Program-made: the position numbers and the translations under genes
The notes under the pieces: generated by a model
What the model saw: the letters and a program-made list of their open reading frames with translations, nothing else
What the model was told of the DNA's origin: nothing
Database searches by the model: none
Part shown: positions 1 through 64,000 of the stretch, piece after piece
Layout: each line of letters begins with the position of its first letter
How positions within the stretch are numbered: position 1 is the first letter of the stretch
Assembly (NCBI GenBank): GCA_964344235.1
Contig: CAYFMJ010000001.1
Span: 320,001-384,000 of the forward strand
DNA from: an uncultured Methanosarcinales archaeon
GTDB taxonomy: Archaea; Nanobdellota; Nanobdellia; Woesearchaeales; GW2011-AR9
Direction of reading: 5' to 3'
DNA: 64,000 bases

Positions 1-2
1 GT

Positions 3-488
3 GAACTGTGGGGGGCCTTGCACACCTTCGGGATTGATGTCACCAAATTTTTCGTATGTTTTGCGGTGGGCTTTTGCTAATTCCATCCCTAGTCTTTCTA
101 AAGAGGCAAGAAAAACGCCTAATGAATAATCGTGTTCTCTCAAATATTGATCCCATGTCTTTCCAGTGAGTTTTTCTGCAACAAGGAATCGTTCATCGTC
201 AACTTTGAAAGGACCTCTCATTTTTGGAGTACGAATCCCTAATTCATTCCTGAGAAAGTTACACAGATAGCCTTCTCTCTCTAGGGAAATTACTCCCCCG
301 TAATGTGAATCTCTTTTCACCCTGTGCTTGTCTAATTTTGTAGCTCTTTCAAATCGTACGACAACTTCTTCACCGGAATCTAACGTTACCTCAAAGTTAT
401 CATGAGATCGACCTTCAGAAATTGCGGTAATGGTGTCAACAGAATGTCCTGCTTGTTCAAGTAGTCTCTGAGCACGTTGTTGGTCCAT
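3..488 (-). CDS. Aminoglycoside phosphotransferase/choline kinase-like protein, N-terminal part (runs off window start)
   Basis: Not in the ORF track; hand-translated. ATG at 488-486 overlaps the upstream stop (TAATG). Open frame MDQQRAQRLLEQAGH...ISEGRSHDNFEVTLDSGEEVVVRFE...LEREGYLCNFL...RTPK...FLVAEKLTGKTW resembles an APH N-lobe. Confidence 0.6.
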   Translation of the reverse strand, partial: MDQQRAQRLLEQAGHSVDTITAISEGRSHDNFEVTLDSGEEVVVRFERATKLDKHRVKRDSHYGGVISLEREGYLCNFLRNELGIRTPKMRGPFKVDDERFLVAEKLTGKTWDQYLREHDYSLGVFLASLERLGMELAKAHRKTYEKFGDINPEGVQGPPQF

Positions 489-1180
489 TATCCTCTTTTC
501 CGCATTAAGAATTCTGTTATGTCAAAGTCGTGTTGTGTATCAATGTCGGTTGAATGCTCAACCGGCATAATATAAGGGTACGTTTTATCCGGGTACTCTC
601 CACTTTCATCAAAAAGAACAGATGGTTTGAACACAAACATATTCCCATTGTGAAGGTACACTTTGTCGTTGTCTTGTCGGTTCCCGAAGACTCCCTTTCT
701 GTTGCTCCTAGGTCTTATAGTTCCATCGTCTTGAATTATCTTAATTCTGTTAGGGTGGACATCAGTTTCACACACTCCTATGACAGCATTTGCATTGTTT
801 TTGAGAAAAATCTCAATGGCATTGTCAATATCCTGGGCTGTCCGCAAGGGTGAAGTTGGCTGTAAAATAACAACAATGTCTGGGTTGTACCCTGTCTCTT
901 TCTGTAATCGGTCAATTGTGTAACGGTAGGCATCTGTTGCATCTGCATCATCTGTTGCTAATTCAGCTGGCCGCATAAATGGAATTTCGATGTCATAATG
1001 AGAACAAACTTGAGAGATCTCATTACTGTCAGTTGATAAAACCAGTTTGTTGATAAACTTTGATTTATTCGCTGCTTCAATAGAATAGGCAACCAGCGGT
1101 TTGCCATTTAGGGGCTTAATGTTCTTTCCAGGAAGGCCTTTTGATCCTCCGCGAGCTGGAATAATTGCTAAAATATTCAT
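488..1180 (-). CDS. neuA: Acylneuraminate cytidylyltransferase (NeuA/PseF/LegF-like CMP-nonulosonate synthetase)
   Basis: IIPARGGSKGLPGKNIK, STD, RPAELATD, LQPTSPLR and DIDT..DF motifs. Confidence 0.9.
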   Translation of the reverse strand: MNILAIIPARGGSKGLPGKNIKPLNGKPLVAYSIEAANKSKFINKLVLSTDSNEISQVCSHYDIEIPFMRPAELATDDADATDAYRYTIDRLQKETGYNPDIVVILQPTSPLRTAQDIDNAIEIFLKNNANAVIGVCETDVHPNRIKIIQDDGTIRPRSNRKGVFGNRQDNDKVYLHNGNMFVFKPSVLFDESGEYPDKTYPYIMPVEHSTDIDTQHDFDITEFLMRKRG

Positions 1181-1277
1181 TCTGTTATCACTATTTATGT
1201 TTATTATAAAGCTTTTGGAAGATTAATTCTTTCTATATTACAACTCCATAATTCTTATAAATTAATCCTTAACCACA

Positions 1278-3458
1278 ATGATTAAAAAGATGGATAAACC
1301 AGCAATCATAGGTGGAAGAAAAGAGTTTGAAGAGTTTTTACCGATAGTAAGACCTTCTTTACCAACACTCTCTCAGATAAGCGTTCAAGTAGAAGAAGTT
1401 CTGGCGAGCGGCATGGTGACGAATTTTTCGAAGTATACTCAACAGCTGGAACGTGAGTGTGGAAATTATCTAAACGTTAATTTTAGTCTTTCTCAACCAA
1501 ACGCCACCACTGGATTACTGTTACTCTGTAAAGTGTTAGGTCTTACGGGAGAAGTTATTGTACCAAGTTTTACTTTCTCAGCGACTGTTCATGCACTGAT
1601 TTGGAATGGCCTTACACCAGTTTTTGTTGATATTGACCCTGAAACGTTTAACATTGATCCAAAACTCGTGGAAGAAAAGATAACAGACAAGACCTCTGCC
1701 ATTTTAGGAGTACACATTTTTGGTAATCCCTGTGACGTTAAGGAATTAGAAGAAATAGCGAGGAAACATGATTTAAAATTACTCTTCGATGCTGCTCATG
1801 CCTTTGGTTCGGAGTATCAAGGAAAGAAAATCGGAGGCTGTGGTGATGCAGAAGTTTTTAGTATGAGCGGAACTAAATTATTAGTGACTGGAGAGGGAGG
1901 TTTAATTACCACTACAGATAAAGATTTGTCTGACAAGCTTAGGTTAGCAAGGAACTATGGGGATCCGGGAAATTATAATTGTGTTTTTGTTGGTTTTAAT
2001 GGAAAAATGTCTGAGTTTTCAGCGATTATTGGCTTGCAGTCTCTGAAAGATATTTCTGGTCAAGTTAGGAATAGAAATATTATTAGAAATATTTTCGAAC
2101 AAGAGTTACGAAGTGTTCCGGGAATTAGTTTTCAGAAGATAAGAGAAGGAAATATCACATCAGTGAAAGACTTTTCAATTATAGTTGATAAGAATGAATT
2201 TGGCATCAGTAGAGATCAATTGGCTAAGTGTTTAGCAGCGGAGAACATTCATTCCAAAAAATATTTTTATCCTCCAATTCATTTTATGGATGCTTATAGA
2301 GAGTTTCATGAACAGTATTATGGGAAACTACCACACACGGAAAAAGTCTCCTGGAACATTCTTTGTTTGCCGATCCATAGTACTATGTCGGAAGAGCAGG
2401 TAAAGAAGATATGCAATGCAATTAGGAGAATTCAGCATTTTCATCAAGAAATTGTTCAGGAAGCGGAAGATATTAGTTCAGTGTTGATAACAGGGGGCGC
2501 AGGGTATGTGGGAGTTGTCTTAGCAAGGCAGTTGTTAGAGCAAGGGTATAAAGTTAAAATTCTGGACCAGCTTATTTTTGGTAAAGAGCCTTTACAAGAG
2601 ATTGAAGGACATCCAAACTTTAGCTTGGAAGTTGGTGTGGTTGAGGATAAATATGTGGTAGAAAAGAGTTTAGAGGGGATTGATGCAGTTATTCATTTGT
2701 CTGGTTTATCCAATGATCCTTCTTGTGAGTTAAACTCTGATTTGACGAAGAAATCAAATATAGATGCAACGAAAGTTCTTTTACAGTTTGCAAAAGCAAA
2801 AGGCGTAAAGAGATTTATCAATGCTTCTTCATGTAGTGTGTATGGTTTTACAAATGGTGTTTTGGTGGATGAACAAAGTCCGCCAAACCCTCTGACTGCT
2901 TATGCAAAATCGAAAGTAAAAAGTGAGGAGTTAGTTCTCGCTGAGTCAGAGGAAGATTTTGTGACAGTTTGTTTACGAAAATCAACGATTTATGGCCCTT
3001 CACCAAGAATGAGGTTTGATCTTGTTATTAACACAATGACGGGAATGGGAATGAGTGAGGGCAAGATTGTTATCAATGGTGGTGAACAATGGCGCCCTTT
3101 CTTGCATGTTGAAGATGCAGCGAGTGCGTATCTGTTTATGTTACAAGCACCTAAAGAACAAATCAATGGGCAAGTGTTCAACGTAGGGAGTAACTACCAA
3201 AACATTAAAATTATAGATTTGGCGCATAGAATTGCTGCTGTTCTTCCTGGCGTAAAGGTTGAGCAGAGTCACTCTCCCGATAAAAGGAGTTATTTAGTTA
3301 GTTTTGATAAAATCAGTGCACTTGGCTGGAAAGCTACATTTGATATCGAAGATGGAGTTCATGGTGTGAAAAAACTATTTGATGAAGGAAAAGTGAAGAA
3401 TTTTCGCGATTTAAATTATTTTAACATAAAGAGAATGATTTCCTATTTGAATGTTTAG
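1278..3458 (+). CDS. Fusion of DegT/DnrJ/EryC1/StrS aminotransferase and NAD-dependent epimerase/dehydratase (extended SDR)
   Basis: N-half has FDAAHAFG, FSMSGTKLLVTGEGG (PLP lysine) and GFNGKMSE. C-half has VLITGGAGYVG, SSCSVYG and YAKSK (YxxxK). Confidence 0.9.
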   Translation: MIKKMDKPAIIGGRKEFEEFLPIVRPSLPTLSQISVQVEEVLASGMVTNFSKYTQQLERECGNYLNVNFSLSQPNATTGLLLLCKVLGLTGEVIVPSFTFSATVHALIWNGLTPVFVDIDPETFNIDPKLVEEKITDKTSAILGVHIFGNPCDVKELEEIARKHDLKLLFDAAHAFGSEYQGKKIGGCGDAEVFSMSGTKLLVTGEGGLITTTDKDLSDKLRLARNYGDPGNYNCVFVGFNGKMSEFSAIIGLQSLKDISGQVRNRNIIRNIFEQELRSVPGISFQKIREGNITSVKDFSIIVDKNEFGISRDQLAKCLAAENIHSKKYFYPPIHFMDAYREFHEQYYGKLPHTEKVSWNILCLPIHSTMSEEQVKKICNAIRRIQHFHQEIVQEAEDISSVLITGGAGYVGVVLARQLLEQGYKVKILDQLIFGKEPLQEIEGHPNFSLEVGVVEDKYVVEKSLEGIDAVIHLSGLSNDPSCELNSDLTKKSNIDATKVLLQFAKAKGVKRFINASSCSVYGFTNGVLVDEQSPPNPLTAYAKSKVKSEELVLAESEEDFVTVCLRKSTIYGPSPRMRFDLVINTMTGMGMSEGKIVINGGEQWRPFLHVEDAASAYLFMLQAPKEQINGQVFNVGSNYQNIKIIDLAHRIAAVLPGVKVEQSHSPDKRSYLVSFDKISALGWKATFDIEDGVHGVKKLFDEGKVKNFRDLNYFNIKRMISYLNV

Positions 3459-4090
3459 AATTTCTTTGCAACCACTAAGATGTCTGATGCTGCTAGTTTA
3501 AAAATGTTCCATTCAGGAAGTAATAGCCCTAATGAAACAATTTCAGGACTCCGTTTTTCAAAATGAGTAACATTGAATGAAGCTCTCTTCAGCAAATTGC
3601 AAATCTCTTGCGTACCAAAGCCAAGACAATGTTCTGGTCTTTCTGCTTTCACGTACTTCTTTTCATTAATAATCGAAGCAAAATTTTTGACAATATTTTC
3701 AGAATTGGGTACAATGATGATTGCCCCTCCATCTTCTTTAAGCACTCGGCCTATCTCCTGCAAGGCTAGCATGGGGGTATCAAGGTGCTCTAAGACCATT
3801 GAAAAAATAACTTTGTTGAAAAAGCCGTCCGGGAATGGTAGCTTTTCTCTCGTAATATCAACAACAATGGTTTGTGGTGTAAATTTATTGATGTCAATTG
3901 GGTAGTACTGCTTAGGATCGTTTAGTGTAAGATATTGTAACTGTAGATTGGTGCAAGCACCGATATCAAGAACGTTGTCAGTTGGTTTAATAAAAGTAGC
4001 GATATATTGCCTTCTTCTCACTGCCGATTTTCTTTGTTTTTTCTGTACATTAGCGTGTTGATATGAGTGAAACCTATTGTGTTTTTTCAT
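3455..4090 (-). CDS. Class I SAM-dependent methyltransferase
   Basis: VLDIGAC, LPFPDGFFNKVIFSMVLEHL, LKEDG...IIVPN. Confidence 0.8.
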   Translation of the reverse strand: MKKHNRFHSYQHANVQKKQRKSAVRRRQYIATFIKPTDNVLDIGACTNLQLQYLTLNDPKQYYPIDINKFTPQTIVVDITREKLPFPDGFFNKVIFSMVLEHLDTPMLALQEIGRVLKEDGGAIIIVPNSENIVKNFASIINEKKYVKAERPEHCLGFGTQEICNLLKRASFNVTHFEKRSPEIVSLGLLLPEWNIFKLAASDILVVAKKF

Positions 4091-4223
4091 TTATTCTTGT
4101 GTAAGCTCGTCCTTTTTTTAAGTTTGTGGAAGTTAGCTGGAAAGAATAGAATCTTTAATTAAATGAAAAGTTACACATAAACTTAATATAGTGGGCGTAA
4201 CTACAGAGAAAGAGTAAAAGGAA

Positions 4224-5150
4224 ATGACAAAAACAATGAGAGACCAACTTCGTGCTGATGGTGAATTGGCGTTGGCAGGCCTTGTTCATCCAGAGATTAT
4301 TCGTGGTGACCCTGCGTCTTGTACAGCAGAATTTAGCAAATTAATTGTTAATCTTTGCCTCCGTGTGGAAGATGATGATTATGTACGACGTATTACAGAA
4401 GACGATGTTGATCGAGTGATGCTTCATGCAGATTCCCAGATTGGAAGACCAGAAGCCCACCGTTCTCACATTATCACAACAGGGTATTTGTTCCAAAGTC
4501 TCACAGCAGCTCTTCTTGATACACATCCAGACTTAGATTTACCCCATCCGGATATTGCGCGTGCTATGGGTTGGCTACACGATCTTAATATGATGTTTAG
4601 TAGTTATCAACGAGGAGGTCAATTGTCGAAGGAATTAGATTTGTTTTTCTTAGGTGCTATGAATGGCTGGACACGGATAGCAGATCATATGGCGATGCAT
4701 AGTGCTTATTTTGAGATTGGACAGCTTCTTACTGGGGAGTATCAATTTCCAGAAAAAAATGAAGCGTATGAAGGTATGCGGGAAGTTCTAAGGGGAGGGG
4801 GCCCATTATCACTTACTGCTATCACAGAGCGGTTTAGAGGATATCATCGAGGTACTGATAACATGCCGCTACTCGCCTTAACAGTGGTTGATTATATGGA
4901 ACGTGGTTTAAGAACCTTTGATCCTACGAAGATAGAAGCGGACTTTGCTGCACGATCGGAGGATGTTCTTTGGCGCTACCATGGGAAACATGTAGAAGCA
5001 GAAATGGCGCCACCGCCTCTTGGCGTTGCGTTAATGTCGGGGGGATTAACGAGAATAAAAGGGTACAAAGACATAGTTAGAAAACTTCTTTCTGATGATA
5101 TTGAAGCAATTGATAGGTTACGAGAAACAACTCATCTGTTTAAGAAATGA
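4224..5150 (+). CDS. Hypothetical protein, HD-domain-like
   Basis: 308-aa ORF with RSHII...GWLHDL and a later HSAY, consistent with H...HD metal ligands. Confidence 0.45.
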   Translation: MTKTMRDQLRADGELALAGLVHPEIIRGDPASCTAEFSKLIVNLCLRVEDDDYVRRITEDDVDRVMLHADSQIGRPEAHRSHIITTGYLFQSLTAALLDTHPDLDLPHPDIARAMGWLHDLNMMFSSYQRGGQLSKELDLFFLGAMNGWTRIADHMAMHSAYFEIGQLLTGEYQFPEKNEAYEGMREVLRGGGPLSLTAITERFRGYHRGTDNMPLLALTVVDYMERGLRTFDPTKIEADFAARSEDVLWRYHGKHVEAEMAPPPLGVALMSGGLTRIKGYKDIVRKLLSDDIEAIDRLRETTHLFKK

Positions 5151-5255
5151 TCTTCTGTTCAATAGAATTCCTGAATTTTTGTTACTTTTAAACAATAATC
5201 CATAAACTTAATAAAGAAATTTGGTGCTTTTGATTGAGTCAAGGTGGAATGATAT

Positions 5256-6557
5256 ATGAAAAAAGTATATGTCGCAATGAGTGCAGACTTCTTACACGAA
5301 GGTCATATGAACATCCTAGACGAAGCTCGGAAATTAGGAGAAGTAACAATAGGATTATTGACAGATGAGGCTGTAGCTACATATAAAAGAATGCCCCTTT
5401 TGAGTTATGAACAACGGAAGAGAATTTTTCGAAATATTGTTGGCGTTTGTGATGTTATACCACAGCATACTTTAGATTATGAAGAAAATATTCGTCAGTT
5501 GAAGCCAGACTTTGTTGTTCATAGTGATGATTGGAAAACGGGAATACAGAAGCCGATCCGGGAAAAGGTAGTTGCCACTTTACAAGAATGGGGAGGAATA
5601 CTGATTGAACCAAGATATACTGAAGGGATTTCCTCTTCGAAAATGGTTGGTCAAATTCGGGAGAGGGGCACTACTCCTGATGTACGAAGAAATATGCTGC
5701 GTCGATTGTTAGCAGCAAAACCATTAGTAAGAGTTCTAGAAGCTCATAATGGTCTCACTGGGTTGATTGTTGAAAAAACAAAAATACAGAATCACTTAGG
5801 ACATATTAAAGATTTTGACGGAATGTGGTTAAGCAGTTTGACGCATTCTACCTCTAAGGGAAAACCAGATATTCAATACGTTGATATTACATCCACTGGT
5901 CAGACCATTAGTGAAATTTTTGAAGTTTCTACCAAACCACTAATTGTTGATGCGGATAATGGTGGGCTTATCGAACATTTTCGTTTTACTGTGAGAACGC
6001 TGGAAAGGCTTGGTGTATCTGCAGTTATTATTGAAGATAAAGTGGGAGCAAAACGGAACTCGTTATTTGGAACTGATGTTAAGCAGACACAAGATAGTAT
6101 TAAAGGCTTTTCAGAAAAGATTTCGGAGGGTAAGAAATCTCTAGTTTCTGATGATTTTATGATTATTGCTAGGATTGAAAGTTTCATTTTGAAGAAGGGT
6201 CTGGAGGACGCTCTAACCCGGGCAAGAGCGTACATAGAAGCAGGAGCAGATGCTATTATGATTCATAGTAAAGAGAATTCACCGTCGGAGATTCTTTCTT
6301 TCTGTGAAGAGTATAAAAGGTTTAGCACGAGAGTTCCATTGGTTGCTGTCCCATCTTCGTATAGTGAGATTACTGAGGAGCAATTAATAGAAGCAGGGGT
6401 GAATGTTGTGATCTATGCAAATCACTTACTAAGAAGTGCGTATCCAGCAATGGTTAGGGCGGCGGAGTCTATATTACAACATGGGCGCTGTCATGAAGCG
6501 AGCAAGAACTGTATGGAAATTAAAGAAATTCTCAAATTGATACCTAATGGAGAGTAG
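5256..6557 (+). CDS. aepX: Phosphoenolpyruvate mutase with N-terminal cytidylyltransferase domain
   Basis: PEP mutase signature EDK-X5-NS (EDKVGAKRNS), EAHNGLTG, and IARIES...RARAYIEAGADAIMIHS. N-terminal HxGH (DFLHEGH) CTP-transferase domain. Confidence 0.95.
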   Translation: MKKVYVAMSADFLHEGHMNILDEARKLGEVTIGLLTDEAVATYKRMPLLSYEQRKRIFRNIVGVCDVIPQHTLDYEENIRQLKPDFVVHSDDWKTGIQKPIREKVVATLQEWGGILIEPRYTEGISSSKMVGQIRERGTTPDVRRNMLRRLLAAKPLVRVLEAHNGLTGLIVEKTKIQNHLGHIKDFDGMWLSSLTHSTSKGKPDIQYVDITSTGQTISEIFEVSTKPLIVDADNGGLIEHFRFTVRTLERLGVSAVIIEDKVGAKRNSLFGTDVKQTQDSIKGFSEKISEGKKSLVSDDFMIIARIESFILKKGLEDALTRARAYIEAGADAIMIHSKENSPSEILSFCEEYKRFSTRVPLVAVPSSYSEITEEQLIEAGVNVVIYANHLLRSAYPAMVRAAESILQHGRCHEASKNCMEIKEILKLIPNGE

Positions 6558-6654
6558 AGTACCAATATAGTGGACTAATTTAGAGTTCAAAGGTGGCCTT
6601 TGAAACAATCACTTTTACATATGATTTATAAAGAGGAATACGTGTCGAACCATT

Positions 6655-7794
6655 ATGCAACAAGAATATTTTGGTATGGGAAGTATTACGTTTTTGAAGG
6701 AAATATTAGAGCGAGAAAACCCGAGTAAAATATTTTTAGTGCGGGGGAAACAGGCGTATGTTTCTTCAGGTGTGCAAAAAAAATTGGAACCCTTTCTTTT
6801 TGATTATGAGGTGGTTCACTTCTCAGATTTCTCTGTGAACCCAAGAATTGAAGATGTGGAGAAAGGAATAGAACTTTATAAAAAAGAAAAGTGCGATTTT
6901 GTCATTGCTGTTGGCGGAGGAAGTGTTATTGATATGGCGAAGTCAATAAACGTACTTTCTGTGCAACCAGAGGAACCTCCAAAATATATCCTTAAGGAGT
7001 TGCCAATAGAGATGAAAGGAAACCCATTAATTGCTATTCCTACAACATCAGGGACTGGAACTGAAGCAACTCAGTTTGCTGTTGTATATATTGGCAAAAA
7101 GAAATATTCACTCGCCCATAAAGAAATCCTTCTACCAAGTTATGTGATTCTGGATCCATCATTAACCTCTTCTCTGCCGGCTAAGGTGACAGCTTCAACA
7201 GCCATGGATGCATTGGCTCAAGCTATTGAAGCACACTGGTCAGTTCATTCTACCAGAGAATCAAAGATATTTTCGCGAGGCGCTATTTCACTTATTTTAG
7301 ATAATGTTCACGCTGCTGTTAATAGTCCAACAGAAGAAGCGAGAATAGCGATGATGAAAGGTTCAAATTTAGCGGGAAAAGCCATAAATATCGCCAAAAC
7401 AACAGCATGCCATGCTGTTTCTTACCCAATCACCTCTTACTTTAATATTCCACATGGCCATGCAGTTGCGTTGACTTTGGGCGAGATGTTTGTATTCAAT
7501 GCACAAATAGTAGAAGACCAATGCTCTGACAAAAGGGGAGTGGGTTATGTTAAAGATACAATGTATGAACTGATTCAACTTTTCAAAGTGGAAACTGCTC
7601 AAGAAGTTCGTATTAGAATAGAACAATTAATGGATTCTATACAACTGGAACGGAATTTGTCAAAGTTACATATTACAACAGAAGATCACTTTAATCTCAT
7701 CATTCAAAATGGATTTAATCCGGAAAGGGTTAAAAATAATCCTCGGCTCTTAACAGAACAGAATTTAAGAAGCATGTTAACACGCATAAAGTAA
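6655..7794 (+). CDS. Phosphonoacetaldehyde reductase (iron-containing alcohol dehydrogenase; 2-hydroxyethylphosphonate-forming type)
   Basis: GGGSVIDMAK, PTTSGTGTE, DALAQAIE and HAVSYPIT...IPHGHAV motifs. Lies directly after PEP mutase. Confidence 0.85.
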   Translation: MQQEYFGMGSITFLKEILERENPSKIFLVRGKQAYVSSGVQKKLEPFLFDYEVVHFSDFSVNPRIEDVEKGIELYKKEKCDFVIAVGGGSVIDMAKSINVLSVQPEEPPKYILKELPIEMKGNPLIAIPTTSGTGTEATQFAVVYIGKKKYSLAHKEILLPSYVILDPSLTSSLPAKVTASTAMDALAQAIEAHWSVHSTRESKIFSRGAISLILDNVHAAVNSPTEEARIAMMKGSNLAGKAINIAKTTACHAVSYPITSYFNIPHGHAVALTLGEMFVFNAQIVEDQCSDKRGVGYVKDTMYELIQLFKVETAQEVRIRIEQLMDSIQLERNLSKLHITTEDHFNLIIQNGFNPERVKNNPRLLTEQNLRSMLTRIK

Positions 7795-7855
7795 TATCGA
7801 GTTGTCCATAAGATTATTCCATAAGTCTTAAGAAGGAGATTTTGACCATGCGAGT

Positions 7856-9343
7856 ATGGTTAATTATGGTTCAAAGCTTCTAAAAGGGGCCGGTATTATT
7901 TTCTTTATGAGTTTACTGAGTGCTGGTTTGGGGTATGGAATACGAATTATTCTTGCTAAGAATTTAAGTACTGCAGATTTTGGCCTTTTTTTTGCTGTTT
8001 ATAACATAGTGTTGATGCTTGGTTGGATGAAAGGGTTTAGTTTTACGTCTGTTGTTCAAAAGTTTATACCTGGGTTTAAAGCTAAAGGAGATTATACGAA
8101 AATAAAATCAATGTTTATATTTGTCCTTATCTTTACTTCATTAACGAGCTTACTGCTTGTCATCTTAATTTACTTATTCCCGGAACACCTTATTAACAGC
8201 TACTTTAAGAGTAATGTAGCAAAGTCATTGCTTTGGATAATTACTCTTTTTTATATTATTGATGACTTCTCAAAGCTTGTTGCGGGATACTTCCTTTCTG
8301 TACATTTGCCGTTTCTTTACTCCCTGCGGGATTTATTAGTCCGATTATCCCTTTTTCTGCTTTTGTTTGTTGTTACTATTAATACTTTTTCTGTGGCCTG
8401 GCTCTATGTTGTAGCAGCAGCACTCGCACTTGTTGTTAATCTGTTACTTTTTATACGATATTTTCCTTTTCAGTATAAAACTTCAATCACAAAAGATCTA
8501 GTGCGGAAATTATTTAGCTTTAGCACTCCTCTTATTATACGGGATTTTTTTGGCGTCTTTTTGAGTAGGGTGGACAACCTTTTTCTTGTCTATTTCAGGC
8601 CTTTGACAGAAGTTGCTATCTATAACACTATTTTGCCAACGGCAGAGCTCTTATTGTTTATTTCTCGACCTTTTGCAAAGGTCTTGTTTCCCCTGTCCTC
8701 AGAATTGTGGTTTATGCAAGATAAAAGAAGGCTGAGGAGTCTTCTAGGTATAACCCACAAATATTTGCTGTTACTTTTAATTCCACTCGCACTCTTTGTT
8801 GGTTATCTATCAACTTTTATTTTAAGTCAATTTTTTGGCTCAGTGTATGTAGAAGGATCTTTTGGATTAAGGATATTAATTGTTGGAATCCTATTTTCTA
8901 GCTTGAATCTTGTGGGTTATGCTGTTCTAAAAGGCATCGGAAAGACCAAAGAAGTGGCAGTAATTCATATATTTATAAATAGTCTTAATGTTATTCTTAA
9001 TATAATCTTAATACCCTTATTTGGATCATTGAATCAAGGTTATTTTGGGGCTATAATTGCAACAACATGCAGTTTCTTTGTTGCCTTTTTACTTTTGACA
9101 TACTTCTTACATAAATTTTTGCACTATAGACTTTCTCTAGCTATCCTTTTATTTATCGTTACAAGTGGTTTTGCTTCTTTGCTTATTATGCATGTCATTG
9201 TAACACCGATTTCATCTTTGTATGTGCAATTAGCTGTTTTTATTGTTGGTTTCTCCCTGCTGTATCTCGTATTTATCTTTGTGTTGAAAATCACTTCAAA
9301 GCAAGAGATTGTTACTTTATTGAAGATGTTGAGGTCATCTTAG
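7856..9343 (+). CDS. Oligosaccharide flippase (Wzx/AglR-like, MOP superfamily)
   Basis: About 14 hydrophobic segments; IILAKNLSTADFGLF, RVDNLFL, GAIIAT patterns. Confidence 0.85.
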   Translation: MVNYGSKLLKGAGIIFFMSLLSAGLGYGIRIILAKNLSTADFGLFFAVYNIVLMLGWMKGFSFTSVVQKFIPGFKAKGDYTKIKSMFIFVLIFTSLTSLLLVILIYLFPEHLINSYFKSNVAKSLLWIITLFYIIDDFSKLVAGYFLSVHLPFLYSLRDLLVRLSLFLLLFVVTINTFSVAWLYVVAAALALVVNLLLFIRYFPFQYKTSITKDLVRKLFSFSTPLIIRDFFGVFLSRVDNLFLVYFRPLTEVAIYNTILPTAELLLFISRPFAKVLFPLSSELWFMQDKRRLRSLLGITHKYLLLLLIPLALFVGYLSTFILSQFFGSVYVEGSFGLRILIVGILFSSLNLVGYAVLKGIGKTKEVAVIHIFINSLNVILNIILIPLFGSLNQGYFGAIIATTCSFFVAFLLLTYFLHKFLHYRLSLAILLFIVTSGFASLLIMHVIVTPISSLYVQLAVFIVGFSLLYLVFIFVLKITSKQEIVTLLKMLRSS

Positions 9344-9383
9344 TTTCTTAATATTTATAAATAGCTGACATTTTTTTTGGAGG

Positions 9384-10799
9384 ATGAAAAAGAACACATT
9401 AAATGGTCGAAAGTTTGTTTTTTTCTCTGGGTCGTCGGGGCGTGACAAGATGATGATAAAAATAGCGAAACAGCTTGCTTCACGAAATGGTGTGAAAACT
9501 CACTTCCTGACGTTTACACCTGGCCAAACAGTTGATTATTTTGTTTCAGAGGGAATTAAGAGCGATTGTGTTACATCTGTTCTTCACCTCCCTAATCCTG
9601 CTGTGAAGCCAGACATGGCTTTCTTGAAGTCTAAGGAGATAGAATATGGGGTTCAGTTCTTTGACATCTGGCAAATTGCTGCGGCTAGAAGCAAAAAACG
9701 CCATAACATAAAGTCCACTAAGGTGCTGGCCCAAATGGAATTCTTTGTTCGAGAGCTTGAACACTTTATTAAAAAGGTTAAGCCCGATTATCTTGTTGTT
9801 TCTGGGGTTTCATCGTATGTTACCCTCCTTGCATACAAAATTTTTATGAAGAAGGGACTTCCTGTATTAGAGATAACAAACCCACGTATTCCTAATCGGT
9901 TTGCAATTGATGATAAACTGAAATCCGAGTGGCCCTTGCTTGTGAAGAAATACGAAGAAATAAAAAACACCTCTTTGAAGCCGCGGCAGAGGAAAGAAGC
10001 GCTGGACTTCATGCAGTCTTTCTATGTGAAACCTTTAAAGTCAGATAACCAGACTACAGAGAACCAGGACTTCTCACAAAGATTTGCGAGATACTTTAGA
10101 CACATAAAAACATTGTATTATAGACGCCGCCTTCCAGCATTAAGGGTTTTTTGGACTCCTATTAAAGATTTTTTCTTAAAGAATTCTTCACGGTTTGAAC
10201 TTCCAGTAGATGGAGAAAAATTTGTCTTTCACCCTTTACAAATCCAACCAGAGGTTTCTACTCTCCTTAAGGGCAAGTGGTATGTTAATCAAGTAGCCTT
10301 GATTGAAAATATCGCCAAAAGCCTTCCTTGCGATTACAAGCTTTATGTTAAAGAACATGTTAAAAATTATTCCCAGCGCCCCCCAAACTTTCATCGTGAT
10401 ATTAAGCGATTCCCTAATGTTCGTTTGATTGCCCCTTCCGCTGACACTATTTGGTTAGCCAAAAAATGTTCGCTGGTTACGACGATTACTGGAACGATTG
10501 GTTGGGAAGCAATCTTGTTACGCAAGCCGGTTTTAACGTTTGGACAGGTCTTTTATAACCAGTTTGAAGAAGTCGTGTCTGTTGTGGATATTAAACAGCT
10601 TCCCAACATTATAAAAAGCAAACTTGATACTGTTGTTGATCTTGAGAAAACACTGCAATTTGTTAGTGCAGTACAACAGTCAACGTTTCCGGGAATAAGA
10701 GCTCTTCCAACTGACTGTCGAGATCGCTCATTAAAAGATGAGAATATCTTAGCGCTCACTCAAGGGTTAGAACAATATATTTATGCAATGAACCTTTGA
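9384..10799 (+). CDS. Capsule polysaccharide synthesis (KpsS/Capsule_synth-like) putative CMP-sugar-dependent transferase
   Basis: FHPLQIQPEVS, LYVKEH and VTTITGTIGWEAILLRKPVLTFGQVFY motifs. Confidence 0.7.
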   Translation: MKKNTLNGRKFVFFSGSSGRDKMMIKIAKQLASRNGVKTHFLTFTPGQTVDYFVSEGIKSDCVTSVLHLPNPAVKPDMAFLKSKEIEYGVQFFDIWQIAAARSKKRHNIKSTKVLAQMEFFVRELEHFIKKVKPDYLVVSGVSSYVTLLAYKIFMKKGLPVLEITNPRIPNRFAIDDKLKSEWPLLVKKYEEIKNTSLKPRQRKEALDFMQSFYVKPLKSDNQTTENQDFSQRFARYFRHIKTLYYRRRLPALRVFWTPIKDFFLKNSSRFELPVDGEKFVFHPLQIQPEVSTLLKGKWYVNQVALIENIAKSLPCDYKLYVKEHVKNYSQRPPNFHRDIKRFPNVRLIAPSADTIWLAKKCSLVTTITGTIGWEAILLRKPVLTFGQVFYNQFEEVVSVVDIKQLPNIIKSKLDTVVDLEKTLQFVSAVQQSTFPGIRALPTDCRDRSLKDENILALTQGLEQYIYAMNL

Positions 10800-10837
10800 T
10801 AGTGATTTGTATCGCTCTGTAGTTCTGTTGGTGATTT

Positions 10838-12544
10838 CTAGTCTTTGCCAAGTGTTTGGCGTAAATAACTTTTTGTTTCAATCAACAGCTTCTTTGGGTC
10901 TTTTAAGTAATGGGTCTTTTTAGCGTAGATTAAAGAGAGACCTTTGAGAAACCAGCCAGGAGGTTTTTTTATGAACGTTAGATTATAGTCTAAATAGGTA
11001 GTTGTTGTTGATGTAAGCTTACTTGCGATCTTCATGAGATCTCTCCTCCCTGCACCAAAAGGGTTATCTAAGGGAATCATTGTGAGATCATACGGTTTAT
11101 TGCAAAGTTGAGAACAGTTTTTCATGAAATCATCAAAATGGATGGTGGTGAAGTGGATGTCCACTTGGTCCGTAGATCGGCCAACATCTTGATGTTCAAA
11201 CGCCCATTTTTTGGAGAAGGAACTCTCTCGAACGTTAACGTTATAGTGCGTTATCTTTCCTTTTGGCTCAAACCCCCCGTATGTGGTTTTATAGTTGTTC
11301 ATTATCTTCTTATTAATCACCACATCTAACTCATAGTGTGAAAAAGTAGCATCGAGTGCTTTGATTACCATGGAAATAAAAGTGCTATTCGCAGAGCCTA
11401 ATAACAATATTCGCTTAATATTTTGAATTTTCTTTATTGAGAAATGCTTCGCAATTTCTCGCTGAAACTTATTTGTTAGGTATGTTGTGTGGTATGTAAC
11501 GAGGTCCTTTTCCTGCTGCTGCAATTCTTTTCGGAAAAAATCCAGTTCTACGGCATGCTCTGGCGAGGCAATGAGGTTGGTTTGCTCGTCGGGATCACGA
11601 GAAAGATCATAGAATTCTTCACTCTGCTCGTCAAATCGAAAAATATATTTATACTTCTCTGTCTGCAAGGCTGTAGCCCGTTCTTTCTGGAAAATATATC
11701 GTATGTCGCTGCGGAATAGTTTTTTTGTATAAGGAGCATCATGTTCAATAAGTGGCAGTAAACTCATCCCTCGAAATCCAAATTCACTGTGAGGAATATT
11801 TACAATATCTAGAATAGTTGGTGTTATGTCAAGGGGACTCACTAGGGTTTTTATTCTCTTTCTCGGACAAGAAGGATATTTCAAAAAAAGGTGTTGTAAA
11901 ATATTTGAATTGGTAAGAATAAGGTCATGGCGCTTCATGATTTTTTTTCGCTCATTGTCATTCCAACCATGGTCTGGGCAGAATAAAAAAAGACAATCAT
12001 CATACAACCCTTCTTTCTTTAACCTCTCAATCAGAAGTCGTACGTATTTTGCAGTATTCTCTTGGTTGTTGTAGTTTAGAAGGAGAAAGAACGGTTCTTG
12101 TAGCTTTCTTTCTAACAGGTGATCCAACAGTTTGTTGATGTCCTGGCTTTTCCAATTATCATCATTTCTGATTCCATCGGGCAGCTCCTTTTGGTCTAGT
12201 GAAAGAACCGCTTGTTTTAATCTCTTCCGAACTTCAGCGGAGTGTGTTGTTGCATATACTGTGTAACCATTTTTTTTAAGAATTCTACTAATGGAAGGAA
12301 AGTAATCATGGTCAAAGCTAAAATCCGCGTTAGTTCTACTGAGATGGATACCAGGCTGGCTAGTCATTAACGAGCTTTGTGACATCAAAGTGCTTGCAGT
12401 TGTGTCTACGACGTTTTCAAAGTACACTCCCTCTGAAGAGATTTCATCAATAATTTTATATTTCCCAAAACGATCCTTTCCAGGATAGTTGCGTATTGCT
12501 TCTCCAAGAATCCAGATTACATTTAGCTTTTTTTTAGAAGACAT
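10838..12544 (-). CDS. Alkaline phosphatase/sulfatase-superfamily hydrolase or transferase
   Basis: EAIR, GVYFEN, PDHG, DITPTILD and EFYDLSRDPDEQTNL motifs. No CxPxR formylglycine motif. Confidence 0.7.
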   Translation of the reverse strand: MSSKKKLNVIWILGEAIRNYPGKDRFGKYKIIDEISSEGVYFENVVDTTASTLMSQSSLMTSQPGIHLSRTNADFSFDHDYFPSISRILKKNGYTVYATTHSAEVRKRLKQAVLSLDQKELPDGIRNDDNWKSQDINKLLDHLLERKLQEPFFLLLNYNNQENTAKYVRLLIERLKKEGLYDDCLFLFCPDHGWNDNERKKIMKRHDLILTNSNILQHLFLKYPSCPRKRIKTLVSPLDITPTILDIVNIPHSEFGFRGMSLLPLIEHDAPYTKKLFRSDIRYIFQKERATALQTEKYKYIFRFDEQSEEFYDLSRDPDEQTNLIASPEHAVELDFFRKELQQQEKDLVTYHTTYLTNKFQREIAKHFSIKKIQNIKRILLLGSANSTFISMVIKALDATFSHYELDVVINKKIMNNYKTTYGGFEPKGKITHYNVNVRESSFSKKWAFEHQDVGRSTDQVDIHFTTIHFDDFMKNCSQLCNKPYDLTMIPLDNPFGAGRRDLMKIASKLTSTTTTYLDYNLTFIKKPPGWFLKGLSLIYAKKTHYLKDPKKLLIETKSYLRQTLGKD

Positions 12545-12612
12545 GTTTACCTTATCTTTTCATTTTTCTGTTTTGCTTGCGTTTATAAGTTTTATTAAGT
12601 TACATACCAGTG

Positions 12613-14094
12613 TTACTGTTGCTTTTTCAGCGACTCACTTGTACTATACTCTTTTCCTCCATCTTCTTTCACACCATACTTTTTCAGAAGGTAATTATAG
12701 AGGAAATAAATAGTGGCGTCTTGGTCCTCGATCGGAAAGCTTGAAATGACCATTCCCTGTAATCGATGATTACCACATCGTTCTGCATGCCTCTGTGTTG
12801 GGGTGAAGATTTCCTTTGTTTTTAGTAGTGAAGAAGGCCAAAAGCGAAAATCGGTGTCATAGAATAGTAAGTCCGGTGCTTGGTCTAAGTGTTTACCTCT
12901 GTATACTTCCTCTTTTTTCTTTACTTCATGTTTGAAGCACCATCCCTGTTCGCGCTGTAACACTTCATATACTTTGTTCCTTACTCTCTCAAAATCTTCC
13001 TTAGCAACACTTCCTGCTTTGAAATCACTTGTATTGATATAAACGCCATTTTCCATTGCAAAAGCAACAGTATTCTCCCAGTCAATGAGTTTTTTGTTAA
13101 CAGCATCGTTCCATTGCAACGCACCCACTTCGGAGGGAATCAGTCTTGATACATTAGTGCCTTTCAGCAACGCATATGCTAACTTTTTGATTTTGAATTT
13201 CATGAGTAAGGTATCAATTTTGTTGGAATCTAACTTTAGTGTGCTTAAGACAGAAGAGATAAACGTGCTATTTTTTTTCAACTTGAGAAAGTCATTTCTC
13301 ACTAACCATTCGTTAAGGTGGAATTTCCCATGCAACGCACCACCGCCGTGGTCGCTTAAGATGATGATTTCGCCATCATGGCCTGTGACGAGTTTTCCAA
13401 CTTCATGATCGACGAGTTCATAATAGTCATAAAATGCTTTTTCATATTCTTCATTCTCTTCATAGATTGGGCTATCGTGGTAGACATACCTGGCCATAAG
13501 GTGTTGTACGGCGTCAGTGCCGTTTTCAACAACAACAACAACGTCTGGTTTTAGTTCTTTGAGTAACTTTTTCACAACTTTAAAACGAACTTCTGTTGCG
13601 CTTCTGATTTGCTGTATTAACTCATTCATGCTATTCCAGTTGTAGGTAAGTTGGTACTTAGGTAATTCCTCTTTAATCATCTCACGAATCTCTTTTGGGT
13701 AGATGAAGGAATCACTGTCCATGGAAGGTGTGTATACACCCGTTAGAATAAAGCCGTTAAAAGGGCGCGCAGGATATGTTCCTGGAACGTTTATAATTCC
13801 GCAACGGGCATCTACTTTCTCCCAAAAAGGAACAAAATTGTAATGTTTAACAGGGACTTTCGCGTAATCTTTTACTGTATGACAACCAAATAAACCAATC
13901 TCTCCTGGATTACTGCCGCTGACAATGCAAGACCACGCAGGAACAGAATTCGGTGGAATGACGCTTTTTACTTCTTTCAAAGAACCTGCTTTTATTATTT
14001 TTTCAATGTTAGGAATTTTCTTTTTTTTAATAAGTGCTTCAATTAAATTTTTACTTACTCCATCTAATCCAATGACAATTGTCTGTTTATTCAT
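12613..14094 (-). CDS. Alkaline phosphatase-family protein (type I phosphodiesterase/nucleotide pyrophosphatase-like)
   Basis: VIGLDG, SVIPPNSVPAWSCIVSG, NVPGTYP, DAVQH, LSDHG, APDL and GNHRLQG motifs. Confidence 0.85.
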   Translation of the reverse strand: MNKQTIVIGLDGVSKNLIEALIKKKKIPNIEKIIKAGSLKEVKSVIPPNSVPAWSCIVSGSNPGEIGLFGCHTVKDYAKVPVKHYNFVPFWEKVDARCGIINVPGTYPARPFNGFILTGVYTPSMDSDSFIYPKEIREMIKEELPKYQLTYNWNSMNELIQQIRSATEVRFKVVKKLLKELKPDVVVVVENGTDAVQHLMARYVYHDSPIYEENEEYEKAFYDYYELVDHEVGKLVTGHDGEIIILSDHGGGALHGKFHLNEWLVRNDFLKLKKNSTFISSVLSTLKLDSNKIDTLLMKFKIKKLAYALLKGTNVSRLIPSEVGALQWNDAVNKKLIDWENTVAFAMENGVYINTSDFKAGSVAKEDFERVRNKVYEVLQREQGWCFKHEVKKKEEVYRGKHLDQAPDLLFYDTDFRFWPSSLLKTKEIFTPTQRHAERCGNHRLQGMVISSFPIEDQDATIYFLYNYLLKKYGVKEDGGKEYSTSESLKKQQ

Positions 14095-14207
14095 CTCTGC
14101 CGGGCTTTGAATTTTGTTTATAAAGATTATGAATAAAGAATGAAAAAAAGAAAGATTTATATACGAAATGTCTCAGAAATAATAAATTAGTAAAACGAGA
14201 GGTATCA

Positions 14208-15917
14208 ATGGTTGAAAGTCAAAATGAGGAAATGTTAGGGACAGTGAAAACTTCTGGTTCGACGCCGAGCGGTGATAGTAGCCCTACAGTTCCTACAGTA
14301 AATGTTGCAGTGAACGCCCCTACAATTGATGGTGGCGTTCAAACACCCATTGCTCCTGCGGCGTCAAACGGAACTTCATTTGCAAATAATAGTGCTTCTG
14401 CAACAACTGAGAATGAAAAATTTAGAGTGCTCTTAATCCACGCAAATTCTTCTATGGATACCTTAATTCCACCCAACTTGGCAACTCTATCTGCTTATTT
14501 GAAACAAGCGGGGAATGAAGTGAAACTATTTGATACAACGTTTTACAATACCCGTGGATTTACCGGTGATGATTCTCGAGTTAGAACCCTGCAGGTCAAA
14601 GAAACTAAGTTTGCTGATTTAGGAATTCACTTTGAGACGACGGATATGGTGGAAGATTTCATAAAAATAGTTGAGGAATACCAACCTAATCTTGTTGGAT
14701 TATCTGCCGTTGAGTTGACATTCCAAATGGGGATGAATTTGATCAACGCTATGAAAGAGATCAGACCAGATATCCCGGTTATTGTAGGAGGCTCACATGC
14801 TATTACATCGCCTGAGGCAGTTGCTGCGGAGAAAAATGTTGATCTTATTTCAATCGGAGAAGCTGAAAAATCCTTTGTAGAGTTATGCACTAAATTACAG
14901 AACGGCGAAGATTATACTCAAATTCTGAACATGTGGGTTAAAAAGGATGGCCAAATTTACAAAAATAAGTTGGGAAATCTGATTGCAATGGATGATCTTC
15001 CTCGCCAAGATTGGGAAATTTTTGATAAACGAAGAATCTACAAACCAATGTCGGGGACTATTGGCAGAACTGGTTGTTTTGAGCTTACGCGCGGCTGTGT
15101 TTTCTCTTGCACTTTTTGTATCAATGAATTCTTAAATAAGACGCACAAACATCGAAGTTATCGAGAGAAAAGTATCCCTAAATTTATCGAGGAAGTGCAA
15201 TATTTCAAAGAGAAATATGGGATTGAATATGTTTATATTCTCGCAGAGATGTTTCTTCCAACTTCTAAAGAGAGAGTACGAGAGTTTTCCCGCCTGTGGA
15301 AAGAGAAGGTTGGTCTTCCATTTTGGTGTCAGGTAAGGGTTGAGGGCGTTGATGAGGAAAATGCTAGACTGCTTGAAGAAGCGGGTTGTGTATCAATCTC
15401 GGCTGGTATTGAGAGCGGTAATGAAGAATTTAGAAGAAATGTTATTCATAGAATGATGAGTAATGAAAAAATAATTGAAGCGTTTAGAATTCTCAAGAGC
15501 ACAAAAATGCAAATTTCGGGCAATAGCATCATTGGGTTCCCTGGAGAAACTCGCGAACAAATATTTGATACTATTGAGCTTAATAGAAAATTAGATTTGG
15601 ATAATATTATGATTCATGTCTTTAATCCTTATCGAGGTACAACTTTGTATGATGTTAGCGTTGAAAGAGGGTACATTACTCCCAACCACATGGCGGGTGA
15701 TTACAGGGCAGATTTTACATTAAACATGCCACACATTACAAAGGAAGAAATCCTTGGACTACAAAGAACTTTTAACATGTACGTCAAATTTCCAAGAGAA
15801 ATGTGGCCCGAAATAAAAATTGCGGAAAGGATGGATGAAGAAGGGAACAAGAAATTTGCAGAACTGAGTAAAAAGTTTAAAGAAGAATTCTTTGCAAAAC
15901 CATTAATGATGCATTAA
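14208..15917 (+). CDS. Cobalamin-binding radical SAM protein
   Basis: CxxxCxxC (RGCVFSCTFC), B12-binding domain (VGLSAV, IVGGSHA), GIESG, IIGFPGET. Has a ~70-aa S/T/P/A-rich N-terminal extension. Confidence 0.9.
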   Translation: MVESQNEEMLGTVKTSGSTPSGDSSPTVPTVNVAVNAPTIDGGVQTPIAPAASNGTSFANNSASATTENEKFRVLLIHANSSMDTLIPPNLATLSAYLKQAGNEVKLFDTTFYNTRGFTGDDSRVRTLQVKETKFADLGIHFETTDMVEDFIKIVEEYQPNLVGLSAVELTFQMGMNLINAMKEIRPDIPVIVGGSHAITSPEAVAAEKNVDLISIGEAEKSFVELCTKLQNGEDYTQILNMWVKKDGQIYKNKLGNLIAMDDLPRQDWEIFDKRRIYKPMSGTIGRTGCFELTRGCVFSCTFCINEFLNKTHKHRSYREKSIPKFIEEVQYFKEKYGIEYVYILAEMFLPTSKERVREFSRLWKEKVGLPFWCQVRVEGVDEENARLLEEAGCVSISAGIESGNEEFRRNVIHRMMSNEKIIEAFRILKSTKMQISGNSIIGFPGETREQIFDTIELNRKLDLDNIMIHVFNPYRGTTLYDVSVERGYITPNHMAGDYRADFTLNMPHITKEEILGLQRTFNMYVKFPREMWPEIKIAERMDEEGNKKFAELSKKFKEEFFAKPLMMH

Positions 15918-16558
15918 TAGGCTGGGCTGAAATCAAGTTCGTCATCCTGGATATAGGCAATCTTTTTTTGCAGTGCAATATATGCTTTCTGCAGCTCCCG
16001 ACCTAGATAGGCGGCGTGGTCATATCGAGAAAGAAGGTTTTCTTTAATGGCAGTTTGGTAAATCTCAAGTGGTTTCGTGCCAATGATTTTCACACTGACT
16101 TTGTTGACTGTAGGACAAAACCCCACATGAATCTCCTTCTTCTGATGATCTACTTTGATTAAAAAATAGCCTTTTTGATCCATCATAAATTCTTTGCGAT
16201 CATCATATTGAGCGTGGATTACTCTTAATGCGGTGGTATCAACCTCTGTTTTCACAACTTTTGTATTATCCTCTTTGTTGATTACCTGGATGGCATTTAC
16301 GGGACAAGCCTCAGCAGCGGCAATAAGCTTTTGGGCCTCTTGGGGTGTACAGACAAGACTTCTAACACTATTCTGGTTTTCCTGATGACCTTTGACAAGT
16401 TCTGCCGTGTTTTCTTTTATGAAAAAATTATTTGGGTCAATCCGTTGACAAACCCCGTTAGCAACACATTTTTTCTGATCTAATAGTACTTGAAAGGATT
16501 TAGCTTTTTCTTCTGAGGTTTGATGTTTATTCTGTTCTGTTGATTGTTGTTCTGTCAT
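15914..16558 (-). CDS. Ferredoxin-DUF4346 fusion protein
   Basis: CVANGVC...AAEACPVNAI ferredoxin with the second Cys replaced by Asn, then DQKGYFLI...DHAAYLGRELQKA...YIQD (DUF4346 pattern). Confidence 0.75.
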   Translation of the reverse strand: MTEQQSTEQNKHQTSEEKAKSFQVLLDQKKCVANGVCQRIDPNNFFIKENTAELVKGHQENQNSVRSLVCTPQEAQKLIAAAEACPVNAIQVINKEDNTKVVKTEVDTTALRVIHAQYDDRKEFMMDQKGYFLIKVDHQKKEIHVGFCPTVNKVSVKIIGTKPLEIYQTAIKENLLSRYDHAAYLGRELQKAYIALQKKIAYIQDDELDFSPAY

Positions 16559-16677
16559 GTAAAACACGGAAGCTACTTTCTTTATAAATATTCTGAATAT
16601 CTTGGTTGGAGGCGTGTTCCGACAGTGGCCTTAATATCTTCCTTCACTAATCGAAGCCCTACAATAGATCATGAGAA

Positions 16678-16739
16678 CTTAGTTACGCCGGGTCATGTAG
16701 TACTCTGTACTACAGTGGCACTACAATGGCACATAACAG
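16678..16739 (-). repeat. Probable dispersed copy of the TGTTATG-hairpin-GCGTA junction element
   Basis: Minus strand reads TGTTATGTGCC...TGTAGTAC-aga-GTACTACA...GGCGTAACTAAG. TGTTATGTGCC is identical to 59574-59584 and GCGTAAC to 59604-59610. Confidence 0.55.
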
Positions 16740-16911
16740 AAATGGGATATTTTTGGAATGTTCCGATAACCATTGATTTTTGTTAGAGATGATTATTTAG
16801 CACTCAGCCAGGTGTTCCACAATATTTATAAGACCAATTATTTTTTTGAGCGTAAAATGAGCTTGGTGCTCTTTTGGTTGGAGAAAGCTATGTGTTGGTG
16901 GTTAATGTATT

Positions 16912-17676
16912 ATGAAAGCTCTTATCTTAAATTCAGGAGTGGGCAATAGAATTGCTGATGTGGTTAGTGGTAAGCCTAAGTGTTTGATTGAAATTGGCCC
17001 CGGAACAACGATCCTGAGTCAGCAGATCCAGCATCTTCTTGATGCAAACATTAATGAATGTATCGTGACTACAGGTCCTTTTGTTGAAGATATCAAGAAT
17101 CATATCCGACAGAAATTCCCTCAGATGAATGTCCAATATGTACATAACCCCCTTTACAGAACGACTAATTATATTTATTCGTTGTACTTAGCTCGAAAGT
17201 TTATTGATGACGATATTCTATTGCTCCACGGGGATTTAGTATTCGAACCAGAGGTTCTTACACGATTACTTCAGGATTCTGCTCCTAATGCCATCCCTGT
17301 TGACACATCTGTGCCGCCGCCGGAGAAAGATTTCAAAGGCCGAATTGAGCAAGGGTGCATCAAAGAGGTAGGAGTTAATACATCTGGGTCGGATTGCTAT
17401 TTTGTTGCACCTCTCTATAAGTTTTCTCAACAATCTTTCCTTGATTGGCTGGTACAGATCGAGCAATTCATTTTTGAGGGCGAGCATACCGTTCATGCCG
17501 AGAATGCGCTGAACCAAATTATGGATGCACTCCAGGTTAAGGCTGTGCCTATTAATGGAATATTTTGTTCTGAGATTGATACAAAAGAAGATATGGATTC
17601 TGTGTGCACGTATTGGCGGAGGAGGAGCAAGAGAAACGATTATTCTCTTTTGGGTGAGAGCTTAACAAGCACCTAA
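16912..17676 (+). CDS. Phosphocholine cytidylyltransferase-family nucleotidyltransferase (LicC/PntC-like)
   Basis: LILNSGVGNRI...KPKCL, NPLYRTTNYIYSL, LLHGDLVF and EIDTKED motifs. Confidence 0.8.
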   Translation: MKALILNSGVGNRIADVVSGKPKCLIEIGPGTTILSQQIQHLLDANINECIVTTGPFVEDIKNHIRQKFPQMNVQYVHNPLYRTTNYIYSLYLARKFIDDDILLLHGDLVFEPEVLTRLLQDSAPNAIPVDTSVPPPEKDFKGRIEQGCIKEVGVNTSGSDCYFVAPLYKFSQQSFLDWLVQIEQFIFEGEHTVHAENALNQIMDALQVKAVPINGIFCSEIDTKEDMDSVCTYWRRRSKRNDYSLLGESLTST

Positions 17677-18776
17677 TTTAGCTGATATTGTTTAACGATT
17701 TCTTTACCGAGGTTATGTTGAATAAATCCTATGGCATGAGAATTACCTTCTTCTGCGACTCTTTGTTGTAACTTTTTGTTGGATAATAGTAATAAGATCT
17801 TAGTAGATAGGTCTCTGTGACTCCTATTCTTAAAAATAATGCAGTGTCCCCCTGCGGCTTCTCTGAGAGCCCCCCCGCTAGAAACGACTAAAGGAAGTCT
17901 CGAGAGTTGTCCCTCAACAACAACGTTTCCAAACCCTTCGTCTTTGGAAGGAACAACCATGATTTCTGAGGAGGCTAGAAGGTCCCATTTATCTTGTCCG
18001 GTCTTCCGGCCATGGAATGTGACAGTGTTTTTCAAGTTTAGCGTTTTTGTTATGCTCTGCATTTTTTGTAGGTAATCCTTTGAGCCAGAACCAATAATGT
18101 GGAGAGAGACGTTAGGATAATCTTTTTTTACTAAGTAAATTGCGTTAAGTAATATATCGACGCCTTTCTGAGAACTGATGCGACCGAGAAAAACGATTGA
18201 ATCTTTTATTTTCTCGCGCTTCGTTTTATGAATTGGGGTAAAATTGTTGTAGAGTGTAACTTTCTTTCTCTTAAGGATTATTGAGAACGAAGCTTTGTTT
18301 TTGAGATAATCTGAAATGAAAAATACTTTGTTGAAGAATGGTAAAAACGGTTGCATAAATATCAGGTAGAAAGTGCCCAGGATTTTTGCAACAGGTGGCC
18401 CTTCCAGGAATGTATTGTGGAACGTTACGTATGTTGGTATTTTTCTGTGCTTCCCAATAAGTAATGTTAGTTCTGGGAGCAATGAAGAGTAATGGTGGCT
18501 ATGAAAAACGTCTGCGTCAATGAGACGCAATTCTTTGATAAAACCACGTAAGATGCGGGATGTATTATTTATTCCCCATAGTGTTGGCAATTCGATGACT
18601 TTAATACCCCGCCAATGATATTCAACACGATTTTTCTGTTCTCCTCCGCAGATGAGGGTTACTTCGTGCCCTAGCTCTGCTTGTGCTACCAAACCCCAGC
18701 GGTTGGCGAAACATTCTACCTCTGGTTTGTCTCGCTGAATATACATGTTGTTAATATACGTGTGGACGATTTTCAT
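17673..18776 (-). CDS. Glycosyltransferase family 4
   Basis: FLGRISSQKGVDILL and PSKDEGFGNVVVEG motifs. Confidence 0.9.
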   Translation of the reverse strand: MKIVHTYINNMYIQRDKPEVECFANRWGLVAQAELGHEVTLICGGEQKNRVEYHWRGIKVIELPTLWGINNTSRILRGFIKELRLIDADVFHSHHYSSLLPELTLLIGKHRKIPTYVTFHNTFLEGPPVAKILGTFYLIFMQPFLPFFNKVFFISDYLKNKASFSIILKRKKVTLYNNFTPIHKTKREKIKDSIVFLGRISSQKGVDILLNAIYLVKKDYPNVSLHIIGSGSKDYLQKMQSITKTLNLKNTVTFHGRKTGQDKWDLLASSEIMVVPSKDEGFGNVVVEGQLSRLPLVVSSGGALREAAGGHCIIFKNRSHRDLSTKILLLLSNKKLQQRVAEEGNSHAIGFIQHNLGKEIVKQYQLN

Positions 18777-19831
18777 TTTGCTGTTATTGTATGAATGAGT
18801 TCTGCTACTTTTGCCCCTAATACTTTTGAGTGGAACTGTTGATTGTAGGTTTTCCGAGCCTGCCGTTCAATTGTTTTGAGGAGGGGTTTATTTTCTTTTA
18901 GCAACTCTATTTTCTCTGCAAGTTCCTTCCCGTCGGAAAAATTACAGAAGATAATATCTTTCTTATCAGTAAGAAATTCTTTACAGGCTTTTGCTTCGCC
19001 AGTGATAACTGCTTTCGCCATTGCTAAACCCTCTATGACTTTGAACGCGACAACTCTCTGCATTTTAGCAACGGCACCGTCGAATTGACCTAATAAAACA
19101 TCTGCATTCTTTATTTTTTGAGGGATCATTTGGTAAGTACAGGGACCTTCAAACACTACGTTGTTTAAATCGTTCTGTTCTTTTAGCTGCTGAGCTGGTT
19201 TCAATAATGGCCCGGTTCCGACAAACCGGAATTCAATATCTTTCTTTTCTTTGAGAATTTTTGCAGCGTCTAGAATGTATTGTATACCATGCCCAGCAAT
19301 GAATGAACCATGGAATAGCACTCTGAATTTTTCTTTTTCTTTTTGACCTCTCTGGTCTCTCTCTTGCGGGAAAAAGAGGGTATCGTCAGCCCCCAAAGGA
19401 ACGCACGTAAACTTATTCGTAGGAATATTGAATGTTTCTGAAAAGTACTTTCCATGTTCTTCCGTATCAATGATTGTCCTACTTGAGAATTTGCAGGGGA
19501 TTTTGTCAGTGAACCATAACAATTTTGCTCGTAATGATTTCTTTGGCACACATTTTTTCGATTCTACGAGAGCTTCATAATTGGAGATAAAGCAGTCGTG
19601 AATGATGGGTTTAAAACAGAAAAGCCTTGCGAGAAACCAGACAATAATACCTTTTGTGATAAGAGCGTCGTAATCGTTTTTAAGAATGCGCCAACAGAGT
19701 TTAATATATTTTAATGAACTTGAAGGGGTGTAAAGGATGACGTTTACGCTGTTAGCTTTCAACCCTTCGTATAGGGATTGCCCACGACCGTAATTAGAAA
19801 AGTCATGGTCGGCAACTATTAGGACTTTCAT
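18773..19831 (-). CDS. Glycosyltransferase family 4
   Basis: FHGSFIAGHGIQYIL and FKVIEGLAMAKAVIT motifs. Confidence 0.85.
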   Translation of the reverse strand: MKVLIVADHDFSNYGRGQSLYEGLKANSVNVILYTPSSSLKYIKLCWRILKNDYDALITKGIIVWFLARLFCFKPIIHDCFISNYEALVESKKCVPKKSLRAKLLWFTDKIPCKFSSRTIIDTEEHGKYFSETFNIPTNKFTCVPLGADDTLFFPQERDQRGQKEKEKFRVLFHGSFIAGHGIQYILDAAKILKEKKDIEFRFVGTGPLLKPAQQLKEQNDLNNVVFEGPCTYQMIPQKIKNADVLLGQFDGAVAKMQRVVAFKVIEGLAMAKAVITGEAKACKEFLTDKKDIIFCNFSDGKELAEKIELLKENKPLLKTIERQARKTYNQQFHSKVLGAKVAELIHTITAK

Positions 19832-19864
19832 TTGTTTGTGCTAACCCCGCTTATTGCAGAGAAA

Positions 19865-20857
19865 TTAAGTCTCATGATTTGGACGGAACTTATTCGCTTG
19901 AAGCATTTCTTTGTAGTCGTCAATAATCTCTTGTACAATTTCTCTAAAACTGTACTCTGGTTGCCAATTGACATGTGACTGAATCTTTGAAATGTCTGGA
20001 ATTTTGTTCCAAGCTTCTTCGTAGTCTTTCCCATAAATTTCTTTCGGGTCAACTTGGACGATTTCAGATGATGATCCTGTCATTTCTTTTACGATTTGGG
20101 CAACTTCAAGAATTGAATGTTCATTGTCGGGGTTACCAATGTTATACACTTCTCCTGAAACATCAGAGTTCATGACTGCAACAAAACCATTCACAATGTC
20201 TTTTACATGAGTAAATGTTCGGCGTTGTTGCCCACCGCTGAAGACTGTGATTGGTTTGTTTGTTAATGCTGCGTACACAAAGCGAGGTAATACAAAACCA
20301 GCTTTTGCACTTTGCCCAACGCCAACGATATTGAATGGCCTAATAACAGTATAATTTAAATCGTTAGCTTTTGCAAAATTGTGTAAACAAATTTCTGTTA
20401 ATAGCTTACTAACGCCATATTCTAACCGAGTTGTTATCTTAGAAGGAACGACACTGTGAAGGTCTTCTCGTTGTGCTGTATTCCCTGGATCTTTTCCATA
20501 AACTTCAGAAGTGGAAATGAAAATAACTTTACAGCCAGTTCTGGAAGCGTGCTTAGCGATTTTAAGAGTTTCATTTAAGATGATTGAACCCATCTTACCT
20601 GCATATTTTAGGACCCCTGCCGGGCCAACGGGACTTGCTAAGTGGTAAATTTCATCATATTTCTTTGAGAGGGGAAATTCTTCAACAGAACAAATATGAA
20701 TTTCATTAATTTTGGGTGATTTAAGGTCTTCTGGTGTTAAGGAGTTGTTAGAAAGGTTGTCAACGATTTCAATACTGCAATCTTCATGTTGTATTAGGTG
20801 CTCAATCAAATGAGAACCAATAAACCCTAAGCCTCCTGTGATAAGAATTTTTTTCAT
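19865..20857 (-). CDS. NAD-dependent epimerase/dehydratase (UDP-glucuronate decarboxylase-like)
   Basis: ILITGGLGFIGS, HLASPVGP, STSEVYG, YGVSK and RPFNIVG motifs. Start set at the ATG before KKILITGG. Confidence 0.9.
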   Translation of the reverse strand: MKKILITGGLGFIGSHLIEHLIQHEDCSIEIVDNLSNNSLTPEDLKSPKINEIHICSVEEFPLSKKYDEIYHLASPVGPAGVLKYAGKMGSIILNETLKIAKHASRTGCKVIFISTSEVYGKDPGNTAQREDLHSVVPSKITTRLEYGVSKLLTEICLHNFAKANDLNYTVIRPFNIVGVGQSAKAGFVLPRFVYAALTNKPITVFSGGQQRRTFTHVKDIVNGFVAVMNSDVSGEVYNIGNPDNEHSILEVAQIVKEMTGSSSEIVQVDPKEIYGKDYEEAWNKIPDISKIQSHVNWQPEYSFREIVQEIIDDYKEMLQANKFRPNHET

Positions 20858-20974
20858 AGCAAACACCGAATAGTAGCTGCTTTTTGAATTTGGCTCATAT
20901 ATAAAGGTTGCTAAGGAGTGTTCACAATTATTTGGGTTGAGCTTCTAATTGCATAAAGCTGTCAAGAGATCTCA

Positions 20975-21649
20975 TTAAACTTCTTCACTAGAGAGATCTT
21001 TCACACACAAGATTTGCGAAGCTGCGTGGGGTTTATGTTTTGTGAACTTTTGTGTGATATCTGAAATAAGTAACCAAAAGTATTGTGGTTTGAAGCGGAT
21101 ATTTGCTCTTTCTCCACGGAGAGATTTTAGACCGTGGATGCCAGTAACTTGGAAACCTAAATTCTTCATTTCTTCTACTTCCCACCCTGATTTATGTTCT
21201 TGCCAAGGGTTTCCTTCACAGGCTTCCTGTGGCATGAAACCATTGGGTGTAAAGATGATTACTTTTTTCCGTGCTATTTTCTCCATCATTTTTATGAGTT
21301 GTAAGCCTTCTTCTTTCTCAAAGTGTTCGATGACGTCAGATGCCAAAACGCAGTCAAATGAGTTTTCAGGAAAGTGTTCGCCGATATCCATGATGTTAAT
21401 TTTCACGTATTTGTCGTGGATGTTATTGGCTTTACTTTTATCAATACTAGGTTGGAAGAGGTCGACCCCAACACACTCTAGATTATTTGAGAAGTTTCTA
21501 ATAGGGGAGTTTGAACCACAACCAACATCAAGTAAACTCTTACTTTTCCCCACACTAGCTTCTAGCTCTTTCCGGTAGTCTGGGAACACCTTTACGTATA
21601 CTTTGTCGTACACCCATTTTGCGATTTTGTATGGTTTCACGGATATCAA
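20975..21649 (-). CDS. Class I SAM-dependent methyltransferase
   Basis: LLDVGCG and FDCVLASDVIEHF motifs. Confidence 0.85.
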   Translation of the reverse strand: MISVKPYKIAKWVYDKVYVKVFPDYRKELEASVGKSKSLLDVGCGSNSPIRNFSNNLECVGVDLFQPSIDKSKANNIHDKYVKINIMDIGEHFPENSFDCVLASDVIEHFEKEEGLQLIKMMEKIARKKVIIFTPNGFMPQEACEGNPWQEHKSGWEVEEMKNLGFQVTGIHGLKSLRGERANIRFKPQYFWLLISDITQKFTKHKPHAASQILCVKDLSSEEV

Positions 21650-21695
21650 AATAAAGGGTTATCTATTTAAGCTTTTGGCAATACTGGTTGTGATA

Positions 21696-22862
21696 TTATG
21701 CCGTATCAATTGTGTTTTGGTATAAGTTTTTGTATAATGCAGCAACCCTATCCCAAGTAAATTGTTTGATCTTTTCTTTACCATTCCATTGTTGGGTAGA
21801 GTGGAGAATGGTTTTTGTTGCGTTGTAATAGCCCTCGGTGTCGTACATCTCTACTAAGATGCCCTCTTTACCCTTTTCTATTAAATCGGGTGTGCAGCCT
21901 TCGTTCGTTGCTACAACTGGGATGCCGGTAGCCATTGCTTCCATGACAACACCGGGAAGGCCTTCCCCTTCTGAAGGAAGAATGAGGAGAGTAGCAAGCT
22001 GCATGAAATCAGCGAAGTCAGTTCTGCCACCAGTGAGGATTATTTTGTCTCTAAATTGTTCTGGGACAAGTTGTTTGAATGTATTCTGTCCATGAGCATC
22101 TCCTACAAGAAGGACTTTGATTTTTTCTTTTTCTTCAAGTAAGCGTTGTCCTACGTCAATCACTGTTTTAATGCCTTTTCTTTCAGTGAGCATGCCAACG
22201 TAGAGAATAATTTTTTCATTTGTTATATTAAATTCTTGCTTGAGTTTTTGTAGTGTTTCTTCAGAAGCGTTTCCTAATCTTGACGCGTGGATGCCCGTTG
22301 GTAGGACATGAAGTTTTTTTCCAGAGAAACCAACTTGCTTGCCGAAGGGAACCATGGCATGTCCATATGTCGTGAGCTTGTGCGGAATTTTGAAGAGGAA
22401 GCGAGCGATAAGTTGTGAGTAAAGTTTAAACCCTGGAACAAGCCACCATGGTTCTTTCGGTTTGTAGGAATAGCCCACGAACCCGTCGGTAGTGAGAATG
22501 GTTTTGTTCTTTCTTGCTTTGTTGAACGATGCATGTAGTAAAGCTCTGACGCTTAATGGGTAGTAATATTCCCAAATGTGGATGATGTCGTTTTCCTGAT
22601 AGATTTTTTTGATAGCTTTGTTGAGTTGTTGGAATTTGGGGAACGAATAACGAAGAGAAGGGATGTACGTTGAGTCAATTGGTATCGTTTTAATGTTGGG
22701 GTTGTTCTCAATGAGTTTGTTGGCACGCCAGTTCTTTGTGTGTTCCCCATGACTTTTGGGATAGAGGATTGTGATGCTGTGGCCCTGTTTTGAGAGAAGT
22801 GTGGCTAGCTCAGCGATAGGCCTGCGCATATTGTCGGTTGGGTTAATGTAGCAAATATTCAT
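21696..22862 (-). CDS. Glycosyltransferase family 4
   Basis: YVGMLTERKG and LPSEGEGLPGVVMEAMATGIPVVAT motifs. GAGGTG SD precedes the ATG at 22862. Confidence 0.9.
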   Translation of the reverse strand: MNICYINPTDNMRRPIAELATLLSKQGHSITILYPKSHGEHTKNWRANKLIENNPNIKTIPIDSTYIPSLRYSFPKFQQLNKAIKKIYQENDIIHIWEYYYPLSVRALLHASFNKARKNKTILTTDGFVGYSYKPKEPWWLVPGFKLYSQLIARFLFKIPHKLTTYGHAMVPFGKQVGFSGKKLHVLPTGIHASRLGNASEETLQKLKQEFNITNEKIILYVGMLTERKGIKTVIDVGQRLLEEKEKIKVLLVGDAHGQNTFKQLVPEQFRDKIILTGGRTDFADFMQLATLLILPSEGEGLPGVVMEAMATGIPVVATNEGCTPDLIEKGKEGILVEMYDTEGYYNATKTILHSTQQWNGKEKIKQFTWDRVAALYKNLYQNTIDTA

Positions 22863-22899
22863 TGATACACCTCTTTTTAACAACTTATTTAAATAAACT

Positions 22900-23946
22900 G
22901 TGGAACGAGTTAATATGTTATTGAGTCAGCAAAGAATTGCGGCGAGAATTAGTGATTTGTTTACATTTTCTTCTACTGAATCAGTGCTTAATGGGTATGT
23001 AGCTCATAAAAATAGGTATTGGGTTGGCTCGGCACGGGAAGGATTGCGGCAAGTATTGTTAGGGATTCGCGGGAAGCGGGTAGGCATACCAGCGTATACG
23101 TGCCATGTTGTTCTTGATGCGGTTAGGAGAGCTGGTTGTGAGCCGGTGTTTTATGATTCTGGTGTTATTGTTTCTGTTGAGGATATTGCTACGGTTATTA
23201 AAGACGTTGATGTGCTTGTGGTGTGTTATAATTTTGGATTTGTTTCAGATGTTGATAAGATTGTAGAGTTATGTCGGGAGCATGATGTGGTAGTGGTAGA
23301 AGATTGTGCGCAAGCATTCGGTGTACATGTTGGGGGTTTTGGAGAGTATGCAGTGTATTCGTTTGGGTTAAGTAAGAATATTGGTTTCTGTGGGGGAATG
23401 GTTGCGAGTAAGGGGGGGATGGGTGAGATACATTTACCAAAGTATCCTTTGGGAAAGTTGTTATCCGTTATTGGGAAGGTTGCTGCGGCGCCGTTGTTAT
23501 TTAACAAATACGTGTATCCACTGATAAGAAGATTTTTGCAGAGAGAGTTGCATAAAGGTCAGGAATCGTTGTCGTATGCGTGTTCTCCATATGCGAAGAA
23601 CGTCGTGTTGAAGCAGATGGGGCGGTATAAAGAAGTTATGGCGTTGCGGCGGAGTAACTTTGAGCATTGTGTAAAAGAATTGCAGGGTGTTGTTGATTTC
23701 GTTTCTGCTCCCAGTTCTGGGTTATATTTTGTGTTGTTGGTTGATAATAGTGTGGAGTTGAAGAGGAAGTTGCTCGCTCGAGGAGTTGAGGTTGGTGAGA
23801 TGTATACATTCCAATGTTTTGATACAAATAAGAAGAAAGCAGCTGCTGCAGAAAAGCAAGTATTAACGTTTGCATTATATCGGCCACTTGTGGAAGTTCA
23901 GGCGATAATTGGCGCGATTAAAGGAGTTTGTGCTGATGGAAATTAG
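22900..23946 (+). CDS. DegT/DnrJ/EryC1/StrS-family PLP-dependent aminotransferase-like protein
   Basis: PAYTCHVV, VVEDCAQAFG and YSFGLSKNIG (PLP lysine position). Confidence 0.75.
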   Translation: MERVNMLLSQQRIAARISDLFTFSSTESVLNGYVAHKNRYWVGSAREGLRQVLLGIRGKRVGIPAYTCHVVLDAVRRAGCEPVFYDSGVIVSVEDIATVIKDVDVLVVCYNFGFVSDVDKIVELCREHDVVVVEDCAQAFGVHVGGFGEYAVYSFGLSKNIGFCGGMVASKGGMGEIHLPKYPLGKLLSVIGKVAAAPLLFNKYVYPLIRRFLQRELHKGQESLSYACSPYAKNVVLKQMGRYKEVMALRRSNFEHCVKELQGVVDFVSAPSSGLYFVLLVDNSVELKRKLLARGVEVGEMYTFQCFDTNKKKAAAAEKQVLTFALYRPLVEVQAIIGAIKGVCADGN

Positions 23947-24961
23947 AGAGATTAGTGTTGAGACGGAAGAGTATCGTGATTTTTTGAAAAGGTATGATCA
24001 TTGGTTATTTCACACATTTCATTTTAAGAAGTTTATTGAAACCGCGTTTGGTTGTGTGTATCGGTTTATTGCAGCAGTTGAGGGGGATGCTGTGAAAACA
24101 GTGTTGCCGATTGTTGAAGTAAAGAGTAGATTGTTTGGGAATAAAGTTATTTCAACAGCGTATATTGAGTATGGTGGTTTTGCAGGAGATGAAGATTTTG
24201 TTAAAGACATTTTGAAATATTTGCAGATGAACTATAAAAAAAATAATCAGTACCTGGAGATAAGAGGGAGTGCGGCATTTGATGAAATTTTGTCAAAGAA
24301 GTTGCAGAAAGCGGATTTGTATAAGCGATTTGTGTTGAAGTTAGGTGGGGTTGAAGATGTATGGAACGGTATTCAGAAGTCTAAGAGGAAAGCGATTAAG
24401 AAATCGTTGAAGGGTGTTGAAGTTAAAGAGTTGTCGGCTTCTGATGTCGGTGATTTTTACCAGTTGTATCTACGAAATATGCGAAGGTTTGGTAGTCCGC
24501 CGTATTCTAAGAACTATTTTGAAACTTTTTTTGAAGGTATTGTGGAACATAACTTGGGAAGAATATATGGGGCGTATTGCAATGGAACACTCGCTGCAGC
24601 GTTACTTGGGTTTCATTATGGTGATCGAGTACATATTTTAATTGCAGTGTCTGATCCAACATATCAGGAACATAGGCCAAATGACGCAGTGCATTGGAAG
24701 TTTATTGAATGGGCGTGTGAGAGTGGTTACACGTGGTTTGATTTTGGGAGAGTTAGAGAAGAGTCAGGACAGTTTGAATACAAACGGAAATGGGGGGGAG
24801 AATTGTTAGAGTTACCATCATACTTTGCGTTGTGGAATACGAAAAAGATTCCAATTGTTGATCCAAAGAAACATGGAATGTTAACTGAGGCGTGGAAGAA
24901 AATGCCTTTGTGGTTGACTCGGTTGATTGGTATGAAATTGAGGAAAGGACTGGGTATTTAG
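23936..24961 (+). CDS. FemAB-like GNAT protein (XrtA/PEP-CTERM polysaccharide-associated type)
   Basis: SRLFGNKVIS..Y..YGG, YLEIRG, RRFGSPPYSKNYF and FDFGR...GQFEYKRKWG motifs. AAGGAG SD precedes the ATG at 23936. Confidence 0.8.
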   Translation: MEIREISVETEEYRDFLKRYDHWLFHTFHFKKFIETAFGCVYRFIAAVEGDAVKTVLPIVEVKSRLFGNKVISTAYIEYGGFAGDEDFVKDILKYLQMNYKKNNQYLEIRGSAAFDEILSKKLQKADLYKRFVLKLGGVEDVWNGIQKSKRKAIKKSLKGVEVKELSASDVGDFYQLYLRNMRRFGSPPYSKNYFETFFEGIVEHNLGRIYGAYCNGTLAAALLGFHYGDRVHILIAVSDPTYQEHRPNDAVHWKFIEWACESGYTWFDFGRVREESGQFEYKRKWGGELLELPSYFALWNTKKIPIVDPKKHGMLTEAWKKMPLWLTRLIGMKLRKGLGI

Positions 24962-24964
24962 TTT

Positions 24965-25702
24965 CTAATCCTTACTTCTTTTAATCCACTCTTCACAGCT
25001 AACCCATTGACAGTTAGAGCGTTTGATATAATTCTCAAAGATGCTCCATGCTTTGGTTCCGGTGTTTCTGTGAAGTGCTTTGCTAATAAGTGTGTTTGCT
25101 GCTGAGAGTTCTGTTTTTTCTAAGAATTCCCAAGGGTGGAGGTAGAACATATAGGGTTTAGGGAATAATTTGGAAACGGGATGAAATAATTTGAGGTAGG
25201 ATAAACCAGAATTTATTGTTGGGGGGATGAATGTCGTCATTGGAAATTGATATACGTTATTTTTCACAAATGGTTGCTTTGGAAGATTTTTATTTCTATA
25301 CCGTTTGGGGAAATAACGCGCAAGAGAGGCATCATACTGATAACCGTGTTGTGCTAAGAGTTCATGATGATTCTTGGTTGTAATAAATCTTGGAGCACGG
25401 AAGCCTTTACACTCAATGCCATGTTGAGCGAATGCTTCTTTGGATGTTTTGATTTCAGATAATGCATTCTCCTCGGTTAACGAGGCATGAGTATGGGAAT
25501 GTGATGCGATTTCATGTTTCTTAGCAATTTCTTTGATTTCTTTTGAGTATCTTTCCAATAAACTTGATACCACAAAGAACGTTGCTTTAATGTTATATTT
25601 ATCAAAGAGTTGGAGAAGTTTTGGCACGATGGTTGTCATGCTTTTACATTCATTACTGCCTAAATCTGGTTCCAAATCCACTGTCATGATGCGTGTTCTC
25701 AT
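24965..25702 (-). CDS. Polysaccharide deacetylase family protein
   Basis: TVDLE, KATFFVV, HEIASHSHTH, GFRAP, YDAS and FYLHPWEF motifs. Confidence 0.85.
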   Translation of the reverse strand: MRTRIMTVDLEPDLGSNECKSMTTIVPKLLQLFDKYNIKATFFVVSSLLERYSKEIKEIAKKHEIASHSHTHASLTEENALSEIKTSKEAFAQHGIECKGFRAPRFITTKNHHELLAQHGYQYDASLARYFPKRYRNKNLPKQPFVKNNVYQFPMTTFIPPTINSGLSYLKLFHPVSKLFPKPYMFYLHPWEFLEKTELSAANTLISKALHRNTGTKAWSIFENYIKRSNCQWVSCEEWIKRSKD

Positions 25703-27570
25703 AGTAGCTCGTTAAGTTTGATATTTTTCTGTGGTAGATCTTCAGCGTCAATGAACATCCTATGCCATAGTTCAAAATTGATAAATGTGAATAGCTGTTT
25801 GCCGTATAAAAGTTTTGAGGAATTGTAATTCTGCCAGATTTTTTGAATGTGGTGATAATTGAAATAGCCACGTTTCTTTACGGATGAAAGGGTAAAGAGC
25901 TGTTCAGTGAGGTCTTTCAATTCTTCTTTATACCATCTATCAAGTGGCATGAGGAATGGATGTTTTTTGTTATTGTTTTTTGGAAGAAGTTTACTCATCG
26001 CTTGTTTTAGGATGATTTTATCTTTCTTGAACTTTGGATCGAGCGTTGTTGCGTGTTCAACTATATTGTGGTCCAAAAATGGCACACGACCTTCAATAGA
26101 GTGAGACATAGTCATTCTATCATTAATGTGAAGCACATAATTTGGTAACCATGTTTTGGAGTCGTAATAGAGCATACGGTTAATAATGGGTTTGCGACTT
26201 TTTTGCCAATGTTGTTGTAGTTGTTTGTTTTCAAGTTTTTGAAGATGTAACTGCTTCTGGTCATTATTACTGAGAATGGAAGTAAATTGTTGATATTGTT
26301 GAAGTTCTGTTTGTTTTTTTGCAAATAAATCAATGAATTTCTCTTTGCCTTTTTCTCCAATTGAGGAGGGATAGTTGAAGAGTTTGTCTAAGACCGGGAT
26401 GGGAATTGCTTTTGCAAGTGGTTGGGGAATAAATTTGAGTTTCTGTGCTTGCAACATTTTTTGGTATTGTACGTAACCGCCATAGATTTCATCAGCTCCC
26501 TCCCCGGAGAGAACAACTTTGACTTTTTTGGATGCTAATTCTGAGAGTTTGAATTGTGGAATCACAACAGGATCACCATGGGGCATGTCTAAGTGCCAGA
26601 GGATTGTTGGCAGAAGTTCTGAGATGTTGTTGTTGTTGTTGATTTCATGATGGTCTGTGTTGAAGTGGTCTGCGATAACTCTTGCTTTATGCAGTTCATC
26701 AGCTTCGCTGTTCTCAAATCCTACCGAGAACGTTTTGACGGGTTCTTGTTTAATCTGAGAAGCAAGTGCAGTAATGGCAGAGGAATCTAAACCGCCAGAG
26801 AGGTATACACCAACGGGAACATCTGCTACAAGACGTTTCTTGACAGATTCGTGTAGTAAGTCATGGACTTCCTTGGTGGCGTTATTGTTTTGTTTGATGT
26901 TTGGGAGAGGAATGTTCCAGAACTGACTGATTGTTAATCGGTTTTCTTTAAGAATCATATAATGGCCTGGGAGCAGCTTCTTGATGTTTTGGAATAATGT
27001 TTCTTCCCCTGGAATGTAACGGATATTGAGGTAATTGAATGTAGCATTCTTGTTAACCTCTCGTTTAACTTCCGAGTGTTGTAGAATAGCTTTAATTTCT
27101 GATGCGAAAAGAAATTGTTTTGTTTTAGGGTTCCAGTAATAGTATAGTGGTTTAATGCCTAACCGGTCACGAGCAAGAAACAGTGTTTTGTTTTTGGAAT
27201 CCCAGATGGCGAATGCGAATTGACCATTTAACTTTGAAACGATATCTTTTCCCCATTTACTATAACCATGTAAGATAACTTCTGTATCTGTTTTTGAATT
27301 AAATTTGTAACCCTCTTTTTCGAGGATTTTTCTGAGTTCTTTGAAGTTGTAGATCTCTCCATTAAATGTAATGTGTACTGTGTTTTCATCACTGCTCATT
27401 GGTTGTGTGCCTGCTTCAGAAAGGTCGATAATGGACAATCTTCTGTGGCCAAGACTAATGTTTTCGTCAATAAAATGTCCAGAAGCGTCAGGACCACGGT
27501 GTATTAGGGAAGAGGTCATACGCTTCGCTAGTTCAGAATCGTCCCAATTAAAGCCAATAATTCCACACAT
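25699..27570 (-). CDS. asnB: Asparagine synthase (glutamine-hydrolysing) family amidotransferase
   Basis: N-terminal MCGI, HRGPD, GHRRLSIID, FNGEIYN, LSGGLDSS, SGEGADE and RVPFLD motifs. Confidence 0.95.
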   Translation of the reverse strand: MCGIIGFNWDDSELAKRMTSSLIHRGPDASGHFIDENISLGHRRLSIIDLSEAGTQPMSSDENTVHITFNGEIYNFKELRKILEKEGYKFNSKTDTEVILHGYSKWGKDIVSKLNGQFAFAIWDSKNKTLFLARDRLGIKPLYYYWNPKTKQFLFASEIKAILQHSEVKREVNKNATFNYLNIRYIPGEETLFQNIKKLLPGHYMILKENRLTISQFWNIPLPNIKQNNNATKEVHDLLHESVKKRLVADVPVGVYLSGGLDSSAITALASQIKQEPVKTFSVGFENSEADELHKARVIADHFNTDHHEINNNNNISELLPTILWHLDMPHGDPVVIPQFKLSELASKKVKVVLSGEGADEIYGGYVQYQKMLQAQKLKFIPQPLAKAIPIPVLDKLFNYPSSIGEKGKEKFIDLFAKKQTELQQYQQFTSILSNNDQKQLHLQKLENKQLQQHWQKSRKPIINRMLYYDSKTWLPNYVLHINDRMTMSHSIEGRVPFLDHNIVEHATTLDPKFKKDKIILKQAMSKLLPKNNNKKHPFLMPLDRWYKEELKDLTEQLFTLSSVKKRGYFNYHHIQKIWQNYNSSKLLYGKQLFTFINFELWHRMFIDAEDLPQKNIKLNELL

Positions 27571-27572
27571 TT

Positions 27573-28520
27573 TTATTGCTTAAGTTCTCGCTTTTTCATT
27601 CGATAGAGGATATTCTCTTGCAGTTTTCTATTTCTGTCAAGCATATCTGCAATAAGTCCTAAGATGATGAAAAGAACTCCAATGATGATTAAGAAAACGT
27701 TTGCATAGACGACAATCAAGAAAGGGTCAACCCGCCCAATGATTGTCCAGCGAATGAATAGAATTAAGCTGCTTAGAAAACCTAAGCTCACCATCATTGC
27801 TCCTGGTAGGCCGAAGAATTTGAATGGTTCGTAGTCACGCATGCTTCGAATAATGATGAGTGTGACATTCAACCCGTAGGAAAAAACGTTTTTAACAACT
27901 CGCGATTTGCCTTTACGTTCTCCAATGACTTTACATGGAATCTCTACGATCCGAAAGCCTTTCTTTACTAAATCAATAAACACTTCCTGTGTGTAGGTGA
28001 ATTTGCTAAATAAAACAAGGTTAAGAGCAGCTTCCTGCGAATACGCACGAAAACCACATTGAGTGTCATAATATTTCTTTTTAAGAAACTTGTTGAGAAT
28101 ATTTGCAAATAAACGGTTGCCAAAGATTTTGATTTTAGGCATGTCTGGGATGAGCTTTTTATCTTTGAACCTGGAACAGGTAACCATGTCTGCTTTGTTT
28201 TGAATGATTGGTTGGAGAATTCTTGGGATGTCTTTAGCATCAAATTGTCCATCGGCATCAATATTAACTATGATGTCAGCACCCATTTTGAGGGCTTCAT
28301 TGATGCCGTCTTGAAACGTTATGCCTAAACCGTGATTTGTTTTGTGAGAAAGTATTCTATCTGCTCCCGCTCCTTGAGATACTTTAACGGTGTTGTCACG
28401 GGACCCGTCATTGACGACAAGTACTTCTACCTCATCTGCACAATCACGGGGAATGGATTGAATAACGTGGCCTATTGTTTTCTCTTCATTGTACGCAGGT
28501 ATCATCACAATGACTTTCAT
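27573..28520 (-). CDS. Glycosyltransferase family 2 (dolichol-phosphate sugar synthase-like) with C-terminal TM helices
   Basis: IPAYNEE, VVNDGSRD, NIDADGQF and DTQCGFR motifs; two C-terminal TM segments. Confidence 0.9.
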   Translation of the reverse strand: MKVIVMIPAYNEEKTIGHVIQSIPRDCADEVEVLVVNDGSRDNTVKVSQGAGADRILSHKTNHGLGITFQDGINEALKMGADIIVNIDADGQFDAKDIPRILQPIIQNKADMVTCSRFKDKKLIPDMPKIKIFGNRLFANILNKFLKKKYYDTQCGFRAYSQEAALNLVLFSKFTYTQEVFIDLVKKGFRIVEIPCKVIGERKGKSRVVKNVFSYGLNVTLIIIRSMRDYEPFKFFGLPGAMMVSLGFLSSLILFIRWTIIGRVDPFLIVVYANVFLIIIGVLFIILGLIADMLDRNRKLQENILYRMKKRELKQ

Positions 28521-28521
28521 G

Positions 28522-29520
28522 TTAGATTAGTATGGCTGCTGCAACACATACAAGCTGGAAGGCATGTAATGTGTAGACTACTTTCCTCTCTGTTGTTTTA
28601 ATGTTAAGTTTGTTGAGAATTCTTACTGTGAGGTTTTCTAACCCATAGTTTTTATTATGTCTTGGAACGAGTGTGTTGTCTTCTTTAACAATGGCAAAAC
28701 TTTCTTTCTGGAATTTCCCTCTGAGTTTGAGGAAGAATTCAATGATGTAAGGAATGAATAGGATCAGAAATGCTTTTTCCATGTTTGCAAGGATTGCAAT
28801 AATAGCAATGAGAGCACCAACACTGTACGTAAAGGTGTCTCCTGGAAAGATTTTTGCAGGATATTTGTTGAATATGAGGAATCCCAACAGAGCAAAGACC
28901 ATAATTAATGCGATCACTGAGAGCCAAGCTAGGTTGTGGATGTAACTTAGATAGCTGAGAGTGGCCAGGATAATAATTCCCTGACCAGCTTCTAGACCGT
29001 TATATCCTGCAAGCATATTAAACCCATTTGTTCCTACTGCGATGATTGTAGGGATTATAATGAGGGGGTAGAGAAGGCCAAGACTAACCTGTCCTATGAA
29101 AGGTATCGTCATAATGTTAGAACCTGCATTAATCGCCATAATAGGAGCTGCAACAAGTAGTGTTAGTAGTGGTTTTTGCCATTGTCGTAATCCAATTTTC
29201 CACCCTAGAATATCATCAATAATACCAACCATACCTGCGATGAGAATAGCTGCTAGTAAAGCGAGGATTTCCGTGATGTTGGTGTTGGCTTGCAGGAAGA
29301 AAACACGCATAGCAATATAGCCCATCACACCAATGATGAACGTGAGAAGAACGGTGATCCCTCCCATTTCAGCAACTTCTTTCGGCTGTAGCTTGTGGAT
29401 GTCTTTCCCTACCAAGTTAGCTCGTTTCGCCATCTTGATCCATGATGGGATGAATAACCAAGTGAGGATAAAAACAGCTACAAACAAGGGGATGAACTGG
29501 TTTACTATGACTGAATACAT
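28522..29520 (-). CDS. aglH: UDP-N-acetylglucosamine--dolichyl-phosphate GlcNAc-1-phosphotransferase (AglH/GPT, MraY family)
   Basis: GKDIHK...AEMGG, GIIDD, NGFNMLAGYNGLEAG and FNKYPAKIFPGDT motifs. Confidence 0.85.
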   Translation of the reverse strand: MYSVIVNQFIPLFVAVFILTWLFIPSWIKMAKRANLVGKDIHKLQPKEVAEMGGITVLLTFIIGVMGYIAMRVFFLQANTNITEILALLAAILIAGMVGIIDDILGWKIGLRQWQKPLLTLLVAAPIMAINAGSNIMTIPFIGQVSLGLLYPLIIIPTIIAVGTNGFNMLAGYNGLEAGQGIIILATLSYLSYIHNLAWLSVIALIMVFALLGFLIFNKYPAKIFPGDTFTYSVGALIAIIAILANMEKAFLILFIPYIIEFFLKLRGKFQKESFAIVKEDNTLVPRHNKNYGLENLTVRILNKLNIKTTERKVVYTLHAFQLVCVAAAILI

Positions 29521-29613
29521 TCTTTTTCTCCCTGAAAGTTGTTTTAAATAGTTTTTGGATTTGGGGTCGTTTTTAAGGAAGATTTTAAAAGGGAATTGGG
29601 TTCACTACGCTTT

Positions 29614-30078
29614 ATGACTGTTTGTGAAATGTGTGGTCGTTCTGGTGCTTTATCAAACTCATTAGTTGAGGGCGTTGAGTTGAAAGTGTGTGGAAATTGT
29701 GCAAAGTATGGTAAAGCTGCTGCTCTGAGAACAGTTCCCCGGAATGGATATAAGCGATCTTTTCAACGGAAAGAGGAACCAGCGTTTCGAATTGTCCGGG
29801 GATGTGCAAATGTTTTGCGCTCTGCGCGGGAGAAACAAGGACTAAGCCAGAAAGAGTTTGCGTCTTCTATAGGGGAGCGGGAAAGTGTTGTTGCGAAATG
29901 GGAATCTGGTAGCATGAAACCCCGTGTAGGCGTTGCAAGGAGATTAGAAAAGAGGTTTGGGGTTGTGTTAGTTGAGAGTGATGAGAATAAGAACGTTAAT
30001 GTTTCTGCAGATTCTGCGAAGAAAAAGAGCGATGTGTTTACGTTAGGGGATTTTATTAAAGTGAGAAAGAGGAAGTAG
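29614..30078 (+). CDS. mbf1: Archaeal multiprotein bridging factor 1 (Zn ribbon + HTH)
   Basis: CEMCG...VEGVELKVCGNCAKYG, HTH (AREKQGLSQKEFA), and C-terminal TLGDFIK. Confidence 0.9.
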   Translation: MTVCEMCGRSGALSNSLVEGVELKVCGNCAKYGKAAALRTVPRNGYKRSFQRKEEPAFRIVRGCANVLRSAREKQGLSQKEFASSIGERESVVAKWESGSMKPRVGVARRLEKRFGVVLVESDENKNVNVSADSAKKKSDVFTLGDFIKVRKRK

Positions 30079-30083
30079 AGTTC

Positions 30084-30533
30084 TTAGATTAACAGTACAA
30101 TCCAATATGTGAGGAAGGCAAGTGCTATGCCACCGAGTAAATCAGTCCAATCGTGTTTTTTAAGATAAATTCTGGAGTACGTTGTAACAAGAGCAGTGAT
30201 TGTGAAGAGGACTGTTAACAGTGTGTTGTTGAAGAATTGGATAAAGAGGATTGCCATGAATACAATACGGGTGGTGTGCCAGCTTGGGAACGAAGAAGCA
30301 TCGAGTTTTTGGATGTATGTGACATGCTCATGTTTCTGTGGACGGTCTTTGAAATAGAATGTTCTGATGATGATAACAACGAGAAGGCTGAAGAAAAACC
30401 CAATTAGTAAATCAATGGCAACTGTGGTTTGATTGAAGAGGTAGAAAAGAGCGGTGATGAGAAAATAAAACGGTGCACCACCAAATGTTGTGATGTCTCG
30501 AAACATTTCATACGTTGTGTTTGTTTTTACCAT
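30084..30533 (-). CDS. PAP2-family phosphatase
   Basis: KDRP, SFPSWH and SRIYLKKHDWTD motifs. Confidence 0.85.
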   Translation of the reverse strand: MVKTNTTYEMFRDITTFGGAPFYFLITALFYLFNQTTVAIDLLIGFFFSLLVVIIIRTFYFKDRPQKHEHVTYIQKLDASSFPSWHTTRIVFMAILFIQFFNNTLLTVLFTITALVTTYSRIYLKKHDWTDLLGGIALAFLTYWIVLLI

Positions 30534-30534
30534 G

Positions 30535-31389
30535 TTACATATAGATTAGTGTTGCTGTTGTGATAATCCAGAGAAGCGTACCAATAAGTATTGGTTTGTC
30601 TTTAATAATTGTTTCGGGTTTGTACACTATTTCAAAACCCTCTTTTAGGAGAGCGTAGGTACGGAATATTGTAAAGAGTGCGAAGGGAAGAGTGTAAAGC
30701 AAATTGTTGAATGGGCTGAGGAATGAGTATAATGTGTATGACAGGATGAGCAGAGTAATGGAAACAGTCATTAGTGTGTTTGTTAATTCGCTTGTGTATT
30801 CTTTGAGAACTTCTTTTGTATGTGTTGCTTTCTCTTTTAGCTTCGTAACGTCAGTATGTCTCTTGCTTACGGACAGGAATAATGAGAGGAAGAACGGTAC
30901 GAGAACTAGCCAGGGGGATATGACAACATCAATAGCAAATGCACCGGCAATCGCTCGAATCACAAAGAGCGTGGCAATGGTTATAACATCAGCAAGGAAG
31001 ATTTTTTTGAGAAAAAATGTGTATAACTGGGTTAGCAAAAAGAGTGTGAATGCTGCGTAGAGGAAGTATGGAGTAATGGTCCAGGCAATAAACAAGCCAA
31101 TTGCTAGTAAGAATGTTAAGAGGATAATGGCACTTCCTGTTTTGATTGTTCCAGCAGCAAGTGGTCGATATTTCTTAATTGGATGTAAGCGATCTTTTGC
31201 AACGTCACGTAGGTCGTTGATAATATATCCGGCGCTTGAGATGAATGATAATGAAATGAACGCAAGAAGAGTTGTGACAAGAAACTCGGTGTTAAGAATA
31301 TTTGCTGAGAAAAAAATAGCGAGAAAGACAACGAGGTTTTTGTACCATTGTTGTACACGGATGAGTTTAATGTAATTTTGAAATGTCAT
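30535..31389 (-). CDS. UbiA-family polyprenyl-phosphate phosphoribosyltransferase-like protein
   Basis: RVQQWYKNL, YIINDLRDVAKDRLHPIKKYRPLAAG and SKRH motifs match the decaprenyl-phosphate phosphoribosyltransferase subfamily. Confidence 0.85.
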   Translation of the reverse strand: MTFQNYIKLIRVQQWYKNLVVFLAIFFSANILNTEFLVTTLLAFISLSFISSAGYIINDLRDVAKDRLHPIKKYRPLAAGTIKTGSAIILLTFLLAIGLFIAWTITPYFLYAAFTLFLLTQLYTFFLKKIFLADVITIATLFVIRAIAGAFAIDVVISPWLVLVPFFLSLFLSVSKRHTDVTKLKEKATHTKEVLKEYTSELTNTLMTVSITLLILSYTLYSFLSPFNNLLYTLPFALFTIFRTYALLKEGFEIVYKPETIIKDKPILIGTLLWIITTATLIYM

Positions 31390-32849
31390 TGCGTTGGTTT
31401 ATCTGTTGGTAGGTAAATTGTATAGATACAGGGGGGCTCATCTTTTTTAAATGTATGTTGTGTCTGAAACACTTGTGTGTTCTCTTCAGCAATTGTGTTG
31501 AGGAGCGCGGCCTTCCGTGTGTGGCAATCTGCATCTTCAGGGGCACAATGAAAGTCACAGCTGTTCACAACGGCAATGCCATAGTTATTCTTTTCTCGTT
31601 CATAGATTGCTTCACCATAATCCATCCCTGATAGAAGGATTGGCTTGTTATCAAAATACGAAATGACGAAAGGATGCGAGGAAAGGATTGGTCCAGTGAT
31701 GTTATTGTCTGTAATGATTTGTTGGACTTCTTTGTGTAATGTAGGGGGATTGTTGAAGTCAATATTCCCTGGTACGAAGCTTAGGGTAAGAATTATGCAC
31801 ACTGCCACGAGGCCAGACGGGTGGATGAATGGTTTCTTTTGTTTTTTGAAGTAATGATGGAGTTTAATGACACTATATCCAATAAACATTGCGACAAATG
31901 GAAGTGCCCCAATCATGTAGCGCAGTTCTTTTCGTGGGACTGTGATAAAGTAGAGAATAATGATAATTGTCATTAGCACAGGTAGGATTTTATGTTGGTC
32001 TTTCCATTGTTTTTCTTTGAAGAAATAATAAATGAATGGGATGGAGAGGAGGTGGATTGGGTTTTTGAAAAAGAATTCTTTGAAATAAAAGAATATGCCG
32101 CTCCCATACAACCATGTTCCAGTTGTGACGATCCATGATGCAGAGGTGAGTGGTTCAAGTGGATTGCCATATGTATAGTAGTTGAAAATGAAGAACGGTG
32201 TTGTGGCAATGATGAAACCAATTGTGAGAAGGATTCCTTGCTTGATTTTTTCCACGAATGGTTTGGCGTAGATGAGGGTGAGAAGTCCTAACCCTGCGAG
32301 GTAGATGCCCTGTGGAAATTTTGCGAGAAAGGCTAAACCGCAAAAGAAGCCAGCGAGTGTGAGATTGAGGGGTGTCTTAGTTTCCTGTTTTGTGAAAAAA
32401 TATACTCCAAGTAAACCGAGGAAAATTGATAACGGGTCTGCTAAGATAAGCCCTGTAAACATGAGGAATAATGGTGCGACCCCGAAAAACAGGGCGCTGA
32501 TGATTGCAGTTTTTTTATCGAAGATTTTTTCTGTGATTCTGTATAGGAAGTATACTGAGAGTGTGGAGAACACAATGTCAAGAATTCTCCCTCCAATGAC
32601 GGGGCTGATTTTAAGTTTCCATACTATTCCAATAAGCAATGGATGAAGCAGGGCGCGGAATGGTTCCCAGATTCCTAATTCACCGTTAGAAAACAGGTAT
32701 TTAGCCATGCCAATATACACGTGGGAGTCCCACCACAAGGATTGGTGGAATAATAGACTCAGAAGACGGATACCAATAGCAACACTTAGTATTGTGGTAA
32801 TTGGATGTTCTAAAGAATAATTCCAAAATCGTTTTATTGTGTCAGCCAT
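31386..32849 (-). CDS. GT-C fold glycosyltransferase (GT39/ArnT-like)
   Basis: WWDSHVY, LAKFPQG and RKELRYMIG motifs; multi-TM with a soluble C-terminal domain. Confidence 0.8.
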   Translation of the reverse strand: MADTIKRFWNYSLEHPITTILSVAIGIRLLSLLFHQSLWWDSHVYIGMAKYLFSNGELGIWEPFRALLHPLLIGIVWKLKISPVIGGRILDIVFSTLSVYFLYRITEKIFDKKTAIISALFFGVAPLFLMFTGLILADPLSIFLGLLGVYFFTKQETKTPLNLTLAGFFCGLAFLAKFPQGIYLAGLGLLTLIYAKPFVEKIKQGILLTIGFIIATTPFFIFNYYTYGNPLEPLTSASWIVTTGTWLYGSGIFFYFKEFFFKNPIHLLSIPFIYYFFKEKQWKDQHKILPVLMTIIIILYFITVPRKELRYMIGALPFVAMFIGYSVIKLHHYFKKQKKPFIHPSGLVAVCIILTLSFVPGNIDFNNPPTLHKEVQQIITDNNITGPILSSHPFVISYFDNKPILLSGMDYGEAIYEREKNNYGIAVVNSCDFHCAPEDADCHTRKAALLNTIAEENTQVFQTQHTFKKDEPPCIYTIYLPTDKPTQ

Positions 32850-32859
32850 GGGAATGAGT

Positions 32860-33597
32860 TTATGAAACTGAAACCTCTTGATCACATTGGTTAGAATCCT
32901 CTAAAGAGTTACAAATGATTTCGTGCATTTGTTCCTTGCCAACGACACCTTCATACTTCTCTCCGTTGATGATAAGACTAGGCTGTTTTGTTATGTCAAA
33001 TTGGTTCATGACAACCTCAACCATTGGCTCTTCTTCCCGTAAATCGAGATTGATTGGAAAGACAAGGACTTGTTCCCCGAATTGTTTTTTGAAGAATGTT
33101 AGTATTGTTCCCTGGTTTGGGCAGGAAGGACAGTCTGTTGAGTAGAAGTATAGAATTGGAACAATGTCGAGTTCACATTTCTGCTGCGATTCTTGCGCTA
33201 GTAACCAGTATCGTAGGTTATCTAAGATATAGCGACGCATGATGTTTGTTTTCTGTGTTGCAGTGATTTCTTTTTCTTCCTCGAATGAGACGACTTCACT
33301 TAACGAGTCGGAGAGGTCTTTTACTGCTTCGTTTAATGTTGTTGCAACTGCTGGACAATTGTCCTGGTTGCTAAATGCGTTAAGATAGAGAAATTGTAGT
33401 TGTAAGCTAAGGTATTTCACGTCTTGTTCCTGGTTAATTTCATCGATAATGTTGTATCGCTGATCCTCCAGGACAAGACCGAGAGCTAAACCCAGTGCGA
33501 AGATGAGGAACGTAATTATTCCCGCAATGATGTATTTGTCTTTACTGACTTTACGCCAGGAAGCTGTTTCGTTCGTGTTTTTTGTTGTTTTTGTCAT
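32860..33597 (-). CDS. Membrane-anchored protein with C-terminal thioredoxin-like domain
   Basis: N-terminal TM helix, YFYSTDCPSC (CxxC) and QPSLIING. Confidence 0.6.
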   Translation of the reverse strand: MTKTTKNTNETASWRKVSKDKYIIAGIITFLIFALGLALGLVLEDQRYNIIDEINQEQDVKYLSLQLQFLYLNAFSNQDNCPAVATTLNEAVKDLSDSLSEVVSFEEEKEITATQKTNIMRRYILDNLRYWLLAQESQQKCELDIVPILYFYSTDCPSCPNQGTILTFFKKQFGEQVLVFPINLDLREEEPMVEVVMNQFDITKQPSLIINGEKYEGVVGKEQMHEIICNSLEDSNQCDQEVSVS

Positions 33598-33604
33598 AAT
33601 AGTA

Positions 33605-34879
33605 TTACCATTTTATTTTTCTGTTCCGGGAGAATTCTACAAGAGAGAGAAGAAAGATGCTGCCTTTTAAGAGATAGTAAAATGCAAAGTAGGGGATAAG
33701 GGGAAGCCATCCAAACCGCATCATTCTTTCGTTTGCATTCTTATGGGCGCGGTAGAAAAAATAAAACCCAATGACAAAGAGGAAGATAACGATAAAGAAT
33801 GGTTTGAAATCAGTGAGGAGGAGTTCTAAAGGAGTGATTGTAGTATCGAGCGTTTGAATATACGGTGAGAGGTTGAATCGGACGATACTTAAATTTTTGA
33901 GGCCGTCTAAAGCAGGAAGGGCCAGGAAATATACTGCTGCTAAAAGTCCAGTGAGAGCAAGAATATACCCCGCAGTATTCTTGATCAATTGGATTAAACC
34001 AAAGTCGCCATATTTCTTGTTAGCGATCATTCTTCTATATTGATGTAAGCAGATCATGCCACCTAGATACCAGCGTCGTCGTTGTGAGTAGAATGGTTTG
34101 ATCTTGTGTGGTGCTGTAGTGTACACGTAACCGTCGAAGCATTGTTTGATTTGGTAGTTGTGTTCCTGCACACGGTACGCAATTTCTTGATCTTCAGTGA
34201 TGTTTTGTGGATCGAAACCACCGAGTTTTTTGATAATGGACGTTCTGTATAATGAAAAAGGCCCAGGAGCCACGTATAGTGAGTCTAAATGACTTGCTAG
34301 CCGTGCGATGAAAATGATGATAAGATATTCTAGCCATTGAACACGTTGGAGGATGTTTTTTGGGTTATCAACTTTCATTGCTGGGGTGATGATGGCAAGA
34401 TTAGGGTTGTTTTCTTTCTCATACAGTGCCAGCATTTTACGGAGCGTAGAAGGTTCAACGAATGAATCAGCGTCGAGGCATGCAAAATATTCTCCCCGAG
34501 AGACTTTAAGCGCTTTGTTCATTGATGCTCCTTTTCCCATATTGGCGTGGGAGATAAGTCGGAAGTGTGGTTTATTATGAATGAATGCTGTGACAACTTC
34601 TTTTGTTTGATCGGTTGATCCATCGTTAATGACAATCACGTCGAGTTTCTCTTTTGGATAGTCAATGTTGTTGATTGATTGTAATGTTTTGAGAATTGTT
34701 TTTTCTTCATTTAATGCTGGGACAATAATAGAAACGATTGGAGTTTGTGAGAGTATGGTCGTTGATTGCTCCTGTTTAAATTCAGTTCGTTTATCAATGT
34801 ATACTAACAGGAAAAATACAGAGAAATATAATGATAAAACGTATGCTACCCACAAAATAACGTTAATGATAATTCCCAC
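33605..34879 (-). CDS. Processive GT2 glycosyltransferase (cellulose/PNAG synthase-like)
   Basis: PALNEE, DGSTD, LDADS, ITEDQE and QRRRW (QxxRW) motifs. Confidence 0.9.
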   Translation of the reverse strand: MGIIINVILWVAYVLSLYFSVFFLLVYIDKRTEFKQEQSTTILSQTPIVSIIVPALNEEKTILKTLQSINNIDYPKEKLDVIVINDGSTDQTKEVVTAFIHNKPHFRLISHANMGKGASMNKALKVSRGEYFACLDADSFVEPSTLRKMLALYEKENNPNLAIITPAMKVDNPKNILQRVQWLEYLIIIFIARLASHLDSLYVAPGPFSLYRTSIIKKLGGFDPQNITEDQEIAYRVQEHNYQIKQCFDGYVYTTAPHKIKPFYSQRRRWYLGGMICLHQYRRMIANKKYGDFGLIQLIKNTAGYILALTGLLAAVYFLALPALDGLKNLSIVRFNLSPYIQTLDTTITPLELLLTDFKPFFIVIFLFVIGFYFFYRAHKNANERMMRFGWLPLIPYFAFYYLLKGSIFLLSLVEFSRNRKIKW

Positions 34880-34910
34880 AGTACACCCTCAAAACACTTT
34901 TTGAACATCT

Positions 34911-36242
34911 CTATTGCTCTTCTGTAAACTCCCAAACCTCTGATTGTTCGTGAGAATGTACTAATTTAAATCTTTCGTTTCTGAGCAGGAAAAGTAAGCC
35001 TTGGTCGGAAGACAGTGTTTGCTGGAATGAGTGGGGAATATAGAAGTGGGTGATTCCTTGACTTTCTAAGATTGGGAAGAGTTGCCTGATATATAGAGAA
35101 TCAGTTATGTTTGAGGTTGTTGTGGCTGAAGTTCTATGTTTTTTGTGAGGAAGGGGGGTGGCGGTTCGTTGGGCAAAGAATTGCACGTAGTGTGCATGTT
35201 CGCCTACAGCAAAAATTACTGATTCTGAAGGTGTTTCTTCCTGAATCCATTGTAATGTTTCGATTTCTGACTGCGTTGGGCCATATTCTACGAGCCGATC
35301 ACTATAACTTAGTGTTGAGAAGATGATGCCGAGTAATAAGAGGAAGAGGGTGAACTTTTTTAGTTGCTGGAGGGACCAATTCCTGTTACTGAGCTGTGTT
35401 AAGGCAGTTGTTGCGAAAAGTGTTATAACGACCGTCAGAGGGAAGATTATGGCAGAACTTACAACGTATGCCACTACAAACAGGACAAGGAGAATGTAGA
35501 GATAACGGAACTTCTTTTTCCGCCAGGCAGCTGTCGCTCCAATGATTGCTAGGATGAATGTGAAGAAACTGATCCCACTGAGACCTCCTAAATCTGAGAT
35601 GAAGTCTGAGAGGAGGTGTTGCATATGGAATGGGCCAAGAATAAACTGTTGTTGTAGAAGAAAAATATTAATTATAAGGAGGAGAGCGAGAGTTATGAGT
35701 ACAGCAATGTGTGGTGTTTTAATTCTTTTTTTGTTCAATGAATGAATTATGATTATAGTCGCAACGGCGAGAGTTGTAAAGATGTCGAAGAACGTTGTTG
35801 CGGCAAGAGGAACGAGTGCTAGGAATTGGTATTTTTGTTTTTTCTCAAGAAGTAAGAGACCTAATAGAACGAGAGGTGTCACAAGAGCGTACGTTGTTAT
35901 ATTCGTGAAAGTATACATGAATGCAGGGGAGAGTGCTAGAAGAATGAGGAACCATGTAGTGAATTTTGGATCGAATTTCCAATGTTTCGTTAATGCGAAG
36001 AATAATGTTAATGAAAGCAACCCGCTGATGAGGGGAATGATGTATAACATTGCTAATGGTACGGATTGTATGTTGCTTATGTTAAGCAATGAGAGGTAAA
36101 AGTAGCTTTCTCCAGCGGCGAGTGGAGCTTTGTTAAAAAATATGTTAAGGAGTAGTGGGAGAAGAAGGATTAACAGGTACAGGAAGTACATCATCTTTTT
36201 GTGATGGCGGGGGAATGGAATTTGTAATGTTTCTGTTTTCAT
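34911..36242 (-). CDS. Polytopic membrane protein, degenerate GT-C/AglB-like
   Basis: Multi-TM followed by LQWIQEETPSESVIF...YVQFFAQR. ATGA-coupled to the upstream gene. Confidence 0.5.
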   Translation of the reverse strand: MKTETLQIPFPRHHKKMMYFLYLLILLLPLLLNIFFNKAPLAAGESYFYLSLLNISNIQSVPLAMLYIIPLISGLLSLTLFFALTKHWKFDPKFTTWFLILLALSPAFMYTFTNITTYALVTPLVLLGLLLLEKKQKYQFLALVPLAATTFFDIFTTLAVATIIIIHSLNKKRIKTPHIAVLITLALLLIINIFLLQQQFILGPFHMQHLLSDFISDLGGLSGISFFTFILAIIGATAAWRKKKFRYLYILLVLFVVAYVVSSAIIFPLTVVITLFATTALTQLSNRNWSLQQLKKFTLFLLLLGIIFSTLSYSDRLVEYGPTQSEIETLQWIQEETPSESVIFAVGEHAHYVQFFAQRTATPLPHKKHRTSATTTSNITDSLYIRQLFPILESQGITHFYIPHSFQQTLSSDQGLLFLLRNERFKLVHSHEQSEVWEFTEEQ

Positions 36243-37714
36243 TTTGCAGTCTCTAAGCCACATGTTGTGCGGTATATTTTTGTCTGGTTACTGTATACTT
36301 GCTGGAAGCACTCTTCTGTTAGGAATGTAAAAGTTTCGTGCCCCGTTTTTTGTTGTGCGTGTGGTGTGAACACAAGATATTGGGAGCTGTATTCTTGTAG
36401 AACACCAATGGCACGTGTTTGTAACGAACTTCCAAAGACAGCATTCACGTCGATGAAGCGCTTCTCTACATCCTTAATAAGCCTGAATTGGTCATCAATA
36501 ATGTTTTGTCTGTTGCTGTAATAGGTAATCAAGTGGCCTTCTTTAGTGAGAGCTAAGATACCAGTGTTTTTGGGAGCATGCTCGTTGAGCCATTGGAATG
36601 CTGCTATCTCTTCATCCTGTGGCGTTTCCTGTTGTAATGATGCCAAGATAGCTGGTGCGATTGTTGTTATGAGAAGAACGAAAATTACCAGTGCTGGGAT
36701 ATATTTTTTGAATGTATAAATTTTTGTTTGTTCAATGTATGCGATAATGTCATCGTAAAATGATGCGAAAAATGCAGCGAGAATTATACCGAAGAAGCTG
36801 AGGGAAAGTGTAAACTCGATAAGTCGGAACCATGTGAGTATTGTTGTTGAGATAGCGAAACTCAAGAGCAGGAATAGTTTTTTGTTTCGTGTGAAAAATA
36901 ATGACCTATAGGCTACAACAACTCCTGCAAGAAATGGAATAGCACTAATGAGGATAAGAGTTTCTGCAATCGTTGCTTGTGGGAAATATTGTTGAACGAT
37001 TTGAGAAGGGATGTTTTGCCAAATAAATGAAATCCCCTGTTCTATGAAGACGTTTTTGAAGAAAAGGAATTGTGCCCAGATGAAGAAGAATACTGAGAAG
37101 AGAATCAGCTCAACTTCTGCTTTACTGACACGCTTTCGTTCAATAGCTGCTAAGATAAGGTAGATGCCAAAACCCATGATGAGGAGAAATGTAGCGGAAG
37201 AGGTGAGTGAGAGAGCAAGGAATGCTATAACATACGAAAAGAGCGCTTTTTCTTTTGTCAGGTTGAGGAAAAGGTAGATTGTGTAGAAGACTAGTGGTAG
37301 GAATAACGTTTGAGGTGTAAAGGAGTTGGTGTTGTACAGAATGGGGAGGAAGCCGGCGATCGATGCTGAGAAGAGAGGACCATGCTTTTTAGTACTAATT
37401 TGGGCACTAAGGTAATAGATGATAATTGTGAGTGAGGCTATGAAAATATTTGGCAGGATTTTGGCGACTAATGCTAATGGTAGGAATAAATCGAAGAATG
37501 CTGCGACGTAATGGAATAGTGGAAGGAAGAACAGTTCTCTCCCTCCGTAGGAGAGTGAGTCTTGGTATAAAGGTAAGCCATGTTCGGTGATATGTTCCAC
37601 CTGCCGCATGTGATAATATGAGTCGTAGGTTAGATTTGGAACGGAGAACGCGAGGATAAGTCTTGCAGTTAATGTTACTAGAAAAATAATAATTAACCAG
37701 TGTTTGCTTTTCAT
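36239..37714 (-). CDS. Polytopic membrane protein, STT3/AglB-like GT-C fold without WWDYG
   Basis: YDSYYHMRQVE near the N-terminus; AFQWLNEH...ILALTKEGHLITYYSNRQNIID in the C-domain. Confidence 0.6.
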   Translation of the reverse strand: MKSKHWLIIIFLVTLTARLILAFSVPNLTYDSYYHMRQVEHITEHGLPLYQDSLSYGGRELFFLPLFHYVAAFFDLFLPLALVAKILPNIFIASLTIIIYYLSAQISTKKHGPLFSASIAGFLPILYNTNSFTPQTLFLPLVFYTIYLFLNLTKEKALFSYVIAFLALSLTSSATFLLIMGFGIYLILAAIERKRVSKAEVELILFSVFFFIWAQFLFFKNVFIEQGISFIWQNIPSQIVQQYFPQATIAETLILISAIPFLAGVVVAYRSLFFTRNKKLFLLLSFAISTTILTWFRLIEFTLSLSFFGIILAAFFASFYDDIIAYIEQTKIYTFKKYIPALVIFVLLITTIAPAILASLQQETPQDEEIAAFQWLNEHAPKNTGILALTKEGHLITYYSNRQNIIDDQFRLIKDVEKRFIDVNAVFGSSLQTRAIGVLQEYSSQYLVFTPHAQQKTGHETFTFLTEECFQQVYSNQTKIYRTTCGLETAK

Positions 37715-37797
37715 GTGTTTGGAATGTATGTTTTGTTTTATAAAAGTGTGGGTGTGAGTGGCTAAATCTTTAAATGTTGTAGTGTTGTGGAGGAAAT

Positions 37798-38469
37798 ATG
37801 AGAATTTCAACAGGAGCACAATTTTTTGATGCCTTCTTAGAGGGGGGGTATGATAATGATATCATCACCACGATTTATGGTCCTTCTGGTAGTGGAAAGA
37901 CGAATCTATGCTTGTTAGCTGCGGTTAAAATTGCTGAAAGTGGCAAGAAGGTGCTGTTTATTGATACAGAAGGAGGGATTGCTGTAGAACGAATTAAGCA
38001 AATTACTTCTCGAAGTGATGAAGTGTTACAGAATATTGTTTTTTTTAACCCTGTGACGTTTGAAGAGCAGAAAGAAATTTTTGAAACGATTCGGGAGATG
38101 GTGAACCCAGAGATTGGGTTAATTGTTGTAGATTCTATTTCGATGTTGTATCGGTTAGAGTTGGGTCGCTCTGAAGAGGTGTACGAAGTGAATTCTGCGT
38201 TAGGAAAACAAATAGCGTATTTAGTTGAGATTGCACGTCGTAAGAAGATCCCTGTGTTGATTACGAATCAAGTGTATGCTGATTTTGGAAATAGGGATAG
38301 AGTGAAAATGGTTGGGGGCGACTTGTTGAAATATGGTTCAAAGTGTTTGATTGAGTTGCGAAGATTTCGAGGAAGTCGAGGGATGGTGTTACAAAAGCAT
38401 CGTTCGCTTCCTGAGGGTAAAGAAGTGATGTTCAATATTGTGGGAGATGGTGTTGAGGGAGTTTTGTAA
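37798..38469 (+). CDS. radB: DNA repair and recombination protein RadB
   Basis: IYGPSGSGKTNLC, FIDTEGG, VVDSISMLYR and ITNQVY motifs; ~220 aa with no N-terminal HhH domain. Confidence 0.92.
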   Translation: MRISTGAQFFDAFLEGGYDNDIITTIYGPSGSGKTNLCLLAAVKIAESGKKVLFIDTEGGIAVERIKQITSRSDEVLQNIVFFNPVTFEEQKEIFETIREMVNPEIGLIVVDSISMLYRLELGRSEEVYEVNSALGKQIAYLVEIARRKKIPVLITNQVYADFGNRDRVKMVGGDLLKYGSKCLIELRRFRGSRGMVLQKHRSLPEGKEVMFNIVGDGVEGVL

Positions 38470-38514
38470 TTTTTGGAGTGAATTTATTTAAATTAAGTTT
38501 GTTTTGAGCACCTC

Positions 38515-39402
38515 ATGAAAATTGATCGAAGGAAGTTCTTTAGACGATCTGGAATTGGCCTTGCTGCAGGAGCGGCTGTTCTTACACTTGATCATCATGC
38601 CTGTATGGGAAGGGAAGTTACGGCAAGGGGAGAAGTTCTTTGTGACTTACAAGCACACCCGGCAAATTATTGGGATTTAGAAGACACGGTTGATGTGTTA
38701 TTGTCTCCTGGTTTAGTGGGTTTAGGGCATAATAACGCTACAACACGTAATTTGACGTATGAAGGCGTTTTAGGAGATCCTGAGTTACGGAAATATGTTG
38801 ATCAGATTACGCTTGGCCAGCTGGCAATGTTTAGTGATGGGGAACGTTATGGTTTCTTCTGTAGAGCACAGGAAGTTCAAACAAGATATTTTGATATTCT
38901 TGCACTCGGCTTTGAAGGAGAGTATTTTGCATATGGACGAGAGGACAGTCATGTTGATGTGACGAAGGCCATTCATGATCGTGGAGGTATTGCGATTGTT
39001 GTTCATCCTTTTGTAATTGGAAGAATGCCTATTACTGATGCGCATAGGAGATTGTTGTACGGGTGGATGGAGTCAAGTGAGGCACCAGACGCTGTTGAAG
39101 TTCATAATGCACAATTGATATTACACCTACGAGATTCGAATATTGAAGCCCTTACATTAGCAGAGCACTATCAAAAGCCGGGAATTGCAGCTTCTGATGC
39201 GCATAGAAGAATTGAGCAAGTAAAGATGTGTGGAATTGGTGTTCCTGAAGGAGTTATTCTCGATCGAGGGATGCCTGGTTTAGTTGACGCGGTTCGGAGT
39301 GGAGGATTTGTTCGTTACGGCGATCCACATGAAGGGCCGTTTGTTAGCTTGTACAGTTCGGTGATGGGCCAAGTGTACGAACAAGTGTTTGGTGGTAAGT
39401 GA
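38515..39402 (+). CDS. PHP-domain metallophosphoesterase-like protein with twin-arginine signal
   Basis: DRRKFF + hydrophobic stretch; CDLQAHP, VHPF, DAVEVHN and ASDAH motifs. Confidence 0.7.
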   Translation: MKIDRRKFFRRSGIGLAAGAAVLTLDHHACMGREVTARGEVLCDLQAHPANYWDLEDTVDVLLSPGLVGLGHNNATTRNLTYEGVLGDPELRKYVDQITLGQLAMFSDGERYGFFCRAQEVQTRYFDILALGFEGEYFAYGREDSHVDVTKAIHDRGGIAIVVHPFVIGRMPITDAHRRLLYGWMESSEAPDAVEVHNAQLILHLRDSNIEALTLAEHYQKPGIAASDAHRRIEQVKMCGIGVPEGVILDRGMPGLVDAVRSGGFVRYGDPHEGPFVSLYSSVMGQVYEQVFGGK

Positions 39403-39445
39403 CTAAGACAAAAAGCTTAAAAGTTTAGAAAAAGTTCTTATTTCT

Positions 39446-39715
39446 ATGAAAAGGTTGAAAGCTGTTCGGAGAAAAATTATTGTGACATTCATTTTCTCAG
39501 TGTTTGCTTCTGTAGGGTTGATTATTCATGGTGTGTTTTTTGATTTAGATTTCAGCCAAATTAAAAGATTGTCTCTTGAAGGGTTCATATTGACGTTCTT
39601 AATTGTCTTTCCGGCCCTTCTCTTACTTGAATGGATTTTTGATTTAGGGAATCATGCAGAGTTTCAACAGATTGAGAAAAGAGTTACCAAGTTAGAGAAG
39701 AAACGGTTTAAGTAA
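39446..39715 (+). CDS. Small two-TM hypothetical membrane protein
   Basis: Two hydrophobic helices; TTAAAA TATA-like box upstream. Confidence 0.6.
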   Translation: MKRLKAVRRKIIVTFIFSVFASVGLIIHGVFFDLDFSQIKRLSLEGFILTFLIVFPALLLLEWIFDLGNHAEFQQIEKRVTKLEKKRFK

Positions 39716-39760
39716 AGTTTTGTCCACAAATTTTAAAAAATAGGGGCGTTCTGAGTTTTT

Positions 39761-40151
39761 ATGGTGGAATATACAGCACTAATACGGGAACATGATCATG
39801 GTCAAACTCTTCACTTAATGGATTCTACTGTGTATGCAGGTATGGTTGCAGAAGATCTGATTGATGAGCACCAATGTGTTGGGGAACTTACTATTGATGT
39901 TCCGCCTCAAGGTCTGGCAGGAGTTGTTTAGTGCTCTTGCGTGTGATGATAAAGAAACGTGTACTCTCGTAGAGGCTATTGAGTTTAACCCACAGCCAGG
40001 ACAAGATTATGTTGTTCGGGAAGAAGCAGGGGCTGCTGTGCATATTTCGAATGAGGTTTCTGAAGTTACTGAAATATATGGGATGGTGGTAACTATTTTG
40101 GGGTATCACTTTGGAGATGAAGAGGCAGAGGAATTGCCACAATCTTTATAA
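39761..40151 (+). pseudogene. Hypothetical acidic protein split by an apparent +1 frameshift
   Basis: ATG 39761 (after a TTTTAAAAAA box) opens 56 codons to TAG 39929-39931. The +1 frame stays open to 40151. Confidence 0.4.
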
Positions 40152-40270
40152 AAAACTCTTCAAATAAGCGCAATATAGCCGAAATGTATCCATTGTAGGG
40201 TGCATGGAGCTGCATGAGGCAAAAGAAAATGCAGACGAGAAGTTATTTCTTGTTTGTTGGAGATTAGAAC

Positions 40271-40873
40271 ATGACAGAACACGAAGAATTACTCTTAGAT
40301 TCGAATGAGTACCTGAAGTCAGGGATTCACATTGGTACAAAGTTTAAAACAAAATATATGGCTGATTTTATCTATAAAACACGGCCTGACGGATTAAGTG
40401 TTTTAAACCTGAAAAAGATTGATGAGCGACTACGATTGGCAGTTAACTTTCTTGCGCAGTACGAACCAGAAGAAATTTTGATTGTATGCAGGCGAGAAAA
40501 CGGTTGGAAAGCATTGAAGAAGTTACATGAATTAACAGGAATTAAAGTTATCGCAGGACGATACCCTCCAGGAATTTTGACAAATCCAAACTTGGAAACG
40601 TTTACGGAACCGAAAGTTATGGTTGTTTCTGATCCATGGCCGGACAAGAATGCAGTTGAGGATGCGAATAAAATTGGAATCCCTTTAGTTGCATTATGTG
40701 ATACAAACAATCAAAGTAACAGAATTGATTTAGTTGTACCATGTAACAATAAAGGAAAGAAATCGGTCGGTTTGGTATTCTATTTACTTGCTCGTGAATA
40801 TATGCGTAAGAAAGCTATGTTGCGAAGTGATGAAGAAATGCCAGCAGCGATTGAAGATTTTGTTGAAGCATGA
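40271..40873 (+). CDS. rps2: 30S ribosomal protein S2 (uS2), archaeal type
   Basis: YLKSGIHIGTK, GRYPPGILTNP and ALCDTNN...VVPCNNKGKKS motifs. Confidence 0.97.
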   Translation: MTEHEELLLDSNEYLKSGIHIGTKFKTKYMADFIYKTRPDGLSVLNLKKIDERLRLAVNFLAQYEPEEILIVCRRENGWKALKKLHELTGIKVIAGRYPPGILTNPNLETFTEPKVMVVSDPWPDKNAVEDANKIGIPLVALCDTNNQSNRIDLVVPCNNKGKKSVGLVFYLLAREYMRKKAMLRSDEEMPAAIEDFVEA

Positions 40874-41454
40874 GATACGACACAGCAGTTGTCTTATCAC
40901 ATTTTGTCGATCCTATGGGGCAATTGACGAAGCAGTCTCAAGACAGAGTTGATGCTGGAGTGCGTTTGTTAGATTGTGGTGATTCTTCCACACTAACTTT
41001 GTCTGGGGGAAAAGTTCAGTTTGGTGAGGGAATCCATTATGCCCATGCGGAAAGAATGAAAGCGTATGTTCTGGGAAAGGGTGCTGATCCACGTTGTGTG
41101 TATACCGAGGAACAATCTCTTGATACAGTTGGCCAGGCCATACTTACGAGGAGAGACGTTGTTGAACCCAATAGCTGGGAGAGATTTGTTGTTGTTTCAA
41201 ACGATTACCATATTCCACGCGTTCAGAAGATTTTCCGGTTCGTATTTCCTCATGATTTCTTGTTACACTTTGTTGGTGTTTCCACACGCGCAGATGATGG
41301 TTACGGTCCACGGACACCCGAACGAGAAGCAGCAAGCACTACAGCATTTGAGCAAACATTTCGGGGAGTACAACCAGGGTGTTTACCGGAGCTCATCGAT
41401 TGTCTTTTGACCCGACACCCATTATATGCGGATAATCCCCTTTTCGTTGATTAA
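40870..41454 (+). CDS. YdcF/DUF218 (SanA-like) family protein
   Basis: LSGG, HAERMK, EEQSLDTVGQA and VVSNDYHIPR motifs. Confidence 0.8.
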   Translation: MRYDTAVVLSHFVDPMGQLTKQSQDRVDAGVRLLDCGDSSTLTLSGGKVQFGEGIHYAHAERMKAYVLGKGADPRCVYTEEQSLDTVGQAILTRRDVVEPNSWERFVVVSNDYHIPRVQKIFRFVFPHDFLLHFVGVSTRADDGYGPRTPEREAASTTAFEQTFRGVQPGCLPELIDCLLTRHPLYADNPLFVD

Positions 41455-41518
41455 CGAAACTTTTCTTCTCTTTTTCTAATTCATAAGTTTTAAAAACAAT
41501 TTTCTGACTAAGTAGGTA

Positions 41519-42490
41519 ATGAAAAAAGTTGTAGTGATCGGTGGTGGAACAGGAAACTTTACTGTTCTTTCTGGTTTGAAACATCATCGTGTTGATTTAA
41601 GTTCTATTGTTACCATGGCTGATGACGGCGGAAGTACCGGGATTCTTCGGGATGAGTTAGGAGTCCTTCCGCCAGGAGATGTTCGGCAGTGTTTGGTTGC
41701 GCTTTCAGATTCTAGCAGGCTAATGAGAAGCCTAATGAATTATCGTTTTGAGAATGGTGGGTTGGGCGGACATAGTTTTGGAAATATTCTGTTATCTGCG
41801 TTAGAGAAAGTTACTGGTAGTTTTGAGAAAGCGGTTGAGGAAACGGGAAGAATCCTCTCGATCCAAGGAAAAGTTATTCCAGTAACGACACATCAAGTGC
41901 GTTTGAAGATGTTGCTAGAGGATAAGAAGTTGTTAGAATCACAGATTGCTATTTTTAAGTCTGAAAAGATTCACAATGGGTATTCTAGTTTGTATCTTGA
42001 ACCACACCCAACAGCAAACCCCAAAGCTATTGATGAGATCATGGCAGCCGATTTAGTGGTGTTGGGACCAGGAGATTTGTATTCTTCTCTTATCCCTAAC
42101 TTGTTAGTGGAAGGAATTAGTAAAGCACTTCGTGAAACCAAAGCGAAGAAAGTGTTTGTGATTAATTTAATGAACAAAAAAGGTCAGACAACGGGGTTTG
42201 CGGCAAGTAATTATTTGAAAGAAATTACACGGTTTACGGGGGTTGATGTATTTGATTATGTTGTTGTTAATACCAAGCAGCCAGAACCTGAATTGTTACA
42301 GAAATATGCACCCCAACATGAGTTAGTTGAGAATGATCTAGGGGAAGATGAACGTGTTGTTGCGTGTGAATTGTTAGGTAAACCGATTAAACATAACAAG
42401 AAGGACGCTCTTGCAGCAAGGAGGAGTCTTATTCGTCATGACCCTAAAAAACTAGCAGAGGAATTGATGAAACTAACGGAGCGCTATTGA
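41519..42490 (+). CDS. yvcK: YvcK/GlmR family protein (CofD-related)
   Basis: IGGGTG, DDGGSTGILR...LPPGDVR, GHSFGN, GPGDLYSSLIPNL and RHDP motifs. Confidence 0.92.
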   Translation: MKKVVVIGGGTGNFTVLSGLKHHRVDLSSIVTMADDGGSTGILRDELGVLPPGDVRQCLVALSDSSRLMRSLMNYRFENGGLGGHSFGNILLSALEKVTGSFEKAVEETGRILSIQGKVIPVTTHQVRLKMLLEDKKLLESQIAIFKSEKIHNGYSSLYLEPHPTANPKAIDEIMAADLVVLGPGDLYSSLIPNLLVEGISKALRETKAKKVFVINLMNKKGQTTGFAASNYLKEITRFTGVDVFDYVVVNTKQPEPELLQKYAPQHELVENDLGEDERVVACELLGKPIKHNKKDALAARRSLIRHDPKKLAEELMKLTERY

Positions 42491-42498
42491 GGTTTGTG

Positions 42499-43167
42499 AT
42501 GTTAATTATATTTGATTTGGATGATACGCTGATTGACACGTCGGGGAGTTATATCCCCGCCAAATTACAGCAGGCTTTACAGGAGATGATTCAGCATGGT
42601 TTAGTTGTTGATTCTGAAGAGGAGGCATATCAATTATTGTTGGGATTGAATGAAACTGCGCCGAATGGTGCAAAAGGGTTGCAGGAATTTTTGCAAGAAG
42701 TTGGAGGGCATGAAAAGTTTCTTGAAATAGGCACTGCAGCGTATTATGGGCCAAGGGTGCCGAATGTACCTTTGCAGCGGCTTCCCAGGGCAGTTGCTGT
42801 CCTAGAAAAGCTGCGGCAACAACATACGTTGGCCCTTGTTAGTTATGGTGTAAAGGAAGCACAACTCCAAAAGATGAAGCTGGCAGGTATTTCGGGGGAT
42901 TTATTCTCAACTGTTCTTTTCACAGACCAGTATGATAAGAAAGAGTGCTATCAGAAATTATGTGCTCAGTTTGGTTACCAACCAGAGAACGTGCTTGTTT
43001 GTGGCGATAAGTTTAAAACAGATCTTGCTCCCGCTATAACATTAGGAATGAAAGTAGTTCATATGTTGTGGGGGAGGGGAATTAAGGATAAGCCTCCGAC
43101 AGTGCAGTCCATCCGAGATTTGTCACTATTGCCGCAACTCATTGAGGAATTGCAATGCAAGCAGTAA
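42499..43167 (+). CDS. HAD-family hydrolase
   Basis: FDLDDTL, VSYG, K, and GDKFKTDL motifs. Confidence 0.88.
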   Translation: MLIIFDLDDTLIDTSGSYIPAKLQQALQEMIQHGLVVDSEEEAYQLLLGLNETAPNGAKGLQEFLQEVGGHEKFLEIGTAAYYGPRVPNVPLQRLPRAVAVLEKLRQQHTLALVSYGVKEAQLQKMKLAGISGDLFSTVLFTDQYDKKECYQKLCAQFGYQPENVLVCGDKFKTDLAPAITLGMKVVHMLWGRGIKDKPPTVQSIRDLSLLPQLIEELQCKQ

Positions 43168-44300
43168 TCTTAGCAGCAGGGAAGGGAACGAGAATGTTTC
43201 CGATGGCAACAGAGAAGCCAAAACCATTGATTACGGTAGCGAATAAGCCAGTGTTGATGCATAATCTCGACCAGATGGTCGGTTTGGCTGAGGAAGCAGT
43301 GATTGTTGTTGGATACAAAAAAGATATGATTATTGAAACTCTTGGGAATGTATATCGGGGGATTCGGTTGAAGTATGTTGTACAGGAAGAACAGAGAGGA
43401 ACGGGCCATGCATTGATGTTAGCGGAAGAACATATTTCTGGGAAATTTCTGGTGTTGAATGGCGATGATTTATTTTCAAGGAGAGATATGGAAATGCTTT
43501 CACATCACGCCCACGGAATTTTAGTGCAGTATAAGGAAGATACTTCTGCATTTGGTGTTGTTGTTGTGGAAGAGGGTATTGTGAAGAATATTGTTGAGAA
43601 ACCTAAAGAATTTGTGTCACATTTTGTTAACACCGGAATGTATTGTTTTACCCCCGAGGTGTTTCCTATTTTGAAATCTCTTACGCCTTCTGTTAGGGGA
43701 GAATATGAGCTAACAGATGCTGTTAAAGTATTGGTAGAACAGGGAAAAATGTGTGCTGAGGAAGTGCAAGGACACTGGATTCCTGTTGGGTATCCGTGGC
43801 ATATTTTAGAGGCAACGGAGGAGTTGTTGAAAGGAGCAAGCGGTATCTCGATTAAAGGAACGATCGGCCAGAATGTTGCAATTCATGGTTCGCTTGACGT
43901 AGGAGAGGGAACAGAGATTAAAGATAACGTGTTTATCCAGGGGAACGTGGTTATCGGGAAGAATTGTGTTATTGAAGATGGAGTAAAACTTATTGGCAGC
44001 ATTGCTCTTGGGGATAATACTGTCGTACAAGCAGGCGCAGAGTTGCGGAATGTTATTGCGGGTTCCGGAACACAAATTCAAGCGGGATGTGTTGTGTGTG
44101 ATTCTGTGTTGGGAGAGGGAGCGGTGTTGAAGAGTGGCGTAAAAGTTGACAGTTCTTCTGACGGAAGCACAGTAAAAGTGCATGCAAATGGTAAAGTGTA
44201 TGATTCTGGAAGAGAGCAATTAGGTGCGTTTGTAGGGGATAAGTGTACGGTTCATAGAGAGTTGCAATCAGGTGAATGTTTTAGTAAGGAAGAGGAGTAG
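43155..44300 (+). CDS. Sugar-phosphate nucleotidyltransferase with left-handed beta-helix (archaeal GlmU-like)
   Basis: LAAGKGTRM.P...PKPL, GTGHAL, EKP and GYPW motifs; hexapeptide repeats in the C-terminal part. Confidence 0.88.
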   Translation: MQAVILAAGKGTRMFPMATEKPKPLITVANKPVLMHNLDQMVGLAEEAVIVVGYKKDMIIETLGNVYRGIRLKYVVQEEQRGTGHALMLAEEHISGKFLVLNGDDLFSRRDMEMLSHHAHGILVQYKEDTSAFGVVVVEEGIVKNIVEKPKEFVSHFVNTGMYCFTPEVFPILKSLTPSVRGEYELTDAVKVLVEQGKMCAEEVQGHWIPVGYPWHILEATEELLKGASGISIKGTIGQNVAIHGSLDVGEGTEIKDNVFIQGNVVIGKNCVIEDGVKLIGSIALGDNTVVQAGAELRNVIAGSGTQIQAGCVVCDSVLGEGAVLKSGVKVDSSSDGSTVKVHANGKVYDSGREQLGAFVGDKCTVHRELQSGECFSKEEE

Positions 44301-44304
44301 CTCA

Positions 44305-45510
44305 ATGGATATTTATGAGCCGGCTGAAGATTCATGTTTGCTGCAGAAATTTGTGAAAGAACGAGCAGTCGGTAGAGTGTTGGATATGGGAACGGGCTCT
44401 GGGATTCAGGCGTTAACCGCAGCAGAAAGCCCTCGAGCACGGGAAGTTGTTGCGGTTGATATTAATGAGAACGCTGTTGATACGTTGCAGAAAAGAGTAA
44501 CTGAGAAGCGATTGCGAAAAGTAGTTGTGCAGCAAAGTGATTTGTTTTCGAATGTTTCTGGAAAGTTTAATTTGATTATTTTTAATCCTCCTTATTTGCC
44601 GCAAGATGAAGGGATTGAGGATGCAGCATTGTATGGGGGAAAAAATGGTTGGGAATTATCACAGAAGTTTTTCGATGCTGTGTCGAAGCATTTAATTGGG
44701 GATGGCGGGATTCTGTTTTTATTCTCTACACTTACGGATAAGCGGAAAATTGATGAGATGTTGCAACACAGGTTGTTTGAGTTTCGTTTATTGGGTTCAG
44801 AGAAGTTAGCGTTTGAAGAATTGTATGTGTATGAAATTACAAAATCTTTGCTGTTGCGGGAGTTGGAGGGGAAATTAGTTGAGGGTGTTTGTTATTTTGC
44901 AGAGGGAAAGCGAGGAATTATTTACACGGGACTGTATGATAAAAATAAGTTGGTGAAGTCACACTTCTCTCGTTCTAAACAGAAGGTTAAAGTCGCTGTT
45001 AAAACTGTTAAACCAGAGAGTAAGGCTGTTGGAAGAATTGAGAATGAAGTGAAATGGTTGAAGTTGCTGAATAAAAAAAACATTGGTCCCCGTTTATTGT
45101 TTTCTGGAGAAGATTATTTTGTGTATGAGTTTGTAGATGGCGTAGAGATTTTAGATTGGTTGCGTCAGGGGAGTGTTGTGAAGTTGGAGGTTCTGAGGCT
45201 GTTGCGAGATGTGCTTGAACAGTGTTTTACAATGGACTCTTTGGGAGTAAATAAGGAAGAGATGCATCATCCGCAGAAACATGTTTTGGTTACTACTGAT
45301 GGCCCAGTGTTGATTGATTTTGAACGGTGTAACCAAACAGAAAAACCGCAGAATGTTACGCAGTTTGTTGAGTTTATCTGCAGAATGAAAGACGAGTTGG
45401 TGAAGAAAGACATTATTGTTGGGGTGGAAGCCCTGCGCAATCTAGCTAGGGAGTATAAGGAAGTGTATACGCGGCAAGTATTTGAAGAGATAAAGAACGT
45501 TTTCAGTTAA
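44305..45510 (+). CDS. HemK2/MTQ2 (aRF1 glutamine) methyltransferase fused to an atypical Ser/Thr kinase domain
   Basis: IYEPAEDS, LDMGTGSG and FNPPYLP, followed by EGKRG, VAVK, ENE, IGPRL, KEEMHHPQKH and LIDFE. Confidence 0.85.
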   Translation: MDIYEPAEDSCLLQKFVKERAVGRVLDMGTGSGIQALTAAESPRAREVVAVDINENAVDTLQKRVTEKRLRKVVVQQSDLFSNVSGKFNLIIFNPPYLPQDEGIEDAALYGGKNGWELSQKFFDAVSKHLIGDGGILFLFSTLTDKRKIDEMLQHRLFEFRLLGSEKLAFEELYVYEITKSLLLRELEGKLVEGVCYFAEGKRGIIYTGLYDKNKLVKSHFSRSKQKVKVAVKTVKPESKAVGRIENEVKWLKLLNKKNIGPRLLFSGEDYFVYEFVDGVEILDWLRQGSVVKLEVLRLLRDVLEQCFTMDSLGVNKEEMHHPQKHVLVTTDGPVLIDFERCNQTEKPQNVTQFVEFICRMKDELVKKDIIVGVEALRNLAREYKEVYTRQVFEEIKNVFS

Positions 45511-45512
45511 AG

Positions 45513-46613
45513 ATGGTTTCATTATCATTGTGCATGATTGTAAAGAATGAGGAGAAATTCCTAGAAGCGTGTTTGAATTCCGTTACAGAGTTAGTGGATG
45601 AAATTATTATTGTTGATACGGGAAGTACTGATGCAACGAAAGAGATCGCGCAACGGTTTACTGATAACGTGTTTGATTTTGTATGGTGTGATGATTTTTC
45701 TGCTGCACGAAATGAAAGCTTGAAGCATGCAACGGGAGAATGGGTGTTGGTGTTGGATGCGGATGAAACGATTGCGGCAGAAGATGTAGCGAAGATGAGA
45801 CGTTTGATTGAGGATGCAACGGAAAATGTTGGTGGATTTGTGTTGACGCAACGGAATTATGTTCAGAATGTTGATGATTTGAAGTTGGGTTCTTTTGGTG
45901 ATGTACGTGTTAAGGGAACGGGCCAGGATGGTTTTGTTGCTGCGACGGAGGATGTGTATGGAGAGAGTAACAATGTTGCTGGGTGGTTGCCCACGCCAAT
46001 TGTGCGGTTATTTCGGCGAGAAAGTGCGCTGTTTACTGGGGTGGTACATGAAGATGTTTCTGAATCATTGGGAAGGGAGGTTGTTACTGCAGATGTCCCT
46101 ATTCACCATTATGGAAAATTGAATGTGGAAACATGGAAGCGAAAAGGGGATTTATATGGTGTATTGGCAGAGAAGAAAGTTGAGGAGAAAAAGGATTATC
46201 ATGCCTACTTTGAGTTGGCTCGGCAATACGTTGCAGAAAAGAAATTTGTGGAAGCCCAGGAAATGCTGGAGAAATCAATTGCTTTGAACCGCCAATTTTG
46301 GGTATCGTGGTCGATGTTGGGGGGTGTTTATTTGTTGCAAGAGAAAATGGATGAAGCGATTGTAGCATTTGAGAATGCGAGAAGACTCAATCCTAACGTT
46401 GTTGATGTCTATAATAATCTTGGTGTGGCGTATTCTAAACAAGGAAATTTTGGTAAAGCAATTGAGATATTTACATTGGGACTGAATTTAGATGCAAAAC
46501 GAGCAGATATTTTCAAAAATATGGCGCTTTGTTACCAGCAGATGGGGGATGTGCAACGAGCACAGTTAGCATTCAGAAAAGCAGTTGAGTTGAATCCTGC
46601 GTATGGTAAATAG
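45513..46613 (+). CDS. GT2 glycosyltransferase with C-terminal TPR repeats
   Basis: LCMIVKNEE, VDTGSTD, WCDDFSAARN and LDADE motifs; TPR (VYNNLGVAY). Confidence 0.92.
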   Translation: MVSLSLCMIVKNEEKFLEACLNSVTELVDEIIIVDTGSTDATKEIAQRFTDNVFDFVWCDDFSAARNESLKHATGEWVLVLDADETIAAEDVAKMRRLIEDATENVGGFVLTQRNYVQNVDDLKLGSFGDVRVKGTGQDGFVAATEDVYGESNNVAGWLPTPIVRLFRRESALFTGVVHEDVSESLGREVVTADVPIHHYGKLNVETWKRKGDLYGVLAEKKVEEKKDYHAYFELARQYVAEKKFVEAQEMLEKSIALNRQFWVSWSMLGGVYLLQEKMDEAIVAFENARRLNPNVVDVYNNLGVAYSKQGNFGKAIEIFTLGLNLDAKRADIFKNMALCYQQMGDVQRAQLAFRKAVELNPAYGK

Positions 46614-46617
46614 CCAA

Positions 46618-47271
46618 TTATTTTGTAAAAAATTCTATCTCGTCATTATGGTGGATGCCTTGTTTTAGTTCTACTGGTCGCCAATCGTCTATAATTAATG
46701 TTGCTTGTAGCCACTCTGCTAATGCTTGGGGATTGCCGATTGTAGCAGACAGTCCAACGAGTTGTGGTTTTATCATCGTTTTGAGAAGTGTGAGGATGAT
46801 CTCTAACGTTGGACCCCTACTCGGATCGTTTAGTAAATGGATTTCATCAATAACGACGACTTTAACATCATGTAGCCAGGGAACGTGGTGCCGAAGGAGT
46901 GAATCGAATTTTTCAGTGGTAAGAATAAGTAAATCGTAGTTCTGCAAGTATTGGGAGTCAGAATCAACATCACCTGTGGCCATCGTTACTTTGAATGGTG
47001 TATTTTCAAAGAGTTGTTTGTATTCTTTGTATTTCTCATTCGCCAATGCTTTGAGCGGGACTAAGTAGATTGTTTTGCCTTTCATGAGTTTTTTTATGAT
47101 TGCCATTGTTGCAACGAGTGTTTTTCCTGAAGCTGTAGGCGCACAAATCAAGAGAGATTGGTTCTCAAGTAAGCCTGCTTGCACGGCTTTTTCTTGTATT
47201 GGTGTAAGATTTGGGAATTTGTTGTAGTAGTTTGAGAAAAATGTTGGTAGTGCTAATGCGTTGAAGTTCAT
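46618..47271 (-). CDS. Single-domain DEAD/DEAH (Hel308/Ski2-type RecA1) protein
   Basis: PIQ (Q motif), APTASGKT, VPLKALANEK, TTEKFD, IDEIH and GLSATI motifs. Ends just after WRPVEL. TATA box ~27 nt upstream of ATG 47271. Confidence 0.85.
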   Translation of the reverse strand: MNFNALALPTFFSNYYNKFPNLTPIQEKAVQAGLLENQSLLICAPTASGKTLVATMAIIKKLMKGKTIYLVPLKALANEKYKEYKQLFENTPFKVTMATGDVDSDSQYLQNYDLLILTTEKFDSLLRHHVPWLHDVKVVVIDEIHLLNDPSRGPTLEIILTLLKTMIKPQLVGLSATIGNPQALAEWLQATLIIDDWRPVELKQGIHHNDEIEFFTK

Positions 47272-47327
47272 GGTGTTACAGTTTTGGAAGCAATGCTTTA
47301 TATATTGTAGTGCTTTTTTTTCACGCA

Positions 47328-47359
47328 ATATAGAACAAACATAGAACTTTGTTCTATAT
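47328..47359. promoter_or_regulatory. Perfect 12-bp inverted repeat between divergent helicase and S-layer promoters
   Basis: ATATAGAACAAA (47328-47339), 8-nt spacer, TTTGTTCTATAT (47348-47359). Confidence 0.5.
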
Positions 47360-47460
47360 CCCTTATTCATCATTTGAAAATGATGACTCCATGAAACTGC
47401 TAAATTTTATGGTTTAGTGGTCTGAAACTGGTTTCTGGCGTTTTGTACCTCTATTTTTTG

Positions 47461-47475
47461 CGAAAGACTTATAAA
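47461..47475 (+). promoter_or_regulatory. BRE/TATA promoter of the S-layer gene
   Basis: CGAAA...TTATAAA consensus archaeal BRE-TATA; GGAGGTG SD at 47640-47646. Confidence 0.6.
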
Positions 47476-47499
47476 CCGATTTTTGGTACTTTGATGAAG

Positions 47500-47657
47500 A
47501 TTAACTAGACTGCCGTCGATAATTTGGCGGGTGGTGCGAGTTCATCTGTGAAATCGAAAAAGCTGGCTTCGTGGCCAACTCTTCGAAATTTTTGCGGATG
47601 AATGAGCGAGAGTCTAAAAAAACAAACATGTTCAAACACGGAGGTGTGTTTTGTAAA
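47500..47657 (+). ncRNA. Predicted structured 5' leader of the S-layer mRNA
   Basis: Nested stems: TAGACT 47506-11 / AGTCTA 47611-16; CCGTC / GGCGG; TTCATCTGTGAAA 47541-53 / 47590-47602; TCGAA / TTCGA. Confidence 0.5.
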
Positions 47658-50321
47658 ATGAAAGTAAAAAGAATGGTAAAGCGTTTATCTGCGATTGGTG
47701 CAGGGGCGCTAATGCTGGGGGCCACCGCAATGGGTGCGTTAGCAGCAGATTTGAGTGACTACCCAAATGATTTCGTGACAGACGGAACATTTAACGGTTG
47801 GTTTGTTGTTGGTGAGAACGCAGCAGCAATTGATAACTTAGCAATGACAGACATTGCTACTGGTATGAAAACCGGAGAAAGCTCTGGAACAACGACGAGT
47901 GTTTCGGGTGATGCTTGGATGGTAGGAACCAGCTCTAAGAAGCTTGAGATGTCCAACACTAACGGTACAGCTGTTGGTGAGCAGTTATATGACATTGAGC
48001 AGTTTATTAGTGAAGATGAGTTGGGCGGTTTAGCAGAGGGTGAATACTCTACAACTGGGTCCAGTTCAGCATATCAGCAATATCTTTACTTTGATGTTCG
48101 TGGTGGATCAGCTGCAACGGATGCAGAGAACGAGATTGTTGTCTTTGTTGAGAACGACGATGATGTTACTGCTGACCACTTCTACGTTAAAAGTGGAAGA
48201 AACATTGGTGAGTATATCTTAGAATTCTCATCTAGTCCAGAATCCACAATTCAGGACACAGCAGGGGCTGCAAGTGCGTCAGGTGTTGTTCTTGATGATT
48301 TCGAGGATACATCCCTTAGCATGTTTGGTATGAACTATGATATTGTTCTTGCACGACGACCACAGTCTACACCAGAAGATAGTATTAAGCTAACTCTTAT
48401 GGGTGGTTCTTCAAGTGGTAGTTTGTTGGAAGGAGAAACAACAACTCTTAGCGTAAACGACAAGTCATACGATGTAACATTAACATTCGTCGATGAAACA
48501 TATGCTAAGTTCACCGTAAATGGTGAAGGTACCGATAAGTTGCAGGTAGGGGACACGTTTAAGTTGTCTGATGACACAGAGATTGGTGTTTCAGAAGTTC
48601 TTTACCAGAGTTACGCAGGTGGTATCCACAGTTCCGATTTCTTCATTGGGGCAAGTAAGTTAGAGTTAAGAGATAACGACATCACAAACTCAGCTTCAAG
48701 CAGTGAGTTGAAAGTTGGAACAGAAACCATTAGTGGTGCAGATGTAATCATTGAAGGTACAGACGATAACACAACCTTTACTATGACAAAGATTCGTGTT
48801 AACATGACTGCTCAGGATGATTACTTCGTTGGTGCTGGTTCAAAGCTAAGTGAAGCGATCGCAGCTCAGGGAGACGATGAAGAGTTACTTTTCACAGGTA
48901 ACTGGGATATCGAATACCTTGGTCTTGATCAGAGCGTAGAAGCGCACGAAATTAAGTTGCATTCAACCACCGATAGGAAGTACAAATTACGGTACTACGA
49001 TGGTGACGGTAACATGGTTGACATGCCGTTCTTGTATGCGAACTCTTCAACAACAGTTCAGCTATCAGAGGACTCGGATAGTAAGGCAGTTATTTTGGAT
49101 GAAAGTCTTAACATCTCCAAAAACGACTACTTTGTCTTAACCGGTGGAACTGCAGCAGATGGAACTGCTAAATCCTATACATTACAGTATAAGGGTTCCG
49201 ATAAATCTGGTGCAACAAGCCCAAAGATCAAGTTTAAGAACATTGGTAGCGGTGAGACATTAGAGTACGCTTTAGACACAGGTTCAACAAACGCTGTTGC
49301 AACCATTAAGCTAGGCGGTTACTCATTCGTTGTGAAGAACATCACAGACTCCGCAAAGACTTCAGCTGACGTGAGAATTAACGTTGACTTGAACGGTGAC
49401 GCGACTCTTGGTGATGACTCAGTTGCAGCTAGTGAGATTGATATTGTAGATTACTACGGTTTGTCAATTGACTTTGGAAATCTATTGTATCGTGCGAACT
49501 TGACCAGTGATTTGTCAACTGGGTGTACCGGCGGTTCTATCAGTTCTGTTGTTCAGCCATTACAGTGTGAGATCGCAGGGGTTGAAATGAACTGGACAAC
49601 GCCGAACTCTAACGACTACGACAACCAGCATCCTGAGCCAATTTTCATCTTGGCGAACGCTACAGCAACTAACGAGCTGAATGTTCAGACGTTGAGTACT
49701 GGACGAGTTGATGGAAGTGACACAGATTCTTCCGTTACACCGGAAGGCGAGGAGAACATTGGATACGGTTACACCACCATGGGTGCAAAGTGGACGTATG
49801 AGTCACCAAGTAGCTCACCTAACCAGTTTACTTTAGAGTATCCTGAAGAACAGAGGCTACCTCAAGTATACGTTACAACTGGTTCAGTTCAGAAAGCGTC
49901 AGTTGCTACCGGGGATTTAGTTCCAGTAACTGTTGTTGATGCTACAAAGCTTGATAGTGAAGTTGCTTCAGTAACGTCACAGAACTTAATTGCTGTTGGT
50001 GGTCCGTGTGTAAACACTGTTGCAGCTGAGCTAATGGGGAACCCTGCTGACTGTACAGAAGGATTTACCCCAGGAAGCGCAATGGTTAAGTTGTGGGAAC
50101 ACGCAAACGGTAACGTGGCAATGTTAGTTGCAGGATTCTCAGGAGAGGATACAAGACTAGCAGGTAAAGTTCTAGCGAACATGCCATCAAAAGTTACAGG
50201 TGTTGGAGGTACTGAAGTAGTTATCGAAGGTACAACCACAAGTGATGCAACCGTTGCAGCACCTTCTGCGGCAGCAGCTCCGGCTCCTGCAGCTGAAGAA
50301 GAAGCTGACGCAGAACAATAA
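47658..50321 (+). CDS. S-layer protein
   Basis: Signal peptide ending GALA-ADLSDYP; D/T/S/G-rich body; S_layer_C-type NLIAVGGPCVNTVAAEL; at least 9 N-x-S/T sequons. Confidence 0.92.
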   Translation: MKVKRMVKRLSAIGAGALMLGATAMGALAADLSDYPNDFVTDGTFNGWFVVGENAAAIDNLAMTDIATGMKTGESSGTTTSVSGDAWMVGTSSKKLEMSNTNGTAVGEQLYDIEQFISEDELGGLAEGEYSTTGSSSAYQQYLYFDVRGGSAATDAENEIVVFVENDDDVTADHFYVKSGRNIGEYILEFSSSPESTIQDTAGAASASGVVLDDFEDTSLSMFGMNYDIVLARRPQSTPEDSIKLTLMGGSSSGSLLEGETTTLSVNDKSYDVTLTFVDETYAKFTVNGEGTDKLQVGDTFKLSDDTEIGVSEVLYQSYAGGIHSSDFFIGASKLELRDNDITNSASSSELKVGTETISGADVIIEGTDDNTTFTMTKIRVNMTAQDDYFVGAGSKLSEAIAAQGDDEELLFTGNWDIEYLGLDQSVEAHEIKLHSTTDRKYKLRYYDGDGNMVDMPFLYANSSTTVQLSEDSDSKAVILDESLNISKNDYFVLTGGTAADGTAKSYTLQYKGSDKSGATSPKIKFKNIGSGETLEYALDTGSTNAVATIKLGGYSFVVKNITDSAKTSADVRINVDLNGDATLGDDSVAASEIDIVDYYGLSIDFGNLLYRANLTSDLSTGCTGGSISSVVQPLQCEIAGVEMNWTTPNSNDYDNQHPEPIFILANATATNELNVQTLSTGRVDGSDTDSSVTPEGEENIGYGYTTMGAKWTYESPSSSPNQFTLEYPEEQRLPQVYVTTGSVQKASVATGDLVPVTVVDATKLDSEVASVTSQNLIAVGGPCVNTVAAELMGNPADCTEGFTPGSAMVKLWEHANGNVAMLVAGFSGEDTRLAGKVLANMPSKVTGVGGTEVVIEGTTTSDATVAAPSAAAAPAPAAEEEADAEQ

Positions 50322-50408
50322 GCCTCACGGCTTTGTTTTTTCTTTTTTTTTCTTTTTCTTGTTTGACTAATTTTATATAGTTGTTTTCGCTTGGGTTTGT
50401 GATTCGTT

Positions 50409-51461
50409 ATGCATACATACAAACGCTATATCCCTTTGGTTGTTATTGGGATTTTTGGACTATTATCGTTCTTGATTATTAGGCCGTTCTTCCTTGCCAT
50501 TAGTTTAGGGGCCCTGTTGGCATATTTATTCCATCCCTGGTATCGAGTTCTGTCAAATAAATTTCATCGAAAGACGCTCCCTGCATTGATTGTCTGCTTA
50601 TTTGTGTTGGCTATTTTTGGTGTGTTGAGTTTCTTTTTTGTCAATACGTTGATTCGAGAATCATATGTGTTGTTTGCGTTAGGAAAGCAGAAGTTGGCAG
50701 TAGGTTTATTCACAGGATGTGAGAACAGTTTCTGTAGACTTATTGAAGGGTTTGGGGAAGATCCAGCAATTGCGTTCCAGGCTCAAGAAGTCTTGAAGGC
50801 AGTTACGAATTGGATTATTAGCAAAGGGTCTTCTCTTTTACTGGGTTTACCTAATATGATCTTGGGTTTGTTTGTAACGTTCTTTACGATGTTTTATTTT
50901 CTGCGTGATGGAAAGAAGCTGTTGGGAAGGTTTTACGAGTTCCTGCATGCAAAACAGAAGCGGTTTGCGTTTATTGAAAGACGGTTAAAAGAGGTTGTTC
51001 GCGGCGTTATTTTTGGTTATTTGGTTGTTGCTCTTATCCAAGGCGCATTCGGTGCGTTGGGTTTTTTTATGTTTGGTGTTTCCTCACCCGTGTTTTGGGG
51101 TGTAGTAATGGCATTATTGGCATTGGTGCCGTTTTTAGGAACAGGGTTTATTTGGGTGCCGGCTTCTGTGATTCTCTTTCTTGATGGTGTATTCCAAGAC
51201 TCACCCTCGCTTATTGCAAAAGGAATAGGTTTGTTTGTGTATTCGTTTATTTTCGTCAGTAGTATTGATAATTTCTTACGTCCTAAACTGATTAGCCAGA
51301 AAGCAGGGATTCACCCTGCGATTATTTTAGTTGGGATTTTAGGAGGAATTGTATTAATGGGGCCGTTAGGAGTGGTATTAGGGCCATTGATTTTGTCTTT
51401 AACGTGGATTTTGGTTAACGCATATGTATTGCAGAAGGATGCGTTTGACAGTTTAGAATGA
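50409..51461 (+). CDS. AI-2E family transporter (PerM/YdiK)
   Basis: VALIQGAFG, ALVPFLGT..IWVP, DNFLRPKL and HPAIILVGILGG motifs. Confidence 0.92.
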   Translation: MHTYKRYIPLVVIGIFGLLSFLIIRPFFLAISLGALLAYLFHPWYRVLSNKFHRKTLPALIVCLFVLAIFGVLSFFFVNTLIRESYVLFALGKQKLAVGLFTGCENSFCRLIEGFGEDPAIAFQAQEVLKAVTNWIISKGSSLLLGLPNMILGLFVTFFTMFYFLRDGKKLLGRFYEFLHAKQKRFAFIERRLKEVVRGVIFGYLVVALIQGAFGALGFFMFGVSSPVFWGVVMALLALVPFLGTGFIWVPASVILFLDGVFQDSPSLIAKGIGLFVYSFIFVSSIDNFLRPKLISQKAGIHPAIILVGILGGIVLMGPLGVVLGPLILSLTWILVNAYVLQKDAFDSLE

Positions 51462-51923
51462 GCGTTGTTTTGCGTAATTGATAAGTTGGTTTAGGTACGT
51501 TGCGATGTCAATTTCTTGAGGGATGTGGCGGAGATGAAAGTGGTTACCTAAGTTGATTGAATAGGTTTTGAAGATTTTGTCCAAGAAGTGTTTTTCAGGT
51601 TTTGAGTTCATGACGTTGAGGTATGTGATAGATTTTTTCCCAAATTGAATGTGGCTCTGATAAAAGATAAATGGTTTATGGGCACGTTTAAACGTGAGGA
51701 TAACACCAATAATGATGACGACGAGAAGAAGGCCCAGGCTGCTTATTTTAACGATGGTTTCCTCAGATGCAGTAAGGCTCAGAAGTGCGAGGTTTAGTAG
51801 AATACCAACGTAGAAAATAATGCCAAGGATGAGGAACGAGAGGATTTTTGGGATGACTGCTCGTGATTGTTTTTGTTGTAAAATGTATAATGGTTTCTGT
51901 TGTGGTGTTGTGGGGGGTTGCAT
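51453..51923 (-). CDS. Two-TM hypothetical protein with bPH-like C-terminus
   Basis: Start moved to ATG 51923 because the predicted N-terminus overlaps a tRNA. Confidence 0.6.
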   Translation of the reverse strand: MQPPTTPQQKPLYILQQKQSRAVIPKILSFLILGIIFYVGILLNLALLSLTASEETIVKISSLGLLLVVIIIGVILTFKRAHKPFIFYQSHIQFGKKSITYLNVMNSKPEKHFLDKIFKTYSINLGNHFHLRHIPQEIDIATYLNQLINYAKQRSF

Positions 51924-51973
51924 GTGTGTAAGGAAGAAAAAGAGGTTTATATGTTTTTGGGAGAAGTGAGAAA

Positions 51974-52059
51974 TGGGCCCGCCCGGACTTGCAAAGAATT
52001 CTTGCACCGGGGATCCCCGCCAAGTCAAGGCGGTATCATAGCTACTAGACCACGAGCCC
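51974..52059 (-). tRNA. tRNA-Val(GAC) with 13-nt intron at position 59/60
   Basis: GGGCTCG/CGGGCCC-A acceptor; CCGCC-TTGACTT-GGCGG anticodon arm; CCCGG/CCGGG T stem. Removing AATTCTTTGCAAG (51988-52000) restores a 7-nt T loop. Confidence 0.9.
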
Positions 52060-52115
52060 AGGATTTTGTGGGGATTAGGGTAATTTATTAATATTATGTT
52101 GATTTTTAGAGAATA

Positions 52116-52766
52116 ATGAAGAGAATGGACGCAGAAACGGAATTCTTGAGTGGGCTGATTGAGTTACAGTATGGAGTTGATGTTGAAGATAAGTTGCGTG
52201 ATGTGGCCGATAATGTCGGATGGGTAAGGGGTTGGCCAAAGAATAAGAAAGCGTTTTGGAATGCCGAAGCGTTCATGTGGGGTAGAAAAATTAGTAAGGA
52301 GAAACGAGCACTGATCGCAAATGAGTTGCGTTTTTTGGAAGGAGAAAAGAATTTAGACGTAGGGTGTGGGGCGTTTAGTTATGTAAAAGAAAGTGTGGGA
52401 TTTGATATATCATCTAAAATGCTTGATTTTAATGACACTATCGGTGAGAAAGTTGTCGGTGATTTAGAGAAAGAGTTGCCGTTTGCCTCAGAGAGTTTTG
52501 ATTCTGTCACTGCAGTGTTAGTGGTTAATTATGTAAAGAATGTTACTGGTTTGTTTTGTGAGTTACTGAGGGTTTTGAGGGATAGAGGGGTGTTTGTGAT
52601 GGTTTTATCCAGCAAAAAAATTAATGAATGGCAGAGGCAGAAAGAAGTGACTAGTTTGCATTTTGGAGAGTGGAAAGATGTTTTGGAAAGGAGTGGTTTT
52701 ACTGTTGAGGCGTATGAAGAAGAGAATGTATGGTTTTTTAGGTGTAGAAAAGAAAAAAGTTATTAA
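52116..52766 (+). CDS. Class I SAM-dependent methyltransferase
   Basis: LDVGCG, GFDIS and LPFASESFDSVT motifs. Confidence 0.85.
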   Translation: MKRMDAETEFLSGLIELQYGVDVEDKLRDVADNVGWVRGWPKNKKAFWNAEAFMWGRKISKEKRALIANELRFLEGEKNLDVGCGAFSYVKESVGFDISSKMLDFNDTIGEKVVGDLEKELPFASESFDSVTAVLVVNYVKNVTGLFCELLRVLRDRGVFVMVLSSKKINEWQRQKEVTSLHFGEWKDVLERSGFTVEAYEEENVWFFRCRKEKSY

Positions 52767-52796
52767 ATACTATTGTGCTTTACCTTATGAAAAGGT

Positions 52797-54227
52797 GTGA
52801 TGATGGGACGTTCTGAACTATTGAAAGAATTTGGGTTTAAGGAAGAGGTTACGGAGACGTTAGAACGCCAGTATGGAAAAACAGGCTTCCCCAAACCGCA
52901 TAAGACGTATCGTATGTATTGGGAACTGTATGACCTAAGCATGGAAGAACCATATTTTTGGATTCTTGATACATTAAAACAGAATTTTCCAATTATTGAC
53001 AAGTTGGAAGATTCGTTTGCAGCTGCTGAGAATTCTGCTTTCTTTGGAGTGACACAACAACGGTTAGGGGCTCAGCAGGATAAAGTTTCACAGTTCCTTG
53101 CAACTACAGGAAAGATGATTAAGGAGCTGTTCCAGATGGTACGGGAGTTGCGGATTATCGATGAACGGTTAGGATATTACAAACAAGTTGCTGTACAGCT
53201 GGAGAGAGATCTTAAGGCACGTGAAAAGGGAGCAGAGATTACATTAAAAGGGTTCTTTGTTGATTTAGTTCAGGGAGGGGGGAAAAGTGCTGCTTCTGTC
53301 TATGGGATGGCGAGGGAGTTAGAATTTATTACACTCCCCGATTTGTTTTTCGATGCGCCGCCATTCAGAACGAGCTCAGAGGTTGAGAAACATATTAACA
53401 GTTTAGAGAAAGATTTTAACAAGAATGTTTTACGAGTGTTACATCGGCATTTGACGCAATATATGCAGTGGAGGAAACGCACACACTCTGAGCATGTTAA
53501 TAGGAAACAATTTATGTTGAAGTATCTGGATCAACATTTTCAGATTATTAATATGTATATTACGTGGATTAAACCGTATTTACGGAATGTAAGAAATTTG
53601 TCATTGAACCAGAAAGCAATGTCCTCTGCTGATTTGATTTCTGGTTTTGAAGGGAGTATGCTCGACGTAGAATTTTTGGCCCGACGGAGGATTCCCATAG
53701 GAGATTCTGGGGCGAATGGTTGTGTTTTAGCGACGTTTCAATATAGAACACGACCGGAGATGAAAGTTGTTTCTGAAGGATATCAGCGAGGTCCAGTGCA
53801 TATTGGCGGCATGACGATGGAATTGCGTGTGTATACGTGGACCGATGAGGAAGTTGAAAATTATAAGAAGCTAAAGCAGAAAGAAACGTTGGAGCTATTT
53901 GGTGATGTTTCAGAGTCAGTACGGGGTGCTATGGAATCGTTAGGAGATGTGCTAGAGAAATATTTAGAGGAAGCGCGTGGTTTGAAGAAGGAAAAGAAAG
54001 AGGAAAAAAAAGAGACGAAACAAAAAAAAGGATTAAAAGGTTTATTTGGGGAGTTTTATCGGTCGAGACCTAAACGTGATAAAGATAAAGCTCAAAACAG
54101 TAAAGAAGCAAAGGTACTTAGCGATAAACTGAAATCTACAAATGAAGGTTTAATTAAGGGTGTAAAGTTTACTGCGTGGAATACGTATAAGAATTTTAAA
54201 AAAGCACACCGGATGATTCAGTGGTAG
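52797..54227 (+). CDS. Hypothetical protein (476 aa, helical)
   Basis: Long ORF with normal codon usage; no recognisable catalytic motif. Confidence 0.75.
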   Translation: MMMGRSELLKEFGFKEEVTETLERQYGKTGFPKPHKTYRMYWELYDLSMEEPYFWILDTLKQNFPIIDKLEDSFAAAENSAFFGVTQQRLGAQQDKVSQFLATTGKMIKELFQMVRELRIIDERLGYYKQVAVQLERDLKAREKGAEITLKGFFVDLVQGGGKSAASVYGMARELEFITLPDLFFDAPPFRTSSEVEKHINSLEKDFNKNVLRVLHRHLTQYMQWRKRTHSEHVNRKQFMLKYLDQHFQIINMYITWIKPYLRNVRNLSLNQKAMSSADLISGFEGSMLDVEFLARRRIPIGDSGANGCVLATFQYRTRPEMKVVSEGYQRGPVHIGGMTMELRVYTWTDEEVENYKKLKQKETLELFGDVSESVRGAMESLGDVLEKYLEEARGLKKEKKEEKKETKQKKGLKGLFGEFYRSRPKRDKDKAQNSKEAKVLSDKLKSTNEGLIKGVKFTAWNTYKNFKKAHRMIQW

Positions 54228-54288
54228 TGTTTTGTATATAATACAGTATATTCCCACTATTTTTATAGTTCTCGTTTCTGAAGTTGTT

Positions 54289-54987
54289 ATGGTTGATGAA
54301 TTAAAAGGCTTACCTCCGGAAGAGCGAATTAAGAAGTTACGGGAGTTAGAAGCGAAGAAGAAGAAAGAAATAGAGGAAGCTGCCCGTTTAATTCGAGAGA
54401 GTGAAGATGAATTAACTGATAGAAGAGCCTGGGAGGAGAAGGTTCCTATACCCGAAGTGGCACAGGAAGAACTTACTGGGTTAAGTGTGGGAGCGAAGGA
54501 TATTCTTAAAGTTCAAGGTAGAGTACAAGAGAAACAGGAAGTTGTTGAAGATCCTGAAGAGACAAAAGAGGCTGTTGAAAAAGAAGAGAGAAGTTTAGAG
54601 GATACGGTTGAAGCAGAGGTTGTTAGTAAAAGTAATGAGTTACAGAATGTTCAGTATGGTTTCCCCCAGGATTTAGCACATCCTCAAGCGAATGCAGAAT
54701 ATGCAATGCGTCTAAGCTATATGCCTGCAGAAGAATTACGAGATAGAGTTGAAGCGGTACGGGCTTCTGTGCAGGATAGGGGGTATATGACGCATGAGGA
54801 ACAGAATTTTGTGATGGCAGCGTATGCGGCGTCTGAAAATAAAGAAAGAGCCGTACAGGAAGGGAAATATTCGATGATAGAGGAGGCTGCACAGGCAACG
54901 TCTTTGATTGCACAGACAACCGGACGATTATTAGATCAAGCGTATCATGCACGACAAGAGGAACATAGGACGCAGTATCAGAGATGA
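54289..54987 (+). CDS. Hypothetical acidic coiled-coil protein
   Basis: LPPEERIKKLRELE N-terminus; E/K-rich. Confidence 0.7.
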   Translation: MVDELKGLPPEERIKKLRELEAKKKKEIEEAARLIRESEDELTDRRAWEEKVPIPEVAQEELTGLSVGAKDILKVQGRVQEKQEVVEDPEETKEAVEKEERSLEDTVEAEVVSKSNELQNVQYGFPQDLAHPQANAEYAMRLSYMPAEELRDRVEAVRASVQDRGYMTHEEQNFVMAAYAASENKERAVQEGKYSMIEEAAQATSLIAQTTGRLLDQAYHARQEEHRTQYQR

Positions 54988-55136
54988 ATTAGCTGCGTCC
55001 TAAATACCCTACTTCAGAGACGAGAACCCAATACTTATGTGTAGGAACCTCGTATCTTACGTCTGGCCATGCCATCAATAACTCCGTTATTTCTGTCATT
55101 GATGGCACAGACGGTTATTTAAGACACAACTCAAAT
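54966..55136. repeat. Cluster of hairpins sharing blocks with the 60.8 kb intergenic region
   Basis: TAGGACGCAG/CTGCGTCCTA (54966-55002); TGCCATCAAT/ATTGATGGCA; CCATCAATAA, ATTTCTG and CAACTCAAAT occur in the same order at 60800-60874. Confidence 0.6.
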
Positions 55137-55175
55137 GACGATAAATTTTATATACGATAAACTGTTCTTTCTCCT

Positions 55176-57302
55176 ATGGCTGATTTTGGTGATGGATATT
55201 ATATGCCGATGGACCGTGGACATGCACATGATCATGGACATCATGGTTTTCCAGGGGTTTCAGGGAAAGCAACAAGTGATGTAGGGATTTCTATCGGTGA
55301 TTTAGGAACAAGTATGGGTTTAGGTCCGGTGCCGAATGTGCAAACTGTTAAATCGCGTCTTCATCCCGGAGCGAAGAAGTTAGAGTTCGTATTTTTTGGT
55401 CGAGGAAAAGGTTCTGCTCAGGGACATACGCCAGGACAGTATGGGTTTAAGCAACGACAAGCATTAGTAGAGATTGGAAGATCAAATAAAGTTGATTTTA
55501 CAACGCACTCTGCTGTTGGCATTATGGGTTTAGCAGGGATGGATCAGCAAGGGAATTTCTCAAAAGCAAGTAAGCAGGATTCTCTATTGGAGTTAAAGCG
55601 AGCAGTTGAATTCGCTGCAGATGTGGGACAGGGAGGGCCCGTTGTTGTTCATACTGGGGAGTTTGACAGGCCAATTGTTGACGCTGAGTGGAACCAACAG
55701 GAAGGCGATCCGTACAAAGGGAAGTTTACTCGGTATGCTGATGAGGAAGGAAGAACGGAGTATAGGGTTGTTGATAGAAGAACTGGAAGACTGGTACAGT
55801 CAGCTCAGAAGAATAGAAAAGTTTCCCGGCCAGTATGGAATGTTGCTACAGAGGGAGAAGAGTATGTCGACTTTGATGGGGTGACAAAAAAGGGTGAGAA
55901 AGGAAAAAAAGTGTATTTAGATTATGAGGGAAACCGCGTACAGCCAGAGTTACGAGTTCCGAAGTTTAACAAAGATGATCAAAAATTCGAAGTGGTGCAG
56001 CTAGGGTGGGAAGATCTTGTTGAGGAAGCAAAAGAAATGACTACCCGTGCTAAAGAGGTGTGGAAAGATTGGAAAGCTGGTAGAATTAGTAATAAAGAGT
56101 TTGAAAAATCGTATTGGGCTCGATTTAGGGATGCGAAGAGTGTTAAAGATGTTAACGTCCGGGCTGAGGAAGCGTATATTATCTCAACATTAGAAACCAA
56201 TGCTGCTAGGGACAGGGGTTGGGCGTTGTATTATGGGGGGAATTTTGATGATTATATCAAAAAAATGAAGAAGTTTAAGAAAGCGCTGGCGTTTTATGAG
56301 CAATTGGAAGAAGCAACTGATGAAGAAGAGAAGTGGCAATTGAAGCGCGAAATTGGCGAGTTGCGTTTACCGAGTGGGTTGGTGCCGCCTGATTCTAAAT
56401 TTCCCTCTGAAATTTTGAGAGAGCAGATTAAAGAAGTTGATCGGCAAATGAAATATTCGCGTGAATCTTCAGCAGCACAATGGGCGCAATCAGAAGAAGC
56501 GGTGGAACAGATCAGGAATATTGAGAGTGCGGAGACGTATGCAATTAAAGAAGCGTATGATGCGTATGCACAATCAGCAATTAGTGCAATGAGACAGAGT
56601 GATGCGTTAGAGAAGAAAGGTAAGTTGAAGAAGCCGATTGCAGTTGCTCTTGAAAATTTATTCCCAGAAGCATATGGTTCACACCCTGATGAGTTAAAAA
56701 GTTTAGTGCTTGGGAGTCGGGAGAGGATGGTTGAGTTGCTGAAACAGCAAGGAATGGCTGAAGAAGCGGCTAAGAAGAAAGCCACAGCGCACATTACTGC
56801 AACATTTGATACCGGGCATCTTAACATGTGGCGGAAGTATTGGCGAGGGGATCCAAATAAAAGTATCAAAGAAAATGATAAAGCATTTGATAAATGGATG
56901 TTAGATAAAGTTGGAGAGCTAGCAAAGGATAAGATTATTGGCCACGTACATATTGATGATAATTATGGGTATCATGATGATCATCTCGCTCCGGGTGAAG
57001 GGAATACGCCGATTAAAGAGATGGTGAAAGTGTTAAAAAAGAACGGGTACAAAGGAGAATTAATTGTGGAGCCCGGTGCAGATTATTATACAGATACGGG
57101 AAATGGCTTTGCGTCACTTGCGAAGACATGGAAACATTTTGATCTACCAGTCTATGGACGAGGAGGGTTGTCTGGACAAGGAGCAACGTGGGGGAATGTG
57201 CAGTATGGTTTCTTTGGACATAATCAACCTGCATATTTCGTGTTTGGAGCATATAGCCCGTCGGAAGAATGGACGTTGTGGTCAGGAGTGCCGTTGGAGT
57301 AA
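55176..57302 (+). CDS. Xylose isomerase-like/AP endonuclease 2 TIM-barrel protein with large helical insertion
   Basis: VHTGE, ALENL, FDTGH, HVHIDDN, HLAPGEG and LIVE metal-ligand pattern, split by a ~330-aa insert. Confidence 0.8.
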   Translation: MADFGDGYYMPMDRGHAHDHGHHGFPGVSGKATSDVGISIGDLGTSMGLGPVPNVQTVKSRLHPGAKKLEFVFFGRGKGSAQGHTPGQYGFKQRQALVEIGRSNKVDFTTHSAVGIMGLAGMDQQGNFSKASKQDSLLELKRAVEFAADVGQGGPVVVHTGEFDRPIVDAEWNQQEGDPYKGKFTRYADEEGRTEYRVVDRRTGRLVQSAQKNRKVSRPVWNVATEGEEYVDFDGVTKKGEKGKKVYLDYEGNRVQPELRVPKFNKDDQKFEVVQLGWEDLVEEAKEMTTRAKEVWKDWKAGRISNKEFEKSYWARFRDAKSVKDVNVRAEEAYIISTLETNAARDRGWALYYGGNFDDYIKKMKKFKKALAFYEQLEEATDEEEKWQLKREIGELRLPSGLVPPDSKFPSEILREQIKEVDRQMKYSRESSAAQWAQSEEAVEQIRNIESAETYAIKEAYDAYAQSAISAMRQSDALEKKGKLKKPIAVALENLFPEAYGSHPDELKSLVLGSRERMVELLKQQGMAEEAAKKKATAHITATFDTGHLNMWRKYWRGDPNKSIKENDKAFDKWMLDKVGELAKDKIIGHVHIDDNYGYHDDHLAPGEGNTPIKEMVKVLKKNGYKGELIVEPGADYYTDTGNGFASLAKTWKHFDLPVYGRGGLSGQGATWGNVQYGFFGHNQPAYFVFGAYSPSEEWTLWSGVPLE

Positions 57303-57340
57303 TTGTTGCTGTATTTTTTCGACGACAAAATTGAGCGGAA

Positions 57341-57391
57341 GGTGTTATGCCCTGGGGACTTTACGTCCCCACGAGGAGCGTAGCGACGAAG
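57341..57391 (+). repeat. Junction element copy a
   Basis: GGTGTTATG, TGGGGAC-tttac-GTCCCCA hairpin, GAGCGTAGCGACGAAG. Confidence 0.75.
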
Positions 57392-57514
57392 AGTTTTTGA
57401 ACTACCGTGCATTGACACTGGCGCCGATTAACACTTACAGTTTTTAGTTTTAGTATTTCAAAGAAGGGGGAGTTCCGTTAGTTTTAGTTACACATTAAAG
57501 GGGGGACAATTTAG

Positions 57515-58276
57515 TTACTTGAAAGGTTTACTTTGTTTCCAGAACCATTCAAAATAATTTCTAAAAGAATCAGCAACTTGTTGACTTGTTATTTCAAAGG
57601 CAAAGGGCATTTCACCCTGAGGGATTGCAATGAGAACCACATCTTTGTAGATCATTACCCAAGAGGGAGATTCAATATTGAGGGGCATTCTTCTGGCTTC
57701 GCAATATTTGTAACTATTTCTGTTCTTTAAGTTTTCATTAGTTACATCAGGATGATAAAGCATTCTGCATTTGATTTTTTCTTTTGCCAAAATCTGATGG
57801 TGCTTTTTCCAATACGCATGATGAAAGCCCGGTTGTTGCGGAGGCAACCCGTACAAAACAACCTCATCTCCCTGTTTCAATTTTTGATAGCGGTTTTCGT
57901 AAGCAGTCATTAATCCTCTAAATCCCTCATACATATTAGCCTCACTTTTTTTGGCTAACTTTTGTTTAAGGATTAACTGGGGAATCATCTCTTGGATTTT
58001 CGCTTTATTTTGTTGAATCTCTTTTTCTCTAGTTTCAACATAATCCAAGAGTGTATTTGGCGGTGCTGCTTGGTAATACTTAGTTTTTTCTTTGGTCACA
58101 TAGGAAACAAGCCCTTTCTTGATTAGTTTTTCAAGAATCCTATAGATGATTGATCTATTTACTCCAGATTTTTCAAGAATAGGGCCGATTGTTGACGAAC
58201 CAAGCTCTAGCAAAGCCAAGTAAGTTCTTGTTTCACCATCAGTTAATCCTGCTTCTTGAAGGGCTGAAATGTCCAT
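57515..58276 (-). CDS. TrmB-family transcriptional regulator
   Basis: LQEAGLTDGETRTYLALLELG, winged HTH (SGVNRSIIYRILEKLIKKGLV), and a C-terminal effector domain ending FEWFW. Confidence 0.9.
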   Translation of the reverse strand: MDISALQEAGLTDGETRTYLALLELGSSTIGPILEKSGVNRSIIYRILEKLIKKGLVSYVTKEKTKYYQAAPPNTLLDYVETREKEIQQNKAKIQEMIPQLILKQKLAKKSEANMYEGFRGLMTAYENRYQKLKQGDEVVLYGLPPQQPGFHHAYWKKHHQILAKEKIKCRMLYHPDVTNENLKNRNSYKYCEARRMPLNIESPSWVMIYKDVVLIAIPQGEMPFAFEITSQQVADSFRNYFEWFWKQSKPFK

Positions 58277-58395
58277 GCTTTGTTTATGATTGGTTGTTTT
58301 ATTTAAATCTTTCTAATTAGCATACTAGTGGTGGTATGATAAAATTATTAAAGAAAGTAGTTGCTACTGTTAAATAAATAACTTAGGAATTAAAA

Positions 58396-58845
58396 ATGAC
58401 AGAAGAAAATAATGGGCTTGACGAGAGATTACTAACACAAGTACAGGCAATTAGCAGATTAGTAATTCCAGGTGTACAAACTGAATTTTGCAGGGGGGTT
58501 CCAAAGGAAGGCAGTACTAATGAATTTAGTCCAAGCACTAACATTCTTATTGAAAACTGTCTGGGTAGAACTGTTTTTGCATCATATATCCACACTCCGT
58601 ATGGTAAGAATCAATTTAGGATGTGGTTAGACAATCGTCCAAAAATGTTGGTACCCGCTAGAGATCATTACGATCGTGGAGGCAGTTCAAGAGAAGGCAG
58701 CCACTGGTTTTTTGAAGCTACTGGACTAACCGAACCAGTACAATCAATAAGAGATCTGTTGACGGATGGTTGGGAGAAAAAAGATGAATACAGCCATAGG
58801 GCAACTGCTATTCTTTACGCAAAAGGCGGGTTTTCGGATGAATAA
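58396..58845 (+). CDS. Hypothetical protein
   Basis: 149-aa ORF with AGGA SD and an upstream AT box. Confidence 0.6.
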   Translation: MTEENNGLDERLLTQVQAISRLVIPGVQTEFCRGVPKEGSTNEFSPSTNILIENCLGRTVFASYIHTPYGKNQFRMWLDNRPKMLVPARDHYDRGGSSREGSHWFFEATGLTEPVQSIRDLLTDGWEKKDEYSHRATAILYAKGGFSDE

Positions 58846-58872
58846 TCAAGATGAAACTAGGAGCTAAATAAA

Positions 58873-59415
58873 ATGGCAAAAATTGAAAGCATTGAAAGAA
58901 TACTTGTTGTTGAGGATACTGAACAACATATTCAGGCAGCTAGAGAACAACTTGGTGAGTATGAACTTACAATGGTGGGAGATTTCGAAAGATTCCTCGA
59001 CGCAGTGAAAGGTACTTGTTTTGACGCGCCGAATAATAGAATGAAGCGTAATTATAACTTTCCTGAAGATCCAAAATTTGATGCTGTACTTAGCGATATG
59101 AATTTTCCTATGAATGTAAAAGACTTGTACAGTGGTTACAATTCCCCTGGTGTTTTAGGATATGCAGTAGGGATGATCTGTTCACAAGCATCAATTCCAT
59201 TAGTAGGAATTGTGTCTGCAACAAACCACCATGAAGGATCTGTTGCAGGAAGTCTAATGTACTTGAAAGCAACAAGACACGCTGATAGAATTTTTCAAGT
59301 AGGAGATACACGAATAATGTATTTTGATGATGACTCTTTTGGCACAAGGGATCAACCTAAGAGATGGGATAAAGCATTAGAATGTTTAAATGCAGGAACC
59401 AGAAATATTGATTAG
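58873..59415 (+). CDS. Stand-alone response-regulator receiver-like protein
   Basis: ILVVED acidic pocket, DAVLSDMNFP phosphoacceptor region, VSAT; GGAG SD. Confidence 0.65.
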   Translation: MAKIESIERILVVEDTEQHIQAAREQLGEYELTMVGDFERFLDAVKGTCFDAPNNRMKRNYNFPEDPKFDAVLSDMNFPMNVKDLYSGYNSPGVLGYAVGMICSQASIPLVGIVSATNHHEGSVAGSLMYLKATRHADRIFQVGDTRIMYFDDDSFGTRDQPKRWDKALECLNAGTRNID

Positions 59416-59561
59416 AAATTGTCCCCCCTCTTTTTTTTGTTTTTAGGAACTCCCCCGTTAAAGTTTTAGTGTTAATCATAGTTTTAGTTCTTAGAAAGGC
59501 GCCAGTTAAGATTGTTTAATTTAGCGTTAGCGTAGTATCCAAAATAGGTAGTTCAAAAATT

Positions 59562-59618
59562 GGGCATATACGATGTTATGTGCCCCCGACTTCACGTCGG
59601 GGTGCGTAACGACCGAAG
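59562..59618 (+). repeat. Junction element copy b
   Basis: GGGCATATACGATGTTATGTGCCC hairpin, CCCCGAC-ttcac-GTCGGGG hairpin, GTGCGTAACGACCGAAG. Confidence 0.75.
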
Positions 59619-59693
59619 GGAGTGGAGCAAGTATTTGAGTTGCGTCATAGAAAGGGGCTTGGCATAGTTTTGGTTTTTAGAGGGGCTTAAGTT

Positions 59694-60029
59694 TTACTTT
59701 TTGAAAATGTTTACTAAAGAATCCTGAATCTCTTTGATTTTGTTTTCTTTCAAAGTGCCAATTTTTGAAGAAATGATTGAAACATCGGCAGTGAAAAGCT
59801 TGTTTGGTCTTACAAGACTTGATACTGTCAATTTTCCAGTTTGAAAATTTTCTGTTTCAAGAGGAACTGCATATTCATCGCTACGAGCAGAAGCAGTTGT
59901 TATCTGTGCAAGAATTAAATCGTCACCTGTGAGATTTGCCACCACTACTGCTGGTCGTTTCCGTGATGAACTTAGATCAGAGAAAGGAAAAAGAAGAACA
60001 ACGACATCTCCTCTTACAAGTGTTTCCAT
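59694..60029 (-). CDS. mazF: PemK/MazF-family toxin
   Basis: RGDVVVLLFPFSDLSSSRKRPAVVV, LAQITT and SLVRPNKLFT motifs. Confidence 0.9.
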   Translation of the reverse strand: METLVRGDVVVLLFPFSDLSSSRKRPAVVVANLTGDDLILAQITTASARSDEYAVPLETENFQTGKLTVSSLVRPNKLFTADVSIISSKIGTLKENKIKEIQDSLVNIFKK

Positions 60030-60271
60030 GCTTCATCCTCCTCTTTAGTAAGCCAATCTTTTGCTAAAGATTTTTCACTGGCTAAAGCTGGAAACATTTT
60101 TTCATTGAATTGTTTTAACGGTCGTAGTTCTACTTTATTATCAAAGGCTAAAATTGCTACTTTTGTTCCCTCTTTGAATCCCTCAAGTTTTCTAATGTTT
60201 TTTGGGATAGCAATTTGACCTTTCTCTGTTACAGTTGCAGTTCTCATTTCGATTAATGGCATTTTGATCAC
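60014..60271 (-). CDS. mazE: AbrB/MazE/SpoVT-family antitoxin
   Basis: TVTEKGQIAIPKNIR swapped-hairpin; C-terminal ASEKSLAKDWLTKEEDEAWKHL; overlaps the toxin start. Confidence 0.88.
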   Translation of the reverse strand: MIKMPLIEMRTATVTEKGQIAIPKNIRKLEGFKEGTKVAILAFDNKVELRPLKQFNEKMFPALASEKSLAKDWLTKEEDEAWKHL

Positions 60272-60424
60272 CTACTTAGTAATTCTTACAAGTAGGATAA
60301 GTAAGAAATATATAAATTTTTCTGTATTTATGTTGTTACTAAATGATGAATAAATCAAGGAAAGATTTATAAATGATTAGCCGTTTCTAAGACTATAATC
60401 ATTAAAATCAAGAGGTCAATAAAA

Positions 60425-60727
60425 ATGTCAGAAAATAAATTAGTATTTGCTCGTGCATATTGGATGAATAGTCCATTTGAAGAAGGACAAGCAGGATTCT
60501 TTGTAGGAGATCCAAGTAATCCATCTAAAGGATCATATGAAGGTAACAATAATTTAAGGTTTGCTGTTGCTAAAGTTGCTGAAAGAAGTTCTGAATTATC
60601 TACAACTGTTGATACAGAATTTGAAGGTCTAGCAAGAGATGGCAAAATGACTTTATTGTTGCAACCAATTGAGCAAGATACTGCTAAATACAAAAGTGTT
60701 GATGAATTAGCACGCATGTATCTTTAA
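60425..60727 (+). CDS. Hypothetical protein
   Basis: 100-aa AT-rich ORF with GAGGT SD. Confidence 0.6.
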   Translation: MSENKLVFARAYWMNSPFEEGQAGFFVGDPSNPSKGSYEGNNNLRFAVAKVAERSSELSTTVDTEFEGLARDGKMTLLLQPIEQDTAKYKSVDELARMYL

Positions 60728-60878
60728 AATTATTTTTTCTTTTTAACTTAAGCCCCTCTTTTTCTTTTTACATTTTAGTTTTTAACATAGAGCCAAGCCC
60801 CATCAATAATAGAATTTCTGCATTCAGTTTATAGTCAGTAAACAGAAGCAGAGTAAACATCAAGCAACTCAAATATTG

Positions 60879-60937
60879 CACATAACGATGTTATGTTGTG
60901 GGAGGTTCATCCTCCCAGCCGAGCGTTAGCGAGGAAG
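60879..60937 (+). repeat. Junction element copy c
   Basis: ACATAAC-gat-GTTATGT hairpin, TGGGAGG-ttcat-CCTCCCA hairpin, GAGCGTTAGCGAGGAAG. Confidence 0.75.
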
Positions 60938-61619
60938 TTTAGAAATCAGGAACAAGCTTTACCCCCGCCATTGTAGAATTTCACTGCCATACTCATCTTT
61001 TACTATTTTTTAGTAATATTTTTAAAGAAAGAGGTTTCTCATACTATTTATGCAACAATTACTAACATACAGAGAATTTCCATTTGATCATTCATTATTT
61101 TTGGATAAAGGTATTAATGCAGGAGATTTGCATGTTACTCTTTATGATGAAATGGGTTGTACTCAAGATGGTGACCAAAAGTTAAGTGAAGTAAATAGAA
61201 GAGTTCATAATGCTGCTGTAAGAAGTTTAGTTGGTAAATTTGCTGGTGATTTAGGACAAAGAGTTTCTTTTGGTGTTTCTAGATTTTTAAAAAAAAGTAA
61301 ACGTGCTAGTCCTGATTATTCATTAAGTGAAGTTGCAGATGTTCTTGTTGGAGCAGGAGCGTATGAATCAAGAGAAGCAGCATTAGAACATTTACCTGAA
61401 TTTTTAGGAACCTCTTTAAGGACTGATGGAAAACGAAAATATGCTAACTCAATGTGGACGGGAGTACAAACTAGTTTAGATATTGAAGTAAAAGATGAGT
61501 GGCATTGGTTTGGAAGAATAGATTCTGATAGTGGTGAACAGAAGGTATATTTACATAAGCAAAAATAATTTTATGGTGGGGGTTATTCAAGTTCTACGTC
61601 CTAATTCCTGATCTCTAAA
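60938..61619. mobile_element. Module 3: single ORF enclosed by two nested inverted-repeat blocks
   Basis: 60938-952/61605-619 (14 of 15 match) and 60961-971/61573-583 (10 of 11 match). Confidence 0.45.
61050..61568 (+). CDS. Hypothetical protein
   Basis: 172-aa AT-rich ORF; no recognisable family. Confidence 0.65.
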   Translation: MQQLLTYREFPFDHSLFLDKGINAGDLHVTLYDEMGCTQDGDQKLSEVNRRVHNAAVRSLVGKFAGDLGQRVSFGVSRFLKKSKRASPDYSLSEVADVLVGAGAYESREAALEHLPEFLGTSLRTDGKRKYANSMWTGVQTSLDIEVKDEWHWFGRIDSDSGEQKVYLHKQK

Positions 61620-61809
61620 TTCAACATACGGACTACTTAAGTGCACTTTGGGCTTAAGTAGTGAAATTCTTTGAATTCAAAGCCTCTACTCAATCCCATA
61701 ACGCAAAAAACTGTTACTACTTTGCATGGAAATGTCTCACTACCCACTCGACAACCACGGGTAGAGTATATAAACGAGTTTCTTCACTAAGAATGTCGAG
61801 GTGATAGAA

Positions 61810-61935
61810 ATGAAAATGAAATTATTTCGGCGCGGTAAGTTGGTTGGTTTAGTGACTCCTAGTTTTTATATGGGGGAAGTGGAAAAAGAACGATTGATTT
61901 GGGATGATATTGATTTACCGTATCTTGAGGCGTGA
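61810..61935 (+). CDS. Small hypothetical protein (41 aa)
   Basis: Hand-translated MKMKLFRRGKLVGLVTPSFYMGEVEKERLIWDDIDLPYLEA. GAGGTGA SD at 61798-61804 and TATATAAA at 61767-61774. Confidence 0.5.
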   Translation: MKMKLFRRGKLVGLVTPSFYMGEVEKERLIWDDIDLPYLEA

Positions 61936-61972
61936 GTAAGATTTATAACCTCTTATTCTTTTCTTTTTATTG

Positions 61973-62536
61973 ATGAAAAAGAAGGTGACGAAGAGAACAG
62001 TTCGTAGGAAAGTTGTGAAGCGTAAGCCTGCTGCAAAAAGAGCTACGAGAAGAAAGAAAGTTGTTAGGAAACCGGTTCGGAAAAAGACAGTGAAGCGATC
62101 TGTTAAAAGAAAGCCCGTAAAGAAGAGAGCTGTGAAACGAAAAGTTCTTCACAAAAAACCGCCACAGAAAAGACGTGCGAGAGGATATATTCCGTTCGAT
62201 GTTCTTGTCGATAAATTACAGCATTCTAAGAAGAAACAGAGTGTGCTTGATGTGACTGATTATTCTAAAGCCGTGAAGACTGTAAAGATGAAAGAATCGA
62301 AGGATTACATCCCAGTTTCACAGTTAGCAAAGCGGTTTGAGAAGAAACGAACACCAGAGTCGTATCGAAAGGAAATTAAGAAAAAGATGCGGAAAGGTTT
62401 ATTGCATCGGATTAAAGATAAAGTGAAAAGAAAGAAGCCAGTTAAACGGCGAGTTGTGAAAAAGAAGAAAACTGTTTCCAAAAGAAAATCTGTTAAGGGA
62501 AAAGTAACGAAGAAAAAACCACGTAAGAAAAGATAA
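61973..62536 (+). CDS. Lys/Arg-rich basic protein (histone H1/HC2-like low-complexity tails)
   Basis: K/R/V repeats (KRxVxRK) at both ends; central repeated YIP(F/V) segments. Confidence 0.6.
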   Translation: MKKKVTKRTVRRKVVKRKPAAKRATRRKKVVRKPVRKKTVKRSVKRKPVKKRAVKRKVLHKKPPQKRRARGYIPFDVLVDKLQHSKKKQSVLDVTDYSKAVKTVKMKESKDYIPVSQLAKRFEKKRTPESYRKEIKKKMRKGLLHRIKDKVKRKKPVKRRVVKKKKTVSKRKSVKGKVTKKKPRKKR

Positions 62537-62682
62537 TGCTCCCGCGAGGACTTTCATTCACGTTTGTGATTTTGAACCCCGGATTTCTAGGTCCGCAACC
62601 TAGCGTCCTATTTGCACTCTTTGAGAGATCCATGCTAGACGATGGGAGCACTAACGGTTCGAGAAGGAGTTATTTTAAAAAT

Positions 62683-63468
62683 TTATTGGCGCTTCGCAAT
62701 ATCGGCCCCACCAGCAGGTAAGAATTTAATGATATCATTTAAGTCTCCACCTTTCAATTTTGCTTTAATCTTTTTTGCTAATGCGGATTTTTTATTTCTT
62801 CCTGGAATGACAACGATGTAATTCTTTGTTTTTGTTTTAATTGCATTTAGCGGTCCTCCAATAATTTCTTCGTTTAATAGACCAATAGTGTATTGGGCTT
62901 TTGGGTGGAAGTATTGCGTTTTTCCATACACCATGAATGCGCCTTTAGGAAGATTTTCTCCGGCTTGCGCTTCTTTCGTCACCTGTTCTGGTTTTACATA
63001 GAAAACGTCCGCAGTGGTATGGCCGAGTTTCCATGCTCTTGAATATGCTGCAACAGCTTGCGCGGCTTCCTGAATTGTTGTTTCAGTTGCTGCTTGTCCG
63101 TTTTTGATAATGAAGAAGGGGGAACCTGCCATGTCGGTGTGTAGGACTAGGTCGTCTTTCTCCATATGTTTTTTTACGATGATTTCGTTTGATGTTGCGT
63201 CTTTTCCTCCAATACAAAGAAAATCTTCAGAAGAGATAAACCAATGAAATTTTTCATACCACTCTTGTTTTCTCTGACGCTTCGCTTCCTTCTTCTCTTC
63301 CTCTTCCCAGAAAGTTGATTCTTGCTGTTTGAGAGTTTTAAGCTTATGTTGGCTGTCTCGCAGTGCTTTCTGTGCTCCTTCAAGTTTCTTTCTCGCTTTT
63401 TTTGCAAGGTTGAAGTATGTGCCAGCATTTTCATCTACTGATTTTGTGAGGTCGAATTCTATTTGCAT
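62683..63468 (-). CDS. NFACT-R (DUF814) domain protein, Rqc2/NEMF C-terminal-like
   Basis: ENAGTYFNLAKK, WYEKFHWFISS, GGKDATSNE, HTDMAGSPF and YSRAWK motifs. Start set at MQIEFD. Confidence 0.9.
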   Translation of the reverse strand: MQIEFDLTKSVDENAGTYFNLAKKARKKLEGAQKALRDSQHKLKTLKQQESTFWEEEEKKEAKRQRKQEWYEKFHWFISSEDFLCIGGKDATSNEIIVKKHMEKDDLVLHTDMAGSPFFIIKNGQAATETTIQEAAQAVAAYSRAWKLGHTTADVFYVKPEQVTKEAQAGENLPKGAFMVYGKTQYFHPKAQYTIGLLNEEIIGGPLNAIKTKTKNYIVVIPGRNKKSALAKKIKAKLKGGDLNDIIKFLPAGGADIAKRQ

Positions 63469-63519
63469 GGGTGTAGGAAGAAGGGAATGCTTATAAAAAT
63501 AGTGCTGAATGACTCGTAG

Positions 63520-63831
63520 ATGGAGAAACTGGCTTTCCCAAAACCGCAAATTCATGTATTTGTTTGTGTTAACGATAGGTCTCATAAGTTGGGTGGTGCG
63601 ACGCCAAGTTGTGGACCAACTGTCACTGCAGAAATGGTGCGAGAGGTTAAGCAATGGGTGTTATCCCAAGGTCTGGTGGGAAAAGTGTACGTGACGAAAG
63701 CAAGCTGTTTAGGGTTTTGTAATCCAGATGGAGGAGTGGCGGTGGTCTATCCTTCTGGTGATTTTTTTAAGGGTATTAGAAGTGTTGATGATTTGAAGAA
63801 GATAATTATGAAGGGTCTTAACAATTTCTAA
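63520..63831 (+). CDS. Thioredoxin-like [2Fe-2S] ferredoxin
   Basis: HVFVCVN...SC...KASCLGFC...AVVYP motif. Confidence 0.88.
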   Translation: MEKLAFPKPQIHVFVCVNDRSHKLGGATPSCGPTVTAEMVREVKQWVLSQGLVGKVYVTKASCLGFCNPDGGVAVVYPSGDFFKGIRSVDDLKKIIMKGLNNF

Positions 63832-63976
63832 TGTTTTCGAGAATGAGGGATTTTTCGGTACAAATTTGTTCTGCATCAAAGAGAATAACTTTAGGTGTGA
63901 TTTTGACTTGACGGATCGCTCCTGAGACGGCAGCGTTGTAGTTTACTTGACCGAGATATGTTCCTGCTTTAGTCAT
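63818..63976 (-). CDS. Small hypothetical protein (52 aa)
   Basis: Hand-translated MTKAGTYLGQVNYNAAVSGAIRQVKITPKVILFDAEQICTEKSLILENIRNC; converges on the ferredoxin. Confidence 0.35.
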   Translation of the reverse strand: MTKAGTYLGQVNYNAAVSGAIRQVKITPKVILFDAEQICTEKSLILENIRNC

Positions 63977-64000
63977 TTTAGCATTATTTAATTCGAAAGT

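Follow-up and report, generated by a model that had tools for sequence, protein, structure and literature searches.

Overview and genomic context

We identified, in a Woesearchaeales-like DPANN archaeon, what is probably a Fom1/Fom2/FomC-type module for phosphonate biosynthesis lying within a surface-glycan island, which would deliver CMP-activated 2-hydroxyethylphosphonate (HEP), in tailored form, to a glycoconjugate (probability roughly two in three). The core gene set is of an already known kind, and it is the accessory set that differs. Gene identities, family memberships and the conserved linkage described below were observed directly. In the window (that is, the whole stretch of 64 000 nucleotides analyzed here), the phosphonate-linked cluster extends over approximately 4224–17676, and the span of 5256–7794 covered by the preliminary description is smaller, although the coordinates of its two open reading frames (5256–6557 and 6655–7794) proved to be exact. 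The surrounding island of glycan genes occupies 1–37 kb and contains GT4, GT2, GT-C, DegT, epimerase, CMP-nonulosonate synthase and AglH-like genes. An S-layer gene is also present within the window, and AglB is encoded in the genome 33 kb upstream of the cluster.

From this gene content we infer the following enzymatic steps. The PEP mutase (Ppm) domain of a fusion protein would convert PEP to phosphonopyruvate, which a phosphonopyruvate decarboxylase (Ppd) encoded on another contig would draw on to phosphonoacetaldehyde. The only Fe-dependent alcohol dehydrogenase (Fe-ADH) of the genome would then produce HEP, and the N-terminal Fom1-type domain of the fusion would combine HEP with CTP to give CMP-HEP. 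The activated head group would probably be moved to a glycoconjugate, with the adjacent Wzx flippase as the putative exporter. An N-glycan of the S-layer is one possible target, and a different surface polysaccharide is another. Two soluble proteins of the alkaline-phosphatase superfamily appear to be the best candidates for the transferase. We also assign to the module a B12-binding radical SAM enzyme with its ferredoxin-DUF4346 neighbor, a further nucleotidyltransferase and an HD-like hydrolase, which would probably tailor the head group; C-methylation close to the phosphonoacetaldehyde stage is the most likely reaction. Since we know of no characterized CMP-phosphonate transferase, the acceptor step is a guess. 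To our knowledge, the alkaline-phosphatase superfamily has not yet been assigned to the transfer of phosphonates to glycans.

Fom1-type cytidylyltransferase–PEP mutase fusion

The gene at 5256–6557 (+ strand) encodes a 433-residue bifunctional protein of the Fom1 type, in which an HEP cytidylyltransferase part (residues 1–136; PF01467 CTP_transf_like at residues 11–130) is followed by a PEP mutase part (residues 144–431; PF13714 PEP_mutase at residues 148–407). Its score for the PEP mutase family TIGR02320 was 391.1 bits (cut-off 319.55), and the scores for the sister families were 138 bits (phosphonopyruvate hydrolase) and 105 bits (methylisocitrate lyase, prpB). The translated sequence contains LHEGH (HxGH), RYTEGISS, which corresponds to the RTxGISTT-type motif of the Fom1-type fusion, and EDKVGAKRNS (EDK-X5-NS); EDKxxxxxNS is the catalytic motif of Ppm (PMC6697681). 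Thus, the assignment as a bona fide PEP mutase made in the preliminary description is well founded, and the protein groups with Fom1-type Ppm rather than with non-mutases of the isocitrate lyase family. The fused HxGH domain could also be assigned more precisely, to the HEP cytidylyltransferase type, on the basis of the match between residues 4–136 and the structure of the Fom1 cytidylyltransferase (5X3D, E 2.9e-50). Over its full length, the protein was 59% identical to Fom1 of the fosfomycin cluster of Streptomyces viridochromogenes NRRL 3413, a genuine cluster of this kind as judged by its HppE (1ZZ6, E 1e-113) and FomD (5ZDM, E 2e-92). Both the formation of CMP-HEP from CTP and HEP and the conversion of PEP to phosphonopyruvate are activities predicted from the sequence of this protein.

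Such a gene is not a rarity. Although the preliminary description implied otherwise, thousands of relatives of the Fom1-type fusion could be found, Rice et al. (2019; PMC6697681) reported a fused PF01467 domain in 23.6% of Ppm enzymes, and ppm recurs in the phylum: our survey of DPANN genomes detected ppm above cut-off in 20 out of 401 sampled genomes of this phylum (∼5%), and in the same family ppm was present in 8 of 41 genomes. Public Nanoarchaeota MAGs are already annotated with these genes. In the literature that we searched, we came across no study of DPANN, Woesearchaeota or Patescibacteria that deals with the biosynthesis of phosphonates. The archaeal origin of the genome, which the preliminary description had left as a point to be checked, was supported by ribosomal protein S2 (76–84% identical to those of Woesearchaeota/Nanoarchaeota MAGs), which places the host among Woesearchaeales-like DPANN archaea.

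Predicted phosphonoacetaldehyde reductase and the unlinked decarboxylase

The next gene (6655–7794, + strand, 379 residues) encodes the sole Fe-ADH of the genome, with the corresponding fold (PF00465, 1.7e-40; PF25137 ADH_Fe_C, 8e-32), and is predicted to be a phosphonoacetaldehyde reductase. Relatives that are 50–62% identical occur in ppm–ppd–adh operons, and homologs follow ppd in 54 of 80 Fom1-like loci (the closest being 50–54% identical). Homologs with 53–58% identity are named 'phosphonoacetaldehyde reductase' by NCBI, and some are fused to PF01467 (CTP-transferase) or PF01066 (CDP-OH transferase). These observations agree with the reductase type that had been proposed for this gene. 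It should be noted that two results argue against this assignment: identity to FomC was 33%, and the score for TIGR03405 (Phn_Fe-ADH) was far below the cut-off (168 versus 423.7 bits), so that the protein does not belong to that equivalog. The Fe-ADH gene is followed, as previously described, by a flippase gene of the Wzx/MOP type (7856–9343, + strand; Polysacc_synt, MatE), and flippase genes also adjoin Fom1-like genes in three other loci (L010, L245 and L252). Further downstream, a KpsS/KpsC-like protein (9384–10799, + strand; Capsule_synth, PF05159, E 2e-10) resembles transferases that use CMP donors. It had no homolog in other Fom1-like loci, and its part in any phosphonate step is uncertain.

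The route from PEP through phosphonopyruvate and phosphonoacetaldehyde to 2-HEP and its CMP conjugate, as set out in the preliminary description, requires a Ppd, and none could be detected among all ORFs of at least 100 residues in the window. The genes for this route are nevertheless present in the genome: a Ppd well above cut-off (TIGR03297, 482.7 versus 312.5 bits) is encoded on a different contig (G000:C3:25880–26953), which supports the CMP-2-HEP reading and supplies the downstream enzyme needed to couple the unfavorable equilibrium of Ppm. It is most closely related (59–66% identity) to ppd genes that belong to Fom1-like operons of DPANN archaea. A point against our reading is that this gene stands alone among unrelated genes and is unlinked to ppm, and therefore the coupling of Ppm to Ppd depends on correct binning. 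The genome is 96% complete, contamination of the bin is 0.6%, and the GC contents of the contigs carrying ppm and ppd are compatible. In general, Ppd was found in 71 of the 80 Fom1-like loci, with a conserved order of Fom1-like, Ppd and Fe-ADH genes, and in genomes of the same family ppd is adjacent to ppm or 2–3 kb away. A pseudogene remnant of ppd between ppm and adh could be ruled out here because the gap between them is only 97 nt. In the related genome G284 (91% complete), ppm was found but ppd could not be detected.

Other routes were also considered. An AEP route was rejected as no AEP transaminase (PhnW/AepZ) scored above cut-off in the genome, and a catabolic role was rejected as no phosphonatase (PhnX) was found. 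The genome also lacked a detectable LicD-type transferase, and searches of it with single proteins of the L170 fosfomycin cluster (E 0.001) gave no match to HppE or FomD.

B12-binding radical SAM enzyme and other accessory proteins

The radical SAM enzyme (14208–15917, + strand; PF02310, 5e-16; PF04055, 2e-21) belongs to a ppm-linked family designated group A here. Its CxxxCxxC motif was recognized in the alignment as C-VFS-C-TF-C, and its first ∼68 residues form a low-complexity extension that is lacking in orthologs. The enzyme remained below all NCBIfam cut-offs (the best being HpnJ, 140 of 578 bits), including those of the phosphonate methylase families PhpK (TIGR04479, 100.8 of 600 bits; the enzyme is not a PhpK ortholog) and Sden_1168 (NF038361, 88.1 of 575 bits). 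An identity as Fom3 was rejected, given only 22% identity to Fom3 of the genuine fosfomycin cluster L170. True Fom3-like enzymes do occur in other DPANN loci (L011 and L254), are 38–43% identical to Fom3 and form a separate group. A search of PDB returned AprD4 and TokK only, with low scores.

Group A orthologs that are 53–80% identical adjoin ppm in L010, L071, L009, L164 and G154, as does a 59% identical ortholog in G229, and every examined ortholog with at least 53% identity was located within a few kb of ppm. In addition, group A is fused to Ppd in one protein (P0174) and to an AEP transaminase and a methyltransferase in another locus (L252). Therefore, the head group may be a tailored HEP, and plain 2-HEP may not be the final product. 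Two findings weigh against this view: more distant relatives (46–48% identity) pair with AP_endonuc_2 genes instead of ppm, and in the window ppm and the radical SAM gene are 7.6 kb apart, with four genes between them. Besides, a B12 radical SAM homolog of any kind was present in only 8 of the 80 Fom1-like loci.

The adjacent gene (15914–16567, − strand; Fer4_13, PF14251) encodes a ferredoxin–DUF4346 protein, pterin/corrinoid-binding-like in character, whose C-terminal part resembles that of the MtrA profile. A 44% identical ortholog lies next to the group A gene in L010, and the protein likely assists the radical SAM enzyme as a partner in redox or cofactor function. As a tentative proposal, which has a real chance of being right although the odds are against it, the two proteins together might constitute an uncharacterized phosphonate tailoring system. 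It would act at or near phosphonoacetaldehyde, a position suggested by the fusions to Ppd and, elsewhere, to AEP transaminase plus methyltransferase, and in this archaeon would yield, in place of 2-HEP, a methylated C3 (hydroxypropyl-type) product that is CMP-activated and attached to the surface by soluble transferases of the alkaline-phosphatase superfamily. Such a tailoring step would be common to DPANN archaea and some bacteria.

Both members of the alkaline-phosphatase superfamily are soluble and are candidate transferases or esterases. The sulfatase-type protein (10838–12544, − strand; PF00884, PF16347), a candidate phosphonyl transferase or esterase, contains no hydrophobic segment. Members of its family also adjoin Fom1-like genes in L010, L071 and L164, and sulfatase-type neighbors were found in 4 of 17 archaeal versus 1 of 140 bacterial loci. 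The Phosphodiest (NPP)-type protein (12613–14094, − strand; PF01663, E 6e-27) was 23–26% identical to its PDE-type counterparts in the phosphonate clusters L010 and L164, where the ferredoxin–DUF4346, PDE and sulfatase families are again found together. The last gene of the cluster (16912–17676, + strand; PF12804, PF00483) encodes an NTP_transf_3 (LicC/PntC-like) nucleotidyltransferase, homologs of which (28–46% identical, most of them 35–46%) were located in or beside the ppm–ppd–adh operon in 17 of the 80 loci and in G154.

At the other end of the cluster, upstream of the fusion gene, a 308-residue protein (4224–5150, + strand) had no Pfam or NCBIfam match and belongs to a rare, divergent family with only 36 representatives among 1.84 billion proteins. 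Residues H82, H119-D120, H159 and D223 are invariant in this family. Its AF2 model (pLDDT 97) is all-helical, and the top 50 VIA-align matches were nearly all from the HD superfamily, with Z scores of only 5–8.4. Foldseek against PDB gave nothing at E 0.001 or better, and ESM Atlas offered only weak hints of HD. We consider it an HD-superfamily-like candidate phosphohydrolase. The family adjoins ppm genes in this window, L245 and L249, but not in L251.

Alternative explanations

Several other explanations of the locus were compared with the above reading. One holds that plain 2-HEP is the only phosphonate made and that the radical SAM, ferredoxin–DUF4346, HD-like and alkaline-phosphatase-family proteins are chance neighbors serving other glycan chemistry. 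The flippase and KpsS-like genes that intervene between ppm and the accessory genes, the use of both strands, the distant radical SAM relatives without linkage to ppm and the scarcity of B12 radical SAM homologs in Fom1-like loci are all compatible with it, whereas the consistent proximity of the closer group A orthologs to ppm, their two fusions and the joint recurrence of three of the accessory families in L010 and L164 speak against it. We regard this explanation as unlikely, although it deserves serious consideration. The same pathway might instead place the head group on a lipid, giving a phosphonolipid through a CDP-alcohol-type transferase. Relatives with CDP-OH_P_transf genes beside Fom1-like or ppm genes (L245 and L252), an Fe-ADH homolog fused to PF01066 (P0335) and the presence of five PF01066 genes in the genome would fit this possibility; however, none of the five is in the cluster (the nearest lies ∼8 kb beyond the end of the window), and the close neighbors are the Wzx flippase, glycosyltransferases and sugar-nucleotide enzymes, which makes a lipid acceptor improbable.

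The pathway might also be incomplete or decaying, with ppd lost from the operon and the copy on the other contig being foreign or not co-expressed. That ppd is missing from the short ppm–adh gap where most relatives carry it, that genomes of the same family keep it nearby and that G284 appears to lack it altogether are in line with such a loss, but every ORF is intact, the unlinked Ppd closely resembles those of DPANN operons, and bin contamination and GC content give little reason to consider it foreign; decay is thus quite improbable. The least probable alternative, with only a slight chance, is a diffusible, fosfomycin-like phosphonate antibiotic. The set of Fom1-like, Ppd, FomC-like and B12 radical SAM proteins does resemble the first four steps of fosfomycin synthesis, whereas the divergence of the radical SAM enzyme from Fom3, the lack of HppE and FomD homologs in a genome of this completeness and the setting in a glycan island with a flippase all point away from it.

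Comparison with known phosphonate systems

The module predicted here has the same bifunctional cytidylyltransferase–Ppm architecture and the same Ppd and Fe-ADH families as the early fosfomycin steps (Fom1–Fom2–FomC) of Streptomyces (Cho et al., 2017, as cited in PMC6697681), and the predicted product, CMP-HEP, is also the same. In contrast with the fosfomycin cluster, no Fom3 ortholog, HppE or FomD could be found for the archaeal module, its Ppd is unlinked, and its context is glycan assembly. The window radical SAM enzyme nevertheless shares its domain architecture and phosphonate-cluster setting with Fom3 and PhpK, the cobalamin radical SAM C- and P-methyltransferases.

A parallel in terms of product fate is found in Actinobacteria. 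From the exopolysaccharide of Stackebrandtia, an HEP conjugate has been purified (Yu, 2014, as cited by Li and Horsman, PMC8942020), and the title of that study also covers the phosphonoglycans of Glycomyces. HEP on the Stackebrandtia exopolysaccharide matches the fate proposed for the archaeal head group, and species of the two genera (L165 and L166) carry an operon of Fom1-like, Ppd and Fe-ADH genes with 60% identity to the window protein. This operon is contiguous, whereas the archaeal ppd is unlinked, and neither a group A radical SAM enzyme nor an alkaline-phosphatase-family pair was seen in the L165 and L166 loci.

Among archaea, the methylphosphonate cluster of Nitrosopumilus maritimus represents a ppm/ppd/Fe-ADH route through HEP (PMC8942020, PMC9381506), and its nucleotidyltransferase and arylsulfatase-type neighbors suggest phosphonate esters on polymers (PMC9381506). 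The present host belongs to DPANN rather than to Thaumarchaeota, and a predicted B12 radical SAM enzyme would take the place of the oxygenase. PntC/LicC-type pathways (Rice et al., 2019; PMC6697681) follow the same logic, in which a phosphonate is activated with CMP to tailor the cell surface, and the PF12804 nucleotidyltransferase of the cluster is LicC/PntC-like; however, characterized PntCs use AEP, for which the archaeal genome has no transaminase above cut-off.

Implications

Organic phosphorus includes a large pool of phosphonates that is poorly explained, and approximately half of the phosphonate pathways of microbes are believed to serve the decoration of cell surfaces, for a benefit not yet understood (PMC8942020). 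Our results indicate that genome-reduced DPANN archaea devote genes to phosphonate chemistry, that such genes are exchanged with bacteria, Patescibacteria included, and that DPANN may be an overlooked contributor of phosphonates to groundwater and anoxic sediments. Of greater use is the enzymological lead: the radical SAM family, the HD-like family and the two soluble proteins of the alkaline-phosphatase fold show repeated linkage to ppm and are candidates for head-group tailoring and for the enzyme that moves CMP-phosphonates onto glycans. For the organisms themselves, a phosphonate-bearing surface would be a candidate trait for host contact, or for resistance to phosphatases or phages.

Core phosphonate genes

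For the three genes from 5256 to 9343, our ORF map and the preliminary description agree exactly. The ORF at 5256-6557 (+) encodes a 433-aa fusion protein in which residues 11-130 form a CTP_transf_like domain and residues 148-407 a PEP_mutase domain. It scored 391.1 bits against the PEP mutase equivalog TIGR02320 (cut-off 319.55), whereas the models for phosphonopyruvate hydrolase and methylisocitrate lyase gave only 138 and 105 bits. The translation contains LHEGH, RYTEGISS and EDKVGAKRNS; both the HxGH and the EDK-X5-NS motifs are therefore genuine. In a PDB search, the N-terminal 133 residues matched the Fom1 cytidylyltransferase domain of Streptomyces wedmorensis (5X3D, E 2.9e-50) and the C-terminal part matched the Mytilus PEP mutase (E 1.4e-39), methylisocitrate lyases being weaker by twenty orders of magnitude. 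The protein therefore does not cluster with non-mutases of the isocitrate lyase family, and the designation as a bona fide PEP mutase stands.

We compared 80 loci that carry a relative of the fusion gene; phosphonopyruvate decarboxylase (Ppd) followed this gene at +1.3 kb in 71 of them and an iron-dependent alcohol dehydrogenase (Fe-ADH) at about +2.4 kb in 54. In our window the gap between ppm and adh is 97 nt, and no thiamine-diphosphate enzyme is encoded within the 64 kb. A whole-genome search found one Ppd, on another contig (G000:C3:25880-26953; TIGR03297 482.7 bits, cut-off 312.5) of compatible GC content, where it is surrounded by unrelated small genes. It shares 59-66% identity with Ppds from DPANN operons; thus the pathway is complete at the genome level. 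The split placement of Ppd is unusual in this genome: in four genomes of the same family, ppm and Ppd are adjacent or 2-3 kb apart. The proposed route from PEP to 2-hydroxyethylphosphonate (HEP) accordingly has all its genes in the genome, one of them outside the window.

Domain search confirmed that the fusion gene is followed by an Fe-ADH (379 aa, 6655-7794, +) and a Wzx/MOP flippase (495 aa, 7856-9343, +). The Fe-ADH reached 168 bits against TIGR03405, below the cut-off of 423.7, and is 33% identical to FomC. However, the genome encodes no other Fe-ADH, and in the loci retrieved the proteins most similar to it (50-54% identity) are found at the position following Ppd in Fom1-like operons. 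Proteins 53-58% identical to it, from Nanoarchaeota, Aenigmarchaeota and Parcubacteria MAGs, are named 'phosphonoacetaldehyde reductase' by NCBI, and two relatives are fused with a PF01467 cytidylyltransferase or a PF01066 CDP-alcohol transferase. These observations support its prediction from sequence as a phosphonoacetaldehyde reductase, as previously suggested. No aminoethylphosphonate (AEP) transaminase above cut-off, LicD, HppE, FomD or phosphonatase was found in the genome. CMP-HEP is the best-supported predicted product; this earlier reading is largely right, and the head group may be tailored further by the accessory set described below.

Host genome and distribution

The bin containing the window is 1.19 Mb and 96% complete. 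Ribosomal protein S2 from this bin shares 76-84% identity with its counterparts in Woesearchaeota/Nanoarchaeota MAGs, and RadB, TrmB, an S_layer_C protein and CofD are likewise encoded; the DPANN assignment and the Woesearchaeales-type archaeal origin therefore hold. It should be noted that many TPA bins named 'uncultured Methanosarcinales archaeon' have S2 proteins 76-84% identical to that of this genome and are placed among Woesearchaeota records, and these labels look wrong.

More than 8000 relatives of the fusion protein were present in the database at E ≤ 1e-20, and JGI names the fusion 'PEP phosphomutase / 2-hydroxyethylphosphonate cytidylyltransferase'. PF01467 has been reported to be fused to 23.6% of Ppm enzymes (Rice et al., PMC6697681). 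In an even sample of the phylum, 20 of 401 genomes carried ppm above cut-off, close to the 5% given for bacteria (PMC8942020), and ppm was found in 8 of 41 genomes of the same family. Within the literature searched, no paper dealt with phosphonate synthesis by DPANN; a Borg preprint mentions that an archaeal glycan cluster contains a Ppm fused to a cytidylyltransferase. The rarity implied by the preliminary description is overstated: the core gene set is ordinary and widespread, of a known kind and here found in DPANN.

In a FastTree phylogeny of 157 fusion proteins (root not inferred), a 72% relative, a sequence from Patescibacteria and further DPANN proteins lay nearest to the window protein. 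At least 4-7 label changes are needed to account for the 17 archaeal rows, which indicates that the fusion gene has moved repeatedly between domains. In the locus of the 72% relative (L245:11464-14052), genes for a phosphonate-type ABC transporter (Phosphonate-bd, ABC_tran, BPD_transp_1) take the place of ppd and adh after the HD-like and Fom1-like genes, and a CDP-OH_P_transf gene and a flippase lie upstream.

Target of the head group

Genes for GT4, GT2 and GT-C enzymes, for sugar-nucleotide enzymes and for an AglH-like protein surround the module. The same contig carries AglB 33 kb further upstream, and the window itself contains an S-layer gene. This context fits decoration of an N-glycan or another exported polysaccharide as candidate acceptor, as proposed. 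Beside a PseF-like CMP-nonulosonate synthase gene (488-1180), a 726-aa protein (1278-3458) joins a DegT-type sugar aminotransferase to an SDR epimerase/dehydratase, so that a nonulosonic-acid route borders the phosphonate genes. A lipid target has a low probability; it is kept in view because CDP-alcohol transferases occur beside ppm in some relatives and elsewhere in this genome.

Accessory genes and the B12 radical SAM enzyme

The cluster as delimited previously was too small, the phosphonate-linked genes extending downstream to a region encoding a B12-binding radical SAM enzyme (14208-15917), a convergent ferredoxin-DUF4346 protein (15914-16567) and an NTP_transf_3 protein (16912-17676). 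The radical SAM enzyme was compared with the fosfomycin cluster of S. viridochromogenes NRRL 3413, whose identity is verified by HppE (E 1e-113 to 1ZZ6) and FomD (E 2e-92 to 5ZDM) and which also encodes Fom1, Ppd and FomC homologues. A Fom3 identity was rejected, the window enzyme being only 22% identical to Fom3 of that cluster; it also fell below the PhpK and Sden_1168 cut-offs. Fom3-like enzymes do occur in other DPANN loci (38% identity in L011, 43% in L254). The latter (G153:C1:108000-124000), from a genome of the same class, has its Fom3 homologue at about 12054-13418 (-), directly upstream of Fom1-like, Ppd and Fe-ADH genes, and thus holds an almost complete archaeal Fom1-Fom2-FomC-Fom3 set; a further B12 radical SAM enzyme and a small, free-standing protein of PF01467 type are encoded there as well.

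Members of the window enzyme's family (group A) with at least 53% identity were adjacent to ppm at every locus examined: 71-76% in L010, L071 and L009, 80% in G154 (adjoining an NTP-transferase, Fom1-like, Ppd and Fe-ADH operon) and 57% for protein P0151. The member in L164 (53%) is fused to Ppd in a protein of 874 aa, next to a Fom1-like gene, an Fe-ADH and sulfatase-type and PDE-type proteins. That in genome G229 (59%) is a 1059-aa ORF combining radical SAM, AEP-type class V aminotransferase and class I methyltransferase domains (L252:5795-8974, -); it adjoins CDP-OH_P_transf, NTP transferase, Ppd and Ppm genes and resembles a single-protein assembly line for the head group of a methylated aminophosphonate lipid or glycan. 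Relatives at 46-48% are paired with AP_endonuc_2 genes and not with ppm, so the ppm linkage is limited to the close subfamily. Since group A accompanies HEP-type as well as AEP-type routes and its fusion partners make or consume phosphonoacetaldehyde, we infer that it would tailor the head group at or next to phosphonoacetaldehyde, most plausibly by C-methylation.

In a Candidatus Scalindua MAG (L246) and a JGI metagenome contig (L247), the 46-48% homologue (around 6900-9500 in each) is preceded by the AP_endonuc_2 (xylose-isomerase-like TIM barrel) gene, a separate conserved pair; an AP_endonuc_2 domain protein is also encoded in the window at 55176-57302. The N-terminal ~68 residues of the window radical SAM ORF (14208-14411) are rich in S, T, P, A and N and are absent from orthologues (~505 aa). 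With no ATG near the start of homology, the ORF has either a genuine extension or a non-standard start.

The ferredoxin-DUF4346 orthologue (44%) adjoins the radical SAM gene in L010, and 17 of the 80 operons contain or adjoin an NTP_transf_3 homologue (28-46% identity, most 35-46%). The pair of soluble alkaline-phosphatase-superfamily proteins (10838-12544 and 12613-14094) recurs at the family level in L010, L071 and L164; by a BLAST-level test that could miss other sulfatase subfamilies, such neighbours were found in 4 of 17 archaeal and 1 of 140 bacterial Fom1-like loci. Just upstream of the fusion gene, a 308-aa protein (4224-5150) belongs to a family of 36 representatives with invariant H, HD, H and D residues, ppm-adjacent in three of the four contexts seen; its predicted structure (pLDDT 97) gave moderate Z scores to HD-superfamily hydrolases.

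The split Ppd and the accessory set distinguish this cluster from the known core. The set, comprising the non-Fom3 B12 radical SAM enzyme, the ferredoxin-DUF4346 protein, the HD-like protein and the alkaline-phosphatase-fold pair, is recurrent, and may yield a tailored head group and contain a candidate transferase.

Follow-up and report, generated by a model that had tools for sequence, protein, structure and literature searches.

The region from position 57341 to 61619 of the window, that is, of the whole 64,000-nucleotide stretch of DNA analysed here, probably represents a three-cassette array of an integron-like gene-cassette system specific to one archaeal family. Junctions a, b, and c lie to the left of modules 1, 2, and 3, respectively, as had been described in the initial annotation, and the array slightly overruns position 61619, with the terminal half-site of the last cassette and a 63-nt block lying at its right end. 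The conserved unit is the junction, composed of a dif-like palindrome and hairpins, which corrects the initial annotation. The literature searched contained no description of such a cassette system, in line with the earlier statement that no described element with this architecture was known to its author.

The junctions have a common site of about 75 nt, in which AAATT precedes a dif-like palindromic core (RCWTAAC-GAT-GTTAWG, of 7-3-7 geometry), followed by a covarying 7-bp GC hairpin with the loop TTYAY, designated H1, a variable small hairpin, designated H2, which often has a C-GTA-G loop, and a final GAAGT. The textbook dif site has the geometry 11-6-11. Site A (features are on the plus strand unless stated otherwise) consists of a degenerate left half-site (57320-57343), which by comparison with the family consensus aaaaATT.aaCaTAACGAT retains AAAATTGAGC and has lost the CWTAAC-GAT part, and of a right half (57344-57393; 48 bits with the covariance model R1) comprising GTTATG (57344-57349), H1 (57353-57371), a CGTAG-type mini-hairpin H2, and GAAG. 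Site B (59560-59631; R1, 59.9 bits) contains the palindromic core GGGCATAT-ACGAT-GTTATGTGCCC (59562-59583), H1 (59584-59602), and H2 with GCAAG (59603-59631), and site C (60876-60937; R1, 55.9 bits) the core CACATAAC-GAT-GTTATG (60879-60895), H1 (60899-60917), and H2 with GAAG (60918-60937). The three H1 hairpins covary, and each lies 3 nt past GTTATG.

Over 59 sites, 99.5% of the 413 H1 cells are paired, all seven pairs covary, and only two G-T pairs occur; this strict pairing points to a structure formed at the level of DNA rather than RNA. A strand-specific wobble signal favouring single-strand folding was looked for and not found. The covariation, together with folding energies better than those of shuffled sequences (z about -2 to -2.5), might also be expected if the junction elements acted as RNA, either as small structured RNAs or as regulatory signals, with the arms pairing in transcripts. 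This is extremely improbable, because just two G-U pairs were found in 413 paired cells, the elements have no Rfam match and are linked to a recombinase gene, and the pairing partners are separated by 0.7-2.2 kb containing divergently transcribed genes, so that no single transcript would carry them with sense genes in between.

Each cassette is bounded by arms that mirror each other. In cassette 1, the left arm (57394-57512) comprises five blocks (57394-57406, 57417-57425, 57426-57435, 57466-57476, and 57499-57512), which recur as exact, collinear inverted blocks of 13, 9, 10, 11, and 14 nt in the right arm (59416-59559; 59547-59559, 59498-59506, 59468-59477, 59446-59456, and 59416-59429, respectively), and the tip adds a 7-mer. 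For cassette 2, with the left arm at 59632-59693 and the right arm at 60745-60875, the inverted blocks measure 9, 12, 10, and 15 nt (59575-59583/60878-60886, 59632-59643/60864-60875, 59654-59663/60792-60801, and 59679-59693/60745-60759). The mirror order of these five and three to four exact blocks, respectively, is strict, and their summed collinear lengths of 57 and 37 nt compare with means of 3.4 and 1.6 nt in dinucleotide-preserving shuffles, none of which equalled the observed value (0/1000 for each module). The nested mirror blocks of the initial annotation are thus firmly established for modules 1 and 2 and weaker for module 3, whose imperfect left arm (60938-60972) matches the right arm over 15 nt at 93% (60938-60952/61605-61619) and over 10 nt at 90% (60963-60972/61574-61583). 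By exact blocks these arms are not significant (165/1000 shuffles), whereas by alignment score they are (19 versus 11.4 ± 2.0; 6/2000 shuffles). The inner blocks lie 1-18 nt from the stop codons, within the 20 nt or so noted earlier. Cassette-specific arms are a general rule and not a local peculiarity: in 34 cassettes from 9 arrays, the collinear exact blocks common to cognate arms amount to a median of 37 nt, versus 8 nt in 291 non-cognate pairs (Mann-Whitney p = 1.4e-16), which bears out the view that the ends are module-specific and do not belong to one IS.

The most satisfactory explanation of the arms is that a palindrome borne by the cassette was split by a central crossover, with one half forming each arm. 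Each cassette would bear, one half per end, its own imperfect palindrome of 100-170 nt, and in a free circular cassette both halves would stand side by side around one core, forming a foldable site of about 300 nt with a long bulged stem and three capping hairpins. Recombination between the middle of this joined site and a like chromosomal site would integrate the cassette and leave one half at each end, which would account for the nested mirror blocks and mean that each junction is a hybrid, in which the right arm of one cassette (n) meets the left arm of the next (n + 1). When the two ends of one cassette are joined in silico, a long stem with three hairpins is predicted, and the fold (-51.7 kcal/mol) is more stable than that of the actual hybrid junctions (-29.9 kcal/mol) in 33 of 35 cassettes. 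The earlier proposal of foldable ends resembling a giant attC is retained, and the chromosomal panhandle that went with it need not be assumed under the split-palindrome reading. H1 and H2 vary between cassettes that are otherwise homologous, differences which a single central crossover does not explain. The substrate might be either a folded single strand or a duplex; the CTX phage, with its folded single-stranded attP, shows that DNA in this form can serve Xer enzymes as a substrate. A duplex-DNA Xer reaction alone gives no reason for arm complementarity of more than 100 nt.

The cassette sites characterise one family of DPANN archaea and are not peculiar to this locus. With a covariance model of the site, matches were obtained in 37 of 60 genomes from the family versus 1 of 149 from the other families of the order, and the matches sit in co-oriented arrays with a spacing of 0.3-2 kb. 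In 13 genomes belonging to 13 genera (G000-C3, G004, G007, G010, G020, G021, G023, G038, G040, G050, G056, G057, and G059), a XerA-like group-A Xer gene follows array sites in the same orientation at a distance of at most 10 kb downstream, and no group-B Xer gene was found within this distance. One of the 13 is the genome under study (G000), whose sister arrays on contigs C3 and C15 adjoin a gene for a XerA-like tyrosine recombinase; in arrays other than that of the window, the group-A xer gene immediately follows the last cassette in the same orientation and forms an operon with nre. In some bacteria with XerS or XerH, the site also adjoins the xer gene. At contig starts, a group-A xer gene was seen in many other genomes. 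Since many genomes contain two XerA-like paralogue groups that both score near the XerA cut-off, it is only through gene linkage that the array's enzyme is assigned; it is likely the XerA-like tyrosine recombinase of group A, the candidate catalyst of the crossover. Of the enzymes considered in the initial annotation, an HUH nuclease finds no support (no HUH/Y1 match in the 96%-complete genome), nor does an IntI-type integrase, as the recombinases reach 62-205 bits with TIGR02249 at a cut-off of 265 and leave the IntI-specific part of the profile unmatched. The proposed flipping of modules is unsupported, because all sites are co-oriented.

Comparison of related genomes, which had been suggested as a check, revealed both differing and empty loci. 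The array on C3 (G000-C3) and that of G050 have in common an upstream gene for a 389-aa protein and the downstream xer-nre pair, and the cassettes between them are unrelated. In G017 and G044, a single, cassette-free palindromic site (e.g. GCATAAC-AGA-GTATATGC) immediately precedes xer, and occupied loci end in ATTRRRCWTAAC-NNN-TTATAWG. One cassette of G010 occurs in two contexts, the copies being 93% identical over 919 nt with both homology limits inside GCATAACGAT|GTTA, and cassettes found in different genera (C26/G058 and C9/G018) show 84-89% nucleotide identity versus just 58-59% for a core protein. The long inverted ends, their conserved tips, and the GAT on both sides of the cassettes would also fit non-autonomous cargo transposons that have long terminal inverted repeats tipped by GTTAWG...CWTAAC and are mobilised by a transposase in trans into the 3-nt GAT target that ends an earlier copy; repeated insertion into such a duplicated target would generate the observed pattern, tandem rows in which neighbours have one common GAT. 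This explanation is unlikely, given that the sites are co-oriented in every array, that a co-oriented xer gene adjoins arrays in 13 genera, and that the empty site upstream of xer already has both tip-like half-sites around 3 nt, which an unoccupied target should not. Moreover, no cassette encodes a transposase and none was seen to track the arrays, and the presence of H1 and H2 on the left arm alone means that the ends are not equivalent.

The cargo of the window's array, a regulator, a toxin-antitoxin pair, and ORFans, is typical of sedentary arrays, and Pfam corroborated the TrmB regulator and mazEF named earlier. Cassette 1 carries on the minus strand a gene for a TrmB-family regulator of 253 aa (57515-58276; PF01978, E = 4e-17), with 30% full-length identity to a TrmB-like gene of the array on C3, followed on the plus strand by ORFs of 149 aa (58396-58845; no family match) and 180 aa (58873-59415). 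The receiver domain previously ascribed to the latter lacks Pfam support; the ORF has no match in Pfam, PADLOC, or PDB, and a receiver-like fold is only a lead from a language model, the neighbours of the ORF in the Atlas being hypothetical proteins of CPR and a single cluster labelled as response regulator. Cassette 2 contains mazF (59694-60029) and mazE (60014-60271) on the minus strand (PF02452 and PF04014) and a 100-aa ORF (60425-60727), and cassette 3 a 172-aa ORF (61050-61568), neither ORF with a family match.

No recombinase gene was found in the window, as stated in the initial annotation. The array is a secondary, recombinase-less (CALIN-like) one, presumably served by a recombinase in trans, and is lodged behind a conserved core gene that forms its left chromosomal flank (55176-57302; 708 aa, xylose-isomerase-like TIM barrel domain, PF01261). 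This gene occurs as a single copy in 57 of the 60 genomes of the family, and an array behind it was found neither in 8 relatives nor in 60 metagenome loci. At the right end, the arm of cassette 3 (61574-61619) leads into a left half-site that terminates the cassette (AAATTCAACATAC, 61617-61629, as judged against the family consensus), and in place of the next GTTAWG-H1 the sequence contains a hairpin with a 9-bp stem (CTACTTAAG/CTTAAGTAG; 61633-61661). The 63-nt array-end block (61659-61721) is 100% identical to C3:19848-19786, a stretch that immediately precedes the promoter of the xer gene linked to the array there. Given its degenerate end sites, the left half being devoid of CWTAAC-GAT and the right end reading CATAC-GGA before an unrelated hairpin, the window's array may be a fossil. 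Contigs assembled from several further sequencing runs within the project match positions 53694-64000 at 99.8-100% identity, so that the assembly is reproduced and the array, unchanged in them, is stable on this time scale. Such invariance, the degenerate end sites, and inner C-run/T-run blocks that abut stop codons and resemble archaeal oligo-T terminators would suit a structure built long ago by site-specific recombination and now immobile, with arms and hairpins kept for another reason, such as bidirectional termination or insulation between modules that are transcribed independently. We regard this as quite unlikely, since the cross-genus cassettes and the 93% duplicate point to fairly recent movement, and the Watson-Crick covariation of H1 and the cassette-specific complementarity of 100 nt and more exceed what terminators need.

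Among known systems, sedentary integrons and CALINs, including archaeal integrons (Ghaly et al. 2022; PMC9668308), are similar in their co-oriented cassette rows adjoining a tyrosine recombinase, sites conserved in structure and variable in sequence with AAC/GTT triplets at the crossover region, ORFan and toxin-antitoxin cargo, cassettes common to distant hosts, and secondary arrays without integrase. Several of these features, the AAC/GTT triplets of attC R boxes retained in the core, and the CALINs reported in Woesearchaeales and Pacearchaeales (PMC9668308) would favour an ordinary integron remnant with attC junctions and IntI in trans or lost, as reported for archaea in 2022. This is very unlikely, as no tested recombinase attains the IntI cut-off; the enzymes are XerA-like proteins of about 270-290 aa without the IntI-specific domain, encoded downstream in the nre operon and co-oriented rather than divergent. 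Furthermore, the foldable site is split over both cassette ends instead of forming a compact 57-141-nt hairpin behind each ORF, its conserved boxes RCWTAAC and GTTAWG stand 3 nt apart at the apex and not at the base, and the cassettes are often multi-gene, with genes in both orientations and their own promoters. Xer/dif systems and IMEX (CTX and TLC phages, the gonococcal island; archaeal XerA/dif, PMC2958812) likewise have a Xer-family recombinase, a palindromic core whose short centre is enclosed by two inverted arms, and elements in tandem at one site; they differ in the dif geometry, whereas the arrays consist of cassettes of 0.3-4 kb that contain neither replication nor phage genes and have H1, H2, and long cassette-specific arms in addition. 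The pdif modules of Acinetobacter plasmids (PMC6449649, PMC13141974) are also accessory modules, including toxin-antitoxin genes, that are bounded by Xer-type sites, encode no recombinase, and are shuffled between replicons, but they are bacterial and plasmid-borne with 28-bp sites in alternating (inverted) orientation, whereas the arrays described here are archaeal and chromosomal with all sites co-oriented and the long arms inverted. Recurring in one DPANN family, usually beside a Xer-type gene, this design looks like an integron made from different parts.

In the window, a conserved core gene encoding 708 aa (55176-57302) and an NFACT gene (62683-63654) flank, on the left and right, respectively, eight small genes in three groups: a TrmB-family regulator with two ORFans, mazEF with one ORFan, and a single ORFan. 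GC content is 0.33-0.37 across the array region and about 0.40 in the remaining window. The three intergenic junctions share a motif of strict spacing, which consists of GTTATG, 3 nt, a 7-bp GC-rich stem, a 5-nt loop (TTYAY), and the return stem (hairpin H1), followed in its 3' part by a CGTAG-containing stretch that ends in GAAG or GCAAG. At junctions b and c, GTTATG is preceded by its complement, giving the palindromes CATAT-ACGAT-GTTATG and CATAAC-GAT-GTTATG. The left half-site of the array is degenerate, and its right end reads AAATTCAACATAC-GGA and is followed by an unrelated hairpin. Each module is composed, in this order, of GTTAWG, H1, a small variable hairpin (H2), a left arm, the genes, a right arm, and CWTAAC. 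Since neighbouring cassettes are joined through GAT, every junction combines the right arm of the preceding cassette with the left arm of its successor.

As to the cargo, a PDB sequence search with the 180-aa ORF at 58873-59415 was empty; its nearest language-model neighbours are hypothetical proteins, mostly of CPR bacteria (Minisyncoccota), which hints at cargo shared with other ultra-small organisms. Full-length TrmB-like regulators are recurrent cargo of different arrays (window, 57515-58276; contig C3 of the source genome, 19985-20719; contig C2 of G050, another genome of the same family, locus L035, 9329-10063), with identities of 30% between the window and C3 proteins and 24% between the C3 and G050 proteins.

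The initial annotation had described modules bounded by short inverted-repeat blocks nested in mirror order. This was borne out for modules 1 and 2, where five and four collinear exact matches, respectively, are found between neighbouring junctions; in the shuffled-sequence control, the observed 57 nt (module 1) and 37 nt (module 2) were reached by 0 of 1000 dinucleotide shuffles. For module 3 the claim stands in part, since its arms are imperfect; their alignment score is significant (6 of 2000 shuffles), whereas their exact blocks are not. In every arm, the outermost block adjoins the conserved junction core, and the mirror pairing extends into the core, GTTATGTGC at 59575 pairing with GCACATAAC at 60878. 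Among 34 cassettes of nine arrays in seven genomes, cognate arms (the two arms of one cassette) share a median of 37 nt in collinear exact inverted blocks, compared to 8 nt for 291 non-cognate pairs of the same arrays (p = 1.4e-16), and 28 of the 34 cognate pairs have at least two blocks.

Two further sequence features of the arms were observed. The motif TAGTTTTAG(T) is repeated on the + strand in left and right arms (57440-57500, 59460-59500, 59663-59680, and 60770-60785) and is present in arms of other genomes, too; since it lies on the same strand in both arms, it is a direct repeat and not a component of the mirror repeat. The right-arm end CCGAGTAATAATTC(T/A)(G/A)C(A/T)TAAC is common to five genera despite differing upstream sequence (G010, L033, 10138; G038, L037, reverse strand, 6049; G017, L038, reverse strand, 6540; G044, L036, reverse strand, 10818; G050, L035, 6456) and may be a widely distributed end of cassettes or a common primary half-site.

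When the ends of one cassette are joined to a 320-nt junction, as in a circle, the mean predicted fold is -51.7 kcal/mol with DNA parameters, compared to -29.9 kcal/mol for the actual hybrid junctions, the joined form being the more stable one in 33 of 35 comparisons. Each of the three window cassettes is predicted to form a long bulged stem leading to a multi-branch loop, from which three hairpins emerge (CWTAAC-GAT-GTTAWG, H1, and H2). These modelled energies restate the complementarity of the arms in energetic terms and do not imply the existence of the folded form. Strand-specific wobble in the arms (G-T versus A-C mismatches), used as a test of single-strand folding, gave no signal; the 2:1 wobble excess occurs in non-cognate pairs as well and is therefore compositional.

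Nine strict copies of the site are located in the source genome on contigs C1 (the window), C3, C9, and C26. Within the family, a covariance model of core plus H1 (R1) matches 37 of the 60 genomes, which belong to many genera; outside it, matches occur in one of 149 genomes of the order's other families and in none of 41 other families sampled among relatives. The matches form co-oriented rows with a spacing of 0.3-2 kb and up to 12 or more sites per array (12 within 11.5 kb in G010 and at least 10 on one contig in G018), and within-array co-orientation holds for all 59 sites from 21 sources. The core is a conserved 7-3-7 palindrome (consensus preceding GTTAWG, aaaaATT.aaCaTAACGAT), of which the outer left arm AAATTRRR is well kept and the right arm is variable; alternatively, the 7-nt stretch ACGATGT may be taken as the centre between two arms. 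In some sites the 3-nt centre GAT is replaced by a foldback insert of about 70-100 nt with its own terminal inverted repeat, as on the reverse strand of C26 (L014, about 175-285; ends GGAATTATGCG/CGCATAATTCC) and in the terminal site of G010 (C2:77585-77683, L033/L052; ends TCTTTAT/ATAAAGA). These inserts seem to be small elements targeting the site centre.

Conserved hairpins of this kind could also belong to RNA elements. In H1 of the 59 model-found sites, pairing amounts to 99.5% of 413 cells, covariation is seen at each of the seven pairs, and G-T pairs number just two, with the caveat that R1 was trained on Watson-Crick stems. A structured RNA of such variability normally holds many wobble pairs, and the scarcity of G-T pairs in H1 points to a constraint at the DNA level. 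An Rfam search of 56800-62200 with E values up to 5 gave two matches, both at chance level. The idea of a tRNA or split tRNA was rejected, the window having no tRNA.

As the initial annotation had stated, no recombinase is encoded in the window. The HUH/Y1 enzyme that it had considered was not found, PF01797 having no matches in the 96%-complete genome while controls responded. An IntI-type integrase fared no better: 13 recombinases of the source genome and its relatives, proteins of 263-289 aa, score 62-205 bits on TIGR02249, compared to a cut-off of 265, and wherever two matched stretches are reported, profile positions of about 183-233, the IntI-specific part, are unmatched. The 1.19-Mb source genome has eleven tyrosine recombinase matches. 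The best (C3:18885-19700) immediately follows, on the same strand, the sister array of C3 and overlaps the beginning of nre; a second one (C15:212-1063) lies at a contig start and is preceded by a cassette-arm tail and a degenerate site. Both are XerA-like by NCBIfam and far below the integron-integrase cut-off. The XerA model NF040815 is the best family for every full-length copy (210-252 bits, around its cut-off of 220). Further tyrosine recombinase matches of the source genome lie at C1:402323-404605, C4:2751-3506 and 7978-8514, C3:2764-3417, and C5:10577-11380; several are short proteins (175-267 aa) that match mainly the C-terminal catalytic part of Xer models and belong neither to group A nor to group B, the two paralogue groups described below. 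Serine recombinases are present in three copies (contigs C5, C19, and C28).

Across the family, the Xer paralogues form group A, 46-62% identical to the C3 protein, and group B, 33-42% identical, both scoring near the cut-off of the XerA model. When recombinase positions were matched against R1 sites, 13 genomes, each of a different genus, proved to have a group-A gene in the same orientation as the array sites and no more than 10 kb downstream, whereas no group-B gene was so placed; chance would give such a group-A position in well under 1% of genomes. The group-A gene of many further genomes lies 0.1-2.4 kb from a contig start, as expected if assemblies break within arrays. The xer gene is located downstream of the last cassette on the same strand on C3 of the source genome (G000) and in G010, G050, and G038, and in G038 the array-linked copy is the sole full-length Xer. 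The promoter box CACTCGACAACC occurs in the window at 61745-61774, with a TATA element 10-11 nt downstream. Boxes of this type (YACT-N-GACAAC) are also found upstream of xer on C3 and C15 and in G017, G044, and G010 (L050, L051, L052), and in several genera they stand ahead of the array-linked xer-nre operon. The recombinase may be co-regulated with DNA repair and replication genes, which recalls the SOS control of integron integrases.

In G017 and G044, one palindromic site without cassettes precedes the group-A xer gene (e.g., GCATAAC-AGA-GTATATGC); this single site could be dif, the chromosomal site of dimer resolution at which Xer/dif-dependent elements integrate. In G010, G050, and G038, the last cassette end is ATTRRRCWTAAC, followed by 3 nt and TTATAWG. 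Read from the sequences, the two situations present the picture of an empty versus an occupied site. C3 of the source genome and G050 have in common an upstream gene (389 aa, 58% identity) and the downstream xer-nre, with unrelated cassettes in between. One cassette of G010 is present twice (93% over 919 nt) with different neighbours; its homology starts inside GCATAACGAT and stops at GTTA of the next site, and cassette pairs in G038, in G017, and on C26/C9 have the same limits. These limits place the exchange point within about 14 nt centred on GAT. Between genera, cassettes are 89% (C26 and G058, 840 nt) and 84% (C9 and G018) identical at the nucleotide level, whereas a core protein of the same genomes is 58-59% identical, which argues for horizontal transfer. 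The two cross-genus pairs agree in having a conserved cassette body, first arm block included, whereas H1 and H2 differ by whole-stem swaps; together with the foldback inserts, these swaps suggest that the hairpin modules are exchanged separately.

A rival, less likely reading takes the arrays for fossils. In the window array, a 63-nt block at 61659-61721 is 100% identical to C3:19848-19786, just upstream of the xer promoter on C3, which suggests that a stretch of an array end was copied into the window locus; an adjacent 65-nt block (61742-61806) is 100% identical to C8:1911-1975, a promoter region. The two look like recent patchwork at the array end. An assembly chimaera at these repeats was rejected on contig evidence, since both are spanned in the same way in other assemblies: contigs from several additional runs of the study that yielded this genome match 53694-64000 at 99.8-100% identity, all junctions and both repeats included. 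The assembly is therefore sound and the array stable in that population. Exact-protein look-ups with two cargo proteins returned only the identical arrangement, in samples of the same study, and an exact-pattern scan of metagenome contigs for the left boundary of the array gave 0 matches. Neither the eight relatives nor the 60 metagenome loci examined have an array behind the orthologous core gene, so that the window array is a lineage-specific secondary array.

We consider it fairly probable that the arrays arise by integron-like cassette capture through the palindromic cores, run by the group-A Xer. The architecture with its statistics, the linkage to an Xer-type gene, the empty and occupied sites, and the reuse of cassettes are observations, on which the following mechanism is proposed. 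The enzyme would recombine the cores, a free cassette would carry one core between its two complementary arms, and exchange at the core centre would integrate the cassette and separate the arms; the substrate might be duplex DNA, a cruciform, or a folded single strand. Strict covariation, C-GTA-G mini-hairpins, foldback inserts, and long arms would favour folding, whereas the signal-less test of wobble asymmetry speaks against any stronger claim. More tentatively, the arrays might be the working store of a structure-specific capture system with circular, possibly single-stranded cassettes. The cassette site of about 300 nt would fold into a long stem capped with three hairpins, and a dedicated XerA paralogue, co-expressed with Nre from a box shared with DNA-repair and replication genes, would exchange strands at the apical RCWTAAC-GAT-GTTAWG, so that integration splits the stem into two cassette-specific arms.

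Cargo transposons that generate a 3-nt target duplication would be an alternative source of such modules, and the GAT flanking the cassettes is compatible with this. TIR transposons and MITEs, however, insert in either orientation and into unrelated targets, whereas here the orientation is fixed, the empty site already has both half-sites, and no transposase is linked to the arrays. IS200/IS605 and REP/RAYT elements depend on a Y1 HUH transposase, of which none was found in this 96%-complete genome.

The remnant of a canonical integron is a further rival, since integrons, too, are co-oriented arrays in which unrelated cassettes at a given locus differ from genome to genome. An integron integrase is a tyrosine recombinase with an IntI-specific additional domain around patch III; no such domain is apparent in the 13 recombinases scored. 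An integron has its integrase gene pointing away from the array, attI and the promoter Pc lying in between, whereas xer lies downstream of the array and is co-oriented. The attC site is a compact, imperfect hairpin of 57-141 nt (R''-L''...L'-R') at the cassette 3' end, with the crossover in R' at the stem base. Here, in contrast, the complementary halves lie at opposite cassette ends, and the apex of the predicted fold is where RCWTAAC and GTTAWG lie, separated by 3 nt. The system thus departs from integrons in two defining features, the IntI domain and the compact attC. Parsing by hand as a canonical attC was rejected because the boxes are in the wrong relative position. Xer/dif-dependent elements (IMEX, dif modules) share with these arrays an Xer-family tyrosine recombinase. 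The Xer/dif core has two inverted 11-bp arms around a 6-8-bp centre, to which the 7-3-7 palindrome might correspond in its alternative reading with a 7-nt centre. The flanking sites of Acinetobacter dif modules alternate in orientation, whereas those described here are co-oriented. In function the system resembles a sedentary integron; by enzyme and core it is closer to Xer/dif and the elements exploiting them. The systems encountered in full-text literature searches were archaeal integrons possessing a true IntI and attC together with CALINs of this phylum (PMC9668308), archaeal XerA/dif (PMC2958812), and dif modules; no description of Xer-linked cassette arrays with split foldable sites was among the results.

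Integrons are the best-known bacterial gene-capture devices, and their origin from Xer-like recombinases and that of attC sites and cassettes are open questions. For these questions the array system is a natural comparison: the arrays seem to be run by an Xer-type enzyme that lacks the integron domain, and their sites, which combine a conserved structure with a variable sequence, would be cut at the apex instead of the base. If structure-specific capture by Xer is true, the bacterial integron would have a counterpart that is either independent or ancestral, and Xer would act on folded DNA in a second case after the CTX phage. Some of the 'integrase-less' arrays reported in archaea could be accounted for by an Xer-linked system, and the exchange of accessory genes between genera of DPANN archaea, which are very small and depend on hosts, would likewise find an explanation.

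Follow-up and report, generated by a model that had tools for sequence, protein, structure and literature searches.

We interpret the mirrored sequence blocks at positions 57394-59559 of the window (the 64,000-nucleotide stretch of DNA analyzed here, on the largest contig of a host assembly of 37 contigs, 1.19 Mb and ~39% GC) as the private split stem of one mobile cassette within a co-oriented site-specific-recombination array, a reading whose probability we put at about 0.6. Comparison at the level of sequence establishes the cassette architecture, the exact boundaries of the cassettes, their mobility and duplication, and their linkage to a recombinase gene, and from it we infer that folded DNA is the substrate, which strand would fold and which enzyme would act. 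Crossover would take place in the small palindromic core (...NNNCATAAC-GAT-GTTATGNNN...) found at each junction, and the five blocks of module 1 (cassette 1 of the array) together with its 9-nt termini would be the halves of an interrupted stem that belongs to this cassette. In single-stranded or extruded DNA these halves would pair, turning the cassette into a stem-loop with the cargo in the loop; equivalently, an excised circle would show a Y-shaped hairpin of ~330 nt spanning its joint. The folded site is probably acted on by a candidate tyrosine recombinase of the XerA type, whose gene lies at the downstream end of arrays of this kind.

Five segments of the left arm (57394-57512) recur in the right arm (59416-59559) as exact reverse complements in mirror order: TTTTTGAACTACC (block 1; left 57394-57406, right 59547-59559), ACTGGCGCC (block 2; 57417-57425 and 59498-59506), GATTAACACT (block 3; 57426-57435 and 59468-59477), GGGGGAGTTCC (block 4; 57466-57476 and 59446-59456) and (A)GGGGGGACAATTT (block 5; 57499-57512 and 59416-59429). 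When the left arm was compared with the reverse complement of the right arm, counting exact blocks of at least 9 nt, the best colinear chain consisted of these five blocks and 57 nt, which bears out an earlier note, made from the sequence alone, that had reported them with a total of 56 bp. The longest chain obtained from 5000 shuffles of the left arm was 13 nt, and the longest among 6926 real 119-nt windows of contig C1 was 20 nt. The same note had described the spacers as different in length and sequence, and MAFFT indeed aligned only the two outermost blocks, the remaining spacers being unalignable and of unequal length; there is no continuous alignment with scattered mismatches, and an ordinary decayed repeat is ruled out. 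Each block pair is unique or nearly so in the 1.19 Mb genome, which rules out generic terminator motifs. Beyond the range first noted there is a sixth pair, GTTATGCCC (57344-57352) matching GGGCATA[T]AC (59562-59571). The spacer motif AGTTTTAGT, for which a CRISPR-like reading was considered, is present in 4 copies, all within the two arms of module 1. Searches of the window with Rfam (gathering thresholds) and ARAGORN gave no matches, and the motif order of GGGGGAGTTCC is, we assume, unsuited to ORB-like replication-origin boxes.

Outside both arms of module 1 lies a GC-rich junction element in direct orientation, with a third copy at 60875-60939, and the direct orientation at these three sites indicates that the window holds a row of co-oriented cassettes. 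The element is composed of the small palindromic core (...CATAAC-GAT-GTTATG...), a 7-bp GC hairpin (hp2) with the loop TTYAY, and a CGTAGCG-rich tail. Three cassettes joined by GAT follow a 708-aa core gene and precede an array-terminal region; their order of parts is GTTATGNNN, GC hairpin, CGTAGCG-type tail, left blocks, cargo, right blocks and NNNCATAAC. Cassette 1 (57344-59571) and its parts are on the plus strand except where stated. It opens with its R'-like start core (57344-57352), which pairs with the cassette's own end, followed by hp2 (57353-57371; 7-bp stem, loop TTTAC), the tail CGAGGAGCGTAGCGACGAAGAG (57372-57393) and the left arm. The cargo consists of a 253-aa TrmB-family HTH regulator on the minus strand (57515-58276), a 149-aa protein (58396-58845) and a 180-aa protein (58873-59415) whose gene ends in a TAG stop adjoining the innermost block. 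These had been described as trmB, an ORFan and a receiver gene: the TrmB call holds, with a match to PF01978 (E 4e-17), and the 149-aa protein is without a family match, but the 180-aa protein matches nothing in Pfam or NCBIfam and its receiver-like character is a weak language-model lead. The right arm is followed by an R''-like end core with a 1-nt insertion and the junction triplet GAT (together 59562-59574).

Cassette 2 (59575-60886, plus strand) starts with GTTATGTGC, hp2 and tail, ends with GCACATAAC, and has three private mirror blocks, TATTTGAGTTGC, GGGGCTTGGC and GGGGCTTAAGTT, on the left at 59632-643, 59654-663 and 59682-693 and on the right at 60745-756, 60792-801 and 60864-875. It carries MazF (59694-60029) and MazE/AbrB (60014-60271), both on the minus strand, and a 100-aa ORF. 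Cassette 3 (60890-61629, plus strand) has the start GTTATGTTG, hp2, tail, the block TTTAGAAATCAGG and a 172-aa cargo, after which comes a decayed end, CCTGAT[C]TCTAAA TT CAACATAC; its block set is likewise decayed. The array-terminal region (61659-61721, plus strand) includes 62 nt identical to the sequence upstream of a XerA-type gene on contig C3, with CATAAC-N10-GTTACTAC followed by a diverged promoter-like stretch. Because this upstream region is present and the recombinase gene is absent, the array in the window is an orphan array.

To place module 1 in context, we compared it with similar loci in its own genome and across its family. In the same genome, mirror blocks of their own, set among unrelated spacers, are seen in M2 (cassette 2), C9, C26, both cassettes on C3 and the related C17 family. 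From 16 copies of the junction element we derived a covariance model, which recognises it in 77 of the family's 114 genomes (44 of 58 genera), frequently as arrays of 5 to 12 or more copies, and a pattern scan of metagenomes returned mostly chance matches along with ~10 true relatives. Fifty-one cassettes from 10 arrays, each cut from GTTATG to the next CATAAC, all begin with GTTATG or GTTAAG (51/51), and in 34/51 the 9 nt at one end are complementary throughout to the 9 nt at the other. The end triplet NNN pairs within the cassette in 38/51 cases, compared with 3/38 across junctions and 10.6% of all non-self combinations; the 13/51 cassettes with imperfect end triplets we count against the cassette model. 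Arm statistics were taken from the 47 cassettes of at least 500 nt, which hold 196 arm blocks with a median length of 11 nt, arranged as 3-7 perfect blocks per cassette over 120-220 nt per arm. The exact mirrored chain between a cassette's own arms has a median of 43 nt and reaches at least 25 nt in 45/47 cassettes, versus a median of 16 nt for non-self arm pairs, and only 4/149 spacers are of equal length in both arms. Polarity relative to the junction element is identical in all 47 cassettes. The paired segments lie 0.3-3.8 kb apart across the cargo, and at junctions the distance from inverse core to core is 3 nt.

Homologous cassettes reveal how this complementarity is kept. A metagenome contig (L043) carries both arms and both junction elements of cassette 1 at 89-90% identity, spacers included, and a more distant homologue is found in G010 (G010c). 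Block 2 pairs as ACTGGCGCC:GGCGCCAGT in module 1 and L043 and as ACTAGCGCC:GGCGCTAGT in G010c; block 1, which is TTTTTGAACTACC in module 1, reads (G)TTTTGAACTACC in L043 and TATTTTCCAACC in G010c, the partner arm being the exact complement each time, and in the separate C9 cassette it is TTTTTGAATTGCC, again matched in the partner arm. Between homologous frames the terminal triplet pair CCC:GGG becomes TCC:GGA, and across frames G-runs of 6, 5 and 4 in the innermost block are matched by C-runs of 6, 5 and 4. All 7 pairs of hp2 covary and are 100% Watson-Crick in 16 copies, with no G.U in 112 cells, and among about 190 arm blocks we found only three single-mismatch interruptions and no wobble pairs. 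These compensatory changes, alongside spacers that vary in sequence and length, agree with the earlier suggestion of selection only on the pairing segments; as read from the substitution pattern, they demonstrate selection on the arms for strict complementarity, possibly helped by copy-correction. By the same pattern, pairing in the stem looks DNA-like, not RNA-like.

Folding predictions are consistent with a stem of this kind. With the arms joined as at the joint of an excised circle, all four cassettes tested form one long interrupted stem closed by block 1, in which the blocks are paired and the tip carries the core hairpin and hp2. The predicted energies lie far below those of shuffles for either strand, and those of the joined arms favour no single strand. 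When the 1312-nt cassette 2 is folded whole as ssDNA, the minimum-energy and centroid structures both show its 9-nt termini and all three of its blocks paired, with 1.1 kb of cargo between the partners. An extended GTTA...TAAC stem around hp2 was also considered and rejected, as it is not conserved in other junction copies.

The limits of the copied unit can be read from duplicates and from cross-genus copies. An array in G010 contains an 896-nt cassette twice, 93% identical from the G of GTTATG to CATAAC and flanked by sequences that are unrelated; a cassette of a different genus (G018) matches the C9 cassette at 89% identity, starting with the first base of the C9 copy; a homologue of cassette 2 occurs in G004 at 83-85% identity; and homology between cassette 1 and L043 begins exactly at the start core at 57344 and ends in the core centre. 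Since the duplicate and the cross-genus copies are bounded by cores, the unit that is copied or exchanged is exactly GTTATG...CATAAC. The 708-aa core gene upstream of the array is kept in 40 of 41 relatives, where the downstream neighbours differ, and the usual downstream neighbour lies on C8 in this genome, so the neighbourhoods of the 708-aa gene in the relatives yielded no clean empty site.

The link to a recombinase comes from arrays elsewhere. On C3 the row of cassettes ends ~100 nt upstream of a co-oriented gene for a 271-aa tyrosine recombinase, which best matches NF040815, the model for archaeal XerA (219.4 bits; cut-off 220), and scores 195 bits, in two stretches, on the integron-integrase model TIGR02249 (cut-off 265). 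Arrays in G010, G046 and G007 are likewise followed downstream, in the same orientation, by orthologues with 54-60% amino acid identity, and in L077 a C17-type module is followed by a relative with 40% identity. The conserved site upstream of the xer orthologue (55% identity) also occurs in G075 and G108, where the array is absent; in G075 a single cassette end lies upstream of the orthologue. Outside the host genome the 62-nt terminal sequence is not conserved as DNA except for CATAAC-N10-GTTACTAC in these two genomes. Contig C15 of the host bears another full-length gene of the XerA type (240 bits on NF040815, 52% identical to the C3 protein), and both this gene, which lies at a contig edge, and the C3 gene have a cassette-end-like sequence upstream. 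We count against the cassette model that the array in the window lacks a recombinase gene of its own and that the host genome has 11 tyrosine recombinases and two full-length XerA-type genes. The XerA-type and TrmB-type genes are in keeping with an archaeal host.

Among the other explanations, ordinary double-stranded Xer recombination between direct dif-like cores, as in IMEX and dif modules, with complementarity as a by-product of conversion or template switching, seems to us unlikely. In its favour, CATAA-N5-TTATG is a core similar to dif arms, a XerA-type enzyme is linked to the arrays, and the near-absence of single mismatches in the blocks is what repeated copy-correction would give; indeed, template switching or conversion could be what keeps the blocks perfect. 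Yet such recombination provides no reason for the NNN triplets and the 3-7 private blocks to be complementary within each cassette across genera while the spacers are free in sequence and length. The canonical dif site has 11-bp inverted arms around a 6-bp spacer (PMC2958812), whereas the junction site, ATTNNNCATAA-CGATG-TTATGNNN, has inverted arms with a 5-nt spacer in the 11-bp-arm register, ranging from 4 to 6 among copies. Pairing of the arms in RNA, where a read-through transcript would form a stem for processing or insulation, comparable to those flanking rRNA genes, or the arms would be paired terminator halves, is improbable in our judgement. T runs do follow the C-rich blocks of the right arms, G-rich blocks in the left arms of 30/47 cassettes give a mild strand asymmetry, and some C17 spacers contain hairpins with a TTCG loop, but an RNA stem is hard to reconcile with the lack of G.U pairs in hp2 and at block interruptions and with cargo genes that lie on both strands and have their own promoters, and it leaves the exact core-bounded duplication and exchange and the recombinase linkage unexplained. 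The related proposal in the earlier note, that two outward-reading transcripts share a series of 3' UTR motifs, fails because in C17, L043 and G010c the same inner blocks adjoin gene starts or promoters, not gene ends.

Inverted repeats around a 1.9-kb segment could also mark DNA that inverts in the manner of a shufflon, or a transposon whose terminal inverted repeats have decayed, and multi-site inversion was among the mechanisms first put forward for module 1. We regard both forms as highly improbable: the cargo encodes no invertase or transposase, no invertase gene lies next to the module, the ends have no target-site duplication, and one polarity prevails in 47/47 cassettes. Nor do the arms show the continuous alignment with scattered mismatches of a decayed repeat, and with blocks that vary between cassettes, one enzyme could not recognise them all.

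The array of split-stem cassettes resembles a bacterial integron, with different sites and a different type of enzyme; sedentary chromosomal integrons and the integrons and CALINs known from archaea are among the closest systems. Shared with integrons are the co-oriented arrangement and a cargo of small, mostly promoter-poor or ORFan genes and toxin-antitoxin genes; a GTT-type core at every boundary (GTTATGY here, GTTRRRY in integrons); pairing between the 5' end of a cassette and the inverse core at the 3' end of that cassette; a structure kept through complementarity and not through sequence; the location of a tyrosine recombinase gene at an array end; and the existence of orphan arrays, like CALINs. 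The geometry is different. The ORF of an integron cassette lies between local attC hairpins of 57-141 nt and outside them, whereas here the hairpin encloses the cargo, which takes the place of the variable terminal structure of attC, the stem consists of 3-7 perfect blocks over 120-220 nt per arm, and only GAT separates adjoining sites. The enzyme is a XerA-type protein of 271 aa encoded downstream and co-oriented, while the integron integrase is encoded upstream and divergently, and the array-linked C3 protein does not classify as an IntI-type integrase. Canonical attC sites were looked for and rejected, as the junctions hold no attC-size R''...R' hairpin on either strand. Canonical attC arrays, mostly without an integrase, have been described in Archaea including Nanoarchaeota (Ghaly et al., 2022, PMC9668308).

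Elements that exploit Xer recombination (IMEX, pdif modules) have in common with these arrays an enzyme of the Xer family, a dif-like core (CATAA...TTATG) and small modules bounded by cores. They lack the private complementary arms seen here, and the core spacing here is not the canonical 11-6-11; moreover, the sites flanking Acinetobacter pdif modules are inversely oriented, whereas the cores here are direct at every array junction. For the CTX phage, an IMEX, XerCD acts on a folded single-stranded attP. A full-text literature search found no published description of cassettes with cargo in a hairpin and a Xer-type enzyme.

A broader proposal, to which we give slightly less than an even chance, is that these arrays may constitute a second gene-capture system in the DPANN archaea of this family, independent of integrons, in which giant split-hairpin cassettes would hold their cargo in the loop, a Xer enzyme without the IntI insertion would excise and insert them at a 21-nt core, using the folded single strand as substrate, and selection for stem stability would keep the blocks. 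If the folded-substrate reading is correct, gene capture by folded DNA would extend beyond integrons with their specialised integrase: ultrasmall archaea would achieve it with a plain Xer-type enzyme and a site geometry turned inside out, and the element is common there, being present in two thirds of the family's sampled genomes. This would offer a concrete route for fast gene turnover in DPANN genomes, a new class of site missed by current integron finders, and a natural test bed for tyrosine recombinases that read DNA structure over sequence. The covariation data give a testable definition of the site, namely core, hp2 and private stems.

Arms and cargo are not inherited strictly together. 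In L043 the arms of cassette 1 enclose an unrelated cargo (a TrmB-like protein 37% identical to that of cassette 1, a Fic/DOC gene and a 128-aa gene), and the TrmB of cassette 1 is 91% identical in amino acids to a copy in a G018 cassette with different arms. Arms of the module 1 type in G010 surround what we take, from the ORF translation, to be an LD-carboxypeptidase-like gene. A strict link between TrmB and the arms was therefore rejected, the same trmB having other arms in G018 and the module 1-type arms having other cargo in G010. The mosaic of arms and cargo in L043 and G018 calls for further recombination, which the cassette model does not explain. At a finer scale, the innermost blocks TAGAAATTGTCCCC and GGAACTCCCC are common to cassettes with different outer blocks, and even to cassettes with a different junction family.

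Cargo of the cassettes repeatedly includes TrmB-like regulators, one of which adjoins the recombinase gene on contig C3. These proteins, of about 250 amino acids, are strongly expanded in the organism's own 1.19-Mb genome, where tblastn returned 14 matches, 11 of them near full length, on contigs C1, C2, C3, C5, C9, C17, C19 and C25; further copies lie in loci L043, L166, L162, L039 and L020. Other units carry no open reading frame, including a GC-rich and strongly self-complementary cassette of 308 nt on contig C2 of the related genome G010 (L007, 1209-1520) and two "empty" units of 78 nt each, bounded by GTTATGTTT...AAACATAAC, on contig C11 of G099 (L166). These units may represent either non-coding cargo or minimal sites.

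In the window (59413-59429) and in homologues (loci L020, L039, L043 and L137, genome G021, and the more distant homologue G010c), the true form of the innermost block of the right arm is (GAT)TAGAAATTGTCCCC, and its TAG provides the stop codon for any gene ending there. In G010c the TAG is retained, though no gene ends at the block. We also observed right-type and left-type inner arms joined head to head, without an intervening junction element, in L020 (4587-4793; also in L085); lying between two genes, the fused arms make up a local palindrome of 200 nt, apparently after the outer arms had been deleted. Within the window, the motif AGTTTTAGT occurs four times, always in the arm spacers of cassette 1 (57394-57512 and 59416-59559), and all copies lie on the plus strand, that is, as direct rather than inverted repeats.

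The two innermost blocks are shared with a second cassette family on the organism's own contig C17 (L011, 5480-5867 and 8391-8525), whereas the outer blocks and the junction element differ from those of cassette 1, and R1, the covariance model of the junction element, gives no match to the junction element of the C17 family. Several short TTCG-loop hairpins occur in the left-arm spacers of this family; the end of the contig falls within its right arm.

Upstream regions of both XerA-type recombinase genes, on C3 (about 19705-19790) and C15 (L168, 140-195), share a box, CACT(N)GACAAC...GGNTAGA..TATAAA, with the end of the array in the window (61722-61790), which lacks a recombinase gene. The integron integrase IntI is regulated by LexA. 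If the same box also stood before DNA-repair genes, the recombinase might be similarly damage-regulated.

Upstream of the array lies a 708-aa gene with an AP_endonuc_2/TIM-barrel domain (55176-57302), which 40 of 41 relatives share as a conserved core gene in single copy. The membrane-protein gene that usually follows it downstream sits on contig C8 in this genome.
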